A DNA stretch of 64,000 nucleotides from an uncultured Candidatus Saccharibacteria bacterium (GTDB taxonomy: Bacteria > Patescibacteriota > Minisyncoccia > Phycocordibacterales > UBA9973), in contig CAZQSY010000005.1 of assembly GCA_964596395.1 (NCBI GenBank), forward strand, positions 1,628 through 65,627, given 5' to 3'. Shown piece by piece: positions 1 through 64,000 of this stretch (positions are counted from its first letter, which is position 1; each line of letters opens with the position of its first letter). The notes under the pieces are model-generated. The model did no database searches, had not been told where the DNA came from, and saw nothing but the letters and a program-made list of their open reading frames with translations. Made by a program: the position numbers and the translations under genes.

Positions 1-466
1 CAACTGTATTCCCGGCAATCAAATTTGGGAAAATCCCCCAAACAGCCATACCGAAAGGAAAATTCCACGGCGCGATGGCAACCACTACCCCATGGGGTTC
101 ATACCTTATTCTATGTAAAGACTCGTGGTCTTCGAACGTTACCTCATCAGCCAAGGCTCTCGGTCCATTTTCTAAAAACCAGGTAAGTTCTTCATCTGTG
201 TATCTGGTTACTTCATAAAAAGCTTCCGTTATGGTTTTACCCGTTTCCAAACTAACAAGTTTCGCGATTTCCTCCTTTTTGTTTCTGAACTCATCCCGAA
301 TCGGTTCAAGCATTTTCACCCGTTCCTTTACGCCAAGTCCTTTCCAAACTACAGTCGCCTTTCTTGCCTTAGATACTTTCTCCTCAATTTCAGTATCGCT
401 TGATGTTTCCACCTCGCCAATATTTGAATACCCGTCGGCTGGATTTGTCGAAAATAACTTAACCAT
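1..466 (-). CDS. Aldehyde dehydrogenase family protein, N-terminal ~155 aa (gene continues beyond window start)
   Basis: Own translation of the minus strand from ATG (revcomp of 464-466): MVKLFSTNPADGY...ETGKTITEA...IRYEPHGVVVAIAPWNFPF...AGNTV, which carries the ALDH N-terminal motifs (PWNFP, GKP/T..EA). It is absent from the ORF track because it is truncated. Confidence 0.6.
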   Translation of the reverse strand, partial: MVKLFSTNPADGYSNIGEVETSSDTEIEEKVSKARKATVVWKGLGVKERVKMLEPIRDEFRNKKEEIAKLVSLETGKTITEAFYEVTRYTDEELTWFLENGPRALADEVTFEDHESLHRIRYEPHGVVVAIAPWNFPFGMAVWGIFPNLIAGNTV

Positions 467-484
467 GTTAATTACTTTAATTTC

Positions 485-823
485 TTACAAACTCTTCTTT
501 ATATGTTTCCACGAGGCTTTGGCTTCGCGGGCGAGTTTTTGGAGGTCTTTTTTATCCAACTTGCCGTCTTTGTTGTAATCAGCCAAAAGCTTGTCGAGCA
601 GGCGTCTATACTCCGCTTCGCTCACGTTCTTCAGATTCTTGAGCTTCGGCGCGGCGAAGGCGTAAAATTCGGCAGTTCTTGCCTTCAGGTCTTTAACTGC
701 TTTTTTGCCGGTCTGGGAAGTGGCAAACAGGCCAGCCGCGATGCCGAGCGCCGCGCCGACCAAGGCGCCAGTCAAAAATTTTCCCCCTTTATTGCTTTCT
801 TTTTTCTTCATTGTTTTTGTCAT
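485..823 (-). CDS. YtxH-like small protein (glycine-zipper helix plus coiled coil)
   Basis: N-terminal GALVGAALGIAAGLF glycine zipper followed by a charged helical region, the pattern of the YtxH/DUF948 family. Confidence 0.4.
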   Translation of the reverse strand: MTKTMKKKESNKGGKFLTGALVGAALGIAAGLFATSQTGKKAVKDLKARTAEFYAFAAPKLKNLKNVSEAEYRRLLDKLLADYNKDGKLDKKDLQKLAREAKASWKHIKKSL

Positions 824-1031
824 TTTTTCCAGGTGTTATTGAACTGATAATTTTTTTCACTCCCTTTTTGGTTTTAAAATATGTCTTTGCGATATCTTCT
901 GATATTTTTCTGGTATTCCTGATAATGCTTATCAGATAATATATAAGCGTCGCGAGTAAAACCGCAATCACTATAATTGCCAGAGATGAAACTATGTAGA
1001 AAACTGTTTGTGATATTGTAAGCGCGTTCAT
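789..1031 (-). CDS. small hypothetical membrane protein
   Basis: 80-aa ORF with one strongly hydrophobic segment; no recognisable family. Confidence 0.3.
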   Translation of the reverse strand: MNALTISQTVFYIVSSLAIIVIAVLLATLIYYLISIIRNTRKISEDIAKTYFKTKKGVKKIISSITPGKNDKNNEEKRKQ

Positions 1032-3463
1032 CTTTGTCCCAAGGCCATTATTATTTTAATTACCGTGTCAGGGTTTAATGATATACTCTCAATCCCCTCT
1101 TCTTCGAGAAACTTCGCGAATTCCGGATAATCCGAAGGCGCCTGCCCGCAAATGCCGATGTATTTTCCCTTCTCTCTGCATTTATGAATTATTTCTTTTA
1201 TCATCTTTTTCACCGCCTCATTATTTTCGTTCGCTATATGCGTGACAATGCCCGAATCGCGGTCGAGACCCAAAACGAGCTGGGCCAGGTCGTTTGAACC
1301 AATCGACATGCCGTCAAAAATTTCCAGGAACTCATCGGCGAGCAGAATGTTTGAGGGTATCTCACACATCACGTAAATTTTTAAATTCGCGTCCTTTCCG
1401 CGGTCTAAGCCGTATTCTTTCATCACCTCTACCACCTTTTTCCCTTCTTCTGGCGTTCGGCAAAAAGGAACCATCGGCGTGGCGTTCGTAAGCCCCATTT
1501 CTTCCCGCACGATTTTCATGGCCTTACATTCCAAGCCGAAAGCATCTTTGAATTTCGGGTCATAGTAACGCGACGCTCCGCGCCAGCCGAGCATCGGGTT
1601 TTCTTCTTTCGGCTCATACAATTCCCCGCCGAGCAAAGTGCGGTATTCATTCGTCTTGAAATCGCTCATGCGGATAATTACTTCGTGCGGGTAGAAGGTG
1701 GCGGCAATTTTGGCGATTCCTAATGCGAGTTTTTTAACGTAGAAATCTTTTTTCTCTTTGTATAAAGGAGTCAGTACTTCGATCTCCTTCAGTACTTTGT
1801 TTACGTATGGGGTCTTTCCTGCCTCGCCGGCAGGCAGGTTCCCTGCCTTTAATTTTTTATAATCAATAAGGGCATTCGGGTGAACACCGATATGCGAAGC
1901 AATGATAAACTCCAGCCGGCCCAAGCCCACACCCTCCGCCGGCAGGTTATGGTGTTTAAAGGCCTCGTCGGGAGAGCCGATATTCACCATAATTTTCGTC
2001 TTTGGCTTCGGCATTTGGTCTAAATGATGCTCGATAATCTCAAACGGTATGATTCCTTCATACACATTACCCACCAGACCCTCCGAAGAATCTACGGTGA
2101 CTTTTTGCCCATTTTTAAGCTTCTTGGTGGCGTTATTCGAGCCCACAATGCAAGGGATGCCCAGCTCGCGCGAAACAATCGCCGCGTGCGAAGTGCGCCC
2201 GCCTTTGTCGGTCACGATCGCCCCGGCGATTTTCATAATCGGCTCCCAGTCGGGGTCGGTAATTTCGGTTACCAGCACTTCTCCTTTTTTAAACTGCGAA
2301 ATATTTTTGGCGCTCTTCAAAATACGCACCGCACCTTGGCCGATTTTAGAGCCCACGGCAATTCCCGAAACTAGCACTTTGCCTTTTTCTTTAAGCTTGT
2401 ATTCCCTCAAAACGTTCTTATCTTTGCCCGAATGCACCGTCTCGGGTCTGGCCTGCACGATAAAAAGCTCACCGGTGCGCCCGTCTTTGGCCCACTCGAT
2501 ATCCATCGCCTGGTAATGCCCGTGCTTTTTGGAAAAATATTTTTCTATTTCAAGGCACCATTTCGCCAGTTTCGTAGCTTCTTCGTTTGTAATGCAAAAA
2601 TTTTGCTGTTCTTTTGCGGGAACCTTTACCGTTTTTGTCCCTTCCTTCGCGTAAATCAACTTGATGTTTTTCTTTCCAAGATTTTTGCCGATGATGGGAT
2701 GCGGGCTGCCATTTTCAAGCGTCGGTTTGAAAACCACGAATTCATCGGGTATAACTTTACCCTGCACGATAAACTCGCCGAGGCCGTATATGCCGTTTAG
2801 CACGATTACTTTATCAAAGCCGGACTCGGTATCTATCGTAAACGCCACGCCTGAAGAAGAAATGTCCGAGCGCACCATCCTCTGCACGCCCACCGACAAG
2901 GCCGCGTCAAAATGCGAGAAGCCCTTGTCGGCGCGGTAAGAAATCGCCCGGTCGGTAAAAAGCGAGGCGATGCATTTTTTGGTAGCAACCAAGATGTTGT
3001 CAATACCATGGACATTAAGATATGTTTCCTGCTGGCCGGCGAATGACGCGCCGGGCAAATCTTCAGCCGTCGCCGAAGAGCGAACAGCGGTGTCTACATT
3101 TTTCCCGTATTTTTCCTCCAGTTTTTTATACGAAACGGCAATCACATCCTTCAAATCCTGCGGCAAGGCAGATTTTAGAATTTCTTCTCTTACTTTTTTG
3201 CCGCGAGTCTGCAAGTTGCGGATATCTTTAGTATTTAGGTCGGCTAGAATTTTTTTGATGTTATCGTCCAAGCCGGTACTTTTGAAAAAATGCCGGTAAG
3301 CCGAGGCGGTCAACGCGAAACCGTCGGGAATATTCACCCCGAGCGGCACCAAGTTCTGGTACATTTCCCCGAGCGCCGCGTTTTTCCCGCCCACGCTTCC
3401 CACATCCCCTATACCAACCTCGCTGTACCATTTTACGAACTCTGCATCTTTTTCTTCACCCAT
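1028..3463 (-). CDS. ppsA: Phosphoenolpyruvate synthase (pyruvate, water dikinase)
   Basis: 811 aa. N-terminus FVKWYSEVGIGDVGSVGGKNAALGEMYQNL; PEP-utilising mobile domain GGRTSHAAIVSRELGIPCIVG; C-terminal PEP-utilising TIM-barrel region. Confidence 0.9.
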   Translation of the reverse strand: MGEEKDAEFVKWYSEVGIGDVGSVGGKNAALGEMYQNLVPLGVNIPDGFALTASAYRHFFKSTGLDDNIKKILADLNTKDIRNLQTRGKKVREEILKSALPQDLKDVIAVSYKKLEEKYGKNVDTAVRSSATAEDLPGASFAGQQETYLNVHGIDNILVATKKCIASLFTDRAISYRADKGFSHFDAALSVGVQRMVRSDISSSGVAFTIDTESGFDKVIVLNGIYGLGEFIVQGKVIPDEFVVFKPTLENGSPHPIIGKNLGKKNIKLIYAKEGTKTVKVPAKEQQNFCITNEEATKLAKWCLEIEKYFSKKHGHYQAMDIEWAKDGRTGELFIVQARPETVHSGKDKNVLREYKLKEKGKVLVSGIAVGSKIGQGAVRILKSAKNISQFKKGEVLVTEITDPDWEPIMKIAGAIVTDKGGRTSHAAIVSRELGIPCIVGSNNATKKLKNGQKVTVDSSEGLVGNVYEGIIPFEIIEHHLDQMPKPKTKIMVNIGSPDEAFKHHNLPAEGVGLGRLEFIIASHIGVHPNALIDYKKLKAGNLPAGEAGKTPYVNKVLKEIEVLTPLYKEKKDFYVKKLALGIAKIAATFYPHEVIIRMSDFKTNEYRTLLGGELYEPKEENPMLGWRGASRYYDPKFKDAFGLECKAMKIVREEMGLTNATPMVPFCRTPEEGKKVVEVMKEYGLDRGKDANLKIYVMCEIPSNILLADEFLEIFDGMSIGSNDLAQLVLGLDRDSGIVTHIANENNEAVKKMIKEIIHKCREKGKYIGICGQAPSDYPEFAKFLEEEGIESISLNPDTVIKIIMALGQR

Positions 3464-3529
3464 AAATTAGAAATTAATATAAGAAAATAATGATAATTAT
3501 ACTAGTGGTATTATAGCATGTACACAAAT

Positions 3530-4759
3530 TTAATTACCTGTGATTTTCATCAACCTATCGTATTTCACTTTCCTTTCGGATTTCGTGGGCGCGCCGGATT
3601 TCAGGCCGAAACATCCGAAAGCGTAGGCCAGGTCGGCGATGAAATCATCATCAGTTTCTTCTCCTCTATTGCTCACAATCAATTCTATCCCGTTTTCCCG
3701 GGCCAGTTTCATCGTCTGCAACGTTTCCGTAAGCGTGCCAATTTGATTCGGCTTTATAATCATCGCACTGATGCTCTTTTTATCTAAGGCCTTTTGCAGA
3801 AGTTCTTTGTTTGAAACAGTCAGGTCATCGCCGACAATTAAAGTGGCTGGAATTTTTTCTTTGAGGAGCGCGAAACTTTCAAAGTCCTCCTCTTCAAACG
3901 GGTCTTCAATGGAAAATAAATTAAACTCATCGGCTAAACTCAAGTACAAGCCCATGAGTTCGTCTTTTGACAGGACTCTGCCGCCAACTTCATACACCCC
4001 GCCTAGGCGGGGTGTATTTTTGTAAAAAGACGAAGCGGCGGCGTCAATAGAAAAACGAACTACCCCCTCTAGATTATTTTTCCTGACTGCTTCTTGAAGT
4101 AAGAGAAATGGCTCTCGCGGGTCGGTAGTTTTTAGCATAAACCCCCCTTCATGGCCAAGATTTGGGTATTCTCCCGTTTGTTCTTTGAGCATTTCTTTCA
4201 GCGTATTCTGAATTTTTATTCCCACCGAAACAGTTTCTTCAACGTCATCAATCATCGGCACAACCAGATGTTCCTGAAAGGCCAGACCATTGTTAGCATG
4301 CTTCCCGCCCTCCAGTAAGTTCATGAAAAGGTACGGTGTCTTGCGTGATGGTTTTATTTCCGCCAAAGCACGCAAGTATTCAAAGGTTTCCAAACCAGAA
4401 ACTTTCGCCGCCGTTTTGGCGCAAGCGATACTCGCACCAATCATAGCGTTGCCGCCCAGATTGTCTTTATTCTTGGTATCATCAAGCTCAACCATCAGCC
4501 GGTCTATTTCTTTTTGGTCTGAAACTTCTTGGCCTACCAAAACACTGGCAATTTTTTCATTCACGTTTTTTATGGCACTTTGCACACCTCTGCCGTCAGA
4601 ATCGCGCAATTCATGCGCCTCATGTGCGCCCGTAGACGCCCCCGAAGGCACAGCAAAACTTCCCAACATCTCCCCTACCCAAACTGTAACTTTCAAAGCG
4701 GGACTTCCCTTCGAATCTCTTACTTCTTCGGCTGTAATTTTCGTTATTTTATTTTCCAT
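3530..4759 (-). CDS. eno: Enolase
   Basis: 409 aa with DSKGSPALKV..VPSGASTGAHEAHELRD and the SNRGEETDD motif; full-length enolase. Confidence 0.95.
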   Translation of the reverse strand: MENKITKITAEEVRDSKGSPALKVTVWVGEMLGSFAVPSGASTGAHEAHELRDSDGRGVQSAIKNVNEKIASVLVGQEVSDQKEIDRLMVELDDTKNKDNLGGNAMIGASIACAKTAAKVSGLETFEYLRALAEIKPSRKTPYLFMNLLEGGKHANNGLAFQEHLVVPMIDDVEETVSVGIKIQNTLKEMLKEQTGEYPNLGHEGGFMLKTTDPREPFLLLQEAVRKNNLEGVVRFSIDAAASSFYKNTPRLGGVYEVGGRVLSKDELMGLYLSLADEFNLFSIEDPFEEEDFESFALLKEKIPATLIVGDDLTVSNKELLQKALDKKSISAMIIKPNQIGTLTETLQTMKLARENGIELIVSNRGEETDDDFIADLAYAFGCFGLKSGAPTKSERKVKYDRLMKITGN

Positions 4760-4770
4760 GATTTTTCATT

Positions 4771-4810
4771 CTAAAGTTCGTTAGAATGTTAGAACAATAT
4801 TCTGTCATTT
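4771..4810 (-). promoter_or_regulatory. Direct and inverted TTCTAAC repeats (candidate operator) immediately upstream of eno
   Basis: The minus strand reads gTTCTAACaTTCTAACgaacTTTAGAAtg just 5' of the eno ATG. Two direct half-sites plus an inverted third. The hairpin attctaaagttcgttagaat is not followed by a U-tract. Confidence 0.25.
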
Positions 4811-4835
4811 TGTTATTTTGCAAAATATTTAAATG

Positions 4836-6110
4836 TCATTTTTTGTTCAAAAATATCATCAGGTCTGATACATTCGCGCCGGTTGAGCCGGTAATTATTA
4901 AATCGCCGGATTTTTTAAAAACGCCGTAGGAATCAAAATTTTTGAGCGCTTCTTTGGTATTTATGTCAAGTTCCTTTATTTTTTCCGCTGTCAAGAAATC
5001 TACGACAGCCCCGGCAGCATCGGTATTGTCTATGCCGTCCGAGGCAAAAGAGATGAAAACAGAATCCTTGTCACTCTTCATTTTTTCAAGAGCCAAGAGC
5101 CCCATATACAGATTTCGGCCGCCTTTTCCATGGCTTTTAGGCACTGCGACAGACGGCTCCCCGGCGGCCAGCACCACGGAATTTTCTTTGCCGGCCGAAA
5201 AAATTCTTTCAAGAACCTTTCCTGTTTCTTTATACAGTTCGGCGGAAATAATTTTTGCGTCAAACCCCAAACCCTCTGCCTCTTTTTTCATAGCCAAAAG
5301 CGCCAGCTCATTCGAGACAAGGACAAAATTGCGCACTTTCTCGAAATATTTATCTTCTTTCGGTGTCTCTATCAGTTCAAATTTGCCTAATTTATTTTCT
5401 TCGATTATTTTTTCTGCATCTGCCACGGTCGTGCTGTCTTTGTAGGTCGGCCCTGAGGCGACATTTTCAAAATGATTCCCGGGTATATCCGAAAAAACAA
5501 GCCCGATGATGGTAGCTGGATAGCAGAGCTTGGCCAGGCCGCCACCCTTGAGCAGAGATAAATGTTTCCGCACTGTGTTGATTTCGCCGATTGTCTTGCC
5601 CGAATGAAGAAAGGCATCATAAAGTTTTGCCCCCTGCTCGCATTCTTCTTCGGAATAACACAAGAGAGCCGAACCGCCTCCAGAAACTATCACGAGCACC
5701 AGGTCGTCTTCACCTGCCTCTTCAGCTATCTGATATATTTTTCTTCCCGCTTCTAAATTATCCCGGGTGGGCTTCGGATGGGAGCCGGTAAAAATCTCCA
5801 CCCGCCCGAAATTCCCGCCGTTTACGTCTATCACCGCCCCTTTTTCAATCCTGTCGCCAAGTATTTCTTCGAGCGCTAAAGCCGCTTCAAAAGAGGACTT
5901 GCCGAAACCTACAATCTTAATTTTTTTGAATTTAGAAAGGTCAAACTCCGCGCCCTGCACACGCAAGATGTCTCGGTCTAAGGATACAAACGCTCTGACG
6001 GCATTCCTTGTCGAGATGGCGCCGATGCCGGCTTCTGCCAATTCAAGCGCGATTCTGCGATTTTCGGTCTGCGCAATACTCTCAAAGTTTTTTATTATTC
6101 CTCTATTCAT
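4836..6110 (-). CDS. Glycerate 2-kinase, MOFRL family
   Basis: 424 aa with DUF4147 plus MOFRL-like layout: AAGEPSVAV, GKGGRNLYMGLLALEK and ASDGIDNTDAAGAVVD match the GckA/TtuD-type glycerate kinase signatures. Confidence 0.7.
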   Translation of the reverse strand: MNRGIIKNFESIAQTENRRIALELAEAGIGAISTRNAVRAFVSLDRDILRVQGAEFDLSKFKKIKIVGFGKSSFEAALALEEILGDRIEKGAVIDVNGGNFGRVEIFTGSHPKPTRDNLEAGRKIYQIAEEAGEDDLVLVIVSGGGSALLCYSEEECEQGAKLYDAFLHSGKTIGEINTVRKHLSLLKGGGLAKLCYPATIIGLVFSDIPGNHFENVASGPTYKDSTTVADAEKIIEENKLGKFELIETPKEDKYFEKVRNFVLVSNELALLAMKKEAEGLGFDAKIISAELYKETGKVLERIFSAGKENSVVLAAGEPSVAVPKSHGKGGRNLYMGLLALEKMKSDKDSVFISFASDGIDNTDAAGAVVDFLTAEKIKELDINTKEALKNFDSYGVFKKSGDLIITGSTGANVSDLMIFLNKK

Positions 6111-7142
6111 TTAAACCAAATTTATGGGTTTACCGGAAATAAATGCTTTAATGTTTTCAACCGTCGTGTTGATGATATTCTGCACCGCTTCTTTTGAATA
6201 AAAAGCGATATGCGGCGTGACAATCACATTCGGCATATCTATGAGGGCGTGGTCTTCAAGTAAAATCTTAAATTTTTCAACGGCATCGCCTGAAGGGTTG
6301 GCAAGTGTCTTTGTTTCATCCTGCAGGTCTCTTTCTTCCTCCAAAACATCAAGCCCCGCGCCGGCAAGAATACCCTCCCGAAGACCCCAAACGAGCGCGT
6401 CTGTGTCGACGAGCGCCCCGCGCGCCGTGTTTATGAGATACGCGCCTTTTTTCATTTTTGCTATTCTTTCTTTATTTATGAGGTGATGATTTTCTTTGGT
6501 ATAGGGAGCATGCAAGGTTATCACGTCGGAGGTCGCCAGTACTTCATCTATCGATTTGTATTCAAATCCGTTTTTTTGCGCAAATTCGGCGTCCGGATGT
6601 GAATCGCACGCGAGAACTTCCATACCAAACCCCCTGGCGATTCTTATGGAATTTCTCCCGATTTTACCAGTACCAATTACGCCCATTGTTTTACCGAACA
6701 AGTCAAATCCGTATAGGTTTCTGATATTGAAGTCATCTTCTACTCTGAGTTGATTGTTCGCTTTGATGATTTTCCTAGAAAGGGCAAGCAAAAGAGCAAA
6801 GGTGAACTCGGCCACAGTGTTTGAGCCGTAAGCCGGCACGTTGGATACCTGTATCCCCTTTTGTCTGCAGTATTCTAGATCTATGTGTTCAAAACCTGTA
6901 GAGCTTGTGTTTATGAACCTTAGATTTGGCAGGAGATTTATCATCTCCTTGTTTACTATTGAACTGGTAAAGACGGAAATTATTTCCGCGTCTTTCGCCA
7001 AAGCAATGCTCTCTGGGCTAAGCTTCTCGTTGAAATAAGACACTTCGTCGCTTGTAAAAAATTTCTCCAATACTTCTTTTTCTCCATTGTAAATCTCACT
7101 GAAAAGCTCGAAGAATGCGATTTTCATACCAGAATTATACAC
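6111..7142 (-). CDS. D-isomer-specific 2-hydroxyacid dehydrogenase (glycerate dehydrogenase / hydroxypyruvate reductase-like)
   Basis: 343 aa with NAD-binding GVIGTGKIGRNSIRIARGFGMEVLACD and a catalytic-domain fold typical of D-2-HADH. Adjacent to the glycerate kinase. Confidence 0.75.
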   Translation of the reverse strand: MYNSGMKIAFFELFSEIYNGEKEVLEKFFTSDEVSYFNEKLSPESIALAKDAEIISVFTSSIVNKEMINLLPNLRFINTSSTGFEHIDLEYCRQKGIQVSNVPAYGSNTVAEFTFALLLALSRKIIKANNQLRVEDDFNIRNLYGFDLFGKTMGVIGTGKIGRNSIRIARGFGMEVLACDSHPDAEFAQKNGFEYKSIDEVLATSDVITLHAPYTKENHHLINKERIAKMKKGAYLINTARGALVDTDALVWGLREGILAGAGLDVLEEERDLQDETKTLANPSGDAVEKFKILLEDHALIDMPNVIVTPHIAFYSKEAVQNIINTTVENIKAFISGKPINLV

Positions 7143-7149
7143 CTTAAAA

Positions 7150-7527
7150 TTATTTAAACCAATTCTTTAAAAAACCCCAAAAGCCCGCAGAGTCCTCGTC
7201 TTTTTCACCTTCGTCGACTTTTTCTTCTTCGGTGATGATGATTATATTTTCACCCTCCTTGGCTACACCGTAATTTTCTCGTATGATTTCTTCTTTGCCT
7301 TCTTCGGTTTTCAATTTTTCTATATCGGAAGACAGTTTTTCTTTTGATTTTTCGAGTTCTTCCGCTTTTTCAGCCAAGGCATCTCTCTTTTCTCCTGTTT
7401 CCTGCACTTTATCAAGCAAACGAAAAATATTGAACAGAAAAAAAGCCAGAATGAGTCCCAGGAAAGACAAGAAATACTTTGATTCCATGAAACGTTTGAA
7501 ACCTCTTTCTCTTTGAAAACCTCTCAT
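7150..7527 (-). CDS. Septum formation initiator family protein (FtsB/DivIC-like)
   Basis: 125 aa: N-terminal TM helix, coiled-coil region, C-terminal ENYGVAKEGENIIII motif typical of FtsB/DivIC. Confidence 0.5.
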   Translation of the reverse strand: MRGFQRERGFKRFMESKYFLSFLGLILAFFLFNIFRLLDKVQETGEKRDALAEKAEELEKSKEKLSSDIEKLKTEEGKEEIIRENYGVAKEGENIIIITEEEKVDEGEKDEDSAGFWGFLKNWFK

Positions 7528-7670
7528 ATCGTGTTAGTATTATGTCATGTTTTTCAACAAAAAACACCGAAAAAAGATTCAGGCCGCTTGGACGATAATC
7601 ACGGTGCTTATCATAGTGAGCATGATTCTACTCTACGCGCCGGTCTTTAGGTAAAAAGAAAAAACGGCGC

Positions 7671-7790
7671 CATACTTTTTGAACCGAAACGGTAACATGC
7701 TTTTGCGAGCTGGTCTGGTTGAGCCCTGAAGGGGCGACCCGAGGACCCGAGCAAAAGCATGTTGCCGCGGAGGCATTTATAAAAAGTATG
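7671..7790. other. Nested inverted repeats forming a ~120-nt stem-loop-in-stem structure between lepA and the ftsB-like gene
   Basis: Inner 13-bp stem aacatgcttttgc (7694-7706) pairs with gcaaaagcatgtt (7751-7763) around a 44-nt GC-rich loop. Outer 10-bp stem catacttttt (7671-7680) pairs with aaaaagtatg (7781-7790). Confidence 0.25.
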
Positions 7791-7813
7791 CCAAGAAAAA
7801 ATTTCGCGGCCCT

Positions 7814-9628
7814 TTAGTCGTTTGAAGACCGCATCATCTTCAAAAACACGTCCTGCGAAATATTCACCTTCGCGTTTTCTTTCATGCGGGCTTTGCCGCG
7901 TTTCTGTTTTTCCAAAAGTTTTTTCTTGCGCGAGACGTCTCCCCCTCCGACAACCTTGCTCCCGTGCATAAGTACGTCTTTGCGGTATGCCGAGACCGCT
8001 TCTGACGCGATAATCCTGCCCAGGGCTTTGCCTTGAACTTTAAAGGCAAACTGCTGGCGCGGGATTATACTTTTCAGTTTTTCCACTTGGCCACGCGCTT
8101 CTTCTTCGACTTTGCGGCGGGAAACCACACGGGTAAGCGCGAGCATCGGCTCGTCGGCCACCAAGATATCGAGCCGCGTGACATCAGCCTCGCGGTACTC
8201 GCCGATTTCGTAAGAGATAGAGGCATAACCCGAGGTCAAGCTTTTCAAATCGTCAAAAAAGTTTCGCATCAATTCGCGTAGCGGCATTTTCATGCTCACC
8301 ACCGAACGATTATCACCGAAGCTTTCGGTCGTGCTCATCTCTGCTTCGTGGTCGTACAGAAAAGGCATGAGCGCCGAGACATACATCCCCGGAACGATTA
8401 TTTTTACCGACACCCACGGCTCTTCGGCTTTTACAAAATTCCCGTCATCCGGGAAAAAATGCGGGGAATATACCATCTGCTCCTTGCCGTTTTTCAAAGT
8501 TATTTTATAGGTGATCGAGGGCATGGTTATGACCAGATGCAAATTGAATTCACGCTTCAAACGCTCGGTGATGATTTCAAGATGAAGCATGCCGAGAAAT
8601 CCGCAGCGAAAACCTTTGCCCAAAGTTCCAGACGCCTCTTCTTCGTAAGAAAAAGCCGAGTCGGAGAGTTTCAGCCGCCCGAGCGCGAGCTTGAGTTCAG
8701 GAAAATCATCTGCGTCTTCGGGATACACCGAGGCCCACACGACCGGCTTGGGGTTCATGTATCCCGGAAGCGCCGGCGCGGGCTTCTTGCTCCCTGTCAC
8801 CGTATCGCCGACCGAAGCAATGCCGGGCCTCTTGATGCCGGTGATGATATAGCCGATTTCCCCTGCATTTATTGAATCCTTGGGGGATTCTTCGGGAGAA
8901 AACGTGCCAACCTCGAGCGCGATGAATTTTTCGCCGGAAACCGAAAAAATCAGGCTGTCGCCTTTTTTGACCGAACCGGCAAATAGCCGAACGTAAACGA
9001 TAACTCCGCGATGGTTGTCGTATTTAAAATCAAAGACCAAGGCCTGCGCGCCGTCTTTCGCTTCTTCGCTTAAAACCGGCGCGGAAATTTTTTCTATAAC
9101 CTCCTTTAGCAGATTCTCCACTCCTTGGCCGGTTTTTCCGGAGACCTCTAAAACCGAATCGGGGTCAACATCGAGAAGCACCGCGACCTCCATTTTTGTC
9201 TCTTCGATTCTAGCGAGCGGCGAATCAACTTTTGAAACAACCGGAATTATTTTGAGCCCGCTTTCTCGCGCCATGTGCAAAGTCGTCAGGGTCTGCGCCT
9301 GCGCGCCCTGTGTGGCATCCACGAGCAAAATTGACCCCTCAACGGCCTTCAGAGCCCTGGAGACCTCGTAAGAGAAGTCGATATGCCCGGGTGTGTCTAT
9401 AAGGTTGAGCACATAATTCTGACCCTCCAGGGCGTATTCCATGCGTACGGGCTGCATTTTGATGGTAATACCCCTCTCCCGCTCGAGCTCCATCGAATCA
9501 AGCACCTGCTCGCGCATTTTGCGCTCGGGAATCGTATGCGTCACCTCGAGCATTCTGTCGGCCAGCGTTGATTTCCCGTGGTCTATATGCGCGATAATGC
9601 TGAAATTTCGGATATTTTTCAAATCCAT
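7814..9628 (-). CDS. lepA: Elongation factor 4 (LepA)
   Basis: 604 aa. NIRNFSIIAHIDHGKSTLADRMLE G-domain, EF-G-like domains and the LepA-specific C-terminal domain. Confidence 0.95.
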   Translation of the reverse strand: MDLKNIRNFSIIAHIDHGKSTLADRMLEVTHTIPERKMREQVLDSMELERERGITIKMQPVRMEYALEGQNYVLNLIDTPGHIDFSYEVSRALKAVEGSILLVDATQGAQAQTLTTLHMARESGLKIIPVVSKVDSPLARIEETKMEVAVLLDVDPDSVLEVSGKTGQGVENLLKEVIEKISAPVLSEEAKDGAQALVFDFKYDNHRGVIVYVRLFAGSVKKGDSLIFSVSGEKFIALEVGTFSPEESPKDSINAGEIGYIITGIKRPGIASVGDTVTGSKKPAPALPGYMNPKPVVWASVYPEDADDFPELKLALGRLKLSDSAFSYEEEASGTLGKGFRCGFLGMLHLEIITERLKREFNLHLVITMPSITYKITLKNGKEQMVYSPHFFPDDGNFVKAEEPWVSVKIIVPGMYVSALMPFLYDHEAEMSTTESFGDNRSVVSMKMPLRELMRNFFDDLKSLTSGYASISYEIGEYREADVTRLDILVADEPMLALTRVVSRRKVEEEARGQVEKLKSIIPRQQFAFKVQGKALGRIIASEAVSAYRKDVLMHGSKVVGGGDVSRKKKLLEKQKRGKARMKENAKVNISQDVFLKMMRSSND

Positions 9629-9647
9629 CTTTTCAATATAACAGAAA

Positions 9648-11408
9648 TCACGACAAAAATCCCCCGGTTTGATGGTTCCAGAGATTGGCGTAAAAACCGC
9701 CCTTAGCCAAGAGTTCTTTATGCGTGCCTTCTTCGGCGATTTCGCCTTTGTCTAAGACGATAATCCTGTCCATTTTTTGGACGGTCGAGAGACGGTGAGC
9801 GACTATCAACACGGTCTTGCCTTTCATTAATTCGTTTAAGGCCTCCTGAATATAATGCTCGCTCACGCTGTCGAGCGAGGATGTCGCTTCGTCTAAAATA
9901 AGTATCGGAGAATTTTTGAGCATCGCCCTCGCGATTGCCACTCTCTGTCTTTCCCCGCCGGATAGTTTTACCCCGCGCTCCCCCACCAGCGTATCGTACC
10001 CCTGAGGCAGTTTTGAAATAAATTCGTCCGCATGGGCCTTTTTGGCTACATCAATAATTTCTTCCATAGTCGCCTCTGGCCTGCCATAATTTATATTTTC
10101 TTTGATTGGCCTATGGAAAAGTATCGGCTCCTGGGGAACGTAAGAAATCGCACCGCGCAGGTCGTCCTGGGTAATGCTTCTGATATCTTGGCCGTCAATG
10201 TAGATAGAGCCATTCGTCACATCGTTAAAGCGCAGCAAAAGCCGCGTGATGGTTGTCTTGCCCGCTCCGGAATGCCCCACAATGCCCACCCTCTCGCCCG
10301 GCTTCACTTCAAGATTAAAATTCGACAGAACCCCGTCCCCCAGTTCGTACTTGAAAGAAACATTTTCAAACAAAATACGCCCTTCTTTTATTTTGCATAC
10401 CTCGGGGTGTTTCGGGTCTAAAATATCTGGAACCTTTTCAAAAATATCAATCATCTCTTTCATATCCGAAGCGCCCTTCATGAATTTCGTCAGCGCGTTG
10501 GAAAGGTCCCACAATCTGACGGTTATCATCACCATGTAGGTCTGTACCAACACCACCGTACCGGCAGAAATTTCACCCTTTCCCCACAGGTAGACCGCAA
10601 TAGAAAGCAGAGAACCCTGAATGAGTATGGAGAAAATGCTTTGCATGAGGTCAATTTTCCCCCCGAAATAAGAGGCCCTCTTGCTGCGCAGCGCCCCTTC
10701 GTCGACATATTTGCCGAAAGATTCTATCTCGCGCCCTCTCGCAGAGAAAAATTTGACGGCCAGTATATTGCCAAACACATCAGCCAACCGTCCGCTGATA
10801 CTCGAGTCCTGTTCCGCTTCGGCGATGTCATACTTCATTTTCTTTTTTATGAAAAACGAAACAGTAGAAACATATAAGATGGTCAAACCGAAAAAGCTGG
10901 CGCTGATGATTTTCGATTCTTGCGACAAAATTACAAAAACGCCGGTGAGAGACACGAGGATGGGCAAAAATTCGAAAATAAATATGCCAAACATCGTATC
11001 AAAGGCGTACACAAAACGCCTGGATTTTGTTACCAAGCTGCCGGCGAAGGTGTTGGCAAAAAAAGTCGGAGAATTCTTTTCCACCGCCTGAAAAGCGAAG
11101 TTCCTGAGCCGGCGCACGACATTCACCGAAAAATTGTAATAAATAAACTGCCGACTGCGCGCGAAAAATCCGGTCAATATGAAAAACCCGATGATTTTGG
11201 CAACCTGCCGGAAAATCTGTTCCGACGCGGAGGCGCGGTCTGCCCCGGCGCTTGAGATTGCATCTATTATATTTTTGAAATAGAAAGGTACGAGAACCGA
11301 ATCAATCACCACCCGAAAAATAAGCAGTACGATAATGCTCCAAAAGGCAAGCTGGTGCGCCCGCATGTGCGGCCAAATATATTTCCAAATCTTCCTAAAT
11401 AAAGACAT
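9648..11408 (-). CDS. ABC transporter, fused permease/ATP-binding (MsbA/lipid-exporter type)
   Basis: 586 aa. Six N-terminal TM helices, then Walker A GHSGAGKTT, signature LSGGERQRVAIARAM, Walker B ILILDEATS. Confidence 0.85.
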   Translation of the reverse strand: MSLFRKIWKYIWPHMRAHQLAFWSIIVLLIFRVVIDSVLVPFYFKNIIDAISSAGADRASASEQIFRQVAKIIGFFILTGFFARSRQFIYYNFSVNVVRRLRNFAFQAVEKNSPTFFANTFAGSLVTKSRRFVYAFDTMFGIFIFEFLPILVSLTGVFVILSQESKIISASFFGLTILYVSTVSFFIKKKMKYDIAEAEQDSSISGRLADVFGNILAVKFFSARGREIESFGKYVDEGALRSKRASYFGGKIDLMQSIFSILIQGSLLSIAVYLWGKGEISAGTVVLVQTYMVMITVRLWDLSNALTKFMKGASDMKEMIDIFEKVPDILDPKHPEVCKIKEGRILFENVSFKYELGDGVLSNFNLEVKPGERVGIVGHSGAGKTTITRLLLRFNDVTNGSIYIDGQDIRSITQDDLRGAISYVPQEPILFHRPIKENINYGRPEATMEEIIDVAKKAHADEFISKLPQGYDTLVGERGVKLSGGERQRVAIARAMLKNSPILILDEATSSLDSVSEHYIQEALNELMKGKTVLIVAHRLSTVQKMDRIIVLDKGEIAEEGTHKELLAKGGFYANLWNHQTGGFLS

Positions 11409-11439
11409 GGTGTGGATTCTAGCAAAAAAGCCCTATTTT

Positions 11440-13119
11440 TTAAAGCTCCTCCTGCGGGGGCAGAAGCACTTCGGCTTTTGAGAATTTTGTTCTGAAAGCC
11501 AAAGAAAGTTCCTCGAGTTCTTCATTCTTAAGCAGGCGCAAGATTATTATGCCGGCGCCAATGCCTAAAATCCCCGAAAGCAGGCCCTGCAGGAAAATTC
11601 CCCAGAAAGTGGTGGTGCCGAATATCGGCGAGAAAAAATTCAACCCGATGTAAGCGACGAAGCCAATGAAAAAAGACGCGCCCAGGCTCTGAAAGAATGT
11701 CTTGGTGATGAACGACTCGCCCTGCATAAAATCCTTTCGCACGAAGTACCACCCTAAAATTGAATTCAGTATGGTACCACACGAGTACGCGAGCGGGAGC
11801 ATCAGCACTTCCGTGCCTGAGATATCCTCGACTTTTAGCAAGGATTCCATGAAATACCGAAAAGACAAGATGTTCTGAAAAGCGTGAGTGAATAAATAAG
11901 CCAGAAGAACTATCAGGGTAGAACAAAGAAGATTTATAGCGAGCGGGCGCCGGGTGTTGCCCATGGCGTAATACGCGCGGGAAAGAAGCGCTACCATGCC
12001 CTGCGCGAGTACCGAGACCGAGAAAATAGCCACCGAGGCCGCGACTAATCTTGTATCGTCCCAAGAAAACGAACCCGAGCCGAGCGCCACGCGCACGATC
12101 TGCGCGCGCAACACGATAAAAAGAAAAATAACCGGCAGGGACCAGAATACTATTTGCCGAGCCGTCTCTTTCAGGTGATTTTTGAAAAGAATCTTGTCGC
12201 CTACCCCGAAAGATTTAACCAAAGTCGGAAAAGCTGCCACCGCGTAGGAAACCCCGATTATCGTAACCGGCACCGATTGCAAATTAAAGGAAAAATTAAA
12301 AACCGAAATTGAACCGCCGACAAAATACGAAGCAAAAGCGATGATGAAGATAAGAGCCATGTTATTGAAAGAAAGCCCCAGGGTCCTGGGGAGAGAGTTG
12401 AACGTAATTTCTTTTATCTCCTTCCAATCTATACGCAAAGAAAAAGCGGGCCTGAATCCACACAGGAAAGACGATAGAAATTGTACGACAAAATGCATGA
12501 ACGCGCCTAAGACCACGCCCAAGGCGAGCCCCTTTATACCGAAACTCGGGTAAAGCAAAATCACCCCGATAATTATTCCGAGGTTGTAAAAAATCGGGCT
12601 CAGAGAATAAAGAAAAAACCGGCGGAAAAGCTGGGTGACTGTGCCAAAAAGATTCGAGAGCCCCAGCAGAATCGGAGACACCAGCATTATTCTCGAGAAA
12701 ACGACCACCCTGTCCTGCATTACTTCGCCGAAACCGGGCGCAACGAAAGAGACAAGCATCGGCATAAGCACGAAAACCAGAGCCGAGATTACCGCCAAGG
12801 CCGCGAAGAAAACCGTAAACACGTTGTTGAGGAGAACACGCGATTCTGCCGTCACTTCGTTGCCGCGCATTTTCTTTGCGATAAAAGGCACCAGCACGGT
12901 GACCGAAGCGAGAGAAGCAATCGAAATAAAAATGAAATCGGGAACGCGAAAAGCCGCGTAGTAGGCGTCGAGCTCGGGAGACGGACCAATGAAATGCGCG
13001 ATTGCCCGGTCGCGAAAGAGCCCCAAAATCTGGGACAGAAAAGTGAAAAAACCGAGCAGAATAGCGGCTTGGTTTATGTTACTGTATTCCCTGCCAAAGA
13101 TTCTTAAAATTCTCTGCAT
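11440..13119 (-). CDS. murJ: Lipid II flippase MurJ (MviN family)
   Basis: 559 aa polytopic membrane protein; N-terminus AAILLGFFTFLSQILGLFRDRAIAHFIGPSPELDAYYAAFRVPDF is a MurJ hallmark. Confidence 0.85.
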   Translation of the reverse strand: MQRILRIFGREYSNINQAAILLGFFTFLSQILGLFRDRAIAHFIGPSPELDAYYAAFRVPDFIFISIASLASVTVLVPFIAKKMRGNEVTAESRVLLNNVFTVFFAALAVISALVFVLMPMLVSFVAPGFGEVMQDRVVVFSRIMLVSPILLGLSNLFGTVTQLFRRFFLYSLSPIFYNLGIIIGVILLYPSFGIKGLALGVVLGAFMHFVVQFLSSFLCGFRPAFSLRIDWKEIKEITFNSLPRTLGLSFNNMALIFIIAFASYFVGGSISVFNFSFNLQSVPVTIIGVSYAVAAFPTLVKSFGVGDKILFKNHLKETARQIVFWSLPVIFLFIVLRAQIVRVALGSGSFSWDDTRLVAASVAIFSVSVLAQGMVALLSRAYYAMGNTRRPLAINLLCSTLIVLLAYLFTHAFQNILSFRYFMESLLKVEDISGTEVLMLPLAYSCGTILNSILGWYFVRKDFMQGESFITKTFFQSLGASFFIGFVAYIGLNFFSPIFGTTTFWGIFLQGLLSGILGIGAGIIILRLLKNEELEELSLAFRTKFSKAEVLLPPQEEL

Positions 13120-13135
13120 CTGCGGACTTTTATTT

Positions 13136-16114
13136 TTACGCCAAAATATTTATAAGTCTGTTTTTTACGTAGATTGCTCTCTTTATAGGATTGCCAGCCA
13201 TGTGTTTTGCTACATTTTCATCGGCCAGCGCCTTGTTTTTTACTGTTTCTTCCGAATCGCCGGCGTTTACCAATATTTCCGAACGTACCTTGCCGTTTAC
13301 CTGCACGGCGATTTTTACTTCTTCGTCTTTGAGCAATTTTTCTTCCCACTTCGGCCATGGAGATAAATGTATACTTTTCTTTTCGCCAAGTTCATGCCAA
13401 ATATATTCTGTCACATACGGCGCGAAGGGAGCGAGAATTTGCAGAAATTTTTTGAAATCCTCCGTTGAAATATAATCTGCTTTATCCATTTCTCCGGCTA
13501 GCACCATCATAGCCGAAACAGCCGTGTTAAAACGCATGTTTTCAATATCTTCCGAGACTTTTTTGATGGTTTTATGAAGAAGTTTTGAAAGAGGGGAAGG
13601 CAAGGAATTTTTAAGAGTCGTGGGTTCCCTGCCCTCATGACTCCGAGGGCGAAGGCTCAGAAAATTCTTTGCATTCCCCTCTTTGACCTTTTGCCCGATT
13701 CGCCACACTTTTTCTATAAACCTGCGCGGGCCGATGATGCTCTCGGTACTCCAAACCGCCGCTTCTTCGAACGGGCCCATAAACATTTCGTACACGCGTA
13801 GAGTGTCCGCGCCGTAAGTTTTGATGATGTCGTCAGGATTCACCACATTACCTAAAGATTTAGACATTTTTACTCCCCCTTCGCCTAAAATCATTCCGTG
13901 CGAAGTCCGCTTCGCGTACGGTTCCGGCGTCGGCACCAGCTTAAGGTCATACAAAAACTTGTGCCAGAAACGCGAATACAGAAGGTGCAGTGTAGTATGT
14001 TCCATGCCTCCGTTGTACCAATCTACTCCGCCAGGACCCAACTTGGAAGTCCGACTTCCAAGTGACTTGCCAAGCCAATATTTTAAATTTTTCTTGCTTG
14101 CGAATTCTTTATTATTTTTCGGGTCGGTGTAGCGCAAATAATACCAGGAACTCCCGGCCCAGTTTGGCATTGTGTCTGTTTCTCTTTTAGCCGGGCCTTT
14201 GCACTTCGGGCATTTAGTGTTTACCCATTTTGAAATCGAAGCCAGTGGCGACTCGCCGGTATCTGTCGGCTTGTAGCTTTTCACTTCCGGCAATTTCACC
14301 GGCAAATCTTTTTCCGGCACAGGCACCCAGCCGGCATTCAACTTGGAAGTCCGACTTCCAAGCAAGTCCTTCTTCTGGCAATTTTCACAAAACACTAACG
14401 GTATCGGCTCGCCCCAATATCTCTGCCGCGAGAAAACCCAGTCGCGCAGTTTAAATTTGGTAACAATTTTGCCGTCCACAAAATCCGTTATTTTTTTCTT
14501 CGCTTCTTCGGAATTTAAGCCGTCAAACCTGCCGGAGTTTGCAAGAATACCTTCTCCCGCATAAATTTCTAAACCATTCTTAAAAGCCCGCCAATCTCTA
14601 AGCGCTGCTCCTTTTAAGACATTCTCTACCTCTTCCGGTAAAAGCCATTTGGGTTCATGTTTTTCTTTTTCTTCTTCCGATAACTCTATATGTTCACCAT
14701 TCTTCAATTCAAAATAAAGATGGTGAAAATGGGCAAAACGATTTTCTTTTTTCAGAACATGAAAAAACTTTTCGTGAGAACGATACAATTCTTTCACGAA
14801 CACAGGATTCAAGTACCCCGTTTCTTCTTTTATCTCTCTAATGGCCGACTTTACCGAGTCTTCCCCTTCTTCAATTCCCCCGGTTATGAAAGTTATCCAT
14901 CCTCCCTTCTTCCAAAACAAAATTAAATATTTATCAAGAGCCCAATGTTTGACAATCGCGTGCGTTGCATTCCTCTCTATAAACTGAAGCCCCTCCTTCG
15001 GCTTATCTTCTTCGCTGATAAAAATCGGTTCAATGACATTCTTGATTGGCAAATTGTATTTTTTCGCAAACTCGTTATCCCGTTCGTCGTGCGCCGGCAC
15101 AGCCATGATGGCGCCGGTGCCATATTCGGGTAATACATAATCCGCGATAAAAATCGGAATCTCCTCATTGTTTGCCGGATTTACCGCCTTTATTCCTTTG
15201 AGTTCAACGCCGGTTTTTTCTTTGCTCTCGGCTGTACGTTCCATTTCTGTTTTCGTTTTGTTCGCCAGGATGTACTGCCACACCTCGCTCCAGTTGGAAA
15301 TATTATGCCGGAGTTTTTGCACCACCTCGTGCTCGGGCGCCAGCACCAGATAAGTCGCGCCGAAAAGGGTATCCGCGCGAGTAGTGAAAACCTCTATGTC
15401 AAAGGGCACCTTTGACACTTTAAATTTAATCAACACGCCTTCAGACTTTCCTATCCAGTTCCTCTGCTGAATTTTTACCCGCTCCGGATAATCCACCAAA
15501 TCCAAATCCTTATCGAGCCGGTCGGCGTACTTGGTAATCGCGAGCATCCATTGCTCTTTTTCCCTTTTTTCCGTTTGGCTGCCGCAGCGTTCACAGACAC
15601 CCCCAACCGCTTCTTCGTTGGCAAGCCCGATTTTACATTTCGGGCACCAATTTATGTATGACTTCGCCTTGTACGCCAAACCTTTTTTGAAAAGCTGTAA
15701 AAATATCCACTGCGTCCACTTGTAATATTTCGGGTCAGTAGTGTTTATCTCGCGGGGCCAGTCAAAAGAAAAACCAAGTGATTTGAGCTGCCGGCGAAAA
15801 GTATCCGTATTTTTCTTTGTTACCAGCGCCGGCTTCTCCCCCGTTTTTATTGCGTAATTTTCAGTAGGCAGACCAAAAGCGTCCCATCCGATGGGATACA
15901 AGACATTCTGGCCTTCCATTCGCCTTTTTCTGGCGATGATATCCATCGCCGCGTAGCTCCGAATATGGCCGGTATGCAACCCGGCGCCCGAAGGATACGG
16001 AAATTCTACCAGCGGGTAAAACTTTTTCCCCTTATCTGTCGCTCGATAGATTTTTTTCTTTTCCCATTCCTTCCAAACTTTCGGCTCAATTTTTTGGTGG
16101 TCGTAATTTTTCAT
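13136..16114 (-). CDS. leuS: Leucyl-tRNA synthetase carrying an internal NUDIX domain and three small in-frame repeat-element insertions
   Basis: 992 aa. HIGH-type motif PYPSGAGLHTGH, CP1 editing domain TTRADTLFGATY, KMSKS (VKMSKSLGNVV). Extra segments: Nudix box GGIEEGEDSVKSAIREIKEETGY; two LGSRTSKL octapeptides encoded by a 23-bp palindrome; a ~24-aa segment KNFLSLRPRSHEGREPTTLKNSLP encoded by a 70-bp repeat. Confidence 0.95.
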   Translation of the reverse strand: MKNYDHQKIEPKVWKEWEKKKIYRATDKGKKFYPLVEFPYPSGAGLHTGHIRSYAAMDIIARKRRMEGQNVLYPIGWDAFGLPTENYAIKTGEKPALVTKKNTDTFRRQLKSLGFSFDWPREINTTDPKYYKWTQWIFLQLFKKGLAYKAKSYINWCPKCKIGLANEEAVGGVCERCGSQTEKREKEQWMLAITKYADRLDKDLDLVDYPERVKIQQRNWIGKSEGVLIKFKVSKVPFDIEVFTTRADTLFGATYLVLAPEHEVVQKLRHNISNWSEVWQYILANKTKTEMERTAESKEKTGVELKGIKAVNPANNEEIPIFIADYVLPEYGTGAIMAVPAHDERDNEFAKKYNLPIKNVIEPIFISEEDKPKEGLQFIERNATHAIVKHWALDKYLILFWKKGGWITFITGGIEEGEDSVKSAIREIKEETGYLNPVFVKELYRSHEKFFHVLKKENRFAHFHHLYFELKNGEHIELSEEEKEKHEPKWLLPEEVENVLKGAALRDWRAFKNGLEIYAGEGILANSGRFDGLNSEEAKKKITDFVDGKIVTKFKLRDWVFSRQRYWGEPIPLVFCENCQKKDLLGSRTSKLNAGWVPVPEKDLPVKLPEVKSYKPTDTGESPLASISKWVNTKCPKCKGPAKRETDTMPNWAGSSWYYLRYTDPKNNKEFASKKNLKYWLGKSLGSRTSKLGPGGVDWYNGGMEHTTLHLLYSRFWHKFLYDLKLVPTPEPYAKRTSHGMILGEGGVKMSKSLGNVVNPDDIIKTYGADTLRVYEMFMGPFEEAAVWSTESIIGPRRFIEKVWRIGQKVKEGNAKNFLSLRPRSHEGREPTTLKNSLPSPLSKLLHKTIKKVSEDIENMRFNTAVSAMMVLAGEMDKADYISTEDFKKFLQILAPFAPYVTEYIWHELGEKKSIHLSPWPKWEEKLLKDEEVKIAVQVNGKVRSEILVNAGDSEETVKNKALADENVAKHMAGNPIKRAIYVKNRLINILA
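13607..13673. repeat. Family-2 MITE-like element (~70 bp), copy 1, in-frame inside leuS
   Basis: ggaatttttaagagtcgtgggttccctgccctcatgactccgagggcgaaggctcagaaaattcttt. About 80% identical to 18100-18169. AGAATTTT-type terminal inverted repeats and a GC-rich core hairpin (gccctc...gagggc). Confidence 0.6.
14041..14063. repeat. REP-like 23-bp perfect palindrome (copy A), in-frame inside leuS
   Basis: ACTTGGAAGTCCGACTTCCAAGT; encodes LGSRTSKL on the leuS strand just before the conserved VDWY.GG.EH..LHLLY block. Confidence 0.8.
14341..14363. repeat. REP-like palindrome (copy B, 22/23), in-frame inside leuS
   Basis: ACTTGGAAGTCCGACTTCCAAGc, exactly 300 bp from copy A. Encodes a second LGSRTSKL just before the conserved VPVPEKDLPV block. 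Confidence 0.8.
14555..15025 (-). other. NUDIX hydrolase domain (~155 aa) inserted in LeuRS between the editing domain and the ZN/leucyl-specific region
   Basis: Nudix box G-x5-E-x7-REUxEExGU satisfied exactly by GGIEEGEDSVKSAIREIKEETGY (nt 14813-14881). Flanking residues NLPIKNVIEP and GILANSGRFDGL match contiguous E. coli LeuRS positions. Confidence 0.7.
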
Positions 16115-16125
16115 ACCCCTGCGGA

Positions 16126-17166
16126 TTATCTTGCCGGCTTAGGGTAAGGCGGATACATATCCTTGTCTATCGTCCTTTCGAAACACGTTCGGCCGGCTTC
16201 ATGGTCCCAGGATTCATTAACCCCACCCCCAGGATACGGGTAAGAAACCGCGACATCTTTTTCTGGATAACCCATCATAGGCACTGTCCTTCCTCCGCTA
16301 TATTCTCTCCAACCCTTCGGCATCGGCAAAGAGAAAGCGGCGCAAAGCTCAAAAGTAAGTTTCTTTGCATCTTTAACAGCGTATTCGTAAGCCATGCCCT
16401 TTTCAAACTCCGGGTCAACCGGCAAGCTGTAACCCGAAAGAGGGTTAGCCAGGTCAGAAAGTTTTTCGGGCAGTTTCTCTTTTTGCTGCCAGTAGTTTAT
16501 CACTTGATATTGCATATTCATAAGGTCGTTCACCCGCCGGTCGTCAAGACGGAGCTGTCTTTGTTTAAAAGGACTGCCCATTACGGTAAAGCTCCAGATA
16601 ATCACCAGCAAGACCAGCGCGCTCGACTTGATTGAGGCAGAAAGTCCGATGCCGACGCCGAAAACCTTTTCTTTCTTTTTGAGTTCAAAAATAAAATAAA
16701 AGCCCACATACAAAGCGACTATCAAAACCGCTGTTACTTTCAATATAAATCTCGTGGTTACTTCGCCCGAGATGAAGTACCTTATCAGGGCCACCAGGTC
16801 TACCGCCGCCACAATTGAAGACAGAAAAAGTATGACGTATATCACCCACCTTCGCACAATTTCATCGCCCGCTCCTATCACCCCCCTCCCGTACTTCTTC
16901 CAAAAACGAGAGACAATCAAAAAAACCGGAAAGAAAATAATGAGCGTGGCCAGCGCGAAGCGCATCCCTTCGTAATCGTAAACCGAGTATCCGTACTGGT
17001 AAGATGAATTCAAGACATCCGGGAAACGCTTGTTGAGCGTCTCAAAAACGAGATTAAGGAAAGATGTTACGGAAGTTATTAAAGTTATGAGTAATCCAAG
17101 AGACAGGAAAAAGAATCCCGCAGAAACCTTTTGCCTGACTGGCTGCAAAACTTGTTGTGTTTCCAT
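16126..17166 (-). CDS. hypothetical polytopic membrane protein
   Basis: 346 aa with several N-terminal TM segments and a C-terminal soluble region; no family recognised. Confidence 0.4.
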   Translation of the reverse strand: METQQVLQPVRQKVSAGFFFLSLGLLITLITSVTSFLNLVFETLNKRFPDVLNSSYQYGYSVYDYEGMRFALATLIIFFPVFLIVSRFWKKYGRGVIGAGDEIVRRWVIYVILFLSSIVAAVDLVALIRYFISGEVTTRFILKVTAVLIVALYVGFYFIFELKKKEKVFGVGIGLSASIKSSALVLLVIIWSFTVMGSPFKQRQLRLDDRRVNDLMNMQYQVINYWQQKEKLPEKLSDLANPLSGYSLPVDPEFEKGMAYEYAVKDAKKLTFELCAAFSLPMPKGWREYSGGRTVPMMGYPEKDVAVSYPYPGGGVNESWDHEAGRTCFERTIDKDMYPPYPKPAR

Positions 17167-17213
17167 AAGGAATAATATATCATATTTCCGCGAGTATATT
17201 AAGGTGCAAAAAT

Positions 17214-17585
17214 ATGGACAAGAAGTTTGACGATTTTTCTAAAAAAATAACAAGATGGATAGGGTCCCCTTCTTCTCTGATAATGCACTCTCTGTTTTTC
17301 GCGGGAATTTTTTTCCTGAAAATATTCGGGGTATCTTCCGACGAAATTCTCTTGATCCTCACCACGATTGTATCGCTCGAAGCGATTTACTTGTCGATTT
17401 TCATACAAATGACCGTAAACAGGCACACCAAAGAGCTCAAAGAGGTCTCTAAAGATGTTGAAGAAATCCAGGAAAGCGTGAGTGAAATAGAAGAAAGCGT
17501 GGAAGAAATTGAAGAAGATGTCGGGGACATTGTGGAAGATATCGAAGACGGAGACAAAACAAGAATCATCGAGAGCTCCAAATAG
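17214..17585 (+). CDS. DUF1003-family small membrane protein
   Basis: 123 aa. Two TM helices with ILTTIVSLEAIYLSIFIQMTVNRHTKE matching the DUF1003 core, followed by an acidic coiled-coil tail. Confidence 0.5.
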   Translation: MDKKFDDFSKKITRWIGSPSSLIMHSLFFAGIFFLKIFGVSSDEILLILTTIVSLEAIYLSIFIQMTVNRHTKELKEVSKDVEEIQESVSEIEESVEEIEEDVGDIVEDIEDGDKTRIIESSK

Positions 17586-18567
17586 CGGTATTGGCCAGCG
17601 GGACAAAACGACTGTTTGATTTTTCAAAAATACACAACTCGCCTGATTCGGTTTTACCGCCGAGTTCCCGCATCGCGTCTTCCAGCGCGTATCCTAAGGC
17701 GAGCGAAGAAGAATCGGTAGCGTAAGAAGTAAGTATTACAAAAAGAGGATTGTCGCTCAAGACTTTTCTAGCATACGCGAGGAGTTTCGGTAAATCTTTT
17801 TCTATCTTCCACACTTCTCCCTTCGGCCCGCGGCCGAATTTCGGCGGGTCCATCATCACGCATTCATACCTGTTGCCGCGCTTCACTTCTCTTTCCAAAA
17901 ATTTCAAAGCGTCGTCCAAAATAATGCGCATCGGCATTCCCCCAAGCCCGGAAATTTTTTGGTTCTCCTTTACCCATTCCAGTATCTGCTTTGAAGCATC
18001 CACATGCGTGACCTCCGCCCCAGCCCGCAGAGCAAACAAACTCGCCACTCCGGTGTAGCCGAACAAATTCAAGAATTTAATCTTGGGTTGCCTCGGGGAA
18101 GAATTTTTAAGAAACGTGTGGGTTCCCTGTCCTTTTGTCTCCGAGGGCGCAGTTTCAAGAAAATTCTTTCCCGAGGCAATCCCTTTTATTTTTTCTTCTA
18201 TAAAATCCCAATGGCTGGCCTGCTCGGGGAAAAAACCCAAGTGGCGAAAGGGCGTGGGGGAAGCGAAAAATTTTGTGCCCTTGTAATTCATTTCCCATTT
18301 TTTGAGCAAGGACTCCCCTTGCTCATTTTTACTCCTCATTTCCCAGCCACCTCTCGCACCATCCTTCCCCGCCAAAAATTTCCCATCCGCCTCTGCCCAT
18401 TCTTTTACAAAAGTTTTCTGCCATAGAGCGCTTTCATACGGCCGCGCGAAAGTATACGGCCCAAATCTCTCGAGCTTCTCCCCTCCGCCGGTATCTAACA
18501 ATTCATAATCCCGCCAGTCATCGGCGCAGAAAATTTTAATTTCTTTTTTCATTCTAATATTATGCAT
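17566..18567 (-). CDS. Class I SAM-dependent rRNA methyltransferase, RlmI/YccW-like (PF10672), with in-frame 70-bp element insertion
   Basis: LNLFGYTGVASL (motif I), DASK, MDPPKFG (RlmI DPPKF motif). Extra ~25 aa KNFLETAPSETKGQGTHTFLKNSSP just before motif I. The start is probably the internal ATG giving MKKEIKIF (18552). Confidence 0.7.
   Translation of the reverse strand: MHNIRMKKEIKIFCADDWRDYELLDTGGGEKLERFGPYTFARPYESALWQKTFVKEWAEADGKFLAGKDGARGGWEMRSKNEQGESLLKKWEMNYKGTKFFASPTPFRHLGFFPEQASHWDFIEEKIKGIASGKNFLETAPSETKGQGTHTFLKNSSPRQPKIKFLNLFGYTGVASLFALRAGAEVTHVDASKQILEWVKENQKISGLGGMPMRIILDDALKFLEREVKRGNRYECVMMDPPKFGRGPKGEVWKIEKDLPKLLAYARKVLSDNPLFVILTSYATDSSSLALGYALEDAMRELGGKTESGELCIFEKSNSRFVPLANTAIWSSR
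18100..18169. repeat. Family-2 MITE-like element (~70 bp), copy 2, in-frame inside the RlmI-like methyltransferase gene
   Basis: agaatttttaagaaacgtgtgggttccctgtccttttgtctccgagggcgcagtttcaagaaaattcttt aligns with 13607-13673. Confidence 0.6.
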
Positions 18568-18579
18568 AATGTTATAATG

Positions 18580-19569
18580 TCATATTAAGAACTCAATCAC
18601 ATCCCCATCCTTCACTATATATTCCCTCCCTTCGGTACGTACCAGGCCTTTCGCGCGGGCATTGGCGTAAGAGCCGGCGGTAAGCAAGTCTTGCCAGCCG
18701 ATTACTTCAGCGCGGATGAACTTTTCTTTGAAGTCGGTGTGAATGGCGGCGCCGGCCTCGGGAGCAGTGGAATTTTTCTTAATCGTCCAAGCTCTCGTCT
18801 CATCAACGCCCGTAGTGAAAAATGTTTCAAGCCCCAGGAGTTCGTAGCTCTTTTTTATGAGCTCGTCAAATCCTTTTTCAAAAACAGGGTCTATTTTTAC
18901 CGAAAGGCCTGAAATTTCTACCGGCAAGTTCTCGCTGGCTTCCGAGACATTCAGCACATAAAGCACCGGCTTTAAGGTAAGCAAGCCGAGTGATTTTATC
19001 TTCAGTTTTTCCTCCGGAGAAACCCCCGCTTCCGCGGCCATTTTCCCCTGTTCCAATTTCTCCTTCACCTTTTTCAAAACACTTTCCTCGGCCACCGCGG
19101 CCTTTTCCCCCCGCTTCACGTCTTTTTGCAAGTTTTCGATTCTTTTTGAAACGGTTTCCAGGTCGGCCAAGGCGAGTTCAAGATTTATCACTCCGATATC
19201 CTGCGCGGGGTCAACTTTGTTGGCGACATGAATTACCGAATTGTCTTGGAATGTCCGCACCACGTGCGCGATAGCGTCAACCTCGCGGATATTGGTGAGG
19301 AATTTGTTCCCCAGGCCCTCTCCCTTCGAAGCCCCGGCCACCAGGCCGGCGATATCCACAAATTCGACAACCGCTGGAATTGTCTTGGCCGATTTTGAAA
19401 ATTCTGAAAGCTTCCACAATCTTTCATCCGGCACAGGCACGATGCCGACCGAAGGGTCAATGGTGCAAAAAGGATAATTCTCAGCGGGCACGCTTTTTTT
19501 CGTCAGCGCGTTGAAAAGCGTGCTTTTCCCCACATTCGGCAGGCCGACGATTCCGATAGATAGCGACAT
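18580..19569 (-). CDS. ychF: Ribosome-binding ATPase YchF
   Basis: IGIVGLPNVGKSTLFNALTKK..ENYPFCTIDPSVGIVPVPDERL, FVDIAGLVAGASKGEGLGNKFLTNIRE, C-terminal TGS domain. Confidence 0.9.
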   Translation of the reverse strand: MSLSIGIVGLPNVGKSTLFNALTKKSVPAENYPFCTIDPSVGIVPVPDERLWKLSEFSKSAKTIPAVVEFVDIAGLVAGASKGEGLGNKFLTNIREVDAIAHVVRTFQDNSVIHVANKVDPAQDIGVINLELALADLETVSKRIENLQKDVKRGEKAAVAEESVLKKVKEKLEQGKMAAEAGVSPEEKLKIKSLGLLTLKPVLYVLNVSEASENLPVEISGLSVKIDPVFEKGFDELIKKSYELLGLETFFTTGVDETRAWTIKKNSTAPEAGAAIHTDFKEKFIRAEVIGWQDLLTAGSYANARAKGLVRTEGREYIVKDGDVIEFLI

Positions 19570-19631
19570 ACGAAGAGAAATATAGCAGAACCAGGGTGAA
19601 AAGTCATTTAGATTGAGTTATAATTAAAATT

Positions 19632-20201
19632 ATGAAAAATGCGATTCTCCTGCATGGCAGCTCGTCAACGCCAAACCACTTCTGGCTACCTTCGATAAAA
19701 AAATTCTTGGAAGAAAGAGATTATAGCGTGTGGGCGCCGCAACTTCCGGTGCCCGAGGCGCCGAATTTAGAATACCAGTTGCCTTTTGTTTTAGAGAACG
19801 GAACTTTCAACAGCGAAACAATAATGGTCGGTCACTCTTCGGGCTGCCCTTTGATTTTGGCGGTTTTGGAAAAAATAAACGTAAGAATTAAAAAAGCTGT
19901 TTTGGTGGCAGGCTTCGGTAGACCACTTCATAAAATGACCGACCCCGTACTTAAGAAATATGAAGGTGCTTTGCGTATAGCGAAGGAAGAATACGATTGG
20001 AAAAAAATAAAAAACAATGTAGAAGAAATTATATTCATAAATTCCGATAACGACCCTTGGGGTTGTAATGATGAAGAAGGAAGGTATATGCAAAAACATT
20101 TAGGCGGCAAGCTTATAGTAAACCACGAAGGTCATATGGGTTCAGAAATGAAAAATCAGCCATACAGAGAGTTCTCGCTTTTGGAAAAATTGCTGTCTTA
20201 A
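19632..20201 (+). CDS. Alpha/beta serine hydrolase, RBBP9/YdeN-like (PF06821)
   Basis: 189 aa with LLHGSSS and GHSSGC nucleophile elbow. Confidence 0.6.
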   Translation: MKNAILLHGSSSTPNHFWLPSIKKFLEERDYSVWAPQLPVPEAPNLEYQLPFVLENGTFNSETIMVGHSSGCPLILAVLEKINVRIKKAVLVAGFGRPLHKMTDPVLKKYEGALRIAKEEYDWKKIKNNVEEIIFINSDNDPWGCNDEEGRYMQKHLGGKLIVNHEGHMGSEMKNQPYREFSLLEKLLS

Positions 20202-20202
20202 A

Positions 20203-20436
20203 TTAAACGAGTTTCTTCAAATCCTCCTCGTATTTTTTCATTACCTCCATGCCGGCCGTTTGCTGGTCCACGCCACTTTTTATTTTTGCCTGTATTTCTT
20301 CAGCGATTTTTTTAAAAAGCTCGGGATTCTTTTCCATCATTTTGATAAACATATCAATCTGCGCCTCGGGCACACCCTGTTTGGCGAGCATCTTTTTTAA
20401 CAAAAAATTTTTGAACATTCCGCCAGTATAACACAA
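20203..20436 (-). CDS. small hypothetical helical protein
   Basis: 77-aa ORF, Lys/Glu-rich; no family recognised. Confidence 0.3.
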   Translation of the reverse strand: MCYTGGMFKNFLLKKMLAKQGVPEAQIDMFIKMMEKNPELFKKIAEEIQAKIKSGVDQQTAGMEVMKKYEEDLKKLV

Positions 20437-21879
20437 TTATTCATCCAATATCTTGAAATCACTACCGGGGACTATTTCGCGGCCGTGTGTGCGGATATAG
20501 TAAGCAAAAACGGCGCCTAAAGCCAAGAACGCGCCAAAGGCGACAATCGGCCAATAATTTGTTTTTCTTTCTTCTTTGCCGGAATTAATTTCTCCCACCT
20601 GCGCCAAAAGATTTTCGGGGGAAATTTCTGGTTCTAGATTTTCACGCAAAGGCTTAACTTCTGTATCCGCAAGAGATATCTTTGCGGACCTGGCGGAAGT
20701 CACTGCTTTCTTTGCCGGAACATACGCAAAAGATGGGTAATCAAACACCGTCTCGCCTAAAGAATTGGAAAGCACGAGAGTATCTTTGTCTCCTTCGGAA
20801 AAATTAGTAAGTTTTGAAGATACCGTTATTTTCGTTTTGGGCCTTATTATCGAATTTTTAGGAAAAACAAATTTCTTCCACGCGCTCGACAAAATCCAGC
20901 CGGAAACATCAGCTTCTACCGAAGTGTTGTTGGCAATTTCCACGAAGACATCCGCGCCGCTGCCGACATTTGAAATGACGATATCGTCTGAAACAACCTT
21001 CAAGGTAATTTTATCCGAAGTGTCGGGCGTTTCCGACATATAACTTTCAAAACAATCCAGAGTAACCACGTACTCGCCCGGGTACTCGTAAACATGAAAA
21101 TATTTTTCCGGAATCATGGGTTTTTTAGGCGTTTCAATAAAAGCGCCATCGCCGAAATTCCAAAAATATTTTCCGCAAAAATATTTCACGGTGTTTTCGG
21201 CTTTGAATTCCGTCGGCACGCCTGCGACCACCGAAGATTTGACGATAATTTTTGTTTTGTTCGGCAGGGGCTTAAGCGTCGGCTCTGTCTTGCCGCCGGA
21301 AGAGCCAGAGCTGCCACCGGAACTACCGGTGGTACTCTCGGTTTCATTTTTGTTTTCATCCCCACTATTATTCTCATTTTCCCCAGCCCCATCGCCCGAA
21401 TCTGTATTTTCTTCCCCCGGCGTTGGCGAAGCGGCAACCCAAGACCCGTCTATAAATTGAGAGGAATTGCCGTCTGTGGCAGAGCCGTCTATATTTACCG
21501 AACTTACCTCTTCCCCCGAAGAATTTTTCAGAATCACCGTGTCTGCCGAGACCTTTATATTAAGAGAACTTTTGAAAACCGGAAATGCCGCCGAGCTAAA
21601 GTCGGCCGGCACTTTGGCTACAATTCCAAAACCTTGCTTGGGAATCAAACTGGCGCCTGAATCGACAGCCGAAATCCCGTGGCCGTTGACCTGCGCGCCT
21701 GAATCCAAAATTTTATAAGTTGTTATATCTATATCCGAATCGGTATTGTTGTAAACCTCGACCCACTGGCTTGAGGTCGGAGAATATTTGACCTCGGTTA
21801 TAACAATACCCGCCCAAGCGACACCCCACCAAAAGAACAATGCGCATCCCACGACAAACGAGAGAATTCTTTTAGACAT
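20437..21879 (-). CDS. Cell-surface protein with two lamin-tail (LTD) domains, Gly/Ser-rich linker and C-terminal TM anchor
   Basis: Signal peptide. LTD signatures IVITEVKYSPTSSQWVEVYNNT...ITTYKILDSG and VISNVGSGADVFVEIANNT...VSGWILSS. C-terminal hydrophobic anchor WPIVAFGAFLALGAVFAYY. Confidence 0.6.
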   Translation of the reverse strand: MSKRILSFVVGCALFFWWGVAWAGIVITEVKYSPTSSQWVEVYNNTDSDIDITTYKILDSGAQVNGHGISAVDSGASLIPKQGFGIVAKVPADFSSAAFPVFKSSLNIKVSADTVILKNSSGEEVSSVNIDGSATDGNSSQFIDGSWVAASPTPGEENTDSGDGAGENENNSGDENKNETESTTGSSGGSSGSSGGKTEPTLKPLPNKTKIIVKSSVVAGVPTEFKAENTVKYFCGKYFWNFGDGAFIETPKKPMIPEKYFHVYEYPGEYVVTLDCFESYMSETPDTSDKITLKVVSDDIVISNVGSGADVFVEIANNTSVEADVSGWILSSAWKKFVFPKNSIIRPKTKITVSSKLTNFSEGDKDTLVLSNSLGETVFDYPSFAYVPAKKAVTSARSAKISLADTEVKPLRENLEPEISPENLLAQVGEINSGKEERKTNYWPIVAFGAFLALGAVFAYYIRTHGREIVPGSDFKILDE

Positions 21880-21901
21880 GGCTTTTAAAGGTTAAATTGT
21901 A

Positions 21902-21910
21902 TGGTATAAT
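21902..21910 (+). promoter_or_regulatory. Extended -10 (TGgTATAAT) 6 nt upstream of the pfkB ATG; likely leaderless start
   Basis: tgtaTGgTATAATaataccATG. The same architecture recurs before the RAYT gene and lepB. Confidence 0.35.
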
Positions 21911-21916
21911 AATACC

Positions 21917-22909
21917 ATGTCTAAATTAGATTTTCTCGCAATCGGCGACACAGTTATAGACGCTTTTATAAGAATCAAAGACGCGCACGTGCATTGCAAG
22001 CTAGACACGGCAAACTGCGAATTATGCTTCCGCTTCGGCGACAAAATACCGTATGAATCGCTCGAGGTTGTCCCGGCTGTGGGTAACAGCGCAAACGCGG
22101 CTGTGGCCGCGGCTCGGCTCGGGCTTTCTTCGGCATTAGTCGCAAACATCGGCAAAGACCGCGATGGCGACGACTGCCTTGTATCCCTGAAAAAAAACAA
22201 AGTGCTGACCAAATACATCACGGCAGAAAAAAACAAGAAAACAAATTACCACTACGTGCTGTGGTACGACACCGAACGAACAATCTTGATTAAACACACC
22301 GAATTTACATACAGCTTCCCGAAGATTAAAAATGTCTCTTGGGTTTATTTGAGTTCTCTCGCCGACCATTCTCTACCCTATCACGGGGAAATCGCGGAGT
22401 TTTTGAAAAAGAATCCAGAAACCAAGCTCGCCTTCCAGCCCGGTACCTTCCAAATGAAATTCGGCACGGAAGATCTCAAAGAAATTTACGAAAGAACGGA
22501 AGTATTTTTCTGCAATTTGGAAGAAGCGCAAAGAATTCTAAAAACCGAAGAGAAAGGTGTTTTAAAACTCTCGCAGGGCCTCGCTTCGCTCGGCCCCAAA
22601 ATGGTGGTAATAAGCGACGGACCGAACGGAGCGTACCTGTACATGAATGGCGAGCTCTGGCACCAGCCGATTTACCCCGACATCGCCCCGCCCTTTGAAC
22701 GCACCGGCGCGGGAGACGCTTTTTCCTCTACCATAACCTGCGCGCTCGCGCTCGGCAAAACCCCGCTTGAAGCTCTTGCCTGGGGACCGGTAAATTCAAT
22801 GTCGGTAGTGCAAAAAGTAGGCGCGCAAGCCGGCCTCCTTTCCCGCGAGAAATTAGAAGAATACCTCCGCACCGCGCCGGAGAGTTATAAACCGATAAAA
22901 ATAAGCTAG
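21917..22909 (+). CDS. PfkB-family carbohydrate/nucleoside kinase
   Basis: 330 aa. N-terminal LAIGDTVIDAF and C-terminal GAGDAFSSTITCALALG PfkB motif. Confidence 0.8.
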   Translation: MSKLDFLAIGDTVIDAFIRIKDAHVHCKLDTANCELCFRFGDKIPYESLEVVPAVGNSANAAVAAARLGLSSALVANIGKDRDGDDCLVSLKKNKVLTKYITAEKNKKTNYHYVLWYDTERTILIKHTEFTYSFPKIKNVSWVYLSSLADHSLPYHGEIAEFLKKNPETKLAFQPGTFQMKFGTEDLKEIYERTEVFFCNLEEAQRILKTEEKGVLKLSQGLASLGPKMVVISDGPNGAYLYMNGELWHQPIYPDIAPPFERTGAGDAFSSTITCALALGKTPLEALAWGPVNSMSVVQKVGAQAGLLSREKLEEYLRTAPESYKPIKIS

Positions 22910-22937
22910 CTTGCTGGTTTTCGTTTTAAAATATTTT

Positions 22938-22995
22938 CTACCGCCTCTTTTATGTCTTTCACCCCCCATCCCATAATGCTCTATAAGTTCGTTGG
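22938..22995. repeat. Direct repeat R1: frameshifted duplicate of a transketolase-C-like 3' end
   Basis: ctaccgcctcttttatgtctttcaccccccatccc... is ~85% identical to 23538-23594, exactly 600 bp away. Revcomp encodes ..NELIEHYGMGG(fs)VKDIKEAVENIL. Confidence 0.55.
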
Positions 22996-23036
22996 ATACG
23001 TTGACCTGTGTGCAAGAAATGTATTAAAATCATCTT

Positions 23037-23471
23037 ATGGACTTTAAAAAACATCTCGAAATTTTCTTACGTAACCCCCACAAAAAAAAAGAGGAATCAA
23101 AAGTATTAGATTGGGGTAGTTTGAAACTAGGCCCAGCGCCAGAAAATTTTAATCTTCCAGAGAATTATCTTTACAATTACGGTGCAGCACTAAATTTTTT
23201 AGAAAGAAAGTGTGATAAAAGCTGGAGACAAAATGAGGAAACCGGCAACTGGGAGGGCAAATATAAAGATTGCAATGTGATACTTTTTCCACCGAGAGTT
23301 CCGGAGGAGTTAAGTGACGGGAGTAAAGCTTTTCTGGATGAAAAATTCATGCAAGGAAATTATTTTCCAATGCTTAAGCATAAGGGCGGTAGTCAGGAGG
23401 ATTTTTTTGAGCTGCTGAGTATGCTAAAGAAAGAAAAACGCGCACTTGTTGACTTTGAAGTTCCTGACTAG
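23037..23471 (+). CDS. hypothetical protein (inserted cargo between duplicated tktC 3' fragments)
   Basis: 144 aa, no recognisable family. Shares a local ILFPPR...KAF..(E/K)F motif with the 237-aa gene at 35007-35720. Confidence 0.4.
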   Translation: MDFKKHLEIFLRNPHKKKEESKVLDWGSLKLGPAPENFNLPENYLYNYGAALNFLERKCDKSWRQNEETGNWEGKYKDCNVILFPPRVPEELSDGSKAFLDEKFMQGNYFPMLKHKGGSQEDFFELLSMLKKEKRALVDFEVPD

Positions 23472-23537
23472 CGGGACTAGCGAAAAATTCCTAAAAATAA
23501 CAGGGTTGGGGCTATTTTTTCTTTTTCAAAACCTTAC

Positions 23538-23594
23538 CTACCGCCTCTTTTATATCTTTCACCCCCATCCCGTAACACTCGATCAGTTCGTCGG
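23538..23594. repeat. Direct repeat R2: second copy of the tktC 3'-end motif, immediately downstream of the tktC stop
   Basis: Revcomp, out of frame with tktC, encodes KFCGQAPDELIECYGMGVKDIKEAVGKVLKKKK*. This echoes the genuine tktC terminus FGQSGLPAELLAHYHMDIVDIKRVV. Confidence 0.55.
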
Positions 23595-23618
23595 GGGCCT
23601 GCCCGCAAAACTTTGGGA

Positions 23619-24620
23619 CTAAAATTTTTTTCTCGTTATAACTTGCAGAACAACCCTTTTAATATCAACTATGTCCATGTGGTAGTGTGCCAGAAGTTCG
23701 GCGGGTAAACCGGATTGGCCGAACTTGTTTTGTACGCCGACGAATTCAATAGGTACCGGATAATTTTGCGCTAGAACTTCTGCTACAGCCCCACCCATGC
23801 CTCCCCTTACCTGATGCTCTTCTACTGTCACAACGGCTTTGCATTCTTTGGCCAGAGCTATCACAGCTCCTTCATCTATCGGCGAAATCGAAGACAAATT
23901 CATAACTTTGGTTTTTATTCCCTCTTGCTCAAGCTCTTTCGCCGCAACTAGCGCGCGGTAAAGTAACGCGCCGGTGGCGATTATACCCGCATCTGCAAGT
24001 CCGGCATCAGGTAACCAGTAAATTTGCGCCCTGCCGACTTCAAAAGATGTCTCTTCGGTGGTGATAATCGGCGTCTTTTCGCGAGCCAAGCGTAAATATG
24101 CCGGTTTTCTTGTTTTTGCCAACGCGATTGTCGCCTTTTTCGCTTCTATCGCATCGCACGGAGAAATGACGTCCATATTCGGGAGCGCCCGCATCATGGC
24201 AATATCTTCGAGCGCCTGGTGACTGCCGCCGTCAGGGCCCACCGAGATGCCGGCATGGCTCCCAACAATTACCACCTTCCTATCATTGTATGCGATCGTC
24301 GTCCGTATCTGTTCCCAATTTCGCCCGGGCGAAAAAGTCGCGTACGAAGAACAAAAAGGAATTTTTCCCATTGCCGCCATACCCGAGGCCACCGTCACCA
24401 AGTTCTGTTCGGCCACGCCGATTTCTACAAATCTTTCGGGGAATTTTTCTTTGAACAAATGCATCTGGGTGGACTCTGTCAAGTCCGCGCAAAGCGCGAC
24501 GACATTGCCATCCGCCTCCCCCGCCTTGAGCAACCCTTCCCCGAAACCTTTGCGTATCGGCGCCTGCTCAACATCATTACTGAAAATTTTTGGATTTAAT
24601 TTTAATTCCGGGTTTAACAT
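23619..24620 (-). CDS. tktC: Transketolase, C-terminal subunit (pyrimidine-binding plus C-terminal domains)
   Basis: 333 aa. PIRKGFGEGL, FVEIGVAEQNLV, SHAGISVGPDGGSHQALEDIA. Confidence 0.9.
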   Translation of the reverse strand: MLNPELKLNPKIFSNDVEQAPIRKGFGEGLLKAGEADGNVVALCADLTESTQMHLFKEKFPERFVEIGVAEQNLVTVASGMAAMGKIPFCSSYATFSPGRNWEQIRTTIAYNDRKVVIVGSHAGISVGPDGGSHQALEDIAMMRALPNMDVISPCDAIEAKKATIALAKTRKPAYLRLAREKTPIITTEETSFEVGRAQIYWLPDAGLADAGIIATGALLYRALVAAKELEQEGIKTKVMNLSSISPIDEGAVIALAKECKAVVTVEEHQVRGGMGGAVAEVLAQNYPVPIEFVGVQNKFGQSGLPAELLAHYHMDIVDIKRVVLQVITRKKF

Positions 24621-24651
24621 TCCATATATTCTAACACGTCACTTTTTTTAT

Positions 24652-24674
24652 ACTTGGAAGTCCGACTTCCAAGT
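24652..24674. repeat. REP-like 23-bp palindrome (copy C), left boundary of the RAYT/SDR insertion; overlaps the putative RAYT promoter
   Basis: ACTTGGAAGTCCGACTTCCAAGT, 31 bp upstream of the tktC start. Its TTGGAA (24654-24659) lies 17 bp upstream of TGgTATAAT (24674-24682). Confidence 0.8.
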
Positions 24675-24682
24675 GGTATAAT

Positions 24683-25315
24683 TTGGCTATGAGGAAACAT
24701 AAATTCGTGGAGGGAGAATACTACCACATATATAACCGTGGAACAGAAAAAAGAAAAATAATCCTAGACGAATACGACCTAGACCGTTTTCTAGAAAGCA
24801 TGAAAGAGTTCAACACATTAGAACCTATAGGAAGTATTTACGAACAATCTTTCATAAAAAAGGAACTTGGAAGTCCGACTTCCAAGTCCAAACTGGTATC
24901 AATAATATCCTACTGCATAAACCCAAACCATTTTCATATGCTGATTACTCCCCTAGTAGAAAAGGGGATAGAAAAGTTTATGCAAAGAATTGGTGGTTAT
25001 ACTAAATATTTTAACGAAAAATATAAAAGAAACGGGGTTCTGTTTCAAGGTAAATTTAAATCAAAACATGTCTATACAGATAATAGATATTTGCTTCACT
25101 TAAGCGCTTACATAAACATGAACAACCGCAACCGACTTGGAAGTCCGACTTCCAAGTTGAGTAAATCGAGCTTGGAAGAATACACTAAAGGCGAAAAGGG
25201 TATCTGTAACATGGATATAGTCTTGGGTCAGTTTGAAAACGGAAAAGAGTATCTAAGGTTTTCTTTGGAATCCTGGCAAGATACGCAGGAAAGAAAAAAA
25301 GCTCTTGAAATGTAA
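24683..25315 (+). CDS. REP-associated tyrosine transposase (RAYT; IS200/IS605-like HUH-Y1), carrying two in-frame REP copies
   Basis: YYHIYNRG (cf. RAYT YHVTQRG), HUH motif NPNHFHMLITP (cf. SNHVHLLLTP), GGYTKYFNEKYKRNGVLFQGKFKSKHVYTDNRYLLHLSAYIN (cf. YTRYINRRYGRTGHLWQGRFKS...EYLLACSRYIELNP). The likely true start is the ATG at 24689. Confidence 0.75.
   Translation: MAMRKHKFVEGEYYHIYNRGTEKRKIILDEYDLDRFLESMKEFNTLEPIGSIYEQSFIKKELGSPTSKSKLVSIISYCINPNHFHMLITPLVEKGIEKFMQRIGGYTKYFNEKYKRNGVLFQGKFKSKHVYTDNRYLLHLSAYINMNNRNRLGSPTSKLSKSSLEEYTKGEKGICNMDIVLGQFENGKEYLRFSLESWQDTQERKKALEM
24865..24887. repeat. REP-like palindrome (copy D), in-frame inside the RAYT gene
   Basis: ACTTGGAAGTCCGACTTCCAAGT encoding ELGSPTSK. 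Confidence 0.8.
25135..25157. repeat. REP-like palindrome (copy E), in-frame inside the RAYT gene
   Basis: ACTTGGAAGTCCGACTTCCAAGT encoding RLGSPTSKL, near the RAYT C-terminus. Confidence 0.8.
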
Positions 25316-25337
25316 CTTAGTACTTCGATTACTAAGT
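25315..25337. repeat. Degenerate REP-like 23-bp hairpin (15/23 identity to the REP) at the convergent RAYT/SDR junction
   Basis: ACTTAGTACTTCGATTACTAAGT has an 8-bp stem and 7-nt loop. It overlaps the RAYT stop and could act as a bidirectional terminator. Confidence 0.45.
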
Positions 25338-25339
25338 AC

Positions 25340-26080
25340 TTAGGTATGATATCCCTCCTGTATCTTCCGACCTTTTTTCAATACAAATACTTTACCGGTA
25401 ACCGCTTTCTTGCTTATACACAAACGTATGACAAACTTCGCTATTGCCTCGGGTGCAACCGTGTCACCAAGGTACTGTGGAAAATATTTTTTGTAGGCTT
25501 CAGTTGCAGTGTCAGAAGGAGAAATACAATTCACGCTTATTTTTTTATTTTTGAGTTCTTCCGCTAATCCAACTGTTAAATCTTCAATCCCTCTCTTTGA
25601 GACAAAATAAGGCAACCAACCCTTAGCACCGTTTTCAAATGTACCGGATACATTTAAAATTTTTGACCCTACTGGCATTACAGGAATGAAAGCATGAGCC
25701 AGAAGTGTAGGAGCGATCAATCCGACACAATACGTGTCAACTATGACTTGAGGATTAAAAGTTTCAAAATCTTTATTGGCATATACTTCATTTGCACCAT
25801 GCCAAATACCCGCGACATTAATTAAAAAACTAACATCTTTGTTTAATTTTTTAATCTTTTTAATGGTTTTATTAATTGAATCTACTCTGCTTAAATCTGT
25901 AACAAAATGTACACTTTTTCCGCCAATATTCTTTATCAATTTATTAGTTTCCACCAATTTTTTCTTTGTTCGAGCGATAAGAATAACCTCGATCCCCTCT
26001 TTTGCCATGGCAACAGAAACAGCCTTGCCAATTCCTGTACTGGCACCTGTAATAATCGCTAACTTATTTTTAAATTTCAT
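25340..26080 (-). CDS. Short-chain dehydrogenase/reductase (SDR)
   Basis: MKFKNKLAIITGASTGIGKA (TGxxxGxG), NVAG, catalytic Y..K (YFVSK). The ORF-track N-terminal extension merely reads through REP copy F; the true start is the ATG at 26080. Confidence 0.8.
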   Translation of the reverse strand: MKFKNKLAIITGASTGIGKAVSVAMAKEGIEVILIARTKKKLVETNKLIKNIGGKSVHFVTDLSRVDSINKTIKKIKKLNKDVSFLINVAGIWHGANEVYANKDFETFNPQVIVDTYCVGLIAPTLLAHAFIPVMPVGSKILNVSGTFENGAKGWLPYFVSKRGIEDLTVGLAEELKNKKISVNCISPSDTATEAYKKYFPQYLGDTVAPEAIAKFVIRLCISKKAVTGKVFVLKKGRKIQEGYHT

Positions 26081-26090
26081 AAATCTAGTC

Positions 26091-26113
26091 ACTTGGAAGT
26101 CGGACTTCCAAGT
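26091..26113. repeat. REP-like palindrome (copy F, centre G = inverted orientation), right boundary of the RAYT/SDR insertion
   Basis: ACTTGGAAGTCGGACTTCCAAGT, 2 bp after the tktN stop and 10 bp before the SDR start. Confidence 0.8.
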
Positions 26114-26114
26114 A

Positions 26115-26975
26115 CTATTGATGCTCGCTTTTAATTTTGCCGCCCAAAGTGCGGAGCTCGGCGAGCGCCATTTCGGCTTCTTCTTTCGAAGGCGGTTTGC
26201 CGTGCCACTTGTAATCCCTTTCAAATTCTTTCACGCCTCTGCCCGGAATCGTATGCGCGATAATTACAGTCGGCTTTTCTTCTACAGATTGCGCTTCACT
26301 TACTGCTTGATTCAAAGCCATAAAATCATGCCCTGAAACTTCTATCACGTGCCAGTTAAAACTTTTCCATTTGTCCGCCAGCGGCTCAAGCGGCATGATG
26401 TTTTCGGTAAAGCCGTCTATCTGAATGTTGTTTCTGTCAACAACCGCGATTAAATTTCTCAACTTATTTTTCCCGGCAAACATAATCGCTTCCCAGGAAT
26501 TCCCTTCATCAAGCTCACCGTCAGACATGAAGCAATACACGAATCTGTCTCTGTCTTTGCCGTTCATTTTATCCGCCAAAGCCATGCCGGATGCCTGCGC
26601 GAGGCCCGAGCCGAGCGGCCCCGAAGAATTCTCGAGCCAGGGCATAAATTCCCGATGCGGGTGGCCCTGCAGGCGGCTGCCGAACTTGCGCAAAGTTGAA
26701 AGCTCTTCAAGGGGAAAATACCCTGCGTGCGCCATAGTCGCGTACAAAACTGGCGCTATGTGCCCGTTTGAGAGCACAAATCTGTCCCGCTCCTCCCAGG
26801 AAGGATTCTTCGGGTCATGTTTTAAGACGTGAAAATAAAAAAGGGCGAAAATATCGGCCATCCCGAGCGGCCCGGCCGTGTGCCCGCTCCCCGCTTCAAG
26901 GAGCATTTCAATTATGCTCTTTCTGATTTCGTTTGCTTTCTCCTCCAGAAATTTAATTTTCTCATCGGTCAACAT
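26115..26975 (-). CDS. tktN: Transketolase, N-terminal subunit (TPP-binding)
   Basis: 286 aa. SGHTAGPLGMADIFALFYFHVL, GHIAPVLYA, GPLGSGLAQASGMA, DGELDEGNSWEA. Confidence 0.9.
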   Translation of the reverse strand: MLTDEKIKFLEEKANEIRKSIIEMLLEAGSGHTAGPLGMADIFALFYFHVLKHDPKNPSWEERDRFVLSNGHIAPVLYATMAHAGYFPLEELSTLRKFGSRLQGHPHREFMPWLENSSGPLGSGLAQASGMALADKMNGKDRDRFVYCFMSDGELDEGNSWEAIMFAGKNKLRNLIAVVDRNNIQIDGFTENIMPLEPLADKWKSFNWHVIEVSGHDFMALNQAVSEAQSVEEKPTVIIAHTIPGRGVKEFERDYKWHGKPPSKEEAEMALAELRTLGGKIKSEHQ

Positions 26976-27677
26976 TTATAGATTCTTAAATTCTTCAATC
27001 TTCTCAATTATATCATCCGCCCTGAAAATCGCCGAACCGATGATGAGTTTCGTCGCTCCCGCGTCTATCAGTTTAGGAGCGGTTTCTTCGTTTACGCCGA
27101 TATCAACCGCCGCGGACATATCCGGAAATTTTTCCCTGAAACTTTTAATCTTCTCGTACACTTTTTCATCGAGTTCTATCCCTACCCCTTGATACCCTAT
27201 TTTGTCGTTGCCCATAAATTGTACAAAGTCAATCAGCGGAACAAGCGAAGAAATTTCTTCGTTAGGGGTAGCAGGGCTTAGAGCCAGACCAAAATTAATG
27301 CTGTCTCGAACATAGTTATCAATACTTTCCAAAAAATTTCTGAATTCTTTCTCGTCACCCACTGCTTCCATGTGAAAGACAACCGCTTTTGGTCCAAGTT
27401 TTGCGTAAATGTCAAAATTTTCTACTGCGTCTTTAACCAACAGATCAAGCTCGAAATCAATATCTTCCCAAAAAGGCATACCTTCTTCTTCATTCAGGAT
27501 TTTTTTGAAATGCGGGTCGGCGTCTCTTTCAGAAGCGAAGGGCCAGGTCCTAGAAGGCACGAAAATCCCATCGCAGATATCTATCTGCACAGAGGGAACC
27601 AACCCGCGCACCAGCGCAATTTTGTTTTTCAATTCTTCGTAGTCCCTGACCAGAATGGAAGGAATTATTTCCGCCAT
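26976..27677 (-). CDS. rpe: Ribulose-phosphate 3-epimerase family protein
   Basis: IIPSILVRDYEELKNKI...VQIDICDGIFVP and C-terminal VDIGVN..AGATKLIIGSAIF match the Rpe TIM barrel. Adjacent to rpiB and tkt. Confidence 0.6.
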   Translation of the reverse strand: MAEIIPSILVRDYEELKNKIALVRGLVPSVQIDICDGIFVPSRTWPFASERDADPHFKKILNEEEGMPFWEDIDFELDLLVKDAVENFDIYAKLGPKAVVFHMEAVGDEKEFRNFLESIDNYVRDSINFGLALSPATPNEEISSLVPLIDFVQFMGNDKIGYQGVGIELDEKVYEKIKSFREKFPDMSAAVDIGVNEETAPKLIDAGATKLIIGSAIFRADDIIEKIEEFKNL

Positions 27678-27679
27678 GG

Positions 27680-28156
27680 CTAATCAAATTTTATCGCGTC
27701 AATCTTGGCAAGCCGGCGCACATGCCGCTCGTCACCTGAAAAAGGAGTGTTGAGCCAAAGCTTGACCGCTTCAATCGCGTCTTCTTCGGTGAAATATCTG
27801 GCCCCGAGCGAAAGAATGTTTGAATTGTTGTGCTGTCTGGAGCGAATTATAATATTTGATTCGTCGTCTACGACCGGCACGGCGTTCCCGTAATCAACGA
27901 CAGCCCGCACATACGGAAACCTGTTCGCGGCCATGGCCTCGCCTTCGCCGGTTCCGCCCAGAATTATCCCGCGGAGATTTTCTGGGTCTTTTGACACCTC
28001 TCTGGCCACCGGAATTATAAAGTCGGGATAATCATCTGCCTCATTGTATTCGTACGCGCCCTTGTCCACGACTTCGTGCCCCTCCCCTTTCAAAAAAGAC
28101 ACGATTCTCTCTTTGAGCACATATCCCGCGTGGTCGGTGCCTATGAAAATTTTCAT
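27680..28156 (-). CDS. rpiB: Ribose-5-phosphate isomerase B
   Basis: 158 aa. MKIFIGTDHAGYVLKE...GIILGGTGEGEAMAANRFPYVRAV matches the RpiB/LacAB family. Confidence 0.9.
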   Translation of the reverse strand: MKIFIGTDHAGYVLKERIVSFLKGEGHEVVDKGAYEYNEADDYPDFIIPVAREVSKDPENLRGIILGGTGEGEAMAANRFPYVRAVVDYGNAVPVVDDESNIIIRSRQHNNSNILSLGARYFTEEDAIEAVKLWLNTPFSGDERHVRRLAKIDAIKFD

Positions 28157-28812
28157 ACCGTTATTTTATCATTGCGCAGTTCAGAAAACAAAGCCACCGT
28201 TCTTCCGAAGTCCTTTTCGGCAACGATAAAAATGAATTCAGTCGGCGTCGACACGAGCTCTTCTATGTTGATGCCGGCCCGGGCAGTGACGGAAAGAAGG
28301 GAAAAGAAAGTGTTCGGCATGCCGAACACGCTGGGGAAAAGGGATATGCCGATGGCTGCCAGCCCGCGGTTTTTTATTTTCGGCTTCATTTTGAAGTGTT
28401 TCAAGATTCTGCTTTCCAGATTTGAAGAACAGATGATGTCGGTCTCGGTCGTGCCTATGGTAATCGTGAGAAAATCTTCTCCGGAGACGGAAATATTTTT
28501 GTGGAGCGACTCAAGCTCGAGTATAAACCGGCCGGTTTTTTCGTAAACCAGCTCGGAGAGGGGCAATCTGGTTGAGATATTTTTTATGTCCACGCTGTAT
28601 ATCATCGGCGTCCCCCGCTTGAGCTCCTTCTTGAGTCGCGACAGGGATACCACCAAACTCGCAATCGTGACTTTTTTTCTGGCCAGGGCTTCTACCTTTT
28701 CACGAATGCGATACGCGTAACTCGACATATTCATATAGCCGTTGGTAAGCGCGAAATAGGCCTCGATTTCCCGAAGCATTGTTTCCCGTACGGCCGATTG
28801 TATCTTTATCAC
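28153..28812 (-). CDS. ACT-domain-containing regulatory protein (aspartokinase regulatory-domain-like)
   Basis: GMPNTFFSLLSVTARAGINIEELVSTPTEF resembles an ACT ligand-binding motif. Confidence 0.35.
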   Translation of the reverse strand: MIKIQSAVRETMLREIEAYFALTNGYMNMSSYAYRIREKVEALARKKVTIASLVVSLSRLKKELKRGTPMIYSVDIKNISTRLPLSELVYEKTGRFILELESLHKNISVSGEDFLTITIGTTETDIICSSNLESRILKHFKMKPKIKNRGLAAIGISLFPSVFGMPNTFFSLLSVTARAGINIEELVSTPTEFIFIVAEKDFGRTVALFSELRNDKITV

Positions 28813-28906
28813 ACCAGATATTCTAACATATTTAACAAAAAGTTAAAAAGGAAATATTAATGTTAAAAAACTTAAACAAAGAGAAAAAACCCGTATCATA
28901 TAAAAA

Positions 28907-29827
28907 ATGAAAAAAATAAACGAAGACAGGGGTCTGCTCGATACCATAGGCAACACCCCGCTGGTGAGAGTTCCCTTCGGCGGTCCGGCCGATATTTTCG
29001 CCAAGCTTGAATATCTGAATCCCGGCGGCAGCATCAAAGACCGTCCGGCTCTTTTTATGATTGAGGAAGCCGAGAAAAAGGGCCTGCTCAAACCGGGCGG
29101 GACGATTATCGAGGCCTCTTCGGGGAACCAAGGAATCGCCGTCGCCATGATCGGCGCGGTCAAAGGGTACAAAGTAATCATCGCCGTTTCGGAAAAAGTG
29201 AGCGAAGAAAAAGTGAAAACCCTCAAGGCCTACGGCGCGAAGGTCGTCGTATGCCCCGCCGTACCGCTCGAAAACCCCGAGAACTATCACAACATACCAG
29301 AAAAATTAAGCCGGGAAATTCCAAATTCGTTCGTACCGAACCAATATTACAACCTGTCTAATCCGAAAGCGCATTATTCTACTCTGGGCCCCGAAATCTG
29401 GCGCCAGACCGAAGGCCGCATCACTCACCTCTTTGCGCCGGCCGGCACCGGCGGCACAGTAAGCGGCACGGGAAGATTCCTGAAAGAACAAAACCCGAAA
29501 ATAAAAATTCTGGCGGTGGATGTGGATACGTCTTTCCACTCGACCGGCGGGGAGCCGAAACCCTACCAGATGGAAGGCATCGGCATTGATTTCGAAACCC
29601 CGGTACTCGATGAATCCGTCATAGACGAATTCCTGCCCGTTTCAGACGAGCAGAGCTTCGCGATGCTTAAAATCATGGCCTCGAAATACGGTCTGCTTCT
29701 CGGCGGGTCGGGGGGCGCGGTAGCGCACGCGGCCTGGAATTACCGGGAAAAATTAAAAGAGGGCGACCTAGCGGTGATGATTTTTAGCGACTCCGGCCGA
29801 GCGTATTTGTCAAAGAATTATTTTTAA
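28907..29827 (+). CDS. cysK: Cysteine synthase (O-acetylserine sulfhydrylase), PLP-dependent
   Basis: IGNTPLVRV, LEYLNPGGSIKDRPALFMI (PLP lysine), EASSGNQGIA, GTGGT. Confidence 0.85.
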   Translation: MKKINEDRGLLDTIGNTPLVRVPFGGPADIFAKLEYLNPGGSIKDRPALFMIEEAEKKGLLKPGGTIIEASSGNQGIAVAMIGAVKGYKVIIAVSEKVSEEKVKTLKAYGAKVVVCPAVPLENPENYHNIPEKLSREIPNSFVPNQYYNLSNPKAHYSTLGPEIWRQTEGRITHLFAPAGTGGTVSGTGRFLKEQNPKIKILAVDVDTSFHSTGGEPKPYQMEGIGIDFETPVLDESVIDEFLPVSDEQSFAMLKIMASKYGLLLGGSGGAVAHAAWNYREKLKEGDLAVMIFSDSGRAYLSKNYF

Positions 29828-29830
29828 ATC

Positions 29831-30637
29831 ATGGTTGAATTCTACAAATACCACGGCGCGGGGAACGACTTTGTCATGATTGACAATCGTGACGGGAAAT
29901 TCAACATCCAAGATGCTGAAAAAATAAAATCGCTGTGCCACCGGCGCTTCGGTATCGGTGCCGACGGCGTGATCGCTCTGAGAAATCATCCCAATTATGA
30001 CTTCGAGATGGAATATGCAAACAGCGACGGCAGTATAGGTGCCATGTGCGGGAACGGCGGGCGTTGCGCGGCGCATTTCGCGCACTACGTTTTGAAAATC
30101 ACAAAAGACACGAAGCGCGTGAAGTTTTTAGCGGCCGACGGAGAGCACGAGGCGGAGATTCTGGCAGGCGGCAAAATAAAATTAAAGATGCTCGATATCG
30201 GCGAAATCGGGGAACGCAGCGGCCTACCCTTTCTTCATTGTGGCACGACGCCGCACAGCGTAATGTTTGTGGAGAACTTGGATAAATTTCCTGTCTTTGA
30301 AACAGGGCGAAAAATCAGGTACTCGCACCCCGAAGGCACCAATGTCAACTTCGTCGAAATCGCGGGCAATATCGTGAACGTGCGCACGTACGAGAGGGGT
30401 GTTGAAGACGAAACGCTCGCCTGCGGCACCGGCGCGACGTCGGTAGCCGTGATATGCCACGAGCTCGGCAAAATAAAAGGAAATTCATGCCGCATCAAAA
30501 TGCCGGGCGGCGAACTGACCGTAGAGTTTGAATATTCATCTTCATCCAGGCAAGGCCTAGATAAAGATAAGCGTGAATACAAAAACATCTGGCTCACTGG
30601 CCCAGCCGTGTGCGTGTTTAAGGGAGAAATAAAATAA
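29831..30637 (+). CDS. dapF: Diaminopimelate epimerase
   Basis: FYKYHGAGNDFVMID and the two catalytic Cys motifs CGNGGRCAAHFA and ACGTGATS. Confidence 0.9.
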   Translation: MVEFYKYHGAGNDFVMIDNRDGKFNIQDAEKIKSLCHRRFGIGADGVIALRNHPNYDFEMEYANSDGSIGAMCGNGGRCAAHFAHYVLKITKDTKRVKFLAADGEHEAEILAGGKIKLKMLDIGEIGERSGLPFLHCGTTPHSVMFVENLDKFPVFETGRKIRYSHPEGTNVNFVEIAGNIVNVRTYERGVEDETLACGTGATSVAVICHELGKIKGNSCRIKMPGGELTVEFEYSSSSRQGLDKDKREYKNIWLTGPAVCVFKGEIK

Positions 30638-30640
30638 TTT

Positions 30641-31657
30641 CTAAACTTGTCCTGTTTTAATAACATGCTCAACCAAGGTGTACGTATACCCCATCTCGTT
30701 ATCATACCAGGCGAGGACTTTGACTAGGTCGCCGTCAACCACGCGCGTCATTTCAAGGTCGGCAATCGAAGCGTGCGGTTCGCCTAAAATATCTGAGGAT
30801 ACTAGCGGTTCTTTGGTAACGGCAAAAATATTTTTCCAGCGTGCTTCTTTTGATGCTTTTTCTAAAATTTCATTCACCTCTTCTTTGCTCGTTTTCTTCT
30901 TGGAAAGAAAGGTTACGTCCACGATAGAACCGGCCACTACCGGTACGCGAATCGAAATGCCGTCAAAAAGCCCCTTGAGCCCCGGGAAGGCCTCGGTAAC
31001 GGCAATCGCCGCGCCTGTGGAGGACGGTACGATGTTCTGCGCGGCGGCCCTGCCTTCGCGCAAATCTTTCTTTGAAGGTCCGTCAACCAGCGCCTGGCTG
31101 GCAGTATAGCCGTGTACTGTATTCAATACCGCTTTTTCAATCCCCAACGCTTCGTGCAAAATCGCGATTAGGGGAGAAGCCGCGTTCGTGGTGCAAGACG
31201 CGTTTGAGGTTACATCGCAAGCGCCAAATTTTTCTTCATTCACACCGAGAAGAATCGTTTCCCCTTTCACACTGCTTTCTCCTTTGGCGGGGGCTGAAAT
31301 AACTACCTTCTTCGCGCCTTGCGCTAAATGAAAACTTGCTTTGTCGTAAGAAGCGAAAAGACCAGTTGATTCAACCACGACATCTATATCTAGGTCCTTC
31401 CAAGGAAGCTGGGTCGTGTCTTTTTCTGACAAGAATTTCACCGTCTTGCCGTCAATAACCAAATCAGAGCCCGAAGTTCCGACTTCATGTTTCCATTTTC
31501 TGTAGACAGTGTCGTATTTTAGAAGATAAGATAAACTTTCTAAAGAACCAAGGTCATTTACGGCTACTATTTCTAATTCAGGCCTGTCCCAAGCAACTTT
31601 TAAAAACGCCCGCCCGATGCGGCCGAAACCATTGATGGCAACTCGTAGTTTTTTCAT
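30641..31657 (-). CDS. gap: Glyceraldehyde-3-phosphate dehydrogenase (type I)
   Basis: VAINGFGRIGRAFLKV, SNASCTTNAASPLI (active-site Cys), WYDNEMGYT. Confidence 0.95.
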   Translation of the reverse strand: MKKLRVAINGFGRIGRAFLKVAWDRPELEIVAVNDLGSLESLSYLLKYDTVYRKWKHEVGTSGSDLVIDGKTVKFLSEKDTTQLPWKDLDIDVVVESTGLFASYDKASFHLAQGAKKVVISAPAKGESSVKGETILLGVNEEKFGACDVTSNASCTTNAASPLIAILHEALGIEKAVLNTVHGYTASQALVDGPSKKDLREGRAAAQNIVPSSTGAAIAVTEAFPGLKGLFDGISIRVPVVAGSIVDVTFLSKKKTSKEEVNEILEKASKEARWKNIFAVTKEPLVSSDILGEPHASIADLEMTRVVDGDLVKVLAWYDNEMGYTYTLVEHVIKTGQV

Positions 31658-31697
31658 ATTTTAAATTATATCAAAAGCCCCAAAAAGTGCTATCATA

Positions 31698-34600
31698 TTG
31701 CCAATGGAAACTTCAGAAGTAAGCTTCATTCACCTCCACACTCACAGCCATTATTCCCTGCTGGACGGCCTTTCGAAGCTCAAAGACCTCATATCTCTAG
31801 CTAAAAAAAACAAAATGCCGGCGCTGGCGATTACCGACCACGGCAACATGTACGGAGCCATTGAATTCTATAAACTCGCCAAAAAAGAAGGTATCAAGCC
31901 GATTATCGGCGTTGAAGCGTATATGACGGCCGGTTCGCGTAAAGACCGCACAACCGAGGCCGGAGGAACTAAAAGGTATTACCACCTAACCCTGCTCGCT
32001 AAAAACTTAGAGGGGTACAAGAACCTTATCCGGCTGGTAACCATCTCAAACCTGGAGGGTTATTACTACAAACCCCGAATGGACAAAGAAATCCTTCGCG
32101 AGTACAGCGGGGGCGTCATCGCCCTCTCGGGCTGCATGGGCGGGGAACTTTCGCAGACGGTGCTGAAAGGAGATATGGAAAAAGCAGACAAGCTGGTGCG
32201 GGAATACCAGGATATTTTCGGCAAAGAAAATTATTTTATAGAAATACAGAGCCATCCTTCGGTTGAAGGCGACAAGCACCTGCGAGACGCGTTAATCGAG
32301 CTCGGCAAAAAACACGGCATACCGGTGGTGGCCACGCAGGATTCGCACTATCCCTGCAGCGTTGACCACGAAGCGCATCACACGCTTCTTAAAATCAACA
32401 CGCAAAGCTACGACAGCGAAGCAAAGTTTGAATTTTCGGAAGATGATTTTTCGCTAATCAGCACCGAGAAGGCCGTGGAGGTCTTCAAAGAAATCCCGGA
32501 AGCGGTGACAAACACTATGAAGGTCGCCGATATGTGCAATCTAGAACTCGAACTCGGCAAATGGGTCTTCCCGGATTTAAAGATAGAAGAAGGAAAAACT
32601 TACGACCAAAAACTGCGCGAGCTGGCGTACGAAGGATTCGAGAAAATCGGCGCCGAAAAAACGCCGGAAGTCCTGGAGCGGGTGGAGTACGAACTCCAAA
32701 TAATACAAAAGAAGGGCTACGCGCCGTATTTCCTGGTGGTGAGCGACCTTTTGCGCTATGCCAAAGAGAACAATATCCTCACGGCGATTCGCGGCTCGGT
32801 GGCCGGTTCTGTGGTCACGTATCTTACCGGCATTACCAAAATTAATCCGATTGAATACAAACTCCCGTTTGAAAGATTCTTAAACCCCTTCCGCCCTTCC
32901 CCGCCCGATATCGACATGGATTACGCCGACAACCGCCGCGACGAGATGATTGAATACGTGAAGAAAAAATACGGAGAAGACAAGGTGGCGCAAATAGGAA
33001 CTTTCGGCACGATGATGGCCCGCGGCTCCGTGCGCGATGTGGCCCGCGCCCTGGGCTACGAATACTCGGTCGGCGACAGAATTTCAAAAATGATTCCGCT
33101 CGGTTCGCAAGGCATGCCGATGACCATAGAACACGCCATGGAAATCGTGCCGGAACTCAAAGAAGCGTACGAAAAAGAAAAAGATACGAAAAAAATCATA
33201 GACCTGGCAGAAAAACTCGAAGGGTGTGTGCGGCACATCTCGGTGCACGCGGCCGGCGTAGTTATCGCGCCCAAGCCGCTTTACGAATACGTGCCGACCC
33301 AACTCGACCCGAAGGGGGGAAAAATCATCACTCAATACGACATGTATAGTGTGGAAGATGCCGGGCTTTTGAAATTTGATTTTCTCGGCATTAGAAACCT
33401 CGCCATCCTAGGAGACGCGATTAACCTGGTAAAAAAATTTTACAATATTGATATTGACATTGAACGCATCCCGCTGGACGACAAAAAAACATTCGCGCTT
33501 TTAGCCCGCGGCCAGACCGAAGGACTCTTTCAGCTAAATGGCGCGGGTATGACCAGATTCCTCAAAGAGCTTCGCCCTTCTTCCATCCACGACATCAACG
33601 CGATGGTGGCCCTTTACCGGCCGGGGCCGATGGAATCAATTCCGGAATACATCAAGCGCAAGCACGACCGCAAATTCGTGAAGTACCTCGACCCGCGCAT
33701 GAAAAAATTCCTGGGCGAATCCTACGGGCTTATCGTGTACCAAGACGACCTCTTGTTCTGCGCCATAGAACTGGCCGGCTACAACTGGGAGGAGGCCGAC
33801 AAATTCCGCAAAGCGGTCGGCAAGAAAATTCCCGAAGAAATGGCGGCGCAGTATGAAAAATTTACCAAGGGGATCATCGCCAACGGCCAGACCCCCGAAT
33901 TTGCCGAGAAACTGTGGAAACTTTTTGAGCCATTCCAGGCCTACGGTTTCAACAAAGCGCACGCCGCGAGCTACGGCCGGGTCGCCTACCAAACCGCTTA
34001 CATGAAAGCAAACTTCCCGGTGGAATACATGACCGCCATTCTCACCGCCGAATCGGGCGACGTGGAGAAAGTGGCCGTTATCATCAACGAATGCAAGAAC
34101 ATGAAAATTCCGGTGCTGCCCCCGTCGATAAACGAAAGCTTCGGCGGATTCACGGTTATCGGGCACGAGAACGGGGGCGAAAAACCCACGCCGGAAGCCA
34201 CGGCCAAGGCGGGGAAAATACGATTCGGGCTGCACACGATTAAAAATCTCGGCACCGACATCGCCGACGCGATTATCGCCGAGAGAAAGACGGGAGGAAA
34301 ATTCAAATCAATCGGGGACTTTCTAGACAGAATCAAACACAAAAACTTAAACAAAAAATCCATGGAAGCTCTCATAAAATCCGGCAGTATGGACGAATTC
34401 GGAGAAAGAGGCGCGCTCTTGGGAAACCTCGAAGACATGCTCGCCTACCACCGCGAATCGGCGAACCAAAACAAAAATCAGATTTCCCTTTTCGGCGGAA
34501 TGCCCGAGTCGCAAACAGTCACGTACAAACTTAAAGATTTCCCCGCCGCCAAGCCGCAGGAAAAACTGGCCTGGGAGAAAGAATTATTAGGGCTTTATAT

Positions 34601-34934
34601 TTCGGGCCACCCCCTAGACCGCCTGCGGGAAAAATTGGAAAAAAGAGAAATCAATATACGAAAAATAAAAGAGGAGCTCGGCAACGGCATACCAGTCACC
34701 ATCGCCGGCATCATCGACGACGCGCGGGTAATTATTACAAAGAACCAGAGTGACCGCATGGCCTTCCTCAAAATTAGTGACCTCACCGGCACGATCGAGG
34801 CCGTGGTCTTTCCTTCGATTTTCAAAGAATCCGCCGAGATTCTCGTCCCCGAAAAATGTATCGCGCTCTCGGGCAAGGTCTCCTTGCGCAACGGCGAAAA
34901 AAGCATAATAATAGAGGCACTTAAGGAGGTCTAG
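31698..34934 (+). CDS. dnaE: DNA polymerase III alpha subunit
   Basis: 1078 aa. PHP domain FIHLHTHSHYSLLDGLS, polymerase core GIRNLAILGD..., OB-fold C-terminus. Confidence 0.95.
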   Translation: MPMETSEVSFIHLHTHSHYSLLDGLSKLKDLISLAKKNKMPALAITDHGNMYGAIEFYKLAKKEGIKPIIGVEAYMTAGSRKDRTTEAGGTKRYYHLTLLAKNLEGYKNLIRLVTISNLEGYYYKPRMDKEILREYSGGVIALSGCMGGELSQTVLKGDMEKADKLVREYQDIFGKENYFIEIQSHPSVEGDKHLRDALIELGKKHGIPVVATQDSHYPCSVDHEAHHTLLKINTQSYDSEAKFEFSEDDFSLISTEKAVEVFKEIPEAVTNTMKVADMCNLELELGKWVFPDLKIEEGKTYDQKLRELAYEGFEKIGAEKTPEVLERVEYELQIIQKKGYAPYFLVVSDLLRYAKENNILTAIRGSVAGSVVTYLTGITKINPIEYKLPFERFLNPFRPSPPDIDMDYADNRRDEMIEYVKKKYGEDKVAQIGTFGTMMARGSVRDVARALGYEYSVGDRISKMIPLGSQGMPMTIEHAMEIVPELKEAYEKEKDTKKIIDLAEKLEGCVRHISVHAAGVVIAPKPLYEYVPTQLDPKGGKIITQYDMYSVEDAGLLKFDFLGIRNLAILGDAINLVKKFYNIDIDIERIPLDDKKTFALLARGQTEGLFQLNGAGMTRFLKELRPSSIHDINAMVALYRPGPMESIPEYIKRKHDRKFVKYLDPRMKKFLGESYGLIVYQDDLLFCAIELAGYNWEEADKFRKAVGKKIPEEMAAQYEKFTKGIIANGQTPEFAEKLWKLFEPFQAYGFNKAHAASYGRVAYQTAYMKANFPVEYMTAILTAESGDVEKVAVIINECKNMKIPVLPPSINESFGGFTVIGHENGGEKPTPEATAKAGKIRFGLHTIKNLGTDIADAIIAERKTGGKFKSIGDFLDRIKHKNLNKKSMEALIKSGSMDEFGERGALLGNLEDMLAYHRESANQNKNQISLFGGMPESQTVTYKLKDFPAAKPQEKLAWEKELLGLYISGHPLDRLREKLEKREINIRKIKEELGNGIPVTIAGIIDDARVIITKNQSDRMAFLKISDLTGTIEAVVFPSIFKESAEILVPEKCIALSGKVSLRNGEKSIIIEALKEV

Positions 34935-34966
34935 TTAAATAAACTCATTGCTTTTTCTTTGCCTTC
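34933..34966. repeat. Duplicated pth 3'-end fragment (direct repeat copy 1)
   Basis: agttaaataaactcattgctttttctttgccttc; revcomp encodes ..EGKEKAMSLFN* versus genuine Pth C-terminus ..ESKEKAMSLYN*. Contains a 22-bp run identical to 35737-35758. Confidence 0.6.
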
Positions 34967-35006
34967 ATCTACCCCACAGGCAAGACCTGTGGGTCAGACT
35001 TTTGTC

Positions 35007-35720
35007 CTATTTTATTTTGCCGTAAATATTATTTAACCGAAAAAAAGAATCTTTTATAGCTAAAAGATTGTCTAAAAAAGAACTGGCAGCTACCCTATTT
35101 GTACTTCTGGTATCAGATAAATAAGGATTTGTGCTAAGAGCACTCTCAACATCTAAAATGACTAAATCCCATGTGCCATCAGGATGGACAACTAACTCAA
35201 AAGCATCATCAACTGGTAGTCTTATTTTGCTTTCATTTGCTAATTTCTTATATTTTTTGACTTTTTCCTCTATCTTCCTAAACTCCTCTTTGTCATTAAC
35301 AATCTTTAAAAAATTTTCCTTGTTTTTCATTCCTTCAAAAGCTTTTAAGGTAGTACGAGGAGGTGGAAATAAGAGAATATTTTGAAGTTCATAAGCCAAG
35401 GATTTTCCAAACAATTCACTTCCATCAGCTTTTAAATCTGTCATGAAAACACGCCCATCATCTGTTTCTCTTAAAGTAGGCACGACTGGAAAACCAATTC
35501 CTTTCAATATTTTCCATTTCTCGGAAATTTTCAGACCTCCTACATTGATATTTTCCCTTTCTACCAGCTTTACTTTTTTTACTTTGTTTTTGTGGTGTAT
35601 CTCTGCGTGATGTACATACTTTTTAGCAGTCCCGTACTCTATATTTTTTTTATCCTTGGAAAAAATTTCAACCGGATTCTTTTTTGACCTAAGTACAGAT
35701 CTAAGAGAAAATTTTTCCAT
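35007..35720 (-). CDS. hypothetical protein (inserted between duplicated pth 3' ends; weak atypical-kinase-like features)
   Basis: 237 aa. LVVHPDGTWDLVILDVESA weakly resembles an HxD....N / DxD catalytic and metal-binding pair. Shares ILLFPPPR..KAF..ENF with the 144-aa gene at 23037. Confidence 0.4.
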   Translation of the reverse strand: MEKFSLRSVLRSKKNPVEIFSKDKKNIEYGTAKKYVHHAEIHHKNKVKKVKLVERENINVGGLKISEKWKILKGIGFPVVPTLRETDDGRVFMTDLKADGSELFGKSLAYELQNILLFPPPRTTLKAFEGMKNKENFLKIVNDKEEFRKIEEKVKKYKKLANESKIRLPVDDAFELVVHPDGTWDLVILDVESALSTNPYLSDTRSTNRVAASSFLDNLLAIKDSFFRLNNIYGKIK

Positions 35721-35726
35721 AGAAAA

Positions 35727-36323
35727 TTAGTTATACAAACTCATTGCTTTTTCTTTGCTTTCGGTGAAAATTGTTTCTACCGCTTCGGCCACTTTCTTGG
35801 AAATTTTTTTTATTTCTTCCAGTTCGCTTTTCTTGAAATCGCCCAAGAGGAATTTCAAAACCGCTTCCTCCCCTTTCGGCTTCTTGATTTTACCGGATGG
35901 AGTCGCCGGCGAAATGCCCACGCGAATGCGCACGAATTCTTCGGATTTCAAGGCCTTGATGATAGAGCCGAGGCCATTGTGCCCGCCCGACGAACGGTTA
36001 AAAGAAATTTTCATTTTGCCCAACGGTAAATCAATATCATCGTAAATCACCACAATATCATTCAGTTTCAATTTGTGTTTTTCTTTTACGTATAGTACCG
36101 CTTTGCCGGAATTATTCATGAATGTCGTTGGCTTTAGATATTCGGTTTTCTTGTTCGCTGGAAAATCCTTCCAACAAAACAAAGCTTTAGTGCCAGAACT
36201 TTCTTTCCATTCGGCATTTTTACCCAACATGAAATCAAGCACGATATAACCCGTGTTATGCCTAGTGTTTTTGTATTCTTCGCCCGGATTCCCCAGACCG
36301 ACTAAGAGTTTCATGCCTCTCAT
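35727..36323 (-). CDS. pth: Peptidyl-tRNA hydrolase
   Basis: MKLLVGLGNPGEEYKNTRHNTGYIVLD, GGHNGLGSI. Confidence 0.9.
   Translation of the reverse strand: MRGMKLLVGLGNPGEEYKNTRHNTGYIVLDFMLGKNAEWKESSGTKALFCWKDFPANKKTEYLKPTTFMNNSGKAVLYVKEKHKLKLNDIVVIYDDIDLPLGKMKISFNRSSGGHNGLGSIIKALKSEEFVRIRVGISPATPSGKIKKPKGEEAVLKFLLGDFKKSELEEIKKISKKVAEAVETIFTESKEKAMSLYN
35729..35762. repeat. pth 3' end (direct repeat copy 2, functional copy)
   Basis: agttatacaaactcattgctttttctttgctttc, overlapping the last 11 codons and stop of pth. Confidence 0.6.
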
Positions 36324-36419
36324 AATAGCAAAGATTGCTGAACGGCAGTTTCCGATTTTTAATTAGAAAACAATTATAGCTGTTGTGTCAATACTTTTGT
36401 GTGTTATAATCGGCAAAAT

Positions 36420-36989
36420 ATGGAGGAAGGAAACAAAGAAAAAACGCGGGGACAATCTTTTTGGGAAGCCGCACGTTTCGCCATTCTCGCGCTTTTAGTG
36501 GTTATTCCCATCCGGGCATTCGTGGCCCAGCCGTTCGTGGTTTCCGGCTCTTCTATGTTCCCTACTTTTGAAAACGGGCAGTATCTTATCATAGACGAAA
36601 TATCCTACCGGCTAAACGACCCGCAAAGAAACGATGTGGTGGTTTTCCGCTACCCCGACGATACAAAGAAATTTTTTATCAAGAGAATCATCGGCTTGCC
36701 GGGAGAAATAATCGACATCAAGGGAAAAACCATAACAATAACGAATGATAAAAATCCGGATGGTCTCGAGCTCGTTCAACCTTACGTAAAAAACAACATG
36801 GAAAACAATATGCACTTCGAACTAAAGAAAGACGAATATTTCGTAATGGGCGATAATCGGGCGGCAAGCTCGGATTCAAGATATTGGGGGCCGGTGCAGA
36901 AAGACCTTCTGGTAGGCAGAGCCCTGCTAAGATTACTGCCGGTAAACAAAATAAATTTCATGCCCGGGGAATACAAACAAGCCGAATAA
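36420..36989 (+). CDS. lepB: Signal peptidase I
   Basis: VVSGSSMFPTF (catalytic Ser), KRIIGLPGE, GDNRAASSDSRYWGPV. The ORF track uses a GTG at 36399; the ATG at 36420 is preceded by TGtTATAAT at 36402-36410. Confidence 0.85.
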   Translation: MEEGNKEKTRGQSFWEAARFAILALLVVIPIRAFVAQPFVVSGSSMFPTFENGQYLIIDEISYRLNDPQRNDVVVFRYPDDTKKFFIKRIIGLPGEIIDIKGKTITITNDKNPDGLELVQPYVKNNMENNMHFELKKDEYFVMGDNRAASSDSRYWGPVQKDLLVGRALLRLLPVNKINFMPGEYKQAE

Positions 36990-37019
36990 AAAAATATTAA
37001 AAAAATAATTTCTAACAGG

Positions 37020-38336
37020 ATGAAAAAAACAAAATCAAACAGCGCGGCAAAAGGAAAAAATCCGGTTTCACCGAAAGGCATGCGAGACCTTTTTGACGAC
37101 GAATATTACAATTTCCAGGGATTTTTTGAGAAGGCACAAGAAGTCGCGGTGTATTATGGCTTCAAACCGATTTCAACGCACATTTTGGAAAACGAAGACA
37201 TTTTTACCTCAAGCATCGGCGAAGGGACAGATATCGTGGATAAAGAAATGTACACCCTCAGAACAAAAGGCGGGGACCATCTGGCACTTCTGCCCGAACA
37301 CACCGCGCCCGTAGCGCGCGCTTACATAGAGCACGGCATGCAAAACATGCCCCAGCCGGTGATGCTCTACCATTACGGGCCGGTCTTCAGACACGACAAC
37401 CCGCAACGCGGGCGCTACCGCCAATTCTGGCAATTTGACGCTGATGCCTTAGGTAGCGACAAGAGCATCATGGATGCCATGGTAATAAAAATGTGCATGA
37501 GTATCCTGGAAGAAGCCGGCTCGCAAAACCTGAGCGTAGAGATAAATTCAATCGGCGACAAGGAATGCCGAAACGCGTACATACGGGAACTCTCGGGCTA
37601 TTACCGCAAGCACATAAACGAACTCCCGCATATAGACAGAGAGCGCCTAAAGACAAACCCCCTGCGAATCTTGGATTCAAAAGAAGAAAAAACGCGCGCC
37701 ATAAACGAAAATGCCCCCGACTCGGTGAGCTTCTTGTGCCCGTCCTGCAAAAAACACTTCAAAGAAGTGCTCGAATACCTAGAGGAAATGAATATTCCCT
37801 ACAACATAAACAAGCTCCTGGTGCGCGGACTATCTTACTATACCCGCACCGTGTTTGAAATTCTGGAACAGGAAGGCACCGAAGAAGGCACGTCTCTGGC
37901 GCTCGCCGGCGGCGGAAGGTACGATTATCTGGCAAAACAAATCGGCGGGAAAAAAGACGTGCCGGGGGTGGGCTTTTCTATCGGCGTAGACCGGATTGTC
38001 TCAGCGCCCTGGTATAAAAAGCTCTCGCCGCGAATTCTGAAAAAGCCGAAAATTTATTTTATCCAGCTCGGCGGCGAAGCAAAACTAAAAAGTTTGAACA
38101 TAATCGAAATTCTGCGCAAAGCGCATATCCCGATTGCCCTGTCGCTCTCGAAAGACAGTTTGGGTTCCCAGCTGGCAATTGCAGAAAAATTGAATGTTCC
38201 CTACGCACTGATTTTCGGGGTCAAAGAAGCGCTAGAGGATTCAGTCATCGTGCGCAATATGGCCAACAGGTCGCAAGAGACCGTAAAACTCGCCAAGCTC
38301 CCCGAATATCTGAAAGAACTAAAACAAAATGGTTAA
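37020..38336 (+). CDS. hisS: Histidyl-tRNA synthetase
   Basis: PKGMRDLFDDEY (class II motif 1 region), YYHYGPVFRHDNPQRGRYRQFWQFDAD, GGGRYD, C-terminal anticodon-binding domain. Confidence 0.95.
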   Translation: MKKTKSNSAAKGKNPVSPKGMRDLFDDEYYNFQGFFEKAQEVAVYYGFKPISTHILENEDIFTSSIGEGTDIVDKEMYTLRTKGGDHLALLPEHTAPVARAYIEHGMQNMPQPVMLYHYGPVFRHDNPQRGRYRQFWQFDADALGSDKSIMDAMVIKMCMSILEEAGSQNLSVEINSIGDKECRNAYIRELSGYYRKHINELPHIDRERLKTNPLRILDSKEEKTRAINENAPDSVSFLCPSCKKHFKEVLEYLEEMNIPYNINKLLVRGLSYYTRTVFEILEQEGTEEGTSLALAGGGRYDYLAKQIGGKKDVPGVGFSIGVDRIVSAPWYKKLSPRILKKPKIYFIQLGGEAKLKSLNIIEILRKAHIPIALSLSKDSLGSQLAIAEKLNVPYALIFGVKEALEDSVIVRNMANRSQETVKLAKLPEYLKELKQNG

Positions 38337-38886
38337 GATCCTGCAAAGAGAAGAAGGGGTCTTGCGGATGGCTGCCGAAGAAATACCAACGGTAAAAATC
38401 AAAACGCTGAAAATTAAAAAAATTCTGAAAGAGATGTCGGCAGCCCTAGAAAGCCAGAGCGACGGTGTGGCTCTGGCCGCGCCGCAAATCGGCTACCCTC
38501 TTTCTATTTTTATAGTTTCCGGGAAAATTTTTGACAAAGATTTTTTGACCAACAGAAAAGAAAGATTTTCCGGCGAGAAAAAAGTAGACGACGTAAAAAA
38601 AGTAAAAAGCAAGGCAAAAGACTGGGTCTTTATCAACCCAAAAATCACCAAACTCTCAAAAGATAAAGAGTGGTTGCCGGAAGGGTGCCTATCTGTGCGG
38701 TGGCTTTACGGCATGACTTACCGTTCAAAAAAGGCGACTGTCTCAGCCTATGACGAGAACGGAAAAAAATTCCAACGCGGAGCGTCCGGCCTTCTGGCTC
38801 AAATTTTTCAGCACGAGACAGACCACTTGAAAGGCATCCTCTTCACCGACCACGCGAAAGATGTGAAAGAGGAACTACCCAAATAA
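38329..38886 (+). CDS. def: Peptide deformylase
   Basis: GVALAAPQIGYPLSIF, EGCLSV, HETDHLKGILF metal-binding motifs. Confidence 0.85.
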   Translation: MVKILQREEGVLRMAAEEIPTVKIKTLKIKKILKEMSAALESQSDGVALAAPQIGYPLSIFIVSGKIFDKDFLTNRKERFSGEKKVDDVKKVKSKAKDWVFINPKITKLSKDKEWLPEGCLSVRWLYGMTYRSKKATVSAYDENGKKFQRGASGLLAQIFQHETDHLKGILFTDHAKDVKEELPK

Positions 38887-39183
38887 CTACTTTTTTACTT
38901 TCACCAACGCTTCAACAATTTTCGCTATATCCGCAACTGCCAGAGAAGCAGCATTCTCCAACGGTGAATTCGCTTCGGGTTTTGCAATCATAATAAGCTT
39001 GTATCTATCTAAAATTAGTCCAAACAGACGATTAATTGATGTCGGGTGTTTTTGAACAAAATCAGCCGCCTCTTCAAAAAGATTTTTAGGCCTGGATTCA
39101 GTTTCAGTGGTTGTTATTTTTTGAAGTAAATTTTGAATCAAACCTTCAACATTTACTACTTGTGCAGACTCATTTAATTTCAT
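38887..39183 (-). CDS. hypothetical protein (antisense insertion between def and fmt)
   Basis: 98-aa ORF, no family recognised. It interrupts the usual def-fmt adjacency. Confidence 0.3.
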   Translation of the reverse strand: MKLNESAQVVNVEGLIQNLLQKITTTETESRPKNLFEEAADFVQKHPTSINRLFGLILDRYKLIMIAKPEANSPLENAASLAVADIAKIVEALVKVKK

Positions 39184-39236
39184 GTTAAAATTTTATCTTG
39201 TAAAAAAGGCAGAACAACTATAAAATATATAATATC

Positions 39237-40142
39237 ATGGAAAAACTAATCAATACAAGCAGAAGGCTAACCTTTGCATTTTGGGGAACGCCGAAGATAG
39301 CGAGCGAAACTTTAGAAATTCTGAAAGAAAGCGGTTTTTTGCCGTCGCTCATAATTACTTCGCCCGACAGGCCGCAGGGGCGGAAAATGACCGTAACCCC
39401 CCCGCCGGTAAAAGTTTGGGCGGTGGAAAATAACATTCCATATCTGCAGCCGGAGAACTTCATGTCAAGGACGGTCCTTGACACTTTGTCAAAGGGCACC
39501 TTTGACATATCTGTTGTTGTTGCTTACGGAAAGATAATTCCGGAGGAAATTTTAGACATGCCAAAATTTGGCTCAATAAACGTGCACTATTCCCTGCTCC
39601 CAAAATACCGCGGGGCCTCGCCTGTCGAATCTGCAGTATTAAATGGTGAAACAGAAACTGGCGTAAGTATTCAGAAGATGGAATACAAGATGGATACCGG
39701 CCCGATTCTGGCCGCAGAAAAAACGGAAATTGGCAAAGACGAAAAAGCGCCGGAGCTTAAAAAACGCCTGACAAAAATCGGCGGAGAATTGTTAATAAAG
39801 TTATTGAATACCACCCCCACCCTTGATAAGGAGGGGGGCTGGGAAGGGGTCAAACAAGACGAATCCCAAGCCACTTACTGCAAAAAAATAAAAAAAGAAG
39901 ACGGACTAGTGAATCTGGAAGCTGAACTCCCAATTACGCTGTACAACAAATTCCGCGCCTACGCCGAGTGGCCCAGGATTTTCTTTTTCAGATGGCACCT
40001 GCCTGCCGGCAGGCAGGAAAGAGTAATCATTACCGATGCTTCGCTTGAGGACGGAAAATTCGCAATCAAAAAAGTTTTACCCGAGGGCAGAAAAGAAATA
40101 ACCTGGGAAGAATTCAAGAAAAACTATTCTAATATTCTATAG
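39237..40142 (+). CDS. fmt: Methionyl-tRNA formyltransferase
   Basis: FWGTPKIASETLE, INVHYSLLPKYRGASPVESAVLNGETETGVSI, C-terminal Fmt domain. Confidence 0.9.
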   Translation: MEKLINTSRRLTFAFWGTPKIASETLEILKESGFLPSLIITSPDRPQGRKMTVTPPPVKVWAVENNIPYLQPENFMSRTVLDTLSKGTFDISVVVAYGKIIPEEILDMPKFGSINVHYSLLPKYRGASPVESAVLNGETETGVSIQKMEYKMDTGPILAAEKTEIGKDEKAPELKKRLTKIGGELLIKLLNTTPTLDKEGGWEGVKQDESQATYCKKIKKEDGLVNLEAELPITLYNKFRAYAEWPRIFFFRWHLPAGRQERVIITDASLEDGKFAIKKVLPEGRKEITWEEFKKNYSNIL

Positions 40143-40162
40143 AATTGTAGAATAGATTGTTT

Positions 40163-40561
40163 TTAGTATTTCGAAGTGAACGGGTTGCGGTCAGAAAGAC
40201 CCTTTAGCATCTTTTTCACGCTCCGCGCGCCACGGATAAATAAAGTATTGCCGCGCTCTTTGTTCCTTCTAATCTCTTCGTACAGATTCTCCCTTATCTC
40301 GTCTATGGCTGCGTATAAATCTTCTTTGTCTGAGCTAGAATAAAATTCTTCGCCGTTCACCGTTATGTGGCAATCAGTATGAAACACAGCCCCCGATTTG
40401 TGGTGCTGGGTATTTTTACCTACTTCAAAAAGTATCACTACCTCCCCACCTTTTTCTTCCATAGATGAAAGCAGTTTTTCTAAATTGGTCACCCTCTTGT
40501 GAACGTAATCCTTGATTTCCGGTGTAAGTTCTAAATTTTTTGTCTGTAAATTAATTTTCAT
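40163..40561 (-). CDS. hpf: Ribosome hibernation promoting factor / RaiA family
   Basis: MKINLQTKNLELTPEIKDYVHKRVTNLEKL is a typical HPF/YfiA N-terminus. The longer ORF-track N-terminus (to 40711) overlaps the upstream gene and looks spurious. Confidence 0.7.
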   Translation of the reverse strand: MKINLQTKNLELTPEIKDYVHKRVTNLEKLLSSMEEKGGEVVILFEVGKNTQHHKSGAVFHTDCHITVNGEEFYSSSDKEDLYAAIDEIRENLYEEIRRNKERGNTLFIRGARSVKKMLKGLSDRNPFTSKY

Positions 40562-40584
40562 AAGCCGCATTATACCACATAAAT

Positions 40585-42516
40585 TTATAATTTCGTGCCG
40601 TGAACAAGCGTCTTTAAAAGTATCTCTAGCTCTATGGTGGCCACACCCACCACCCTGTCCCCGCCGCCGTAATAAATGTAAAGCTGTTTTCCTTTTTGAA
40701 TCATCCCGCAAGGGAAAACCACGTTATTCACAATGCCGATTTTTTCATACTGTTCTTCTGGTTCCAAAATCGGTTCGGTGCTTCGGGCAAGAACTATTGC
40801 CGGGTCCTTTAAATCAAGCAAGACACAGCCGATACGGTAGGTGCTGTGACTTTTAGAAACCCCGTGATAAAGCATTAGCCATCCGTACTTTGTTTTGATA
40901 GGCACCGAAGAAAGACCGACCTTTGCGCTATCCCAAGTATTCACGCGCGGCCCTAAGATGCTTATGCATTTGCGAGCAACCGCTTTTTTCGGGTCAAGTG
41001 AAGGAAAATAATCCCCGCATATTTCGCCCCCGATGCGGTGCAGGAAAAAATATCCTTTTGAAAACTTTTCCGGAAGAATGCACGCGTCTTTGTCGTCGAC
41101 ACCTTCCGGCGTAGCCAGGAATGGCTTCTCCCAGTTCCATTTTTGAGCAAGAAAATCTTTTTCGGCAATTGAAGAAATTGCCACTCGCGGCGGACCCGCG
41201 CCGTCAAAAGCCGTGTAGCACATATAAATCCTGTTGCCGATTTTTGAAAGCCGCGGGTCTTCACAGCCGGAATTTCCCCCGGCACTTTTCTTGTTCTCAA
41301 AATCCTCGCGGGGCGCGTATACCGGTCGGGCAGACCTCTCTAATATATCACTCCCATTCTTCGTCATGGCATACCCCAGTACAGAAGTATTATCTTCCCC
41401 CATCGCGCGATAAAGCAGGTGAATCTTGCCCCCGAGCGCAATGGCCGCCGGATTTAAAACCGCCTTCGATTCCCAGTTGTTTTCTTTCATCGGCGACAAA
41501 ATCGGGTTTTTGAGCGAGCGTTTAAATTTAAAACGCTCTTTGCGTCCGAAATGGATGCTTTGCGCGAAATCGTCAAGATTTACCCGCGCCAGGCAAGAAG
41601 TAGTGTCGGCCGCGCCATAATACACGTTCAAGATGTTTTTAGCTATTAGCGCGCCGGAAGGGAAAACTATGTTCGGCACATAACCAGACCTCTCGTAAAG
41701 CTCTTCGGGCACGAGCATCGGCCCGGTGGTACGGCCTGTTATCTTTCTCGGGTCTTTGCGGTCGAGCAAGAGCGCTTCCACACCGAATATTTTGTCCAAG
41801 CCGTGCGGGTTCGGATAATAATTTTGGATGTGAGAATAAACAACAAGCCAGCCGTATTTTGTCTTGAGGGGCGGTGCGCCGACTTCTATCTGGTCATACT
41901 CGGTGCGCCTCAAGTCAAGAGTGTAGTCGTCTATCTTTTCTTCCCACTTTCGCCAAAAACTTTCAGACCATAAATCTTCTATCTTGTCAAGCATGACAAA
42001 GCAGGTGCGCGCCGGCGGAGTGTCGGTATGAAAGGAAAAAAGCGCTACAATCTTGCCGTTCACCCGCTCGGGGAAAAGCGCCATTGCTTTGGCATTGAAG
42101 GGCGTTACGAGATGCCTTTCAGATACTTTCACGAGGTCCTTTGAAACAGCCACGGCCACCCGTATACCTTCCGGCGAAAAAGGGTATCTGGAAAGGGCGG
42201 TGTAAAAAATATAGTATTTTCCTTCAAAGAAGGTAACCCTCGGGTCCTCGCAGCCATACTTTTCCCATTCTGCTTCGGGCGTAATAAAAGGACGCCGATT
42301 TTCAAAATGAATCCCGTCTCGCGACTCGCCCGCTCCTATCACCGAAATTTGTTTTTCCTCCTCCAGCGCGTCCCGTGCGGAAATCGCCCGATACAGGCCG
42401 ATTATTTTTCTGCCCTTTCTCGCCGGACAAAGATTGAAGGCGGCGAACGCCTCCCAGTAATGATTTTTATCCGGGACAAGTATCGGATTGTGTTCTGACC
42501 TTTTTACGACAAACAT
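40585..42516 (-). CDS. GH130-family glycoside hydrolase/phosphorylase-like protein with two tandem GH130 modules
   Basis: Each half has NPIL.P..WE..A.FN....G....LYRA....S.IG.A.S.DG..F plus GCEDPR(V/L). Confidence 0.6.
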   Translation of the reverse strand: MFVVKRSEHNPILVPDKNHYWEAFAAFNLCPARKGRKIIGLYRAISARDALEEEKQISVIGAGESRDGIHFENRRPFITPEAEWEKYGCEDPRVTFFEGKYYIFYTALSRYPFSPEGIRVAVAVSKDLVKVSERHLVTPFNAKAMALFPERVNGKIVALFSFHTDTPPARTCFVMLDKIEDLWSESFWRKWEEKIDDYTLDLRRTEYDQIEVGAPPLKTKYGWLVVYSHIQNYYPNPHGLDKIFGVEALLLDRKDPRKITGRTTGPMLVPEELYERSGYVPNIVFPSGALIAKNILNVYYGAADTTSCLARVNLDDFAQSIHFGRKERFKFKRSLKNPILSPMKENNWESKAVLNPAAIALGGKIHLLYRAMGEDNTSVLGYAMTKNGSDILERSARPVYAPREDFENKKSAGGNSGCEDPRLSKIGNRIYMCYTAFDGAGPPRVAISSIAEKDFLAQKWNWEKPFLATPEGVDDKDACILPEKFSKGYFFLHRIGGEICGDYFPSLDPKKAVARKCISILGPRVNTWDSAKVGLSSVPIKTKYGWLMLYHGVSKSHSTYRIGCVLLDLKDPAIVLARSTEPILEPEEQYEKIGIVNNVVFPCGMIQKGKQLYIYYGGGDRVVGVATIELEILLKTLVHGTKL

Positions 42517-42521
42517 GCGGA

Positions 42522-43748
42522 TTATTCAGATTCTACCATCAAAACCTTTTTTTTCTCCATCTTTACTGCTCCGTCTCTCTTCATACTCTCGAGTAAAAGA
42601 GAAAGCTCTATGGTAGCGACATTTATGCGCTTATCTCCTCCACCGTAATACACCAAGAGCTTGCCGTCCCTTACCACCGCTCCGCTCGCGTAAATGATAC
42701 CCCTTTTCCAATCATTCTCGTACCATTCGTCCGGCTCGAGTATCGGGTGCTCTGCGCGATACAAAACTTTTTCAGGATTCTTCAAGTCAAGGAGCATCGC
42801 CCCGAGCTTGTAGCGTCCGTCGCCGTTTTTATCCATCGCGTGATATAAAAGAAGCCATCCGTCTTTTGTCTTAATCGGCGGAGCCGCAGCGCTCCTAGTT
42901 CGCTTGTGCCAGGCTACAACATGGTCAGGTAGAGTGTGTGGGTCGGGGGCACCGGTCTGTCTAGTTGGCATTTCCGCCCAATCAAACCTGTTCGCGTAAG
43001 CAATACCCACCCGCGAAGGGTCGCCTAAATCCAAATTACAGAACACCGCGAACTTTCCGTTTATTTTTTCCGGGAACAAGACCCAATTCTTCTGCCGATC
43101 CCCGGGGTGTGAAAGATACGAAAAATTTATCCATGACCATTTTTTATTCAGCAAGTCTTTTTCTTTGATTGAAACCACCGCCACCCGCATTGAATGCCAC
43201 CCGTTAAACATATTGAAAGTCATGTATATGTAGCCGTCATCCATCAAAACTGCGCGCGGGTCTTCACAGCCGCCCCATCCGCCACCCGAAGAGTAAAGAG
43301 CCCTGTCGTATTCGGGGCGGGCCGGCGAAGTGTACGGCCAATGCTTTTCCAGTTTTTCCACATCTTCGACGAAGTACACCGGCCAGAGTAGCCGCTCGTC
43401 AAAATTTATTCCGTCCTTGCTCGAAGTGTAACCGATGCGAGAAATACCATCTTCTCCTAAAGCGCGATAAAAAAGATGCACGCGCCCGTTTAAAACAATG
43501 GCCGCCGGATTGAAAACCGCCTGCGATTCCCAAAAATACGGGCGCGGACCGATAATCGGATTGCGCGGGGAACGCCTAAGCTTTAAAACCTTGACTGCTT
43601 TTTTCCGGCCTTTGACGGATGTACTGCGAAGCTTTTTTTTAAGCGGCATTTTTTTCGTCTTGACGCCTGTTTTAACCTTTATTTTTATGGGTTTTTTGGG
43701 TTTCTTAAGAATCTCTTTTTTCTTCGTTTTTTTCGGCAATCCTTTCAT
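42522..43748 (-). CDS. GH130-family protein with Lys-rich N-terminal extension
   Basis: RNPIIGPRPYFWESQAVFNPAAIVLNGRVHLFYRALGEDGISRIGYTSSKDGINF...GCEDPR, preceded by ~55 aa of K-rich sequence. Confidence 0.55.
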   Translation of the reverse strand: MKGLPKKTKKKEILKKPKKPIKIKVKTGVKTKKMPLKKKLRSTSVKGRKKAVKVLKLRRSPRNPIIGPRPYFWESQAVFNPAAIVLNGRVHLFYRALGEDGISRIGYTSSKDGINFDERLLWPVYFVEDVEKLEKHWPYTSPARPEYDRALYSSGGGWGGCEDPRAVLMDDGYIYMTFNMFNGWHSMRVAVVSIKEKDLLNKKWSWINFSYLSHPGDRQKNWVLFPEKINGKFAVFCNLDLGDPSRVGIAYANRFDWAEMPTRQTGAPDPHTLPDHVVAWHKRTRSAAAPPIKTKDGWLLLYHAMDKNGDGRYKLGAMLLDLKNPEKVLYRAEHPILEPDEWYENDWKRGIIYASGAVVRDGKLLVYYGGGDKRINVATIELSLLLESMKRDGAVKMEKKKVLMVESE

Positions 43749-43798
43749 GAGAATGTAAAAATATCAAATATTATTATACTCCTCAACAGAACGGTCTG

Positions 43799-45562
43799 CT
43801 AATACACCTCCTGTTGATAACATTTCTCGCAATAAACTATTTCGGGTCTTTCTGGGGAATATCCCGTTTTAAACCTTTCACCGCAAGGATTATTCCCGTG
43901 CAGATGCGCGGTAGTGTTTTGATATTTGCCGGCAATATCGCCTCTGCCCGCGCACATACAAGACCTTTCATACAAGGCGACATTAAGGCGGTCAGAAAGG
44001 CGGCGCTCTAGGCGACAGTCGCTGCACATGCGCGGTATCGGAATTTTTTCATTGCGCAAAAAGTTAAACTCGTTTATTAAAATTCGGTATGGTTTTTTGC
44101 ACTTTTCGCATTCAATAACCTCTTTTGTAAATTCTTCGGAAACGTTTTCTATTGAATCAGGCAATTCAGAAGATTTTTGGGTTATTTCATATTCACCCCT
44201 TTCAACTTCCGTCCATGGATAGCCTTTTTCCAGCGCCTCTTCTTTAGCAAGCGGGAAATGCTGCATGGCAATAGTATTGTTGTACCCAAAAGGAGAAAAT
44301 TCAGCAGGGAAAAACTCGCCGTACTTGTATACTATCCCCTGCTTATCTGTGTAAGGAATTTTGTCCATCTGTTTTTTGATTTTCATCACAAGCGCTTCGT
44401 AATCTTCCTTTGAATACTGTTGGTTGAAAACACAGTGTTCTTTTTTCTTGAGACCCACACACCCGAAACAATTTACAGAACTGAACATATCCATGCAGTA
44501 CTCAAGTCCCCGATTGGTCGGCCAGCAGTTTGAGCAAAATTTAAGATTGTAGGAGTGCTCTCCGCAAACTATTGATTCATAATCCATCTCCATATGTTCG
44601 CCCCAGAAACACGAATCATAGCAGTCTTTGTTCCCCGGCACCTGCATGTACTGGCAGTAACGCAGATTTTCGCTCTCTCTCACTAAGTAACTGTCGTTAA
44701 CGTTTTTGCAATTGGTCACGTACGAACCAGTAGAATTCAGATTTTGCAAACCTTGGTGATTCTTATTCGGCCGGGTCAGCCAAAAAGCCCGTGCCGCCTC
44801 TCGTGCCTTTTGCAGACCAGAAAAAGTATACAATCTCATTTTCTCAATTTCTTTTTCATAGGTTTCCTGGGTGTACTGTTTATTAAAAATGCAGTAGGAA
44901 GATTTGCGCAACCCCATACAGCCAAAGCAATCGTTGCATCCTAAACAACTCCGGCAGAAATAAAGATTAAAAGAGTCCTTGCATATGGTTGAAAAATAAC
45001 ATTGATAGCAATCTTCCAGCCAGAAACATTCATAACATCTCTCGGAATGGCTGATATGCGAAATATCCACGCAATCTTTGCAATAATCAACCGCGTTCCC
45101 GTACATGCAACTTTCGGAATTGTTTGAATTGAAGCAAAGATAACAATTTTTTAATGCAGTGGCGTTTCCAGAATACGGGCTTCCCACCATGAGCTTAACG
45201 TTCAGATTGTAAATCGGCACATCTTTGTAAAGCTCAAAAAACTGTTCAAAAAAGGGCCTTTCAAAATTGTATTCACGCCCGTAATCCAGCCCCTCCCAGC
45301 TGTCGCCGTGCCAATTTTCTTGGGAAACAATCTTTCTTCCGCTTTCCTCTGGAAAAAGGGAAAAAATATTTTCACCCGTAAAAGCGTCTTTCACCCTGAA
45401 AAGCTTGTATTGGTTTCTGTACACAAATCTTCTCTGTGCCCGGCACAAGGGGCAAAAGGTCGGCGGAGGGACTTTTATTTTTTCGTAAAAACTAAAATCC
45501 TCTGATTCAATCGTGAAATCTTTTTTACAATTCTGACAAATTTTCGTCTCGCTTTTTGTCAT
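43799..45562 (-). CDS. Cysteine-rich protein with terminal zinc-ribbon-like CxxC pairs
   Basis: 587 aa, about 45 Cys. N-terminal CQNCKK...FCPLCRAQRRF and C-terminal CEKCKK...MCSDCRLERRL zinc-ribbon-like pairs; internal repeated C-x2-C/C-x-C clusters. Confidence 0.5.
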   Translation of the reverse strand: MTKSETKICQNCKKDFTIESEDFSFYEKIKVPPPTFCPLCRAQRRFVYRNQYKLFRVKDAFTGENIFSLFPEESGRKIVSQENWHGDSWEGLDYGREYNFERPFFEQFFELYKDVPIYNLNVKLMVGSPYSGNATALKNCYLCFNSNNSESCMYGNAVDYCKDCVDISHISHSERCYECFWLEDCYQCYFSTICKDSFNLYFCRSCLGCNDCFGCMGLRKSSYCIFNKQYTQETYEKEIEKMRLYTFSGLQKAREAARAFWLTRPNKNHQGLQNLNSTGSYVTNCKNVNDSYLVRESENLRYCQYMQVPGNKDCYDSCFWGEHMEMDYESIVCGEHSYNLKFCSNCWPTNRGLEYCMDMFSSVNCFGCVGLKKKEHCVFNQQYSKEDYEALVMKIKKQMDKIPYTDKQGIVYKYGEFFPAEFSPFGYNNTIAMQHFPLAKEEALEKGYPWTEVERGEYEITQKSSELPDSIENVSEEFTKEVIECEKCKKPYRILINEFNFLRNEKIPIPRMCSDCRLERRLSDRLNVALYERSCMCAGRGDIAGKYQNTTAHLHGNNPCGERFKTGYSPERPEIVYCEKCYQQEVY

Positions 45563-45644
45563 TTTAATATTTTGCAGAATGTTATAATGTTCTTGTTCTA
45601 ATATTCTATAGAATTCTAGAATACTTTATAATCATAAAGAATTT

Positions 45645-45986
45645 TCACAACCCAAAATAAACCCTCAGAATTTTCTTGACTTGCCGGATATTCTCACCGT
45701 CCAACTCCCCTATTTTACCCAATACCACCGCCTTATCCAAAGTGGCAATTTTCGCGACTTTTATTACCGAGCTCACTTTTAACCCATTTTTCTTAAAGTT
45801 CTTTTTTTGGTCGCTCACAAGAACGTCAAGCGGTTGAACTTTCTTTTTAAAAACCGAAGAAACAAAGCAGACCGTGATATCTGCTCCCCCCTTCTGTGCT
45901 CCCAACACCAGCGCGGGACGGACTTTGTTGCCGCTCATATCGGTAAACGGGAAAGGCACCAAAACCAAATCCCCGAACTTAGGCAT
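45645..45986 (-). CDS. Type II toxin, PemK/MazF family
   Basis: FGDLVLVPFPFTDMSGNKVRPALVL is the canonical MazF/PemK N-terminal motif. Confidence 0.75.
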   Translation of the reverse strand: MPKFGDLVLVPFPFTDMSGNKVRPALVLGAQKGGADITVCFVSSVFKKKVQPLDVLVSDQKKNFKKNGLKVSSVIKVAKIATLDKAVVLGKIGELDGENIRQVKKILRVYFGL

Positions 45987-46260
45987 ATTTTTTCTTTATG
46001 TCTTTTTTTGAATAAATCTCCAGCTCGCTATCCAAAAAATCAAAACTGTTGGAATAGGCATTGATGTTGGTAATTTCCGAAACCCGGCCGTTCCAAAAAT
46101 GAGGATATGGAATAAGCACAACTTCCGGAATATTCCGGCGGCCTATTACCACCGGCGTGCGCTTTTCCCTTACAATATCCACCAAATCGCTTATTTTCTC
46201 CCTAGCTTCGGTTGTAGAAAGTGTTTTTATATTCATATCCTTATTGTACAAAATGTACAA
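45979..46260 (-). CDS. Type II antitoxin, Phd/YefM family
   Basis: TLSTTEAREKISDLVDIVREKRTPVVIGRRNIPEVVLIP resembles a YefM fold. The 8-bp overlap with the downstream toxin gene suggests an operon. Confidence 0.6.
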   Translation of the reverse strand: MYILYNKDMNIKTLSTTEAREKISDLVDIVREKRTPVVIGRRNIPEVVLIPYPHFWNGRVSEITNINAYSNSFDFLDSELEIYSKKDIKKKYA

Positions 46261-46301
46261 ATCAAAGGCAAATTCTAGAGTGGATAAGCTAATCTACAAA
46301 T

Positions 46302-46574
46302 CTAAAAACCAGAACGTTTTTTAGCCCACCACTTTTTCACAAAAGGCAGGGACTGCACAGACAGGAGGTAGCCGGCCGCCGGCACAAAGGCCTTAAGCCA
46401 CGGCAAGGTGTCTTCTATAACCACCAGCCATACCCCGGCCACTATATACGTCACAACCGCGATAAAAAGCTGCCTAGCCCAGCTTATCTCCCAGGCCTTG
46501 TCGGATTCAACTCTAAAATTCCTTTCCTTGATGATTTCTATTTCTTTTTCCAAATTTCTTATTCTTTCTTCCAT
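46302..46574 (-). CDS. small hypothetical membrane protein
   Basis: 90 aa, coiled-coil N-terminus and two hydrophobic helices. Confidence 0.3.
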   Translation of the reverse strand: MEERIRNLEKEIEIIKERNFRVESDKAWEISWARQLFIAVVTYIVAGVWLVVIEDTLPWLKAFVPAAGYLLSVQSLPFVKKWWAKKRSGF

Positions 46575-46620
46575 GTATAAATTATAGCAAAATAATGCTG
46601 CATTTTGTTATAATCCCTGT

Positions 46621-47070
46621 ATGTACATAATATACGCTTTACTCGGAGCCGTGATGGCAAGCTTGGGAACTATTTTTGCCAAGCTGGGGCTAAAAGGAGT
46701 CGACGCGAACCTGCTCACCGCTATCCGCGGCATTGTGATGGCTATAATTGTCTCTATTGCCGCGCTATCTTTCGGTAAACTTACAATAACTTCAATATCT
46801 TCCCTTTCTACTAAGCAATGGGTTTTTGTGGTTCTATCAGGTATCGGAGGAGCACTGTCATGGATTTTCTTTTACCAAGCTTTGTCGGTAGGCCATACCG
46901 TCGCTGTGACAGTGATAGATAAATTATCTGTGGTATTGACAGCAATTCTTGCTGTTGTAGTTTTAGCGGAAGGAATAACGTTCCAAACAGGCATAGGCCT
47001 CGCGCTCGTATTCATCGGCACGCTTCTGGTCTCTGTCCCGTGGGAGAAAATTCAAAAAATTTTTACTTGA
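46621..47070 (+). CDS. EamA-like (DMT superfamily) small 4-TM transporter
   Basis: 149 aa, four TM helices, EamA-type motif LSGIGGALSWIFFYQAL. Confidence 0.55.
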   Translation: MYIIYALLGAVMASLGTIFAKLGLKGVDANLLTAIRGIVMAIIVSIAALSFGKLTITSISSLSTKQWVFVVLSGIGGALSWIFFYQALSVGHTVAVTVIDKLSVVLTAILAVVVLAEGITFQTGIGLALVFIGTLLVSVPWEKIQKIFT

Positions 47071-47737
47071 GCAAGAACCTCAAACTTGAGACGACGCGGA
47101 TTTTTTTGTACTCCGGCGAACCGGGGTCTTTGTCGGTAATATCGAAGACGCCTTGATTGCCCCGGGAGATGCCGCCGATATCCGAGCCGGATGCTTCCGC
47201 GAATTGCTGAGCAGAGGTCTTGGCGTTTTTTATTGCTTCGGCCAACATTTCGGGCTTGATGCTGTTGATGTCGGAAAATTCAAAAGAAATGGAATTCTGA
47301 TTCATTACTATTCCCTTCTTCACCAATTCCAAGGTGTTTTTTGAAACAGATTTCACCAAATCAACTTTCTTGGTATAAACCGAAAGCTGGGTGTTTGAAT
47401 TGTAGCGGAAGAGCGCTTCGCGGTACGTGTCTTGGTAAATGTTCACCGGAGCCACGTTTATTTCCGATTCTTCAAATCCTTTTTCTTTCAGAAAGGATTT
47501 TATGGTCGTAACATTTTTATCTATATCGGCGTAAAGAGAATCAACGTTGTTTGACTTAACTTCGAAGTTGATTGACCAAATGGCTGTATCGGCCTTGACG
47601 ATGCGCTCGGAAAGGCCTTTTACCTCTACGAATCTGCCCTGTTCGGAAAAATTGCCGGCAGCAGCGAAAAAGAGCAGAGAAAAAACCAGCAGAACCACGC
47701 TTATAATCAAAACACCGTTATTTTTTAGTTTTTCCAT
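47063..47737 (-). CDS. SIMPL-domain (DUF541) secreted protein
   Basis: Signal peptide then alternating beta/alpha pattern with AIKNAKTSAQQFAEASG, typical of SIMPL. Confidence 0.45.
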   Translation of the reverse strand: MEKLKNNGVLIISVVLLVFSLLFFAAAGNFSEQGRFVEVKGLSERIVKADTAIWSINFEVKSNNVDSLYADIDKNVTTIKSFLKEKGFEESEINVAPVNIYQDTYREALFRYNSNTQLSVYTKKVDLVKSVSKNTLELVKKGIVMNQNSISFEFSDINSIKPEMLAEAIKNAKTSAQQFAEASGSDIGGISRGNQGVFDITDKDPGSPEYKKIRVVSSLRFLLK

Positions 47738-47780
47738 ATAAATAAAAGTTATAATGTATTATATAAAGTATTATAACTTT

Positions 47781-48227
47781 TTATTTCTTAATCTCCAAGT
47801 TTTCTTCAATCTCCCGTAAGCGCCCTGAAATTTCTTTCACTTCTTTTTTTATTTCGCTGATTGCGCCGGTCTCTATCCTGACTTCTTCTTCCGTCTTCTC
47901 GGCCAGTTTCTTTTCGCCCTTGAGGCCGGTAACGATTACTTCGCTTCCCAAAAAGTCAAACACGAAAAGGCCGGTGGAAAGAAGTAGGGTTGAACCGATC
48001 AAGATTGACAGAGGCCCATCCCACCACAGGAGTGTGCCCAAGTCAATGCTTTCGTTCTGCTGATACGTAAACAAAACATCAGTGAAAAAATCGGCCGTGT
48101 GCCAAACGCCGCGCCAGAATATGACTATCCCCACCCCGCCCCAAAAAGCGTATAAAATCGGGTAACGGGAAAGCTTGCCCCTGATTTTGTCTTCAAGTTT
48201 GTCGAAAAATCTGTATATTACCTTCAC
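47781..48227 (-). CDS. hypothetical membrane protein
   Basis: 148 aa, three TM helices plus a C-terminal coiled coil. Confidence 0.3.
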   Translation of the reverse strand: MKVIYRFFDKLEDKIRGKLSRYPILYAFWGGVGIVIFWRGVWHTADFFTDVLFTYQQNESIDLGTLLWWDGPLSILIGSTLLLSTGLFVFDFLGSEVIVTGLKGEKKLAEKTEEEVRIETGAISEIKKEVKEISGRLREIEENLEIKK

Positions 48228-48245
48228 ATTCCTGATTTTAGCAGA

Positions 48246-49697
48246 TTAAGAAACAAACCCCAAGTTCTTGGCGAGTTTTCTGAACACCAAGAGCGACACC
48301 AAAAGCGCAACCGTGAAAAGAGCGACATAGGGCGCCGAAGAAGAATTTACCGGGCCGGAAGATTTATCTTCGGGCGCCGAATTTTCTTCAGACGGATTTT
48401 CCGCGGTTTTTTCAGTTTCCTCGGAATTCTTAGTGACAGAACCCTGCGCGTTTCCGCCGTTCAAAGAAGAAAAAACTGACTTGGCGCCCCCGCCAGCCGA
48501 AGCTGACAATCCGGCGGGCGGAATGCTGGCCGGTTTCAAAATCCTTTCAACCTGCGAATAAACATTTTTGAATTCTTTGTTGGCGCTTTCCTTTCCGTAA
48601 ATTTCAAGTTCTTTTGCCTGTGCGCGGCCCGAAGACACACCCTCTACTCCTCTACCCCGAATTTCAACTCTGAAATAACGCGCGGTAATATTCATCGTTT
48701 GGTTCGTCCAGCCGTTTATTTGAGCATTTTTGCCAGAAAAAAGGCGTGTCCAAGGAGCTGTCGCTTCATTCTTGTAGCTCGCTGACCAGGACTGGCTCAC
48801 CCAGGACCCGTCGGCATCGCCAAACAATCTAACTTCGTATAAGTCATACGGCTTTCCGAAATCAAATTCAAGCCAAAGAGGATCCCCGTCCCGCGAGAGC
48901 GAGGTACAGCCGCCGGTGCCGTATGAGTCCCCTTCGTAACACCCGTCCCACAATTTTTCGGGTCCGTATCCTTCAGAAAAATTTTTTGAATTTCCGAAAA
49001 GGGTCTCACTGTTTACCAAAGATTTTATTTCTTCAATATTTTCTTTTCCTTCGGCGCCAGTTTCGGAAACACCGCTCTCTTCCCCCGCTTGCGGCGCCGG
49101 CTCTGCTTCTGAATTTGCCGCAGGAGAAGCTAACATGTTGCAGTTTTCCGTTACGTTGCCCGAAATTTCAGCACCGCCCGCCACATTCCGCAAATTCAGG
49201 CACTCGCTTCCGGCATTTTTAAGAGTCATGTCGATTATTCCCACGTTCCTAAGACCGGCCACGCTTTCTGCCAGAATAAGAGTGTCCCGATAACCGTTTT
49301 TGCCCGAGTATTCAAACAATCCATCAATTGTAAAACCTCTCAGGGTGTAGTACCCGTAGCTAATTTCTGCCACGGCTTCATTCCCGGCGCCCGTCACAAT
49401 CGCGTCCTCCGGGCCGGCGACAGTTATAGGACGAGAATCCTCGCCGGGTCGTTTCGTCACAAAATCCTGCGGATAAATTCCTTCGGCCAGCTCTATACTG
49501 TCGCCGGCCTGCACCAAATCCAGGGCCTTTTGAATCGTCTGAAAAGGCCTTTCTTTAGACAGGCCGTCGTTTGAATCATTGCCACCCGGACTCACGTAGT
49601 AAATTACCTCCGCCGAAAAAGCGGAAAAAGGAATCAGAACCGACAGAATCAGAAAAAACAGGAAAGAGCCGAAGGTAAAATGTGAAAATTTTTCCAT
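48246..49697 (-). CDS. Secreted protein with parallel beta-helix repeats and an F5/8-type C (discoidin)-like domain, C-terminal TM anchor
   Basis: Signal peptide; beta-helix-like NVGIIDMTLKNAGSECLNLRNVAGGAEISGNVTENCN; discoidin-like WLEFDFGKPYDLYEVRLFGD...YFRVEIRG; C-terminal hydrophobic anchor. Confidence 0.5.
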   Translation of the reverse strand: MEKFSHFTFGSFLFFLILSVLIPFSAFSAEVIYYVSPGGNDSNDGLSKERPFQTIQKALDLVQAGDSIELAEGIYPQDFVTKRPGEDSRPITVAGPEDAIVTGAGNEAVAEISYGYYTLRGFTIDGLFEYSGKNGYRDTLILAESVAGLRNVGIIDMTLKNAGSECLNLRNVAGGAEISGNVTENCNMLASPAANSEAEPAPQAGEESGVSETGAEGKENIEEIKSLVNSETLFGNSKNFSEGYGPEKLWDGCYEGDSYGTGGCTSLSRDGDPLWLEFDFGKPYDLYEVRLFGDADGSWVSQSWSASYKNEATAPWTRLFSGKNAQINGWTNQTMNITARYFRVEIRGRGVEGVSSGRAQAKELEIYGKESANKEFKNVYSQVERILKPASIPPAGLSASAGGGAKSVFSSLNGGNAQGSVTKNSEETEKTAENPSEENSAPEDKSSGPVNSSSAPYVALFTVALLVSLLVFRKLAKNLGFVS

Positions 49698-49816
49698 GCT
49701 CGTATATTAATCATATCACATAGTACCTAAAACGCGAGGCAAGTGTTAAAATCACTTTTTCCCCTTTAAAAATTAAGCTAGGTTATAACGGCAAGCGGAA
49801 TAAATCGGGAGGTTTT

Positions 49817-50614
49817 TTATTTTCCAGAGTGTCCCTTCTTGAATTTTCTCCAAGCAACAAAACCGAGGGCTATCAAAAACAAAACTGCTATCGAATAGAG
49901 AATATTTTCTGATGTCAAAAATTCTGCGCCGAAAAGGGCCGTGGCTGCTTGGGAATTAGAATCAGCGGCACTCTCTTCTTGATCAGTTGTCTCAGGCGCG
50001 GCCTGATCAGATTCGGCAGAATCTTCCGCTTCAGAATCTTGGGAGTTCCCTGCAGGCGTGTTTGTCTCCGAAATTTGCGCGGCGGGCGCGGAGGGCTGCG
50101 TAGTGGGTACAATACTCGGCTGTTCGGCTGCTTCATTTACCGCCTCTCCTATTACTACATCTGTATTGTTCAAATCCCCGGAAAAAACATTTTTGTTGCC
50201 GGCATTCAGAATTTCAGTGTCTTCGGAAAGAGAGATGCTGACCACACCGTTACTTTTAGCTCGAAGGGTCAAAGTGCCGAATAATTGACTGCCGGTGAAT
50301 CCGTTAGGATAACCCGCTGTTTTTATCACCGAACCACCCGACATGACATTATACCCGGGCTGTGAAAGCACCAGCCACTCGGGAGCAAAAACAAAAGAAA
50401 TCGGCTCAACTTTATCTTCCGGGTACGACAATACTGCTTTCACTGTATAAACCTTCTCTCCTTCCTCTGGTATAACAGTAAGAGAAACCGCAAACTCTTC
50501 CCCCGCTGTCACGTTTTTAGAAGAAGAAAGAGTTATTCCCGCATCTGCAAAAACTGATGTAGAGGAAAAAGCAGTAAGTAATATTATGGCGATGATAATT
50601 GATATTTTTTTCAT
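49817..50614 (-). CDS. Surface-anchored hypothetical protein (signal peptide, C-terminal TM, acidic linker)
   Basis: 265 aa; no confident family (cohesin-like beta-sandwich possible). Confidence 0.35.
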   Translation of the reverse strand: MKKISIIIAIILLTAFSSTSVFADAGITLSSSKNVTAGEEFAVSLTVIPEEGEKVYTVKAVLSYPEDKVEPISFVFAPEWLVLSQPGYNVMSGGSVIKTAGYPNGFTGSQLFGTLTLRAKSNGVVSISLSEDTEILNAGNKNVFSGDLNNTDVVIGEAVNEAAEQPSIVPTTQPSAPAAQISETNTPAGNSQDSEAEDSAESDQAAPETTDQEESAADSNSQAATALFGAEFLTSENILYSIAVLFLIALGFVAWRKFKKGHSGK

Positions 50615-50619
50615 ATGTT

Positions 50620-53600
50620 TTAATTGTTAACCTTCCAATTTCTTATCATCAGGTCAAAGTCGCGCGTATCCACGACATCGTCGTTATTAAAGTCTGCCGG
50701 ATTTCCATTTCCTGTTTCTCCCCAATGAACCAAAAGCAGATTGAAGTCAAGAATTGTGTATGTTCTATCGTTTTCCCTCGTGCGAGAACGGCCTCCGCTA
50801 GAGCTAGTACTCCCCCCGCTGTTAACGGTACTTTGGCTAGGAGTAACCAAAATAGTTCTTTTAACTTCAGAAGCTTTATTGCCTGCGGAATCTGTGGCAT
50901 TATAAGTAACCTCGTAAGATCCGGGCGTGGAAGAATCTACAGTATCACCCCCCAACACAACCTCTACTGTGCCGTCCTTGTCATCAGTGGCGGTCGCGCC
51001 TTCTTCGGTGTAAACATCACCAGCGGTAAGACTTACTACAGAAGAACCATTAAGGGTAATTATCGGCGGAGTTGTATCGGGAGATTCGGTCACATTTACG
51101 GTGCGTATAACTTGTTCTGCTTGGTTGCCAACGCTATCTGCGGCGTCGTAGGTGACTTCGTAAGCACCCAGAACCCCTGTATCTACCGCATCACCTCCAA
51201 TTGATACAGAGACACTCCCTTCAACCGCATCTTGGGCAACTGCCCCTTCTTCGGTATAAGTTGAACCGAGAGCTATATTTAGCGTGGCGCCCCCATTAAG
51301 AGTTATAACTGGAGGAGTCGTATCAGAAACGGTAACCGTGAAAGAAGTGGGGACTGCGAAATTGCCACTCTGATCGGAAGCTGAGCACTCAACTATCGTT
51401 TCCCCCAGAGTGAAGGATGAACCCGACCCAGGAGTACAGATAGCTACTAAGTTAGTATCTATGTTGTCGGTAACCGAAGGCAGGGTGTAAGAGACTTCCG
51501 CACCTGAAGAAGAAGTGGCCTCGGCAGTCACGTTTTCATGAATCGCAATTTCTGGAACTTGCGTGTCTATAATAAGCGAAGCGCTCTTTTCAGCTTGATT
51601 ACCAAGTGTGTCGGTTGCCACCGCAGTGATAGTATAAGTACCATTAGTGAGAGTAAGGGCGCTAAAATTATAAGACCAGGTGTTGTCTCCATCGAAAACA
51701 TTATCTGAAGAAGGATTACCGGAAATTGTGACAACTACGGACTGAATAGTCACCTCTTCGGAGGCACTAGTAGCACTGACCGTGCCGGACACCGCAGTAC
51801 TATTCGGAGCGATGGGCACGTTTATCTCTAAGTTTGGAGCACTAGTATTTATAACGACTGAACCAGAAGCCGTGCCGACATTGCCTGCCTCATCCGTGCC
51901 AGATGCCTCTACCGAATAAGTGCCATCACTTAGCGAATCGGTGATATCAGCCAACCAAGTACCGTTGGTTCCAGAAGTCGGCGTAACCTCGGCGTCGTAT
52001 TCCACATCATTTATCTTTACTTTTACGGAAGCAGAGCTGTCGTTCGTGGTACCAGTAATAGTCGGAGTGCTGTCATTAGTTGTCTGCGAATTCACTGTAA
52101 GTTCGGGCACAGTAAAGTCAATCGAGAAACTTACATCTTTCGAAGCCGTGTTCCCTACTTCATCAAGAGCGCTCACGAGGAAAGTATAAGAGCCTTCGGC
52201 GTATTCTGAAATATCAATCGGCGAGGAAGGACACGGGGCAGGTGAAGCGCTGTTTAAGGAACAAAGCGGATCGCCGGTAGCGCCGGAAACTGCAAATACG
52301 ATTTGCGCTTCGGCAAGAGTTTCAGAATTTATGTTATTATCGGGTTCGACTGAAAGATCAACAACTGGCCCTGTCGCGTCAACAGTAAACGAATCACTCG
52401 TACCTTCCGCAGAATTGCCGCCTTCATCGGTGGCCTTGACTGTAACGGTATGTGAGCCATCTACAGTTATTGTGGGAACAAACGGGCTAGAGCAAGCTTC
52501 GAATGAGCCGTCGTCAACCTTGCATTCTGTAGTCGTTTCTGTGTTGTCGGTTACAACAAACTCGATAGACGGGGCGCCTGAAGTTGGGCTGGAAGGAGTG
52601 CTTACTGAAACAGACGGATTTGTGGTATCTGTCACAGTTGCGGTGAAACTAGTCGCCAAGGCCTCATTCCCACTCGTGTCAGTGGCCGTACAGTTAATGG
52701 TCGTATCACCAAAGTCAAACAAGGAACCGAAAGCAGGTGTACAAACTGCCGAAAACTGAGAATCATAGTTATCATCTACCAGAGGTGCCGTATAAGTTAC
52801 CACGGTGCCGGAAGTAGAAGTAGCTTCAACCGAGGCCAAATTTTCATGAGCCTGGATAACAGGTATAGTCGTATCCACCACATTTACTGTGCGAACGACT
52901 TCAGTAGCAGAATTGCCGTTTGAATCAGTAACGTTATACGTGACAGAATACTCCCCGACAACCGAAGTATTTACAGAATCTACCGTGACGATCGAGGCCG
53001 TGAGATCGCCATCCAAATTATCGCTTGCTGTGGCGCCAGAGTCGGTATAGGTGCTTCCTACCTCTACGGCAGTTGTGCTATCGCCAAGCAAAGTAATCAC
53101 CGGTTTAGTGCCGTCTATTACGTTTACGGTTCGTACTGCCTCATCAGCGATATTGCCGTTGGCGTCAGTGACGTTATACGTAACCGTATATGCCCCTAAG
53201 ACCCCAGTGTTTACAGAATTTACCGTGACGATCGAGGCCGAGAGGTCGCCATCCAAATTATCGTTTGCCGTGGCGCCAGGGTCGGTATAGGTGCCAAACA
53301 CTTCTGCAGATGCAGGGTTATCTCCAAGGATTGTTATCGACGGCTTAGTCGTGTCTATCACATTCACGGTACGGGTAACTTCTAGAGCTGTATTGCCGCT
53401 CGAATCAACCGCATTGTAGGTAACAGTATACGAACCAAGCACAGAAGTATTTACAGAAGAAGAATCTATGGTGGCTTCAAGGCCTGTATCATAATTATCT
53501 GTTACTGTAGCCCCTAATTCAGGGTACGACGAACCTGCCTGTATAGTTTGAGGATTATCGCCATCTAGAGTTATAACCGGCGGAGTGGTATCGGAAACGT

Positions 53601-56421
53601 TTACATCAAATTTGGTTGAAGTTGCAGCATTGCCTGCGTCATCTGTAACATTACAAGTAACTTCTGTTGACCCTAGAGCAAATGTTGAACCGGAAGCTGG
53701 TGTACAACTAGCAGTAAGACCGACACTAATGTTGTCAGTAACTACAGGTAGGTCATAAGAAACTATCGCCCCAGCCGGAGAAGTCGCTTCGGCTGAAACA
53801 TCGGCGTGTGCGACAATTACCGGCGCAGTAGTGTCCACTTTCCAAGTGAAGGTAACTACTGTCCCGAATGCTGATCCATCGGTAGATTTTACACTCACCG
53901 TATGGGTACCATCAGCAAGATCATTGTAATCCTTGGGACTCGTACAAGCCGTATACCCTGCCCCATCGAGATCACATTCTGAAGCTATCACGGCAACAGA
54001 ATCCGTAGCAGAGAAAGATACTGTTGCGAAATTAGATTTAGTGGTGTCACCACTATCTAGTGCTATATTGTCACCGTCTTTCACGGAAGTTATGGTAGTA
54101 ACTGGCCCTAAGGTATCTACAACATTTATGTTGAAAGTTTTAGTGCCTAAGTTTCCCCCCGTGTCAGAAGCAGTGCAAGTCACAGTGGTGATGCCAATCG
54201 GAAAAGTATCTCCTGAGAGAACGACTTTGGGGAAATTCACTCCCCAGACTGGGTGACCTTCATCCGGATAAGTAAGCGTAGGAATAGTACAAAAAGCACT
54301 AAGAGGAGAAGGCAAGCCAGTATCATCATCAGTTACAGAAGTGGTGAAGGATACAGGAGCACCGAGCGAAGAGGTTGCCTCCACGGTAATAACCCCTGAA
54401 ACTTCTTCCGTAATAGTGACAACTGGAGCCCCGGGATTCGACACGGGGTTGCCATTCATAAGAGCCAAACCCTCCTTTACTGTTACCACATCAACGCTAG
54501 ACCCTTTATCTGAAAGATAATTAATTATTTCCGAGAAAGAGTCCAGATTTATACAGAAGGTTTCTGATCCACAGTCTGGTTTTACTTCATGAAAAACTAA
54601 GATAAGCCAATCGCCTTTTGCTATAGCTCCATCAATCCACTCCTCCACACTGCCGAATCCGTCGGGATCCGGGTCAGAAGCAGATATAGGTGTGTTTAGA
54701 TTAACCTGGGCAGCAGAGAGCTTGTAGCGGTCACTTGATTTGTTGTTGTAAATAGGCTGACCTAATGCATCGATAAAATTCACAGTTCGTGCTCCGCCAC
54801 TGATGCCGGCCGATTTTAATTTATCAATTAAAGCATCATCGAATTCTCCAAACGGATAAGCAAAAGTACTAAAATAAGTATTGGCAGAAACACCTACGGC
54901 TGACAAGAGATCGAAGCGTAAACCATCCACCTCTGAAAAAAGATCCCTGGGTGAGAGCCCTTTTAACCCAACACCAGATGCACAATTATCTGTCGGATCC
55001 TCGGGGTCATCTCCGGGAGCGCATGGATCAGTCCTAGTGTGTGGAGCAATTTCATGGCCTTCACTGTCCAAAGTGTTTAACTCGGCAGAAGTCATGAAAT
55101 CATCACATCCAACTCCGCCATCAGCACAACCCACAGCACCCGAAATAATGTATTGAGTACTATCAAAACCAGCAGTGTTCAAAGTAGGACGGGCATAGTC
55201 GTAGATTGACTTTGTACCGTCGTCAAAAGACAAACTAACCATACCCCTTTCAAAAACGTTTGCATTGATAGTAAATACAGGAAGGGAAAGAACATTGCTC
55301 TGGTTACTAGATGAGTCTGTCACCTTTATAGCGCAGTTGCTGTAAGTACCTTCAGTTAGAGGTCCATAAGTCACCGTATTGTTGCCCACTACTGCGTTTG
55401 CAACGCTACCACTTCCGCAATCTCCGGTATAGGTCACAGCTCCAGCTTCAGTGGAACTAAAAACATAGCTCGGAGTTGTGTCGCTAGAAGTGGTCGGTAC
55501 AACGGTAATTTGCGCTAGAACGGGAGCAGTAGCATCGACTGTGTAATAGACTTTTACCTGAATCTGGTCAATATCCAAATCCCCTGTTGCAGAAATTGGA
55601 TCAATCCTCACTAAGAAGTTTCCATTATTAAAATCGCCTGGCGCCCATACATGGCTACCCCATTTGTCTGTAGGTGATCCCAATACAACTATCCTCTCGG
55701 TCGTTGTTAGATCTGTCCCATTTTTTGCGGTCGCGAAACTTGTTCCATTATTCCAAGAAAGGTTGGCACTGAAGGTGCGAGGCATAACTCCACCATCTCT
55801 TTTACCCTCTACAGAAACTTCTATGCCATCAATAGTAGCCGAGGCTGGTATTAAATACCCGAAGTTCTTGTAATCTACAATATCGTTGTTGTCGTTAAAG
55901 GTTGCGTAAGAGTTATTTGAAGTTAGGCCGTTGGCTTCAACAATATCACTGCCTCCATCACTGACCTCAGTAGCAATTGTCGGGGCATTCCAACCGCTTA
56001 CCACAAACACGGCATTGGTCAGTGTAAGAGTGGACCCTCCGGAGGTGCATCCGTTACCATTGTAAGCTACAAAGTATGCATTATAGAGGCCAGGGGTACT
56101 AGGGGCATTTATATTAAAAGTCTCGTCAGTATCACCATTACTGTTGTCTGGTGTATCAACGCAGGTTAGTGAGCCTGGAGAAGTTGCAATTCTCCAACCG
56201 GTAGAGTTCCAGTCATTGCTCGTACCAGAACCGGAAGCATTTACAGTAAGGTTGACTGAGATTATTCCACTAGGTGCGACTGCGTTTTGTGTAAGCACTG
56301 CAGACTGTGCATCCGCTGCCGCAAAAACTTTCAGAGGCCCAAACAGGAAGCTTAAAACAAAAACCAGCACAGTAATCCCTGTATATAGAAACTTAATATT
56401 GCTGTTCATGTCCTTTACCAT
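50620..56421 (-). CDS. Giant cell-surface protein (1933 aa) with CE4 polysaccharide-deacetylase domain, HYR and Ig-like (DUF5011-type) repeats, dockerin-like C-terminus
   Basis: Signal peptide; NodB motif MVSLSFDDGT; HYR-like VVTDNISVGLTASCTP / TAPLVDDNYDSQFSAVCTP; repeated DTT.P.ITL.GD......G..YT..GATA.DN.DG units; C-terminal DFNNDDVVDTRDFDLMIRNW dockerin-like motif. Confidence 0.8.
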   Translation of the reverse strand: MVKDMNSNIKFLYTGITVLVFVLSFLFGPLKVFAAADAQSAVLTQNAVAPSGIISVNLTVNASGSGTSNDWNSTGWRIATSPGSLTCVDTPDNSNGDTDETFNINAPSTPGLYNAYFVAYNGNGCTSGGSTLTLTNAVFVVSGWNAPTIATEVSDGGSDIVEANGLTSNNSYATFNDNNDIVDYKNFGYLIPASATIDGIEVSVEGKRDGGVMPRTFSANLSWNNGTSFATAKNGTDLTTTERIVVLGSPTDKWGSHVWAPGDFNNGNFLVRIDPISATGDLDIDQIQVKVYYTVDATAPVLAQITVVPTTSSDTTPSYVFSSTEAGAVTYTGDCGSGSVANAVVGNNTVTYGPLTEGTYSNCAIKVTDSSSNQSNVLSLPVFTINANVFERGMVSLSFDDGTKSIYDYARPTLNTAGFDSTQYIISGAVGCADGGVGCDDFMTSAELNTLDSEGHEIAPHTRTDPCAPGDDPEDPTDNCASGVGLKGLSPRDLFSEVDGLRFDLLSAVGVSANTYFSTFAYPFGEFDDALIDKLKSAGISGGARTVNFIDALGQPIYNNKSSDRYKLSAAQVNLNTPISASDPDPDGFGSVEEWIDGAIAKGDWLILVFHEVKPDCGSETFCINLDSFSEIINYLSDKGSSVDVVTVKEGLALMNGNPVSNPGAPVVTITEEVSGVITVEATSSLGAPVSFTTSVTDDDTGLPSPLSAFCTIPTLTYPDEGHPVWGVNFPKVVLSGDTFPIGITTVTCTASDTGGNLGTKTFNINVVDTLGPVTTITSVKDGDNIALDSGDTTKSNFATVSFSATDSVAVIASECDLDGAGYTACTSPKDYNDLADGTHTVSVKSTDGSAFGTVVTFTWKVDTTAPVIVAHADVSAEATSPAGAIVSYDLPVVTDNISVGLTASCTPASGSTFALGSTEVTCNVTDDAGNAATSTKFDVNVSDTTPPVITLDGDNPQTIQAGSSYPELGATVTDNYDTGLEATIDSSSVNTSVLGSYTVTYNAVDSSGNTALEVTRTVNVIDTTKPSITILGDNPASAEVFGTYTDPGATANDNLDGDLSASIVTVNSVNTGVLGAYTVTYNVTDANGNIADEAVRTVNVIDGTKPVITLLGDSTTAVEVGSTYTDSGATASDNLDGDLTASIVTVDSVNTSVVGEYSVTYNVTDSNGNSATEVVRTVNVVDTTIPVIQAHENLASVEATSTSGTVVTYTAPLVDDNYDSQFSAVCTPAFGSLFDFGDTTINCTATDTSGNEALATSFTATVTDTTNPSVSVSTPSSPTSGAPSIEFVVTDNTETTTECKVDDGSFEACSSPFVPTITVDGSHTVTVKATDEGGNSAEGTSDSFTVDATGPVVDLSVEPDNNINSETLAEAQIVFAVSGATGDPLCSLNSASPAPCPSSPIDISEYAEGSYTFLVSALDEVGNTASKDVSFSIDFTVPELTVNSQTTNDSTPTITGTTNDSSASVKVKINDVEYDAEVTPTSGTNGTWLADITDSLSDGTYSVEASGTDEAGNVGTASGSVVINTSAPNLEINVPIAPNSTAVSGTVSATSASEEVTIQSVVVTISGNPSSDNVFDGDNTWSYNFSALTLTNGTYTITAVATDTLGNQAEKSASLIIDTQVPEIAIHENVTAEATSSSGAEVSYTLPSVTDNIDTNLVAICTPGSGSSFTLGETIVECSASDQSGNFAVPTSFTVTVSDTTPPVITLNGGATLNIALGSTYTEEGAVAQDAVEGSVSVSIGGDAVDTGVLGAYEVTYDAADSVGNQAEQVIRTVNVTESPDTTPPIITLNGSSVVSLTAGDVYTEEGATATDDKDGTVEVVLGGDTVDSSTPGSYEVTYNATDSAGNKASEVKRTILVTPSQSTVNSGGSTSSSGGRSRTRENDRTYTILDFNLLLVHWGETGNGNPADFNNDDVVDTRDFDLMIRNWKVNN
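52931..53650. repeat. Intragenic tandem repeat, 3 x 240 bp (80-aa Ig-like domain units) within the giant surface-protein gene
   Basis: acgttatacgtgacagaatactcc.. at 52931 and acgttatacgtaaccgtatatgcc.. at 53171 are near-identical over ~200 bp; a third, diverged unit starts at 53411. Confidence 0.7.
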
Positions 56422-56555
56422 GTCCTTTATAAAAAATTCTCAGTTAGTTAAAATAATAATAAATTAAATATTAAGCCATAAAAAAAACTTTCTAAAAACG
56501 CTACTAAATAAAGGTTATCTCTGCTTTATCTTTACAAAAAACATTTGTGTATTAA

Positions 56556-56584
56556 TTTATACAGGAATATAAAAAGAATGTCAA
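56556..56584 (-). promoter_or_regulatory. Sigma70-like promoter candidate (TTGACA-17-TATAAA) for the giant surface-protein gene
   Basis: Minus strand reads ccctTGACAttctttttatattcctgTATAAAt, about 130 bp upstream of the ATG at 56421. Confidence 0.4.
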
Positions 56585-56678
56585 GGGACTTATAATTTTC
56601 GACCTAAAAGAAAAAGGTCGAATGAGTGAATATTCTTGAGGAGAAAGAGTAAAATAATCTTTCTATGTAGAAAAATAT

Positions 56679-57590
56679 TTACGGCCAGTTGATTTGAGAA
56701 GTTGTGATGATGTTCTTCCATGGACCTTCAGGAACATCAGTAAAGTCCACGAACTGCCAATCTACCTTGTTATCAGCATTGTTGAGGCCAGAAAATTTTA
56801 AACAATCTCGAAGTGCCGGAGAGACATCCATACCAGCGTTGTTTGCAATCTTGCTTTTTGGTCTTGCATCGATCGTACTGAAAACATAATTATAATCATC
56901 GTACACATACGGCCCTGCGTCTTCTATCTGCCCAAAACATGTGTTACCATTTCGAGTAATTTTTACCCACCGGTTTTTCATCATAGATTCGAGGGAACCC
57001 CAAGTTTTTTCTTTAGCCCAAGGTACAACTTGGTAAGCATTTGTTTTTCTAGTACCATTGTTGTTGAAATCATTGTAAGGGAGGTCTAGATAAAAGGGGT
57101 TCTCTTTCGGCGTGAAACCAGCCGGGTAGTATCCATTTCTATTTACATAGTCATCATAACCTCCGTAATTCTTTTGCCACTCATCATCCCAAGCAGAAAG
57201 CGCATTGTCTTCAGAGGAACCGTTACCAACTGGCTCCCCTACCCAAAAAACAGTAGCGGTGATATTTGTATGAAGTGGATATTTTGAAACAGGGACAGGT
57301 GCTGGCACCGGTGTTGGTGTTGGAGTTGGTGTTGGAGACGGTGTAGGTACTGGTACTGGAGAAGGTGTTGGTGTCGGCGGCGGAACTGGCGCCGGTTTGG
57401 GCGCAGGTGCTGGAGGATTTACAGGCGGTTTAATAACACGTCCGTGCTTTTTAAAACTCCACCAGGAAAAAGCCGGCATATCATCCTTCAAATTCACTAC
57501 CCCGCTTTCTGAGAGAATAAAAGAACCCGAAGCAAAGATAATAAGAAATAGAGCAACCCCAAGTGCGAAAACAAAATAATTATTTTTCAT
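56679..57590 (-). CDS. Secreted hypothetical protein with Pro/Thr-rich linker
   Basis: TM/signal MKNNYFVFALGVALFLIIF, PAPAPKPAPVPPPTPTPSPVPVPTPSPTPTPTP linker, ~200-aa C-terminal domain of unknown family. The long ORF-track N-terminus overlaps the upstream gene. Confidence 0.4.
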   Translation of the reverse strand: MKNNYFVFALGVALFLIIFASGSFILSESGVVNLKDDMPAFSWWSFKKHGRVIKPPVNPPAPAPKPAPVPPPTPTPSPVPVPTPSPTPTPTPTPVPAPVPVSKYPLHTNITATVFWVGEPVGNGSSEDNALSAWDDEWQKNYGGYDDYVNRNGYYPAGFTPKENPFYLDLPYNDFNNNGTRKTNAYQVVPWAKEKTWGSLESMMKNRWVKITRNGNTCFGQIEDAGPYVYDDYNYVFSTIDARPKSKIANNAGMDVSPALRDCLKFSGLNNADNKVDWQFVDFTDVPEGPWKNIITTSQINWP

Positions 57591-57612
57591 ACTATTAAAT
57601 ATAGTAACAAAT

Positions 57613-59454
57613 TTAATTCCGGCGTCTAGTGGGTGAAATCCAGGACCCATTTGACTTAGTAAGATACGCTTTAGGTATTGCAAAAAGGATAGCAACCGAG
57701 TCAAAGAATCTTATGATTGGAAAAAATATCCCAGTTAGTAGATATTCGGGCCTTTTTTGTAAAAGTGCCACTATCAAAGTAATAATATAGTCGAAAGACC
57801 ATATTAATATAAGAAGAATCAATAGAAAATGATAGAATTGCATGAAGTTTGGAAAAAATGAAAAGATGAAAAAATCATAAAATAGAGCATCAGCCATTAA
57901 AAGGAGCGTAGAAATAATAAAGAGTACCGGCACCAAGAAAAAGATTAAACTGCTAAGAAATACTTCAAGTAAGGTTAAAGATAGCGACATCCAAAATTTA
58001 CTCGCCCAAAATCCGTGCAGTCTGACGGTTTGAAATAAACCCAAGTTCCATCTTTTTACTTGACGAAAATAGTCTCTAAAATTATCAGGGTCTTGGGTGT
58101 ATGCAACAACCTTAGGAGTATGCACTATTCTGCCTAATCTTCTATGGTGTATCTCAAAAGTAACATTATAATCTTCAATTACAAGACCTGGTGGATTCAT
58201 GTTTATTTGCCTAAAAATGGATGTCCTGTAGGTGCTAGCGAAGCCAGGTATAATACTGGTTACATTAGCGTGTTTCCACGCCTGGCCAAACTTCAAAATT
58301 CTTTGCATCAAAAAATATACACGATCCCTGTGTGATAGAAACAAAGTCTGCCTCCAGGATTGTTCCTTGGGATTCCATATAGTCGCGGCGTATCCAGCGA
58401 CCGCTACAACTTTGGAATCATTAAAAAAAGGTAAGCAGTTTTTCAAGTAATCATAACGAAGTCTGGTATCAGCGTCGAGAATAATCAGGGCTTTAAATCT
58501 ATCAGCAAGACCGAAATGTTTGATTCCCGCCTCTAAGGCACCTGCTTTCCCTTTACCAGGATTGAACTCTAGAAGACTAAAACCTAATTCTCTTACTATA
58601 TTAGGAGTATTGTCTGTAGAACCATCAGAGACAACAAAGACATTCTCTTTTTTTATAATCTTAACGACAGCATTAAGCATGTCGCCTATCACCAGCTCTT
58701 CGTTGTGGGCCGAAGTAATTACCGCAACTTCTTCCTCTCTTATGGAGTTTTTATTTAGATCAGTCCTGTCACGCCGGAATGGGTATACAAGACTCTCGTG
58801 GAGAATACGCACAAAACCGAAAAAACCCCACAAAATAAAATTAAAACTTAAAGATAGTAAAACAACCCCAAGAGTTAACCATTCTCCCTTTTTAAATTCG
58901 GTGATATCTTGATAGAAAAATTCCTGAAAACTTACTTTTGTTTCTAGTGGAAGTTGTTTCCTTTTAATGCGTTCTCCATTTTCTCCTATTGCTAAGGCTC
59001 TTTCATCTCTCAAGTCGTTAGAAATGGCTAGCATGCAAACTTTTTTAAGCTTAGTCCTCGTAAGAGGACCTATGTGGCCAGTTCCTTTAGTAAGCCCTAG
59101 GGGATATAAAATCTCTGAAGCATATTTTTCCTGAAACCTAATGACCGCATTATAAGTAAGAAAACCGAAGTAGGTGGATTCGTTTCCCTTCGAACCACGA
59201 CCATATTTGGCAACTTTCGTGTCTTCGGATGAGTTTAATGTTTCCTGCAACTTTTTGACTCTGGAATTTTTTACCCCTGGATATAAATACTCAAAAACAC
59301 ACACTTTATCATCTTCTGTGTTTGTGTAAATGCCACTTTTAGAAATACTATTAAAATCAAAAACAAAAAAGAGAGAGGATAAAAACAAGAACGCCACACT
59401 GAATAGCAAAATTTTAACCAACAACCTTAACCTAAGAACTAGAAGAAGTTTCAT
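57613..59454 (-). CDS. Family 2 glycosyltransferase (processive synthase type, QxxRW) with N-terminal peptidoglycan-binding domain
   Basis: PG_binding_1-like YGRGSKGNESTYFGFLTYNAVIRFQ; GT2 motifs VSDGSTDNT, ILDADT, QVKRW; N- and C-terminal TM helices. Confidence 0.8.
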   Translation of the reverse strand: MKLLLVLRLRLLVKILLFSVAFLFLSSLFFVFDFNSISKSGIYTNTEDDKVCVFEYLYPGVKNSRVKKLQETLNSSEDTKVAKYGRGSKGNESTYFGFLTYNAVIRFQEKYASEILYPLGLTKGTGHIGPLTRTKLKKVCMLAISNDLRDERALAIGENGERIKRKQLPLETKVSFQEFFYQDITEFKKGEWLTLGVVLLSLSFNFILWGFFGFVRILHESLVYPFRRDRTDLNKNSIREEEVAVITSAHNEELVIGDMLNAVVKIIKKENVFVVSDGSTDNTPNIVRELGFSLLEFNPGKGKAGALEAGIKHFGLADRFKALIILDADTRLRYDYLKNCLPFFNDSKVVAVAGYAATIWNPKEQSWRQTLFLSHRDRVYFLMQRILKFGQAWKHANVTSIIPGFASTYRTSIFRQINMNPPGLVIEDYNVTFEIHHRRLGRIVHTPKVVAYTQDPDNFRDYFRQVKRWNLGLFQTVRLHGFWASKFWMSLSLTLLEVFLSSLIFFLVPVLFIISTLLLMADALFYDFFIFSFFPNFMQFYHFLLILLILIWSFDYIITLIVALLQKRPEYLLTGIFFPIIRFFDSVAILFAIPKAYLTKSNGSWISPTRRRN

Positions 59455-60421
59455 TTGATAAAATTCTAGCTGAAAAGTTCTTTATAGTCGCTTCGAGCCC
59501 ATCATCGAGAGGAATTTTCTGGCTCCAACCAAGCGCATGAATCTTGTCTAAAACTGGCATTCTAGCAGAATGGTCATGCGCCGGTCTCTTTACGAATTCT
59601 ATGTGGCTCTCCGACCCAGTAAGTTCGATTATTTTTTCTGCAAACCTTCTAATGGTTATTTCTTTATTACTGCCTAAGTTATAAACTTCGCCTGGTATTC
59701 CTTTGTCTATCACTATTTCGAGTCCATCAATGATGTCAGACACAAAACAAAACGTGCGGCGCTGGCTACCATCGCCGGTAACAGGCAAGGGTCCACCTTT
59801 TAAAGCTGATACCACACATCTTGATATCACCCTAGTGTCTTCCAATGCCATATTCGGGCCATACGCATTAAAAAGCCTCACAATAGTCGCGTGCACTCCA
59901 TACTTTCTTACAAAATGTGAAACGATAGTTTCCGCAAACCTTTTCCCCTCTTCGTAGCTCGCCCTCCAACCGGTCGTCTCTACATTTCCGGTATAAGTTT
60001 CGGCCTGCGGAGTAACCAGGGGCTCTCCGTACACTTCAGAAGAGCTGGTGAGTATAAACTTAGAGCCGTGCTTTCTGGCAACTTCTAGAGTATTCCAAGT
60101 ACCGATACTACAGGCAAGAAGCATTTCTTCACTTAAACGCTCTATGTTCGGCACGCCAGTCGCACAAGCTAATTCGAAAATTTGGTCAAATTTAACTCCA
60201 ACATTGTCGCAAAATAAAGAAAAAGCTTTTTCTTCAATTCCACATTTAAAAAAATCAAAATTGGGGTATCTAAGCAAGCCCTCAACATTTTCTTTGGTAC
60301 CGGTTAGCAGATTATCAACCCCCCAAACATTGTGCCCGTCCTTCAAGAGCTTCTCGCTCAAATTTGAACCCAGGAATCCAGCCGCCCCAGTTACCAATAT
60401 ATCCATATTTTTACCTACCAA
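59432..60421 (-). CDS. UDP-glucuronate decarboxylase (UDP-xylose synthase)-like NAD-dependent epimerase/dehydratase
   Basis: ILVTGAAGFLGSNL Rossmann motif, catalytic YEEGK (YxxxK), UXS-like length and motifs. Confidence 0.75.
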   Translation of the reverse strand: MVGKNMDILVTGAAGFLGSNLSEKLLKDGHNVWGVDNLLTGTKENVEGLLRYPNFDFFKCGIEEKAFSLFCDNVGVKFDQIFELACATGVPNIERLSEEMLLACSIGTWNTLEVARKHGSKFILTSSSEVYGEPLVTPQAETYTGNVETTGWRASYEEGKRFAETIVSHFVRKYGVHATIVRLFNAYGPNMALEDTRVISRCVVSALKGGPLPVTGDGSQRRTFCFVSDIIDGLEIVIDKGIPGEVYNLGSNKEITIRRFAEKIIELTGSESHIEFVKRPAHDHSARMPVLDKIHALGWSQKIPLDDGLEATIKNFSARILSNETSSSS

Positions 60422-61691
60422 TACCTTGGTATACTATGCCAAAATTAATAAAGCTTTCTTTGTTTAGACAATTTCTGCCATCTATCAAAATTTCTATGCC
60501 GTGCTTCTTAAAAGATTTTGGGGTAAGAATTCCAAACTCATCATGGTCAGTGGCAATAACCACAGCTTTCGCTGAAGAAAGTGCCTCATCGAGACTTGAT
60601 GTGCTTTTCTCTTTTATATACGGATCATAGCAAGAAACCTTAATCCCCTTTTCTTTTAAAACCTCAATTATTTTATACGACGGACTTTCCCTATCATCGC
60701 CTGTGTTTGCCTTATAAGACAAACCAAGCAAGGCCACTTTTGTACCTTTACACGGAAGGCCTTTCTCTTTTAATTTTTTAATCAAAGTGTCTACGGTAAA
60801 GCGTGGCATACTGTTATTAATCTCACGAGCCAGAGATAGAAACCTATGGTTAAAACCATTCTGTTTTGCATATTCTATAAGATAGTATGGGTCTACCGGT
60901 ATACAGTGCCCCCCCACTCCGCAACCCGGGAAATGAGGCATAAAGGCAAAAGGTTTAGTCGAAGCGCCTTCGATCACATTCACTACATCTATTCCCAGAT
61001 GCGAAAAAGACTGCGCTAATTCGTTCACAAAAGCTATATTTATATCCCGGAAAGAGTTTTCTACCACCTTTACCGCCTCAGCCTCTTTTATGGAATTCAT
61101 GGGTTTAACGGGCGCAGAGATTATTGAGGAGTAAAAATTTACCGCCTTTTTTAAACCGACTTTTTCCAAACTCCCCACAACACGGGAAATGTTTCCAACA
61201 TGCCATTTTTTGTCTCCGGGATTAATACGCTCCGGACAATGCGCTAAATGAAAATCAATGCCGGCACGGAGACCTGTTTCCTTCTCTAGAAGTGGCACAA
61301 TAATTTCTTCGCAAACACCTGGGTTTACGGTGGATTCTAATATAACAAGCTGGCCCTTTCGAAGGTGCCGGGCAATACCTCTGCAGGCCATTTCCACGGG
61401 TCTTAAGTTTGGCATGTAATTCTCGTAAACTGGGGTCGGTACGCAAATGACGATAATAGACGCATCAGCCACTACTCCAAAGTCATCGGTTGCCTTGAGA
61501 GAGGTTTTTTTTATATCCTTAGAAATTTTTTCATCTGGAAAGGGAGGTACACGCCTGTTGATAGAATTTATCCTCGATAAATTATTATCTATTCCAACAA
61601 CCGAATACCCCTTACGGTCTGCAAGTAACGCTAAAGGCAATCCCACATAGCCCAACCCGACGATTACAACAACCGAAGATTTTTTTTTCAT
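60411..61691 (-). CDS. ugd: UDP-glucose 6-dehydrogenase family (nucleotide-sugar dehydrogenase)
   Basis: VVVIVGLGYVGLPLALL NAD-binding, catalytic GFGGHCIPVDP region (GCGVGGHCIPVDPYY), C-terminal UDP-binding domain. Confidence 0.85.
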   Translation of the reverse strand: MKKKSSVVVIVGLGYVGLPLALLADRKGYSVVGIDNNLSRINSINRRVPPFPDEKISKDIKKTSLKATDDFGVVADASIIVICVPTPVYENYMPNLRPVEMACRGIARHLRKGQLVILESTVNPGVCEEIIVPLLEKETGLRAGIDFHLAHCPERINPGDKKWHVGNISRVVGSLEKVGLKKAVNFYSSIISAPVKPMNSIKEAEAVKVVENSFRDINIAFVNELAQSFSHLGIDVVNVIEGASTKPFAFMPHFPGCGVGGHCIPVDPYYLIEYAKQNGFNHRFLSLAREINNSMPRFTVDTLIKKLKEKGLPCKGTKVALLGLSYKANTGDDRESPSYKIIEVLKEKGIKVSCYDPYIKEKSTSSLDEALSSAKAVVIATDHDEFGILTPKSFKKHGIEILIDGRNCLNKESFINFGIVYQGIGR

Positions 61692-61860
61692 CCTTCAGGA
61701 AAATATTAAACCTAATAAAAAAAACAGCTTCAGAAAAACTGATAATTGAGACTAACATAACAAAAAAGGACTGTCAATACTCGAAGGAAAATACAAACGA
61801 AACGAATACATAAAAAAGCATTCTTATATAAAAGTCTTAAAATACTAGTCGATTCCGGTT

Positions 61861-61980
61861 TTATCTCTTCTTCGCGAGTTTCTTCGCAAGCATTTGGTGT
61901 TTTATCGCTAGGCGCTTCTTGGTTTTGTGCGAACGCCTGGATTTTTTCTTCGGGCTTAATGTTGTTCCTCTTTTGGCCAT
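61861..61980 (-). CDS. 39-aa highly basic protein, possibly ribosomal protein bL34-like
   Basis: Own translation: MAKRGTTLSPKKKSRRSHKTKKRLAIKHQMLAKKLAKKR*. It loosely follows the bL34 pattern (KRT.QP..KR..SHGFRARM...GR.VLARRRAKGR). Not in the ORF track because it is under 60 aa. Confidence 0.3.
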   Translation of the reverse strand: MAKRGTTLSPKKKSRRSHKTKKRLAIKHQMLAKKLAKKR

Positions 61981-62027
61981 AAAAATTTTCCTTAATTAAT
62001 AATTTATAAAACTCAAGCTTCATTATA

Positions 62028-62393
62028 TCATCGAGTCCCCTTTCCGGGTATAAATTTCATTGATATTGAATTTACGCAATACCTTTTGTTTTTATCAGTT
62101 AAATGTTCGCCGACAAACAGGTGCCCTAAATGTCCGTTGCAATTAGCGCAAGTTATTTCAGTACGAATTCCGTCGGCATCCAAACTTTTACGCACCGCCC
62201 CTGGCATTTCATCATCAAAAGAAGGCCAGCCGCAATCGGATTCAAATTTGTCTTTTGAATTATATAAGGGGGCCTCGCACTGCCGGCAAACATACACGCC
62301 TGTTTCTTTGGTATTTACATATTCCCCCGTAAAGGGCGCCTCGGTACCCTTACCGATAATTATTATTTTTTCTTCCTCAGTTAATTCTTTCAT
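62028..62393 (-). CDS. msrB: Peptide-methionine (R)-S-oxide reductase
   Basis: CRQCEAPLY...CGWPSF..., [12 protein letters not shown] zinc-binding and catalytic Cys motifs. Confidence 0.9.
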
Positions 62394-62410
62394 ATATTTT
62401 TAATTTTCTA

Positions 62411-62830
62411 CTATATGAAAGCTTTAGTTTTTCGAATCGAGTCTAAAATACCTTCATGGGTAATTATCCTTTCCGCTTCTTCTGGTGTAGCCCACTTATA
62501 ATCAATCTGTTCGTTTTTATCTAGAACTATATCCCCAGAAACATATCTGCAAATAAAGCTCACCCCTAGATGTTCTGCTCTTTCTTTCCCCCTATAAAAA
62601 TGGAAAGTGTTGAAGGGCTGAATTATTTCAATTTCAAGTCCTACTTCTTCCTTTACTTCACGCTTCGCCGCATCCTCTAATGATTCATTTTGATTTACTC
62701 TGCCCGTTAAAATCTCCCATTCGCCAGGCAAGTGATCCCTTTCAAACGAGCGCTGGGTAATAAGAATTTTGCCATCTTTAATGATTACCGCCTCTATTGC
62801 TACATTAAAAGTTCCTGGTGGTTGCCACAT
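62411..62830 (-). CDS. NUDIX hydrolase
   Basis: Nudix box GRVNQNESLEDAAKREVKEEVGLEI. Confidence 0.8.
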   Translation of the reverse strand: MWQPPGTFNVAIEAVIIKDGKILITQRSFERDHLPGEWEILTGRVNQNESLEDAAKREVKEEVGLEIEIIQPFNTFHFYRGKERAEHLGVSFICRYVSGDIVLDKNEQIDYKWATPEEAERIITHEGILDSIRKTKAFI

Positions 62831-62848
62831 AAAAATATAATATCATAC

Positions 62849-63436
62849 CTATTTTTCTTTCAAAACTTCTTCTATCCTGTTTGTCGTAATTGGGTTATTT
62901 ACATCATCTAATATCATTCGATTCTTCAACTTACCCCATAGAGTATTGTCCCTTTTAAAGCCGAAAGATTCTGCGTTTTTTAGAGAAGGCGCATTTTTTT
63001 TATTTATAAAAATACGTACCTCTTTTCCTCCCCGCGTCTTTATTTCAATTAGACGTATTGCCGTTAATCTTGCACCGATTCTTGCCCTTCTAAATTCGCT
63101 TTTTACGCCGAGATTGAACAAATGCCAGATTCCCTTTATTTTTTCTGCACGACCCATTCCTACTACTTCAGAGCCCCTTAAAGCAATAACAGAAAATTTA
63201 TCTTTACCAAAAAGAATATCTTTCCATTCTTCCTCTGTCCTTTCTTTTATTTCTCTAATTTGTCTAGGGGAAGCAACATGGCGGTTACCGCCTTCATTAT
63301 TCAAGAGATTTAAGCGAAAATCTCGAAGTTCTTTCCATTCTTCGGGCAAGGCAATCTTTACCTCAACATACAATTTTTTGCTAGAGTTTTCTCCTTTCTC
63401 AGAAAGAGGGGGAGTATCGAATTGATCCTTTCCCAT
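62849..63436 (-). CDS. GNAT-family N-acetyltransferase
   Basis: VVGMGRAEK...LGVKSEFRRARIGARL resembles the acetyl-CoA-binding motif A region. Confidence 0.45.
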   Translation of the reverse strand: MGKDQFDTPPLSEKGENSSKKLYVEVKIALPEEWKELRDFRLNLLNNEGGNRHVASPRQIREIKERTEEEWKDILFGKDKFSVIALRGSEVVGMGRAEKIKGIWHLFNLGVKSEFRRARIGARLTAIRLIEIKTRGGKEVRIFINKKNAPSLKNAESFGFKRDNTLWGKLKNRMILDDVNNPITTNRIEEVLKEK

Positions 63437-63489
63437 AGTTTTATTTTATCAAAGCGGAAGCAATGGTGCGATAAATTTCTCTCATACTA

Positions 63490-64000
63490 TTAATTTGTTT
63501 TTACTTTTACATTCCCGACCATATATTCTGTTCCTATGAAAGAAAGCGCGTCGATATCGGGGTCAGACAATCTAATCAGGTCTAGGTCGGGACGGTCTAA
63601 TATCTCCATTCCTTTTATTTTCGTGCCGCCTAGTAAAGAACTCTTTAATTCCGAGTATTCTTTACTATCTAAAACTAAATCAATGTCGCCCACTTCCGGC
63701 CTGTCGGGGTCTGGTCTGCGAATATAGAGATAGGTATACGTGGTAGTGGGGACATCCCCGCGAGCAGGAATTACTATTGGATCATTTAGCCGAAAATATT
63801 TCTGATTCCAATTATCCGAAGCTTCCGTCATTTCTTCTCGCAGTTTCGTGAGAAATTTATATTCATCATCATAATGACAAAAAATTCCGATATTTCCTGC
63901 GACAGGAAGAAGCTTCCCGAAAACTTTTTTACATAATTCAAAACAAGCAAAGTGTGTATGCCTTACGGCTTCAAGTAGTTGTTCTTTACTTTCTATTGGG
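63490..64000 (-). CDS. hypothetical protein, N-terminally truncated by the window end
   Basis: The minus-strand frame stays open from the window end through the listed 63490-63831 ORF (..NIGIFCHYDDEYKFLTKLREEMTEASDNWNQKYF..), so the gene starts beyond 64000. Confidence 0.35.
   Translation of the reverse strand, partial: PIESKEQLLEAVRHTHFACFELCKKVFGKLLPVAGNIGIFCHYDDEYKFLTKLREEMTEASDNWNQKYFRLNDPIVIPARGDVPTTTYTYLYIRRPDPDRPEVGDIDLVLDSKEYSELKSSLLGGTKIKGMEILDRPDLDLIRLSDPDIDALSFIGTEYMVGNVKVKTN

Follow-up and report, generated by a model that had tools for sequence, protein, structure and literature searches.

A REP-type hairpin repeat lies in frame in leuS and within the RAYT-like transposase gene to which it is probably tied in Patescibacteria

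How does one short palindrome come to lie in frame both in an essential gene, leuS, and in the gene for a RAYT-like transposase? In the window, by which we mean the whole 64-kb stretch (64,000 nucleotides) of DNA analysed here, the palindrome ACTTGGAAGT-CSG-ACTTCCAAGT has six matches, against 0.01 expected from shuffles. Its 23-nt perfect form, ACTTGGAAGTCCGACTTCCAAGT, starts at positions 14041, 14341 (with one mismatch, the final C), 24652, 24865 and 25135, and a version with the loop CGG starts at 26091; leuS and the RAYT-like gene each hold two of these copies in frame, and the remaining two are intergenic. The family shares the design ACTTGG-N4-N3-N4'-CCAAGT, a perfect 10-bp DNA hairpin (-8.6 kcal/mol, z = -5.7, for copy A in leuS). 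With a 23-nt unit, a 10-bp stem, and six copies plus one relic in 64 kb, the element is a short stem-loop of REP size; it does not share the extragenic location of REPs, as four of the six window copies lie in ORFs. The DNA covered comprised this one 64-kb window and loci of 8 kb. The feet of the hairpin are ACTT/AAGT, and the GTAG/GTGG (or CGTC) tetranucleotide is absent from them. A logo of the flanks of 59 oriented copies reveals no conserved tag outside the palindrome, merely an occasional extension of it (CCA...TGG), and the window holds no copies with two to six mismatches to the current variant. We think it probable that these hairpins form a REP-type family, that the family belongs with a RAYT-like Y1/HUH transposase inherited vertically in Patescibacteria (Paceibacteria-type CPR), and that its copies are overwritten in place.

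The host gene leuS (13136..16114, minus strand) encodes 992 amino acids, with HIGH-type and KMSKS motifs and with editing and anticodon-binding domains intact. Copy A (14041..14063, a perfect 23-nt palindrome) and copy B (14341..14363, 22 of 23 bases matching) both encode LGSRTSK(L) in frame, at residues 685-692 and 585-592 respectively, with copy B directly C-terminal of a CxxC zinc knuckle. An earlier note on this DNA held that each copy adds exactly LGSRTSKL between contiguous conserved blocks. Frame and peptide stand, but the length does not: at site B most of 120 LeuRS orthologs have C-G-[LIV]VPVPE, and at site A they have KYW-TP-VDWYNGG, so that the window LeuRS has about 16 (B) and about 14 (A) extra residues relative to these empty sites. 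The copy-A column of the alignment is filled in just 8-17 of the 120. Read from this alignment, the leuS copies are genuine lineage-specific in-frame additions, and they sit within older, insertion-prone loop expansions that are themselves lineage-specific. A degenerate partial arm, GACTTGCCAAG (14064..14074), abuts copy A. It supplies the codons for LGKS, the residues just ahead of the insert, and was probably left behind by an earlier copy; a relative, L043, has CTTGGCTCGCCGAAG in its place. The earlier note would have been contradicted had close relatives carried the same octapeptide without a palindrome. Instead, variant repeats fill the same leuS site in the two closest LeuRS orthologs, and in the closest relative, L043, a 44-nt abutting inverted doublet of another palindromic variant (11755-11798) occupies the same codon as copy B. 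Mapped onto an AlphaFold2 (AF2) model of LeuRS, as had been proposed, both insertion sites fall in loops of low or moderate confidence (pLDDT below 50 for residues 684-691 at copy A, about 69 at copy B), and the two copies are, most likely, passengers that surface loops tolerate rather than functional modules. Intein- or intron-like removal was considered and dropped. The window leuS also holds a separate TIR element of about 70 nt (13600-13690), which is a closer analogue of Rickettsia palindromic elements (RPEs) than the 23-nt unit is.

The identical 23-mer occurs at 42 loci in many independent Patescibacteria MAGs produced by several assemblers (MEGAHIT, SPAdes, JGI). In other Patescibacteria it is found in frame in FtsK, TopA, RecG, DnaG, MetRS, GluRS, UvrC, MnmA and TatD, and of 60 copies in all, about half fall in ORFs of recognisable genes. 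This distribution over many studies, together with the identical recovery of the LeuRS protein from NCBI and Logan assemblies (the RAYT protein was likewise recovered from both), makes it scarcely credible that the element is an assembly or library artefact, that is, an adapter-like palindrome or a chimeric join. Library artefacts can yield palindromes, and the element contains AAGTCGGA, with which MGI/BGI adapters also begin. Yet continuous in-frame coding sequence always lies on both sides of the element, the element is shorter than assembly k-mers, and its lineage-specific variants co-vary with the RAYT phylogeny. Composite forms (for example 23+15 or 23+19 nt) occur at other loci, and the putative mobile unit is 21, 23 or 24 nt long. 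An all-vs-all blastn of 130 loci for filled and empty allele pairs gave no usable gap coinciding with the palindrome, because the loci are too diverged (64-75% identity).

The same copies bear on whether the heptapeptide L-G-S-P/R-T-S-K, as a tag, modification site or linker, is the object of selection and the palindromy of the DNA incidental. All four intragenic window copies share one frame, and of 13 frame-1 copies elsewhere, 12 read LEVGLPS and not LEVRLPS, a sign of some protein-level filtering. Against this, one and the same DNA is translated in all three frames in different proteins (14, 13 and 4 in-frame 23-mers) and also lies between genes, the peptide varies freely between lineages while pairing is retained, and no case has so far been seen in which the peptide is kept through synonymous, non-palindromic codons. 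Considering also the modelled loops at sites A and B, of low and moderate confidence, we find a selected protein motif very improbable. None of the copies introduces a stop codon, as the earlier note said, and the window variant is free of stops in all six frames. That property might be taken for a selected design, a reading we rejected: 54% of random palindromes of the same design are stop-free, as are 14 of 38 natural variants. The symmetric frame does encode the same peptide in both orientations, as had been claimed, except at the loop codon, which gives P or R.

The candidate enzyme (208 aa) is encoded by a RAYT-like gene (24689..25315, plus strand), with the HUH motif in NPNHFHMLI and the catalytic tyrosine in SAYINMNN, both nearly invariant across the homolog alignment. 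Its score of 34.9 bits against Pfam Y1_Tnp (PF01797; cutoff 23) places it in the Y1 HUH superfamily. Against NCBIfam REP_Tyr_transpos it scores 22.8 bits (cutoff 80) and so falls outside the RAYT equivalog; several homologs are labelled 'RayT' by JGI. Since a phmmer search of PDB sequences returned no match, fold comparison was needed: the AF2 model (pLDDT 79.8) matches IS608 TnpA, TnpA_REP 4er8 and ISDra2, the best PDB matches in Foldseek being 2a6m, 4er8 and 2xma (probability 1.00, target-normalised TM 0.46-0.54). This is the only Y1_Tnp ORF in the 64 kb, and it lies between split transketolase genes in the window as in three related loci (L045, L046 and L050). The clade of its homologs comprises more than 1,600 proteins with intact catalytic motifs, and we predict that it is a domesticated, hairpin-cutting enzyme.

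The repeat is built into this locus. Copy C (24652..24674) lies immediately 5' of the gene and overlaps the -35/spacer region of a putative promoter. Copies D (24865..24887; site 1) and E (25135..25157; site 2) each encode LGSPTSK within the gene, D in a loop between helix 1 and the HUH strand (AF2 pLDDT below 50) and E directly after the helix with the catalytic tyrosine; in both modelled proteins, then, the repeat lies in loops. A seventh, diverged copy, ACTTAGTACTTCGATTACTAAGT (25315..25337), overlooked until now, has as its first base the last base of the RAYT stop codon, and copy F (26091..26113), with its loop inverted (CGG), falls in the gap that separates the transketolase-N gene from an SDR oxidoreductase gene. 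Copies D and E had been described as adding LGSPTSK(L) to the RAYT ORF. They are in frame and encode LGSPTSK twice, but nothing has been added, for all 120 RAYT homologs have a 7-aa segment at both internal positions, and the internal copies always read L-G-x-x-x-x-K. Hairpins were counted at the 51 loci that could be parsed among 88 examined (37 were unparsed). Hairpins of 7 bp or more occur at site 1 in 37 of the 51 and at site 2 in 31, and the gene is flanked by its cognate repeat, with such hairpins upstream in 46 and downstream in 40. In the flanks the best perfect stem averages 10.2 bp (upstream) and 9.3 bp (downstream), and at the internal sites 9.1 bp (site 1) and 8.9 bp (site 2), compared with 5.1 and 4.5 in control windows inside the same gene. 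All hairpins of a locus have the same arm in 34 of 45 loci, more than 20 cores are found between loci, and the loops of the flanking copies are inverted inconsistently. On sequence comparison, the internal copies are not sporadic insertions: they are conserved throughout the RAYT clade and co-evolve within it. The link between a REP-type hairpin and a co-located RAYT-like Y1 transposase, which the earlier note proposed, is supported by the Y1_Tnp domain, the fold and the hairpins at these 51 loci.

Cores differ between lineages by compensatory changes that are almost exclusively Watson-Crick. Among hairpins preselected for stems of at least 7 bp, a choice that inflates pairing at the outer positions, 97.2% of cells are Watson-Crick, double changes occur at 8 of 10 pairs, and there is one G-U in 390 cells. 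The near-absence of G-U pairs speaks against an RNA hairpin (an mRNA stabiliser, RNase site or attenuator) maintained by selection on transcripts, with the transposase a bystander. Classical REPs do affect mRNA stability and termination (PMC3733652), and the downstream copy at the RAYT stop lies between convergent genes. However, copies face both ways with respect to transcription and also lie deep within coding regions, an Rfam scan of the whole window gave no match, and the link to RAYT is very tight, with four co-varying copies per gene; we consider selection on RNA quite unlikely. The pattern of conserved outer arms around a variable centre, with one copy over the putative RAYT promoter, could also describe a double-stranded operator with half-sites ACTTGG/CCAAGT for a dimeric DNA-binding protein, the dispersed copies being its regulon. 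An operator spacer needs neither self-complementarity nor paired substitutions, whereas the 'spacer' here is perfectly self-complementary and changes in pairs, and most copies lie in coding sequence, distant from promoters. We give this reading very little credence.

The upstream copy overlaps a promoter-like region that includes a conserved TATAAT box. A TATAAT box (TGGTATAAT, extended -10-like; 24677..24682, plus strand) lies 6 nt before the RAYT ATG and may act as the promoter of the gene, in which case the mRNA would be leaderless or nearly so. The centre of the upstream hairpin is 25.5 nt from the ATG in the window and 25.5-27.5 nt from it in 30 of 56 related loci, and of the 29 loci where a TATAAT-like box can be recognised, 19 have 6-7 nt between that box and the ATG. 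On this conserved spacing rest the putative roles of the box as promoter and of the hairpin in autoregulation.

The lineage of the window has changed its variant. Its RAYT is nested in a clade with LGTPTTK and yet reads LGSPTSK at both internal sites. The diverged copy at 25315-25337 has seven mismatches to the current variant and four to the GGTACT variant (DNA fold -3.7 kcal/mol), and comparison identifies it as a relic of that GGTACT variant, which the closest RAYT relatives use. The switch was concerted and took in every active copy; GGTACT gave way to GGAAGT at the upstream copy, both internal copies and both leuS copies, leaving one relic. A switch at orthologous sites (RAYT sites 1 and 2, and leuS site B) favours in-place replacement over birth-and-death. 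In-place overwriting would be explained equally well by homogenisation without the transposase, through hairpin-induced template switching during replication or short-patch gene conversion, with RAYT inactive or otherwise employed. The activity of RAYT is predicted, and the tandem partial duplications TWKSDFQVDFQVDF and LEVGLPSGSPTS resemble slippage products. On the other side, the catalytic motifs are intact over the whole clade, RAYT is always physically embedded among the repeats, and the only homology available for recombination is the conserved 6 bp arm. We regard transposase-free homogenisation as unlikely, and favour a family tied to its transposase.

How such a family would be maintained can be pictured from characterised enzymes: TnpA_REP cleaves at a C|T step beside REPs and carries out strand transfer (PMC8266576), and the outer arms of the repeat hold such a step. 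We suggest that the transposase would bind the single-stranded hairpin via these conserved outer arms, and that hairpins may be copied or exchanged through cleavage and strand transfer. Copying or exchange would lead to the overwriting of copies at fixed sites, that is, to concerted evolution. New copies would survive only where their net length is a multiple of three and the peptide falls in a tolerant loop, and the promoter-overlapping copy, possibly with the internal copies, may be the enzyme's handle on its own expression.

The closest known counterparts are the REP/RAYT units ('REPtrons') of Proteobacteria (Nunvar 2010, PMC2817692; Ton-Hoang 2012, PMC3333891; Messing 2012, PMC3479197; Corneloup 2021, PMC8266576). 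As in REPtrons, short palindromic repeats scattered through the genome lie on both sides of a single Y1/HUH gene, and repeat and transposase co-diverge with complementary changes that preserve palindromy. Unlike them, the element here is symmetric (ACTT...AAGT) without a GTAG/GTGG head, its flanking copies are not consistently inverted, about half of its copies are intragenic, its host belongs to the Patescibacteria, its protein scores far below the NCBIfam RAYT cutoff, and two copies lie inside the coding sequence of their own transposase and one over its putative promoter. REPINs (Bertels & Rainey 2011, PMC3116915; RAREFAN preprint) make up a population that is inherited vertically together with a single-copy RAYT, as the repeats here probably do, and like these have a dominant 'master' sequence and few intermediates. 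REPINs are extragenic inverted doublets with a spacer, whereas singlets dominate here: the window copies are all singlets, and the 44-nt inverted doublet appears only in the relative L043. IS200/IS605 elements (IS608, ISDra2) share the Y1 HUH fold and recognise single-stranded DNA hairpins, a likeness that extends to this RAYT by prediction. They are multi-copy whole elements with distinct left and right ends, unlike the RAYT gene here, which is syntenic, present once in the window and apparently not itself multiplied, and in which one hairpin recurs at the two ends and internally. RPEs measure roughly 100-150 bp and have no known transposase. The parallel to RPEs drawn in the earlier note extends to in-frame insertion in protein-coding genes and not to the unit itself, which is 23 nt and has a cognate RAYT. 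RPEs (Ogata et al. 2000, via PMC3733652) are in-frame palindromes in proteins that probably still function, in a small gene-dense genome, as here.

Intragenic REPs and RPEs are thus already published, and the novelty that the earlier note implied was overstated: Di Nocera et al. 2013 (PMC3733652) catalogued GTAG/CGTC REPs wholly within ORFs of known proteins. As here, one gene sometimes holds two of these, related species may have them at similar sites, and replication and repair genes are frequent hosts; unlike here, they are a minority within otherwise extragenic, tetranucleotide-tagged families, and the available text reports neither copies inside a RAYT gene nor in-place replacement of variants. 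A transposase gene that carries and updates its own repeat appears to be undescribed so far, and we found no relevant paper in the open-access literature searched that links REP/RAYT with the Candidate Phyla Radiation.

The finding extends REP/RAYT biology to the Candidate Phyla Radiation, and indicates that in very gene-dense genomes such repeats live largely within essential genes. A transposase with its own substrate at conserved codons and over its putative promoter offers a handle on how RAYTs are regulated and how REP populations are kept homogeneous. For annotation and phylogenomics, such repeats generate lineage-specific indels and identical peptides in unrelated proteins. We raise, tentatively and with more doubt than confidence, the possibility that the RAYT gene and its four built-in hairpins are a self-regulating 'master locus' whose enzyme would bind the hairpin over its putative promoter and, cleaving the conserved arms and transferring strands, overwrite cores genome-wide at fixed sites. 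If so, one change in the master would rewrite, in a single evolutionary step, a loop of 7-8 amino acids in dozens of essential proteins (LeuRS, TopA, FtsK and DnaG among them); across the genome, protein segments would then evolve in concert under the action of a transposase, a process undescribed for any REP/RAYT system.

The window (G+C 44.9%) carries a perfect 23-nt palindrome, ACTTGGAAGT-CCG-ACTTCCAAGT, at positions 14041 (copy A), 14341 (B, last base C), 24652 (C), 24865 (D) and 25135 (E), and a loop-inverted form (CGG) at 26091 (F). With up to three mismatches allowed, these six matches compare with 0.01 expected from dinucleotide-preserving shuffles. The in-frame palindromes are genuine and not an artefact. 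As single-stranded DNA the 23-mer forms a 10-bp hairpin (-8.6 kcal/mol, z = -5.7). A relaxed scan of the window returned no copies at two to six mismatches and a sole palindromic relative at seven, ACTTAGTACTTCGATTACTAAGT at 25315-25337 (the relic). Copies A and B lie in the minus-strand leuS ORF (13136-16114), where they read LGSRTSKL at aa 685-692 and 585-592, respectively; D and E each read LGSPTSK in the plus-strand ORF of a RAYT-like Y1/HUH transposase (24689-25315, 208 aa). Copies C and F are intergenic, in the local order transketolase-C, copy C, RAYT, relic, SDR oxidoreductase, copy F, transketolase-N.

The two copies within the RAYT gene, read in the earlier note as insertions, are instead part of a conserved, co-evolving architecture. 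The ORF matches Pfam Y1_Tnp above cutoff, and all 120 of its closest homologs (59-100% identity) possess a 7-residue segment, L-G/S-x-x-x-T/S-K, at the positions of both copy D (site 1) and copy E (site 2); homologs differ in this segment, and the two sites tend to vary together. We examined 88 RAYT-bearing loci (the window, 80 metagenome loci and seven others) and parsed the DNA of 51. The mean best perfect stem is 10.2 bp in the upstream flank (at least 7 bp in 46/51 loci), 9.1 bp at site 1 (37/51), 8.9 bp at site 2 (31/51) and 9.3 bp in the downstream flank (40/51), against 5.1 bp (6/51) and 4.5 bp (3/51) in two control windows of the same gene. The hairpins of a locus have one core in common, with arms all identical in 34 of 45 loci, and more than 20 cores occur between loci (arms including AAGT, TACT, TCAC, AGGC, ACAT, CGGT, AAAC, AGAT, AGAC and GAAT) within a constant frame, ACTTGG-core-loop-...-CCAAGT. 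Across 39 distinct internal 23-mers, standard pairs make up 97.2% of cells and both-side changes occur at eight of ten pairs; selection of this set by stems of at least 7 bp partly guarantees the outer pairs, though neither the inner pairs nor the contrast with the control windows. Slid controls all drop to 21-48% pairing, and the near absence of G-U pairs (1/390 cells) argues that pairing acts at the DNA level. In some lineages one site is no longer palindromic and the segment length is kept (NGDLISE, CGNVIFK), so the hairpins are not needed for the protein. An AF2 model of the window RAYT (pLDDT 79.8) has site 1 as a loop (pLDDT <50) and models site 2, which follows the Tyr helix, with confidence in an extended conformation. 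The structures that match the model best are those of IS608 TnpA, E. coli TnpA_REP with a REP hairpin (4er8) and ISDra2 TnpA.

The repeat variant itself has been switched. In a neighbour-joining tree of 120 RAYTs, built after masking of both sites, the window RAYT nests in a clade otherwise made up of L(G/S)(T/A)PTTK proteins (GGTACT core), where it alone has LGSPTSK at both sites; the remaining LGSPTSK RAYTs fall in distant clades. The GGTACT core and the window's GGAAGT core differ at three bases: T7A and A17T together flip one pair, and C9G allows one more to form. The upstream copy, sites 1 and 2, leuS copies A and B, and F all have the new core; at the RAYT stop the copy is of GGTACT type, in decayed form, and the LeuRS homologs P0002 and P0003 retain the GGTACT type at the leuS position of copy B (site B). 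Loop orientation at fixed sites differs among lineages. Because the same triple change at many fixed sites cannot have arisen by independent mutation, we infer that copies were overwritten in place, which could have proceeded by excision and re-insertion, transposase-catalysed strand exchange, or template switching; no pair of filled and empty alleles was found among the loci compared. At 25162-25190, 13 nt past copy E, the conserved RAYT motif SSLEEY is encoded by AGCTTGGAAGAATAC, in which the opening 8 nt of the present REP arm (CTTGGAAG) recur, whether by coincidence or as a possible source of the GGAAGT core.

The upstream hairpin lies at a preferred distance from the gene, its centre 25.5-27.5 nt from the ATG in 30 of the 56 loci where both hairpin and start codon could be placed. 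A TATAAT-like box stands 3' of the hairpin in 29 loci, followed after 6-7 nt by the ATG in 19 of them. The window reads ...CCAAGT-GG-TATAAT-TTGGCT-ATG (TATAAT at 24677-24682), a layout implying that the RAYT transcript would be leaderless and that the REP forms the -35/spacer region of a putative promoter. This predicted overlap is suggestive of RAYT autoregulation.

The leuS copies tell a more familiar story. The 992-aa product has every LeuRS domain plus a NUDIX domain, with HIGH-type and KMSKS motifs intact, and in an alignment of the 120 homologs listed (54-77% identity, besides one identical database entry) just 7-14 sequences have the residues of copy B and just 8-17 those of copy A. Both copies are real additions, but not, as had been proposed, of exactly LGSRTSKL between contiguous blocks: since most orthologs read C-G-[LIV]VPVPEKDLP at site B and KYW-TP-VDWYNGG at site A, the window protein has about 16 and 14 extra residues there, in expanded loops. 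A degenerate arm, GACTTGCCAAG, adjoins copy A, and the palindrome loops have expanded repeatedly in separate lineages (for example CAKASKGKENAGW in P0027 and LGKKE-LGTPTTK-WKSEYQV in P0040). The counter-case named in the earlier note, close relatives with the octapeptide and no palindrome, is not what we found. P0002, the closest relative among the homologs listed (identity 76% by search, 77% in the alignment; DNA in locus L043), agrees with the window in the codons that flank site B and has between them a 44-nt perfect palindrome, 21 nt longer than the window's, of two inverted units of another variant (CTTGGTAGTCGGAGTACCAAA and TTTGGTACTCCGACTACCAAG; peptide LGSRSTK-FGTPTTK). Mapped onto an AlphaFold2 model (pLDDT 81.6 overall), site A falls in a predicted disordered loop (residues 684-691, pLDDT <50), while site B is only moderately placed (~69). 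From the low loop pLDDT and the intact catalytic motifs, the leuS copies look like tolerated loop passengers. This part is a fresh example of a known phenomenon: Di Nocera et al. 2013 (PMC3733652) describe REPs wholly within ORFs, with two in some genes and similar positions among related species, and cite the Rickettsia palindromic element precedent. Separately, the NUDIX hydrolase domain (aa 403-504, with a canonical Nudix box) is an insertion common to nearly all of the 120 Paceibacteria-type homologs listed, some of which also contain other inserted domains (PF04480/PF18741, alpha/beta hydrolase).

Beyond the window, a species-representative genome collection has the exact 23-mer in 42 loci; two are short contigs binned elsewhere, and the others belong to Patescibacteria-type MAGs, which come from many different studies and assemblers. 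About half of 60 copies fall within long open frames, reading LGS(P/R)TSK (14), LEV(G/R)LPS (13) or TWKSDFQ (4); Pfam-confirmed hosts are FtsK, topoisomerase I (two copies), RecG, DnaG, MetRS, GluRS, UvrC, MnmA and TatD, and another LeuRS was assigned by sequence, without a Pfam scan. Composite forms recur, such as a full unit joined to a loop-inverted inner part of 15 or 19 nt, and homologous proteins of different genomes (L010/L017/L031; L024/L026) have the 23-mer, unchanged, at equivalent positions between diverged flanks. Freedom from stops in all six frames is ruled out as a selected design, since 54% of random palindromes of the same design have it, as do no more than 14 of the 38 natural variants. 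Of the 13 intragenic copies read in frame 1 as LEVxLPS (L001-L042), 12 have Gly at the loop codon and one has Arg, and Pro and Arg are balanced, eight to six, in the LGSxTSK frame; the bias hints at protein-level filtering of orientation.

Other in-frame elements accompany the 23-mer. A 21-nt palindrome family, TGTCAARGN-NNN-NCYTTGACA, occurs in frame at 15397-15417, 39463-39483 and 39487-39507, with one copy in leuS (VSKVPFD, aa 233-239; length unchanged relative to orthologs) and two in tandem in ORF 39237-40142 (MSRTVLDT-LSKGTFD), by sequence a probable methionyl-tRNA formyltransferase; relatives lie in L043 (7805, 14675) and L047 (2496). A MITE-like element of ~70 nt with terminal inverted repeats AAGAATTTT...AAAATTCTT (13600-13690 and 18085-18182) is translated in frame as KNFLSLRPRSHEGREPTTLKNSLP and KNFLETAPSETKGQGTHTFLKNSSP in leuS (aa 814-836, a hypervariable linker with AF2 pLDDT <50) and in minus-strand ORF 17566-18567. 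Similar peptides occur in LeuRS P0002, P0004 and P0011, and of the two it is this element, not the 23-mer, that comes closer to Rickettsia palindromic elements. A further family of palindromic inserts is represented by a 48-nt GC-rich palindrome, CCGCCTAGACTCGGCGAGGCTGGCGAGCCTTCGCGAGTCGAGGCGGGC, which adds 16 codons in frame to the transketolase-N gene of L045 (5636-5683) when compared with the window, L050, L052 and L053. In the closest relative, the transketolase locus (L043, 2425-3185) encodes a different Y1 transposase, 234 aa long. The palindrome that goes with this gene, GACAAGGTTTAACCTTGTC, is an unrelated one and is found upstream, in the loop equivalent to site 1 and across the stop codon; the L043 leuS nevertheless has the ACTTGG-type repeat.

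In known systems, REPs flank RAYT genes, share their phylogeny and keep their palindromy by compensatory change (Nunvar et al. 2010, PMC2817692), and TnpA_REP cuts between C and T next to the REP and carries out strand transfer (Corneloup et al. 2021, PMC8266576); the CT step within the conserved arm here may offer a lead. In the open-access literature we found no report of REP copies within RAYT coding sequence or over a RAYT promoter, of in-place REP variant switching, or of REP/RAYT systems in Patescibacteria/CPR. Unlike classical REPs, the window element has neither a tetranucleotide head nor an exclusively extragenic location, and its protein scores under the NCBIfam RAYT cutoff. The RAYT part is of greater interest than first thought, on other grounds than those proposed, namely its conserved, co-evolving architecture and not self-insertion. 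The element works like a REPtron, yet is a divergent variant.

What the first reader, a model, noticed from the sequence alone, without database searches (positions are those of the whole stretch)
13607..18169. Second ~70-bp MITE-like element inserted in-frame into leuS and an RlmI-like methyltransferase
13607-13673 and 18100-18169 are ~80% identical. They have AGAATTTT-type terminal inverted repeats and a GC-rich core (gggttccctg...ctccgagggcg). Both are in-frame on the coding strand. They add ~24 aa beginning KNFL and ending (T/F)LKNS(L/S)P to LeuRS (anticodon-binding region) and to the methyltransferase, directly before its SAM-binding motif I.
Basis: seen in the sequence. Interest (0 to 1): 0.75.

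Follow-up and report, generated by a model that had tools for sequence, protein, structure and literature searches.

The report
Hairpin repeat inside essential CPR genes
A roughly 70-base hairpin-forming DNA repeat, found in at least 45 genomes of ultra-small (Patescibacteria/CPR) bacteria, sits in-frame inside essential genes such as leuS; its core is conserved far more than the host genes, while each copy has its own self-complementary flanks.

Summary
Two copies of a ~70-nt element lie at 13602-13670 (in leuS) and 18099-18169 (in an RlmI-like methyltransferase). Both are open in the host reading frame.

The element belongs to a dispersed family. The exact core occurs in more than 117 loci, with 93 bona fide copies in about 45 Patescibacteria genomes. 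About one quarter lie inside housekeeping genes and most others fill operon spacers. Orthologues with and without the insert exist at both window sites.

- Copies A and B are translated in different frames through the core, so conservation is at nucleotide level.
- Every copy carries distal arms of unrelated sequence that are self-complementary. There is no target-site duplication.
- Between orthologues the unit is 87-98% identical, with third codon positions at 86-100%, against 37-52% in the rest of the gene. The arms diverge at about the neutral rate yet stay paired.
- About 88% of copies are antisense to local transcription.

Best reading: a Rickettsia-palindromic-element-like selfish palindromic repeat, translated where it sits in genes, whose stem is extended and kept paired by fold-back copying. 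A host function for the conserved unit is not excluded. No Rfam family or paper describes it.

The parts
13588..13684 (+). Copy A, whole hairpin (distal arms plus conserved unit). It lies inside leuS and encodes LeuRS residues ~811-843 on the minus strand.
   Evidence: Inverted repeat I18 has arms 13588-13611 and 13661-13684, 24 nt, 92% complementary. Fold energy is -45 to -52 kcal/mol, z -4.6 to -5.2. CM hit 13586-13686, 96.3 bits.
13602..13670 (+). Copy A, conserved ~69-nt unit: AAGGAATTTTTAAGAGTCGT-GGGTTCCCTGCCCTCATGACTCCGAGGGC-GAAGGCTCAGAAAATTCTTT. It is translated as KNFLSLRPRSHEGREPTTLKN.
   Evidence: The conservation profile of 93 copies drops to about zero information outside this unit. 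Alignment A3. Translation.
13622..13650 (+). Copy A, GC-rich core (GGGTTCCCTG..CTCCGAGGGC).
   Evidence: Pattern match. The same core is found in >117 genome loci.
13588..13601 (+). Copy A, left distal arm (site-specific). It pairs with 13671-13684.
   Evidence: Among 4 orthologous leuS copies, 8 pairs changed on both sides and 99.3% of cells are paired.
13671..13684 (+). Copy A, right distal arm (site-specific).
18088..18179 (+). Copy B, whole hairpin. It lies inside the RlmI-like methyltransferase gene and encodes residues ~130-160 on the minus strand.
   Evidence: Arms TTGCCTCGGGGAAGAATTTT / AAAATTCTTTCCCGAGGCAA. Fold energy is -44 to -54 kcal/mol, z about -6. CM hit 18082-18185, 85.2 bits.
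18099..18169 (+). Copy B, conserved ~71-nt unit. It is translated as KNFLETAPSETKGQGTHTFLKN, in a different frame through the core than copy A.
18088..18098 (+). Copy B, left distal arm. It pairs with 18170-18179.
   Evidence: In methyltransferase orthologues the arms are unrelated in sequence but self-complementary in each of 5 lineages.
18170..18179 (+). Copy B, right distal arm.
13136..16114 (-). Host gene leuS (LeuRS, 992 aa, with a NUDIX insert).
   Evidence: ORF. Pfam. Orthologues.
17566..18567 (-). Host gene: class I SAM-dependent (RlmI-like) methyltransferase, 333 aa.
   Evidence: ORF. Pfam PF10672 and PF03602. PDB 2igt, E 1e-63.

Best explanation
This is a member of a previously undescribed family of short palindromic repeats of Patescibacteria (CPR). 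The closest analogy is the Rickettsia palindromic elements.

The heritable unit is about 68 nt: AAnAATTT-tAAGaGTCGT-GGGTTCCCTGtCCTtaTGaCTCCGAGGGC-GAAGgCTCaGAAATTnTT. It has spread to many unrelated places. It persists only where it is tolerated: surface loops or linkers of housekeeping proteins, where it is simply translated in whichever frame is open, and the spacers of tightly packed operons.

Shown:
- Dispersal across genomes and unrelated genes.
- Presence and absence at orthologous sites.
- Translation-compatible copies in three frames.
- Absence of target-site duplications.
- Copy-specific complementary arms.
- Nucleotide-level conservation of the unit.
- Orientation bias.

Inferred:
- The unit is or was mobile without a classical cut-and-paste transposase signature.
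- Once the unit is in place, its short terminal inverted repeat lets a nascent DNA strand fold back and copy its own flank (intramolecular template switching, or 'quasipalindrome correction'). This adds or overwrites an inverted copy of one flank, which builds a site-specific stem. Repeated copying of one arm onto the other would let the arms drift at the neutral rate yet stay perfectly paired.
- The unit stays constant because only intact units propagate or convert other copies, or because it has a cis function (see rivals).
For: **Family and distribution**
93 loci have the full hairpin, from about 45 CPR species genomes, with up to 12 or more per genome.
- The CM finds 111 hits in 738 kb of these loci.
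- There are no true copies in viral contigs (one hit that lacks the flanks, judged a chance match), and no matches in the phage or plasmid collections.

**Insertion polymorphism**
- Methyltransferase and LeuRS orthologues exist with and without the insert.
- Relative to the solved homologue 2igt, the methyltransferase insert replaces 4 residues.

**Nucleotide element, not a protein motif**
- 25 internal genic copies use three frames on one strand (16, 3 and 4 copies) plus 2 copies on the other strand.
- Hosts include LeuRS, PheRS-beta, RsmH, MnmA, LigA, UvrC, a Mur ligase and a CCA/poly(A) polymerase.

**Arms**
- Distal complementarity has a median score of 12.5, against 3.0 for partner-swapped controls. 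95% of copies exceed the control 95th percentile.
- 22 of 28 consensus pairs show double changes.
- Distal arm 12-mers recurred only in three copies: L067 and L095, which share one arm and look like the same site, and L073 with L022.
- No direct repeats flank the hairpin. Junction variants such as GATT..AATC are inverted, not direct.

**Arms are at least partly added**
- The MYG1|Obg spacer is 9-10 nt when empty (L102, L068). When filled (L013) it is arm, unit and inverted arm.
- The window's empty site 31658-31703 keeps ATTATATCAAA, which forms the left arm in L098 and L066.

**Evolutionary rates**
- In leuS the unit is 87-94% identical and its third positions 86-100%. The rest of the gene is 60-72% and 37-48%.
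- In the methyltransferase, three of the five orthologues (L125-L127) were fetched by protein homology, so their unit is unbiased by the DNA pattern; L062 came from the pattern scan. The unit is 91-98% identical (third positions 91-100%), against 68-75% (44-52%) for the rest of the gene.
- The methyltransferase arms are only 20-77% identical, yet self-complementary in all five lineages.
- In the four leuS copies, 8 stem pairs changed on both sides, 99.3% of cells are paired, 0 of 500 shuffles reach this, and slid controls give 47-62%.

**Background**
- The window is enriched in short perfect palindromes: 17 observed against 2-6 in shuffles.
- 'Empty' orthologous sites often hold unrelated small palindromes.
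Against: - No transposase, autonomous parent or fresh (strain-level) insertion was found, so mobility is inferred from distribution only.
- The very strong conservation of the unit at synonymous positions across species is not expected of a decaying selfish relic. It needs either frequent inter-copy conversion or a function.
- The 88% orientation bias is unexplained. Stop-free frames are equally common on both strands: 1.23 versus 1.10 of 3.
- Fold-back copying is supported only by three or four anecdotal filled/empty comparisons and by the rate argument. An automated test of which arm is ancestral gave 3 left, 1 right and 20 ties.
- In LeuRS the filled-minus-empty length is about 22 aa. That fits overwriting of existing codons rather than addition.
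Confidence: 0.55

Rival explanations
1. The conserved unit is a host-beneficial structured nucleic acid. It would be a strand-specific single-stranded DNA hairpin (for example acting in replication, repair or chromosome organisation) or an antisense RNA. Purifying selection would maintain it at each site. The long stem would be selected because the function needs a stable hairpin.
For: - The unit is 87-98% identical between orthologous copies, while third codon positions of the same genes are saturated.
- The conservation pattern follows the fold. The apical loop varies, and unpaired core bases are invariant.
- Conserved wobble positions (GAGTC/GGCTC; G[T/C]CCT[T/C]/GAGGGC) pair only on the strand reading GGGTTCCCTG. 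In the inner stem there are 152 G.T against 28 A.C.
- 88% of copies share one orientation relative to genes and GC skew.
- The fold z-scores are -4.6 to -6.2.
Against: - No Rfam family matches.
- No promoter-like site lies next to the window copies.
- The favoured strand is antisense to mRNAs, so an RNA role would need antisense transcription.
- In the distal arms, G.T versus A.C is not significantly skewed: 60 against 44, p=0.14.
- Arms evolve at about the neutral rate, which is faster than expected for selection-driven compensatory change.
- Many orthologues do well without the element.
- At least 8 other, unrelated insert families occupy the same LeuRS site, as expected of a permissive site rather than a functional one.
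Confidence: 0.25
2. It is a classical non-autonomous transposon (MITE) mobilised in trans. Its transposase would target the apex of pre-existing palindromes or hairpins, so the site-specific arms would be the two halves of the target.
For: - Short conserved inverted termini, AAnAATTT/AAATTnTT.
- Empty orthologous sites often contain small perfect palindromes. LeuRS site 2 has TGTCAAAGG-GCA-CCTTTGACA in the window, TTTCGGGTGT-CCA-ACACCCGAAA in L081 and TTTCCGCTAG-GTCTTGT-CTAGCGGAAA in L120. The P0202 empty site is centred on AAGAATTCTT.
- Several core families occupy the same sites.
Against: - There is no target-site duplication of any length.
- The interior, not the ends, is the most conserved part.
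- Empty operon spacers of 9-21 nt have no room for both arms and show no palindrome (L102, L068, L085, L104).
- No related autonomous element was seen.
Confidence: 0.12
3. The element is removed at the RNA level (intron-like excision of the hairpin) or bypassed by the ribosome, so it never reaches the protein.
For: - It forms a very stable hairpin in either strand.
- Analogous hairpin inserts in yeast mitochondria are bypassed (own knowledge: Magnusiomyces 'byp' elements).
Against: - All 25 internal genic copies are stop-free and keep the host frame. Sequence variants match the frame used.
- Unselected intergenic copies have only about 1.1-1.2 open frames of 3.
- Ten operon-spacer copies were examined. 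In nine, distinct complete genes flank both sides, not halves of one gene; for L114 no downstream ORF was found.
- No ribozyme or intron family matches.
Confidence: 0.03
4. It is an ancient shared protein motif or domain, not a nucleotide element.
For: The peptide FLETAPSE.KGQGTHTFLKN is well conserved among methyltransferase orthologues.
Against: - The same DNA is read in three frames, giving unrelated peptides.
- Most copies are intergenic.
- Third codon positions are conserved.
- A peptide search of 1.8 billion proteins finds only repetitive chance hits.
Confidence: 0.01

Closest known systems
Rickettsia palindromic elements (RPE; Ogata et al. 2000, 2002, as summarised in PMC10969869)
   Same: - Short palindromic repeats with several sub-families.
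- Dispersed in a small, AT-rich, reduced genome.
- Repeatedly inserted in-frame into unrelated housekeeping genes, including aminoacyl-tRNA synthetases, and also found in intergenic DNA.
- No obvious transposase.
   Different: - The hosts are an unrelated phylum (Patescibacteria) and an unrelated sequence family.
- The unit is about 68 nt rather than about 100-150 bp.
- RPE families are described as each encoding a conserved peptide, whereas here one strand is read in all three frames.
- Each copy has site-specific, covarying stem extensions.
- The unit is more conserved than the synonymous sites of its host genes.
- There is a strong orientation bias.
- Whether RPEs share these last properties was not checked here, because the primary papers are not held.
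Bacterial MITEs (Correia/NEMIS, ERIC, RUP, Nezha and others)
   Same: - Small, non-coding and multi-copy.
- Hairpin-forming, with terminal inverted repeats.
- Intergenic and occasionally intragenic, with in-frame fusions (PMC10969869; PMC2759123 listed).
   Different: - No target-site duplication.
- The ends are the least conserved part and the centre the most conserved.
- No autonomous IS relative was found.
REP / REPIN elements mobilised by RAYT transposases
   Same: - Palindromic repeats without target duplications.
- Located between genes of operons, where they form hairpins.
   Different: - REPs are extragenic and 20-40 nt long, with a conserved GTAG or CGTC head and conserved stems (PMC3733652, abstract).
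- Here the stems are site-specific, copies sit inside genes, and the conserved part is the apical 60-70 nt.
- No RAYT was looked for.
Mitochondrial GC clusters and repetitive hairpin-forming elements (for example sponge RHEs, PMC2800124 listed)
   Same: GC-rich hairpin cores that invade AT-rich compact genomes, including coding regions and other hairpins.
   Different: The hosts here are free-living or episymbiotic bacteria. The family is conserved across many species, and each copy has long site-specific arms.
Quasipalindrome template-switch mutagenesis (Ripley; Lovett laboratory; own knowledge)
   Same: This mechanism converts imperfect inverted repeats into perfect ones by copying one arm from the other. 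It would explain arm growth and apparent compensatory change without selection.
   Different: It is known as a point-mutation hotspot mechanism in E. coli and T4. It is not known as a process that builds 10-25-bp stems around a mobile core. It is proposed here by inference only.

Membership tests
Classical MITE | Small (<~600 bp), non-coding, multi-copy | tested here: met
   The unit is ~68 nt. There are 93 or more copies, with up to 12 or more per genome.
Classical MITE | Conserved terminal inverted repeats that define the element ends | tested here: inconclusive
   Only AAnAATTT/AAATTnTT is moderately conserved. Even these positions vary with compensation, and pairing continues into site-specific flanks.
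Classical MITE | Direct target-site duplication flanking the element | tested here: not met
   The longest common direct run flanking the hairpin is 3.83, against 3.82 in controls. Junction variants GATT..AATC are inverted, not direct.
Classical MITE | Related autonomous IS with the same ends, encoding the transposase | not tested
   No systematic search was possible and none was noticed in the 8-kb loci.
Rickettsia palindromic elements (as a kind: protein-coding palindromic repeats) | Palindromic repeat inserted in-frame in unrelated protein-coding genes at permissive sites | tested here: met
   There are 25 internal genic copies in 12 or more protein families. The methyltransferase insert replaces a 4-residue linker of 2igt and is modelled as an unstructured, low-pLDDT loop.
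Rickettsia palindromic elements (as a family) | Sequence homology to RPE-1..10; host genus Rickettsia | not tested
The host is Patescibacteria, so family membership is not claimed.
REP/REPIN | Extragenic; 20-40-nt imperfect palindrome with a conserved GTAG or CGTC head | tested here: not met
   Copies occur inside genes. The conserved part is a ~68-nt unit with variable outer stems. CGTC occurs only in one sub-family and is internal.
REP/REPIN | Cognate RAYT (TnpA_REP) gene in the genome | not tested
Curated structured RNA families (Rfam 15) | Match to a covariance model at the gathering score | tested here: not met
   There were 0 hits in the window. Only generic miRNA-hairpin hits appeared, far below threshold.
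Intrinsic terminator | GC-rich hairpin followed by a T-tract, downstream of genes | tested here: not met
   The terminator-like scan reports neither element hairpin as a terminator. The only call touching copy B (18081-18098) is a small stem inside its left arm whose T-run is the element's own AAGAATTTTT. About a quarter of copies lie inside ORFs.
Self-splicing intron or ribozyme | Recognisable catalytic core; no constraint on reading frame | tested here: not met
   No Rfam match. All internal genic copies are in-frame and stop-free.

The most novel reading that the evidence does not exclude
The ~68-nt unit is not merely selfish. It would be a strand-specific functional nucleic-acid module of CPR bacteria, acting as single-stranded DNA or antisense RNA. 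Purifying selection would hold it constant even inside essential genes. It would actively remodel its neighbourhood by fold-back copying, rewriting adjacent codons into an inverted copy of the opposite flank. That would make it a self-extending hairpin that couples a conserved apical 'head' to a site-specific stem.
Probability: 0.2. Interest if true: 0.85.

Novelty: new variant of a known kind. Interest (0 to 1): 0.68.

Why it matters
'Protein-coding palindromes' have been regarded as a peculiarity of Rickettsia. This element shows the same phenomenon, on a wide scale, in the Candidate Phyla Radiation. It occurs in aminoacyl-tRNA synthetases, DNA ligase, UvrC and rRNA/tRNA-modifying enzymes.

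It explains part of the puzzling small insertions that make CPR proteins longer than their homologues. It also warns annotators and structure predictors that such segments are repeat-derived.

The evolutionary signature is unusual. The core is frozen at synonymous sites, while the stem drifts at the neutral rate yet stays perfectly paired. This offers a natural system to separate selection on nucleic-acid structure from mutational palindrome maintenance (template switching) in organisms with minimal repair machinery.

If the unit proves functional, it would be a new class of cis element embedded in coding DNA.

Tried and rejected
- **Rfam.** The whole window at gathering thresholds, and 13400-13900 at E<=10, gave only generic miRNA-like hairpin hits.
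- **Literature.** Seven full-text searches combined Patescibacteria, CPR or Parcubacteria with palindromic, hairpin, MITE, in-frame or RPE. None found a description. One search failed on syntax. The Ogata 2002 paper is not held.
- **Peptide-level searches.** A concatenated three-frame peptide found 1 weak hit among 6 candidates. The 39-aa LeuRS segment, searched against 1.84 billion representatives, gave 9 repetitive chance hits. The third protein search and the single representative job were therefore spent with no gain.
- **Identifying the source genome.** The clusters carry no names, and the P0001 look-up is not on record.
- **Vectors.** Viral contigs gave one hit without the flanks, judged a chance match. 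blastn against phages and plasmids gave no match.
- **Separating replication from transcription orientation with local GC skew.** The two are confounded: 71 copies are concordant, 8 discordant.
- **Stop codons as the cause of the orientation bias.** Rejected, because both strands have equal numbers of open frames.
- **AATT as a 4-bp target duplication.** Rejected, because variant junctions are inverted rather than direct.
- **Arms as nested copies of other repeat families.** Rejected; only three of 20 arm 12-mers were found at another locus, and two of those (L067, L095) look like the same site.
- **Automated test of which arm is ancestral.** Inconclusive: 3 left, 1 right, 20 ties.
- **Promoter scan next to the copies.** Nothing was found.
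- **AlphaFold model of the methyltransferase.** Overall confidence is low (mean pLDDT 59.8). It is used only to note that residues 133-158 are unstructured.
- **First RNAfold-based stem delimitation.** It over-extended in AT-rich DNA and let in high-GC chance hits. It was replaced by anchored extension.
- **Coordinate correction.** An early notebook entry mis-read copy B's left arm by 10 nt (18078). The correct start is 18088.


Full report
**1. The observation**

The two segments exist as described. They share a 32-nt GC-rich core at 13620-13651 and 18118-18149. The window holds 2 matches, and 100 dinucleotide-preserving shuffles gave none. The repeat finder reports 80% identity over 45 nt (D15).

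Both copies lie inside long minus-strand ORFs and leave them open:
- 13136-16114 is a 992-aa LeuRS, by Pfam tRNA-synt_1, the LeuRS editing domain, Anticodon_1 and an inserted NUDIX domain.
- 17566-18567 is a 333-aa class I SAM methyltransferase, by PF10672 and PF03602. Its best solved relative is 2igt, E 1e-63.

In the methyltransferase, query residues 128-160 stand in for only four residues (149-152) of 2igt, immediately before the KFLNLFGYTG motif I. An AlphaFold model has low overall confidence (mean pLDDT 59.8). It shows residues 133-158 as an unstructured, low-confidence loop between helix 114-130 and strand 164-168.

In LeuRS the insert lies in the length-variable stretch between the VWR helix and HKTIKKV, just before Pfam Anticodon_1.

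**2.

- The palindrome is longer than 70 nt. Copy A has 24-nt arms, 13588-13611 and 13661-13684, 92% complementary (I18). Copy B has arms TTGCCTCGGGGAAGAATTTT / AAAATTCTTTCCCGAGGCAA, giving a hairpin at 18088-18179. The outer halves of these arms are unrelated between A and B.
- Both strands of both copies fold far better than shuffles, at -44 to -54 kcal/mol with z -4.6 to -6.2.
- The shared DNA is read in different frames. Copy A gives ..LSLRPRSHEGREPTT.. and copy B gives ..LETAPSETKGQGTHTF... Only the ends (KNF....LKN) coincide, because small indels restore the frame. The conserved object is therefore DNA or RNA, not a peptide.

**3. A large family in Patescibacteria**

About 20 hits in high-GC Actinobacteria and Proteobacteria lack the flanks and are chance or coding matches.

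93 copies have the full architecture. They come from about 45 MAGs labelled Nomurabacteria, Paceibacterota, Parcubacteria, Patescibacteria or Saccharibacteria. One genome (MFTY01) has at least 12 copies.

A covariance model built from 92 copies gave these results:
- Only the two copies in the window, at 96 and 85 bits. The next hits are the reverse strands of the same two sites (21.5 and 17.7 bits), then a 16-bit hit elsewhere.
- 111 hits in 738 kb of the fetched loci. Eight of these had been missed by the exact pattern.

Nothing was found elsewhere. Rfam has no such family. Viral contigs gave one hit that lacks the flanks. The phage and plasmid collections gave no match.

The information profile shows a conserved unit of about 68 nt: AAnAATTT-tAAGaGTCGT-core-GAAGgCTCaGAAATTnTT. 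Outside it, sequence conservation falls to zero.

**4. Where the copies sit**

25 copies are clearly internal to long ORFs. Another 8 lie within 40 codons of the start of the open stretch, so they are probably just upstream of the true start.

Host proteins are housekeeping enzymes:
- LeuRS (two different sites), PheRS-beta, RsmH and MnmA (two sites).
- NAD-dependent DNA ligase, UvrC, a Mur ligase and a CCA/poly(A) polymerase.
- FAD-linked oxidases and the RlmI-like methyltransferase.

Of the 60 copies not in long ORFs, 38 lie between two co-directional genes. There the hairpin fills the spacer, 0-20 nt from the upstream stop and the downstream start. Ten such sites were inspected. In nine the flanking ORFs are different complete genes, for example DnaQ-like|MnmA, MYG1|Obg, MetAP|x and ScpA|ScpB; for L114 no downstream ORF was found. 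In L013 the stop codon and the ATG lie at the very base of the stem.

**5. Presence and absence at orthologous sites**

- Methyltransferase orthologues (about 65-74% identical) either carry KNFLETAPSE.KGQGTHTFLKN at the same point or lack it entirely.
- In 120 LeuRS orthologues, the site between VWRIGxKV and LxKLLHKTIKKV takes several states. It can be empty. It can carry this element in frame 1 (P0121, P0122, P0124, P0131), frame 2 (P0238) or frame 0 (P0181, P0197, P0148). It can carry at least eight other, unrelated insert families.
- One of those other families (LFHGSHSNLNVVNE..) also occurs at the methyltransferase site.
- P0147 keeps only the two termini with the core deleted.

These are permissive hot spots that have been colonised repeatedly.

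**6. The site-specific arms**

Beyond the conserved unit, the flanks of each copy are complementary for a median of 15 further base pairs.
- In the distal region there are 1482 Watson-Crick pairs, 60 G.T, 44 A.C and 86 other mismatches.
- With partners swapped between copies, the complementarity score falls from a median of 12.5 to 3.0. 95% of real copies exceed the control's 95th percentile.
- RNAalifold finds 28 pairs, and 22 of them show double changes.
- Distal arm 12-mers recurred at another locus in only three of 20 copies tested; two of these, L067 and L095, share one arm and look like the same site. Within one genome, all arms differ.
- There is no direct repeat outside the hairpin: 3.83 against 3.82 in controls. 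At the unit boundary, variants are inverted (GATT..AATC) rather than direct. So there is no target-site duplication.

**7. Filled versus empty sites at the DNA level**

- In operon spacers the arms are extra sequence. The MYG1|Obg spacer is CAT-CTTAAGATT-CTA in L102 and CAT-ATTTAAGATA-CTA in L068. In L013 it is CAT-GTAAAATTAAGAAAAT-[unit]-GATTTTCTTAATTT-TAC. That is, a spacer-like left arm plus a new inverted copy.
- The window's own empty site 31658-31703 retains ATTATATCAAA. In L098 and L066 this forms the left arm, and its inverted copy appears on the right.
- In LeuRS the filled-minus-empty difference is about 22 aa. That suggests the arms overwrite existing codons there.
- Many 'empty' sites hold an unrelated small perfect palindrome. 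LeuRS site 2 carries TGTCAAAGG-GCA-CCTTTGACA in the window (15397-15417), TTTCGGGTGT-CCA-ACACCCGAAA in L081 and TTTCCGCTAG-GTCTTGT-CTAGCGGAAA in L120. The element is present there only in L084.
- The window as a whole has 17 short perfect palindromes (stem >=9), against 2-6 in shuffles.

**8. Evolutionary rates: the most telling result**

Four orthologous leuS copies (window, L119, L081, L053) were compared.
- The host proteins are 58-77% identical. Their third codon positions are saturated at 37-48% identity.
- The 63-nt unit is 87-94% identical, and its own third positions are 86-100% identical.
- L119 was retrieved by protein homology and differs from the search pattern, so this is not an ascertainment artefact.

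The result is replicated at the methyltransferase site. Three orthologues were fetched by protein identity (L125-L127); L062, found by the DNA pattern, was added.
- The unit is 91-98% identical (third positions 91-100%).
- The rest of the gene is 68-75% identical (third positions 44-52%).
- The arms are only 20-77% identical, which is about the neutral level.
- Each lineage's arms are nonetheless self-complementary: GCCTCGGG/CCCGAGGC, GCGAGCTTGAGG/CCTCAAGCTCGC, GAATTTGGCA/TGCCAAATTC, CGAATCTGGCA/TGCCAGATTCG and AAACAGCC/GGCTGTTT.

In the leuS quartet, 8 of the 10 variable stem pairs changed on both sides. 99.3% of cells are paired, 0 of 500 shuffles reach this, and slid controls give 47-62%.

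So the unit is under nucleotide-level constraint or is continually homogenised. The arms drift freely but are kept paired.

**9. Strand and orientation**

About 76 copies are antisense to local genes, meaning the mRNA-sense strand reads GCCCTCGGAG..CAGGGAACCC. About 10 are sense and 7 are in mixed contexts.

Stop codons do not explain this bias. Unselected intergenic copies have 1.23 open frames on the core strand and 1.10 on the other.

Conserved wobble positions in the inner and apical stems pair only on the core strand, with 152 G.T against 28 A.C. In the distal arms the asymmetry is not significant: 60 against 44, p=0.14.

Gene orientation and GC skew are confounded in 8-kb loci. Whether the bias tracks replication or transcription is therefore open.

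In RsmH the element occupies the same site in opposite orientations in different genomes: L019 versus L056 and L113.

**10. Interpretation**

The data establish a dispersed, insertion-polymorphic, nucleotide-level palindromic repeat that is translated when it lies inside genes. This is the same kind of thing as the Rickettsia palindromic elements (PMC10969869), but in Patescibacteria. It does not meet the MITE definition, because there is no target duplication and the ends are less conserved than the centre. It does not meet the REP definition either.

I favour (0.55) a selfish palindromic element whose stem is built and maintained by fold-back (template-switch) copying. Four observations fit this:
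- The arms are site-specific.
- They are sometimes demonstrably added as inverted copies of one flank.
- They extend until they meet constrained coding sequence.
- They evolve at about the neutral rate while staying paired. That is expected from conversion between arms but not from slow selection-driven compensation.

These last steps are inference.

The frozen unit and the orientation bias keep a functional reading alive at 0.25: an ssDNA or antisense-RNA module. Targeting of pre-existing hairpins by an unknown transposase is possible (0.12). RNA-level removal (0.03) and a protein motif (0.01) are effectively excluded.

**11. Novelty**

No Rfam family matches, and seven full-text searches found no paper describing this element. 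I rate it a new variant of a known kind. It is RPE-like, with three unusual properties: a site-specific covarying stem, a unit more conserved than synonymous sites, and a strong orientation bias.

Noticed in passing
window 14041-14063, 14342-14362 (both in leuS), 24652-24674, 24865-24887, 25135-25157, 26091-26113: A second palindromic family, ACTTGGAAGTC(C/G)GACTTCCAAGT, has 6 copies. Its stem is a perfect 10-11 bp with a 1-nt loop. In LeuRS it is read in-frame twice as LGSRTSKL. Unlike the element studied here, its flanks are not complementary.
   Followed up: partly
window 15397-15417 (inside leuS): A perfect hairpin, TGTCAAAGG-GCA-CCTTTGACA, sits in the coding sequence. Orthologous LeuRS genes carry unrelated perfect palindromes at exactly this position (L081, L120, L122). 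L084 carries the ~68-nt element there. A related TGTCAAAG../..CTTTGACA palindrome with 23-bp arms occupies LeuRS site 1 in L061.
   Followed up: partly
window 18303-18325 (inside the methyltransferase gene): A hairpin, TGAGCAAGG-actcc-CCTTGCTCA, encodes NEQGESLLKK. This mini-insert is present in some methyltransferase orthologues and absent from others. The same protein family also shows variable SLDSARDKT and GNPWGNSLKG inserts.
   Followed up: no
window 13136-16114; LeuRS residues 403-504: LeuRS carries an inserted NUDIX hydrolase domain (PF00293), shared by nearly all of its closest 120 orthologues. About ten orthologues additionally carry DUF559/MTES endonuclease-like domains (PF04480, PF18741) and reach 1100-1350 aa.
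   Followed up: no
LeuRS orthologues P0121-P0240, site equivalent to window ~13580-13700: The same loop of LeuRS is occupied in different lineages by at least eight other insert families. Examples are NFSGPRVAR..GLNQTIQN, SPDAFxQSLGPSLRSATPSQKH, SSGLTLPGVxGGTH, FSSLRPSxEYRGGTLGKLK, SFAGSLS..LGSSACE, LFHGSHSSLNVVNE..AYAE and TSPQPSPERRGGSFPFQGKAGDEV. Several begin with NF and end with QN/KN, like this element. L062 has yet another hairpin insert.
   Followed up: partly
window 3992-4017, 28310-28329, 39463-39483, 39998-40017: There are further perfect palindromes: ATACACCCCGCCT|AGGCGGGGTGTAT, GTGTTCGGCA|TGCCGAACAC, TGTCAAGGAC-g-GTCCTTGACA and CCTGCCTGCC|GGCAGGCAGG. Overall the window has 17 perfect short-loop palindromes, against 2-6 in shuffles.
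   Followed up: no
window 21096-21171: A hairpin has arms GAAAATATTTTTCCGGAATC / GAAATTCCAAAAATATTTTC around a different GC-rich centre. It is a weak CM hit (14 bits) with fold z -1.7. It may be another hairpin-element family or chance.
   Followed up: no
window 52856-53458: Tandem repeats with a 240-nt period, in 2-3 copies 70-74% identical (D1/D2). This is probably a repeat-containing coding region.
   Followed up: no
L019 versus L056 and L113 (RsmH genes): The element occupies the same site of RsmH (about codon 88-99) in opposite orientations in different genomes. This means either independent insertions or in-situ inversion between the arms.
   Followed up: no
L037, L116 (JAMPXW010000002.1) and P0055: Contigs and proteins labelled 'Burkholderiales bacterium' carry bona fide copies and a CPR-type methyltransferase. 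Several 'Saccharibacteria' labels sit on genomes whose LeuRS is 76% identical to the window's. These look like taxonomic mislabels of Paceibacteria-like MAGs.
   Followed up: no
L057 3088-3187 and 3234-3334; L001 542-643, 963-1071, 1805-1906: Copies of the element can cluster. There are two copies 47 nt apart in L057 and three within 1.4 kb in L001.
   Followed up: no

Follow-up and report, generated by a model that had tools for sequence, protein, structure and literature searches.

The leuS gene and its product

The window, the whole 64,000-nucleotide stretch of DNA analysed here, contains a leuS coding sequence on the minus strand (positions 13136–16114), a single unbroken ORF encoding 992 amino acids. 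The protein scored 933.6 bits against the equivalog model TIGR00396 (leuS_bact), exceeding its cut-off of 548.4; the LeuRS profile models in a Pfam search all matched it, and its full-length AF2 model gave TMt values of 0.78–0.83 against bacterial LeuRS structures. Residues 1–363 (15026–16114, minus strand) comprise the first half of the Rossmann fold, ZN1, and CP1 up to three quarters of its length, with the HIGH motif present as HTGH (aa 47–50; 15965–15976) and the CP1 motifs TTRADT (the T-rich region, aa 243–249) and HDERD (aa 342–346). Residues 522–992 (13136–14551, minus strand) hold the last part of CP1, to which the string GILANSGRFDG belongs, the second half of the catalytic core, including KMSKS (aa 749–753; 13856–13870), and the anticodon-binding and C-terminal domains. 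The leucine-specific domain is absent. Residues T244, T245, R246, T249, D343 and D346 were invariant across 100 aligned relatives and align with the Thermus motifs. With HIGH, KMSKS and the Thr-rich and Asp motifs of the editing site intact, the gene is predicted to encode a complete, working bacterial LeuRS whose CP1 hydrolytic site is likewise preserved. Two independent sources list a protein identical to this LeuRS, and the gene is also recovered in a Logan contig.

The leuS gene also carries a second kind of insertion, separate from the Nudix feature described below: a 21-nt perfect palindrome, CTTGGAAGTCSGACTTCCAAG (14342–14362, unstranded), read in frame as LGSRTSKL (aa 585–592), and a second in-frame copy (14042–14062, unstranded) read as the same peptide (aa 685–692), where AF2 pLDDT fell below 50.

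A Nudix domain inside the CP1 editing domain

Between the two parts of the synthetase lies a Nudix domain of 158 amino acids, identified with PF00293, AF2 and Foldseek (insertion site A; aa 364–521; 14552–15025, minus strand). It is bordered by NLPIKNVIEP (aa 354–363) and GILANSGRFDGL (aa 522–533), both confirmed in the translation. The first-pass annotation had given its extent as 14555–15025. It had also put the insert after CP1, which the flanking sequences contradict: the PF13603 match is interrupted at profile position 143 of 185, and the flanks align to Thermus thermophilus LeuRS residues 1–363 and 376 onward, within an editing domain whose boundaries we take to be 224–417. Judged by this alignment, the insert replaces a 12-residue surface loop of the Thermus enzyme, inside the CP1 editing domain.

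The first reading had proposed that the Nudix domain embedded in LeuRS is complete, in frame and equipped with every catalytic glutamate, and a profile search agreed with it. PF00293 matched aa 403–504 with an E-value of 3e-12 and 47.1 bits (gathering cut-off 21.1). The Nudix box GX5EX7REUXEEXGU, GGIEEGEDSVKSAIREIKEETGY (aa 412–434; 14813–14881, minus strand), is perfect (G412-x5-E418-x7-R426-E427-I428-x-E430-E431-x-G433-Y434). Modelled alone, the insert reached an AF2 pLDDT of 95.7 and a pTM of 0.89, and within the full-length model its pLDDT was 90–96. Foldseek returned 497 PDB matches at E≤0.001 for the predicted structure, with probability 1.0 to Nudix structures, and all among the top 50 of these were Nudix-family entries. 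The models predict an alpha/beta/alpha sandwich of the Nudix type and a whole, self-folding domain. Candidate family-specific pocket residues lie 3' of the box (14639–14764, minus strand), namely F450/F451/H452 with the X-loop aromatic pair, K455, N458, R459, E482, H486 and W490; these are conserved whether the domain is embedded in LeuRS, embedded in ProRS or free-standing.

Conservation and distribution of the insert

Of the 120 nearest LeuRS, 119 have an insert of 150–170 amino acids at the same site, and more than 200 orthologues from many assemblies have the same Nudix-in-LeuRS architecture. Hosts of the site-A insert include Paceibacteria/Paceibacterota, Nomurabacteria, Minisyncoccia, Saccharimonadales and Absconditicoccaceae; the architecture is conserved across Patescibacteria as a clade-wide trait and is not peculiar to the window gene. 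LeuRS from outside the CPR hold just 0–25 residues at the insertion site. The domain lies outside the canonical LeuRS architecture, as the first reading had it.

Among the 120 relatives, the box residues G412, E427 and E431 were each kept in 119, E430 in 117 and G433 in 116; the E418 position is Glu in 93 and Gln in 25, and R426 is kept in 96. The glutamates E427, E430 and E431 are thus retained at ≥97.5% in site-A copies, and in a wider set the ExxEE core was kept in 211 of 219. In the comparison with the nearest relative, the insert had a pN of 0.155 and the remainder of the gene one of 0.136; pS was about 0.8, and since synonymous sites are saturated, only pN and pS can be compared and not dN/dS. 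By these values the insert is under purifying selection. It evolves faster than its host, the median identity being 40% for the insert and 73% for LeuRS.

A close relative with a syntenic locus (P0109) has a LeuRS without the insert, which is therefore dispensable in at least one close relative. Gene fission was considered for this genome and rejected, as no member of the insert's Nudix family was found within 10 kb of leuS. The idea that the insert compensates for the lost leucine-specific domain was likewise discarded, that domain being equally absent from many insert-free LeuRS (CPR, Acidobacteria and Eubacteriales). At nine Saccharibacteria loci a NUDT2-like Nudix gene lies about 1 kb downstream of leuS. 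The neighbouring gene belongs to a different Nudix family from the insert (about 30 bits), and one of the nine, in a Saccharimonadales genome (L017), occurs together with the LeuRS insert. A complementary distribution of the insert and a neighbouring free Nudix gene was rejected on these grounds, which leave no clean Rosetta-stone case.

The Nudix family and its characterised relatives

The insert belongs to a distinct Nudix family, which also occurs as free-standing proteins of ~160 amino acids. LeuRS carry members of this family at three more positions, around q208, q238 and q640, with two to three copies in some proteins. Where a second copy is present at B1, B2 or C, its Nudix box is often incomplete; the copies at site C most resemble another lineage of free-standing members. 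The family is also present in a small clade of ProRS, five proteins that have it between the anticodon-binding and C-terminal domains; the nearest relatives of these archaeal-type enzymes are from Nanoarchaeota and Woesearchaeota. Among the best 150 family representatives, every identified multi-domain host was an aminoacyl-tRNA synthetase (LeuRS, at four sites and many times, and ProRS), the remainder being free-standing, tandem-Nudix or unassigned proteins. The family has been captured independently at several LeuRS sites and in archaeal-type ProRS. Residues R381, W401, K455, N458, R459, E482, H486 and W490 are kept in LeuRS-embedded, ProRS-embedded and free-standing members alike, and this conservation of the pocket in every context points to an autonomous enzyme. 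One free-standing homologue (P0002) is located among four Nudix, Ham1, Ser_hydrolase, HAD and His_Phos genes.

The nearest characterised relatives appear to be ApnA hydrolases and RppH, only weakly so. The best PDB sequence match of the insert was lupin Ap4A hydrolase (1f3y, E=6e-8), and the top 50 fold matches include Ap4A hydrolases of Aquifex, human, C. elegans, Chlamydia and Plasmodium, as well as Thermus Ap6A hydrolase and M. tuberculosis Rv2985. The most consistent NCBIfam matches were RppH/NudH models, in 64 of 67 family members with a best E-value around 1e-10; the window protein scored 22.8 bits against the equivalogs NF001936 and NF001938, far from their cut-off of 118. AvrM14 (a decapping Nudix enzyme), NUDT12, Dcp2 and E. 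coli RppH were also present among the sequence and fold matches. All these similarities are weak (E-values of 1e-7 to 1e-9, TM 0.6–0.7, NCBIfam about 23 bits against cut-offs above 100), and MutT-like enzymes, NudB, NudI and ADP-ribose pyrophosphatases scored nearly as well. A Tyr in the X-loop, about 16–18 residues downstream of the Nudix box, has been tied to ApnA activity (Dunn et al., 1999, summarised in PMC5389931). At +17 after the box (aa 451) the window protein has Phe; of 218 site-A copies, 129 carry Tyr at this position and 73 carry Phe.

Proposed function and alternative explanations

The purifying selection on the Nudix box and pocket residues suggests a catalytically active, autonomous pyrophosphohydrolase tethered to the synthetase, and we regard it as very probable that the insert is an active Nudix hydrolase module. 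A CP1 surface loop of LeuRS would have been replaced by a whole Nudix domain from a family with stand-alone members, and the domain would act on a diffusible nucleoside-diphosphate-X compound. Aminoacyl-tRNA synthetases make dinucleoside polyphosphates when ATP or another NTP attacks the enzyme-bound aminoacyl-adenylate. Dinucleoside polyphosphates (Ap4A, Ap3A, Np4N) may be the best substrate candidates, and the by-product would be cleaved to usable nucleotides beside its site of synthesis. That the tethered pyrophosphohydrolase most plausibly clears Ap4A-type by-products of the synthetase is a reading to which we give a little less than even credence. Degradation of Ap4A or Ap3A, as the first-pass annotation had suggested, thus survives as the leading substrate proposal, drawn from weak similarity; because the similarities to characterised Nudix enzymes are all weak, the assignment is insecure, and placement of the substrate in the ApnA class is tentative. 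Also against this reading are the Phe in place of Tyr at +17 of the window copy, the unrelated small enzymes that relatives have in these LeuRS loops, the P0109 LeuRS with no insert, and the L017 genome, which has a NUDT2-like gene besides the insert. An extension, that synthetases of ultra-small symbiotic prokaryotes (CPR bacteria and DPANN-like archaea) repeatedly and independently captured one Nudix family to form a physically coupled make-and-destroy unit for Ap4A/Np4N alarmones and RNA-cap precursors, is speculative and on balance unlikely.

A strong competing explanation is that an active house-cleaning Nudix enzyme, serving nucleotide-pool sanitation or metabolite repair, is parked in a tolerant LeuRS loop and is unrelated to leucylation, the loops of this essential, constitutively expressed host collecting small enzyme domains in reduced genomes. 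Its strength comes from the unrelated small domains that relatives carry in their CP1 loops: a Ham1 ITPase in P0079, a serine hydrolase in P0080, P0112, L004 and L055, a nucleotidyltransferase-like domain in P0122, and a DUF559 endonuclease in P0034, P0112, P0122 and L003. The free-standing homologue in its island of house-cleaning hydrolase genes, the identical pocket residues of free and embedded copies, the missing insert in the syntenic close relative, the two palindromic elements also accepted in frame by the window leuS, and the faster evolution of the insert all fit this explanation. However, the identified multi-domain hosts among the best 150 family representatives are all aminoacyl-tRNA synthetases, and the site-A copy has persisted almost universally through deep divergence, in contrast to the sporadic occurrence of the other inserted domains. 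We consider parking in a tolerant loop somewhat unlikely on this evidence.

An enzyme acting on RNA ends, that is, an RppH/NudC-like 5'-pyrophosphohydrolase or decapping enzyme brought by the synthetase to tRNA or to Np4N/NAD-capped transcripts, would agree with the consistent RppH matches, with the AvrM14, NUDT12, Dcp2 and E. coli RppH matches noted above, and with the fact that both hosts, LeuRS and ProRS, bind tRNA. It is nonetheless improbable: the RppH scores lie far under the family cut-offs, free-standing members have the same pocket and no RNA-binding partner, and no basic RNA-binding extension is evident. tRNAs processed by RNase P carry 5' monophosphates, which also counts against it.

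A non-catalytic Nudix fold, serving LeuRS structurally, in tRNA binding or in regulatory ligand sensing, would be in line with the replacement of E418 by Gln in about 20% and of R426 in about 20% of site-A copies and with the boxes left incomplete in many of the second copies (B1, B2 and C); PMC5389931 describes non-enzymatic Nudix domains. Such a role is very improbable given the near-invariant metal-binding glutamates and the perfect box in the window, the many insert-free LeuRS that also lack the leucine-specific domain, for which the insert is hence not compensating, and the close relative that works without the insert.

The first of the two weakest explanations came from the first reading. 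Pre-transfer proofreading, in which the insert would hydrolyse non-cognate aminoacyl-AMP for LeuRS, has its position in the editing domain, and so proximity alone, in its favour. An aminoacyl-AMP has only one phosphate, in a mixed carboxylic-phosphoric anhydride, and Nudix enzymes cleave a nucleoside-diphosphate-X linkage, so that it does not present their type of substrate; in addition, the CP1 hydrolytic site is intact, and the same family with the same pocket occurs free-standing and in archaeal-type ProRS, which makes proofreading extremely improbable. An artefact, whether from a frameshift, a chimeric assembly or the mis-joining of separate ORFs, for which the only irregularity is a GC content of 0.37–0.40 across the insert against about 0.47–0.49 in its flanks, is refuted by the unbroken frame, the identical protein from independent sources and the shared architecture of the orthologues, and has virtually no probability because 119 of the 120 nearest LeuRS carry the insert at the same site.

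Implications

Few enzymes have been studied as closely as aminoacyl-tRNA synthetases, and the catalogue of their domains is regarded as essentially complete. A second catalytic domain, lying within the editing domain and conserved over a large part of the bacterial tree, would extend this catalogue, as would its recurrence at other LeuRS positions and in archaeal-type ProRS. A full-text literature search for Nudix together with LeuRS, tRNA synthetases and CPR/Patescibacteria found no description of this architecture. The finding gives a direct experimental handle on whether Ap4A-type nucleotides from synthetases are waste or signals and on their disposal or recycling in minimal genomes. Were the make-and-destroy reading correct, this would be the first synthetase with a built-in hydrolase for its by-product or alarmone. 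In a related and still less conventional reading, mobile in-frame enzyme cassettes, some of them bearing a DUF559 endonuclease, would land in the CP1 loops of CPR LeuRS, and genes would thereby spread inside essential proteins without inteins. Whole enzyme domains are tolerated in the surface loops of CPR LeuRS and build up there, which bears on protein engineering and on how functions are packaged in reduced genomes, and the insert may serve as a phylogenetic marker for Patescibacteria lineages.

Comparison with known systems

The window protein shares the catalytic, zinc-binding, CP1 editing, anticodon-binding and C-terminal elements of canonical LeuRS (T. thermophilus 1h3n/2bte and E. coli 4aq7), with 32–36% identity and a TM of about 0.8. 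It differs in having a 158-aa enzyme domain where Thermus has a 12-residue loop (between residues 363 and 376), in lacking the leucine-specific domain, and in two extra segments of 14–15 amino acids derived from the palindromic DNA elements.

The ApnA hydrolases and RppH (1f3y; Aquifex aq_158, 3i7u; NUDT2, 4ijx; Thermus Ndx1, 1vc8; E. coli RppH, 6vcr) share with the insert the alpha/beta/alpha fold, the full box, a similar size of about 135–160 amino acids and an X-loop aromatic residue about 17 residues after the box. Identity is only 17–23% and scores are far below curated family thresholds; the insert has its own conserved set (R381, W401, K455, N458-R459, E482, H486 and W490) and, unlike these free enzymes, sits within a synthetase.

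An isoleucine-tRNA ligase with an N-acetyltransferase domain (NCBIfam NF040702), which turned up as a LeuRS-type match in the NCBIfam search of the window protein and was compared by its family description, likewise carries a second, unrelated enzyme domain on a synthetase. The extra domain in the window is a Nudix domain that interrupts the editing domain rather than extending a terminus, and its family occupies several internal positions.

Inteins and homing endonucleases are also large in-frame insertions in conserved housekeeping proteins with a patchy occurrence among close relatives, and the DUF559 endonuclease domain in a neighbouring LeuRS loop of some relatives adds to the likeness. 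An intein was rejected here, since the Pfam matches of the window protein include no Hint/intein family and the insert boundaries (NVIEP|IFIS and YAGE|GILA) have no splice-junction residues, for which an intein would show Cys or Ser at its N terminus and His-Asn at its C terminus ahead of Cys, Ser or Thr. Unlike an intein, the insert is conserved as an apparently functional enzyme, and the AF2 model predicts that it folds within the mature protein.

A Nudix domain inside the LeuRS editing domain

The leuS gene is a single, uninterrupted ORF (13136-16114, minus strand) encoding a polypeptide of 992 amino acids. Its product is a LeuRS of the bacterial type (933.6 bits with TIGR00396, cut-off 548.4) that is matched by the Pfam models for tRNA-synt_1, the editing domain (PF13603) and the anticodon-binding domain, and it carries the HIGH motif as HTGH (aa 47-50) and KMSKS at aa 749-753. 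The CP1 editing residues are kept: across 100 aligned relatives, neither the Thr-rich TTRxDT motif nor the aspartates of HDxRD vary. The AlphaFold2 model of the full-length enzyme had a mean pLDDT of 83.6 and a pTM of 0.75, and bacterial LeuRS structures superposed on it with TMt of 0.78-0.83.

Within this enzyme, a Nudix domain occupies aa 364-521 (window 14552-15025, minus strand), limits that follow from the end of the flank NLPIKNVIEP at aa 363 and the start of GILANSGRFDGL at aa 522. The first-pass annotation had reported such a domain from the sequence; all the strings it quoted were found where it had located them, and the profile search that it proposed supported the assignment (Pfam NUDIX E=3e-12, 47.1 bits vs a gathering score of 21.1). 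The Nudix box, GGIEEGEDSVKSAIREIKEETGY (aa 412-434, minus strand), fits GX5EX7REUXEEXGU at all positions. The domain had been placed after CP1 but in fact lies within it: the PF13603 match is interrupted by the insert at profile position 143 of 185, and in an alignment with LeuRS of T. thermophilus, whose editing domain spans residues 224-417, query residues 1-362 correspond to Thermus 1-363 and query 517 onward to Thermus 376 onward. The Nudix domain thus stands in for a loop that has 12 residues in Thermus LeuRS. Folded alone by AlphaFold2, the insert reached a pLDDT of 95.7 (90-96 within the whole protein). It is a conserved module, predicted to be folded, with an intact catalytic motif, and a pair of short linkers tethers it within a LeuRS surface loop. 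A frameshift or assembly error, raised in the first-pass annotation as a possible source of the domain, was ruled out by the uninterrupted ORF, by the identical protein recorded in NCBI and Logan and by an independent Logan contig reproducing the gene.

Two further features of the enzyme were noted. The leucine-specific domain is absent, Thermus residues 581-636 being unmatched (aa 741-753, window 13856-13894), which is unrelated to the Nudix insert because many insert-free LeuRS also lack it. At the junction of catalytic core and anticodon-binding domain, a Pro/Ser/Arg-rich hypervariable stretch, SLRPRSHEGREPTTLKNSLPSPL (aa 820-842, window 13589-13657; AlphaFold2 pLDDT <50), recurs almost unchanged in some scattered relatives, and in others an unrelated sequence takes its place.

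Palindromic elements in leuS and the transposase region

A perfect palindrome of 21-23 nt, (A)CTTGGAAGTC[C/G]GACTTCCAAG(T), occurs six times in the window, where none would be expected by chance. Two copies (14042-14062 and 14342-14362) lie in frame within leuS and encode LGSRTSKL; these insertions each add 14-15 amino acids that are missing in Thermus LeuRS and most close relatives. Two more (24866-24886 and 25136-25156) are in frame within an ORF for an IS200-like Y1 transposase (24683-25315, plus strand, 210 aa; PF01797 E=2e-8). One copy (24653-24673) is directly upstream of that ORF and another (26092-26112) about 0.8 kb downstream, within the overlapping ORFs 25340-26224 and 25776-26336. 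The palindrome looks like a REP element with a RAYT-type transposase, colonising coding regions in frame.

Conservation and distribution of the insert

In a survey of related LeuRS, another of the checks suggested at the outset, our own alignment showed an insert of 150-170 amino acids at the same position (after query residue 363, hereafter site A) in 119 of the 120 nearest sequences, and a precomputed PF00293 match was present in 118 of these 120 (collection of 5.8 billion proteins). Among the same 120, the box residues G412, E427 and E431 were each kept in 119, E430 in 117, G433 in 116 and R426 in 96, and position E418 was Glu in 93 and Gln in 25. The insert diverges faster than the remainder of the protein (median identity to the query 40% vs 73%). 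It is under purifying selection all the same: against the closest genome, pN was 0.155 for the insert and 0.136 for the rest, with pS of about 0.8, which is saturated.

Named hosts, as labelled in metagenome-assembled genomes, included Paceibacterota, Nomurabacteria, Minisyncoccia, the Patescibacteria group, Saccharimonadales and Absconditicoccaceae. Among species-representative genomes, 17 Patescibacteria LeuRS carried a Nudix insert of 155-175 amino acids; site A comprised only 0-25 residues in LeuRS of Acidobacteria, Eubacteriales, Rickettsiales and others, and also in many Saccharibacteria, a Campbellbacteria genome and other Patescibacteria. A close, syntenic relative (P0109, about 74% identical to the query, with only P0012, at 77%, clearly closer in an alignment of 100 relatives) has 33 unrelated residues at site A and no Nudix domain, and the insert is therefore dispensable for LeuRS function. 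LeuRS of 'bacterium isolate ELA588' (locus L049) contains a 124-aa insert in the same CP1 loop without a match to the Nudix profile.

Nudix genes also occur near leuS. A gene of 170-200 amino acids lies about 0.7-1.5 kb downstream on the same strand in nine Saccharibacteria-labelled genomes (loci L017, L022, L033, L042, L043, L055, L056, L057 and L058); in eight of these LeuRS the insert is absent, and L017 has both. The motif of the downstream gene, RWTIPKGH[IV]E[EP]GE, resembles, as judged by eye, that of human NUDT2. Upstream of leuS in the P0109 genome (L066, 7436-8932), a SAM-methyltransferase gene of 498 aa carries a DUF559/MTES_1575 domain; its orthologue in the window (17566-18567) has 333 aa and lacks it. 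The longer version is a further case of a housekeeping gene with an endonuclease inserted or fused in frame.

The Nudix family beyond site A

A family profile built from 62 inserts and five free homologues yielded 176 clusters at E<=1e-30 among 1.84 billion representatives; locations were mapped onto LeuRS coordinates for the best 150 of 7,438 matches. Site A accounted for 219 copies (best 150 mapped). Other copies were found at query residue ~208, directly before CP1 (site B1, 12 copies, often a tandem pair), at residue ~238 in the first CP1 hairpin (B2, about 10) and at residue ~640 in the second zinc module (C, about five), and about 34 were free-standing proteins of around 160 aa. Some LeuRS contain two or three family copies (for example P0131 and P0132). 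The ExxEE core is kept in 211 of the 219 site-A copies, and the extra copies are degenerate more often. In a nearest-neighbour analysis the B2 copies formed one group, site-C copies clustered with a separate lineage of free-standing proteins (P0006, P0207) and B1 copies resembled site-A copies of other LeuRS, patterns that indicate several independent insertion or duplication events.

The same family was present in a class II ProRS (P0259), between the anticodon-binding and C-terminal domains. Four of its close relatives (P0281-P0284) share this layout; all five proteins come from public metagenomes, and two fragments (P0184, P0211) are further ProRS pieces. More than 100 closest relatives of the five lack the insert, the named ones being Nanoarchaeota or Woesearchaeota. 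The identifiable multi-domain hosts, among the best 150 of the 7,438 matches, were thus two unrelated synthetases only, one of class I and one of class II, and the family has been captured repeatedly by synthetases. Residues R381, W401, K455, N458, R459, E482, H486 and W490 and the catalytic glutamates are kept in all contexts, free or embedded; the pocket thus belongs to the family as such, independent of LeuRS, and the module is autonomous.

One free-standing member (P0002, contig L063) is encoded among small hydrolase genes clustered on one strand, namely four Nudix, Ham1, Ser_hydrolase, HAD, His_Phos_1, GDPD and a 2'-5' RNA-ligase-like gene, the same set of enzyme types as those inserted in CPR LeuRS. 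The whole non-Nudix domains that LeuRS of related CPR bacteria carry in frame sit mostly in the first hairpin of CP1 (query residue ~238), with one in the second zinc module. The window itself encodes a free-standing Nudix protein of 139 aa (62411-62830, minus strand) with an intact box, GRVNQNESLEDAAKREVKEEVGL, which is distantly related to the LeuRS insert (24 bits with the family profile).

Relationship to characterised Nudix enzymes and possible function

The top PDB sequence matches of the profile, all weak, were lupin Ap4A hydrolase (E=6e-8), the decapping effector AvrM14 and NUDT12. Foldseek placed the insert among generic small Nudix enzymes (TM 0.6-0.7, identity 17-23%); the top 50 contained ApnA hydrolases from Aquifex, Thermus (Ndx1), human, C. 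elegans, Chlamydia (CT771), Plasmodium and M. tuberculosis (Rv2985), and also MutT1, NudB, NudI, ADP-ribose pyrophosphatase and RppH. The NCBIfam RppH/NudH models matched 64 of 67 family members, but with scores (about 20-35 bits) well short of the cut-offs, which exceed 100. A Tyr about 17 residues past the Nudix box, in the X-loop, correlates with ApnA activity (PMC5389931); this position is aromatic throughout the site-A copies (Tyr in 129 and Phe in 73 of 218), the window copy having Phe. ApnA hydrolases and the RppH group are thus the nearest characterised relatives, but the similarity is weak and the family, assignable to neither, is counted as uncharacterised.

The Nudix module may hydrolyse a diffusible nucleoside-diphosphate-X compound. 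Its two hosts, LeuRS and ProRS, have ATP, aminoacyl-adenylate and tRNA in common. In a side reaction of synthetases, attack on the adenylate by ATP or a different NTP yields Ap4A or Np4N. Because both hosts share this chemistry and side reaction, and given the weak similarity to ApnA hydrolases and RppH, clearance or recycling of ApnA is tentatively put forward as the best single candidate role of the tethered domain. The main rival reading, judged only slightly less likely, is that LeuRS is a permissive scaffold gathering small house-cleaning enzymes with no mechanistic tie to leucylation. It fits the LeuRS loops of relatives that hold a Ham1 ITPase (P0079, aa 250-390), a serine hydrolase (PF06821; P0080, P0112, L004, L055), a nucleotidyltransferase-like domain (P0122) or a DUF559 endonuclease (P0034, P0112, P0122, L003), and the gene island (four Nudix, Ham1, Ser_hydrolase, HAD and His_Phos) that houses one free-standing homologue. 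However, these other domains are sporadic whereas the site-A Nudix is kept near-universally, which argues for something more specific than a scaffold, as does the restriction of hosts so far to synthetases (best 150 of 7,438 matches). Proofreading of aminoacyl-adenylates, suggested in the first-pass annotation, is unlikely, being the wrong chemistry for a Nudix enzyme in a protein whose CP1 hydrolytic site is intact, and for a family also found free-standing and in ProRS.

No description of a Nudix domain in LeuRS, or in any CPR or DPANN synthetase, turned up in full-text literature searches, and a comprehensive review of the Nudix clan makes no mention of tRNA (PMC5389931). The insert-bearing sequences were already public, with precomputed PF00293 matches stored for them in the searched collection. 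Nudix hydrolases and synthetases with an extra domain are both of kinds already known; what would surprise specialists is the location inside the editing domain, the conservation at the scale of a phylum and the repeated, independent capture.
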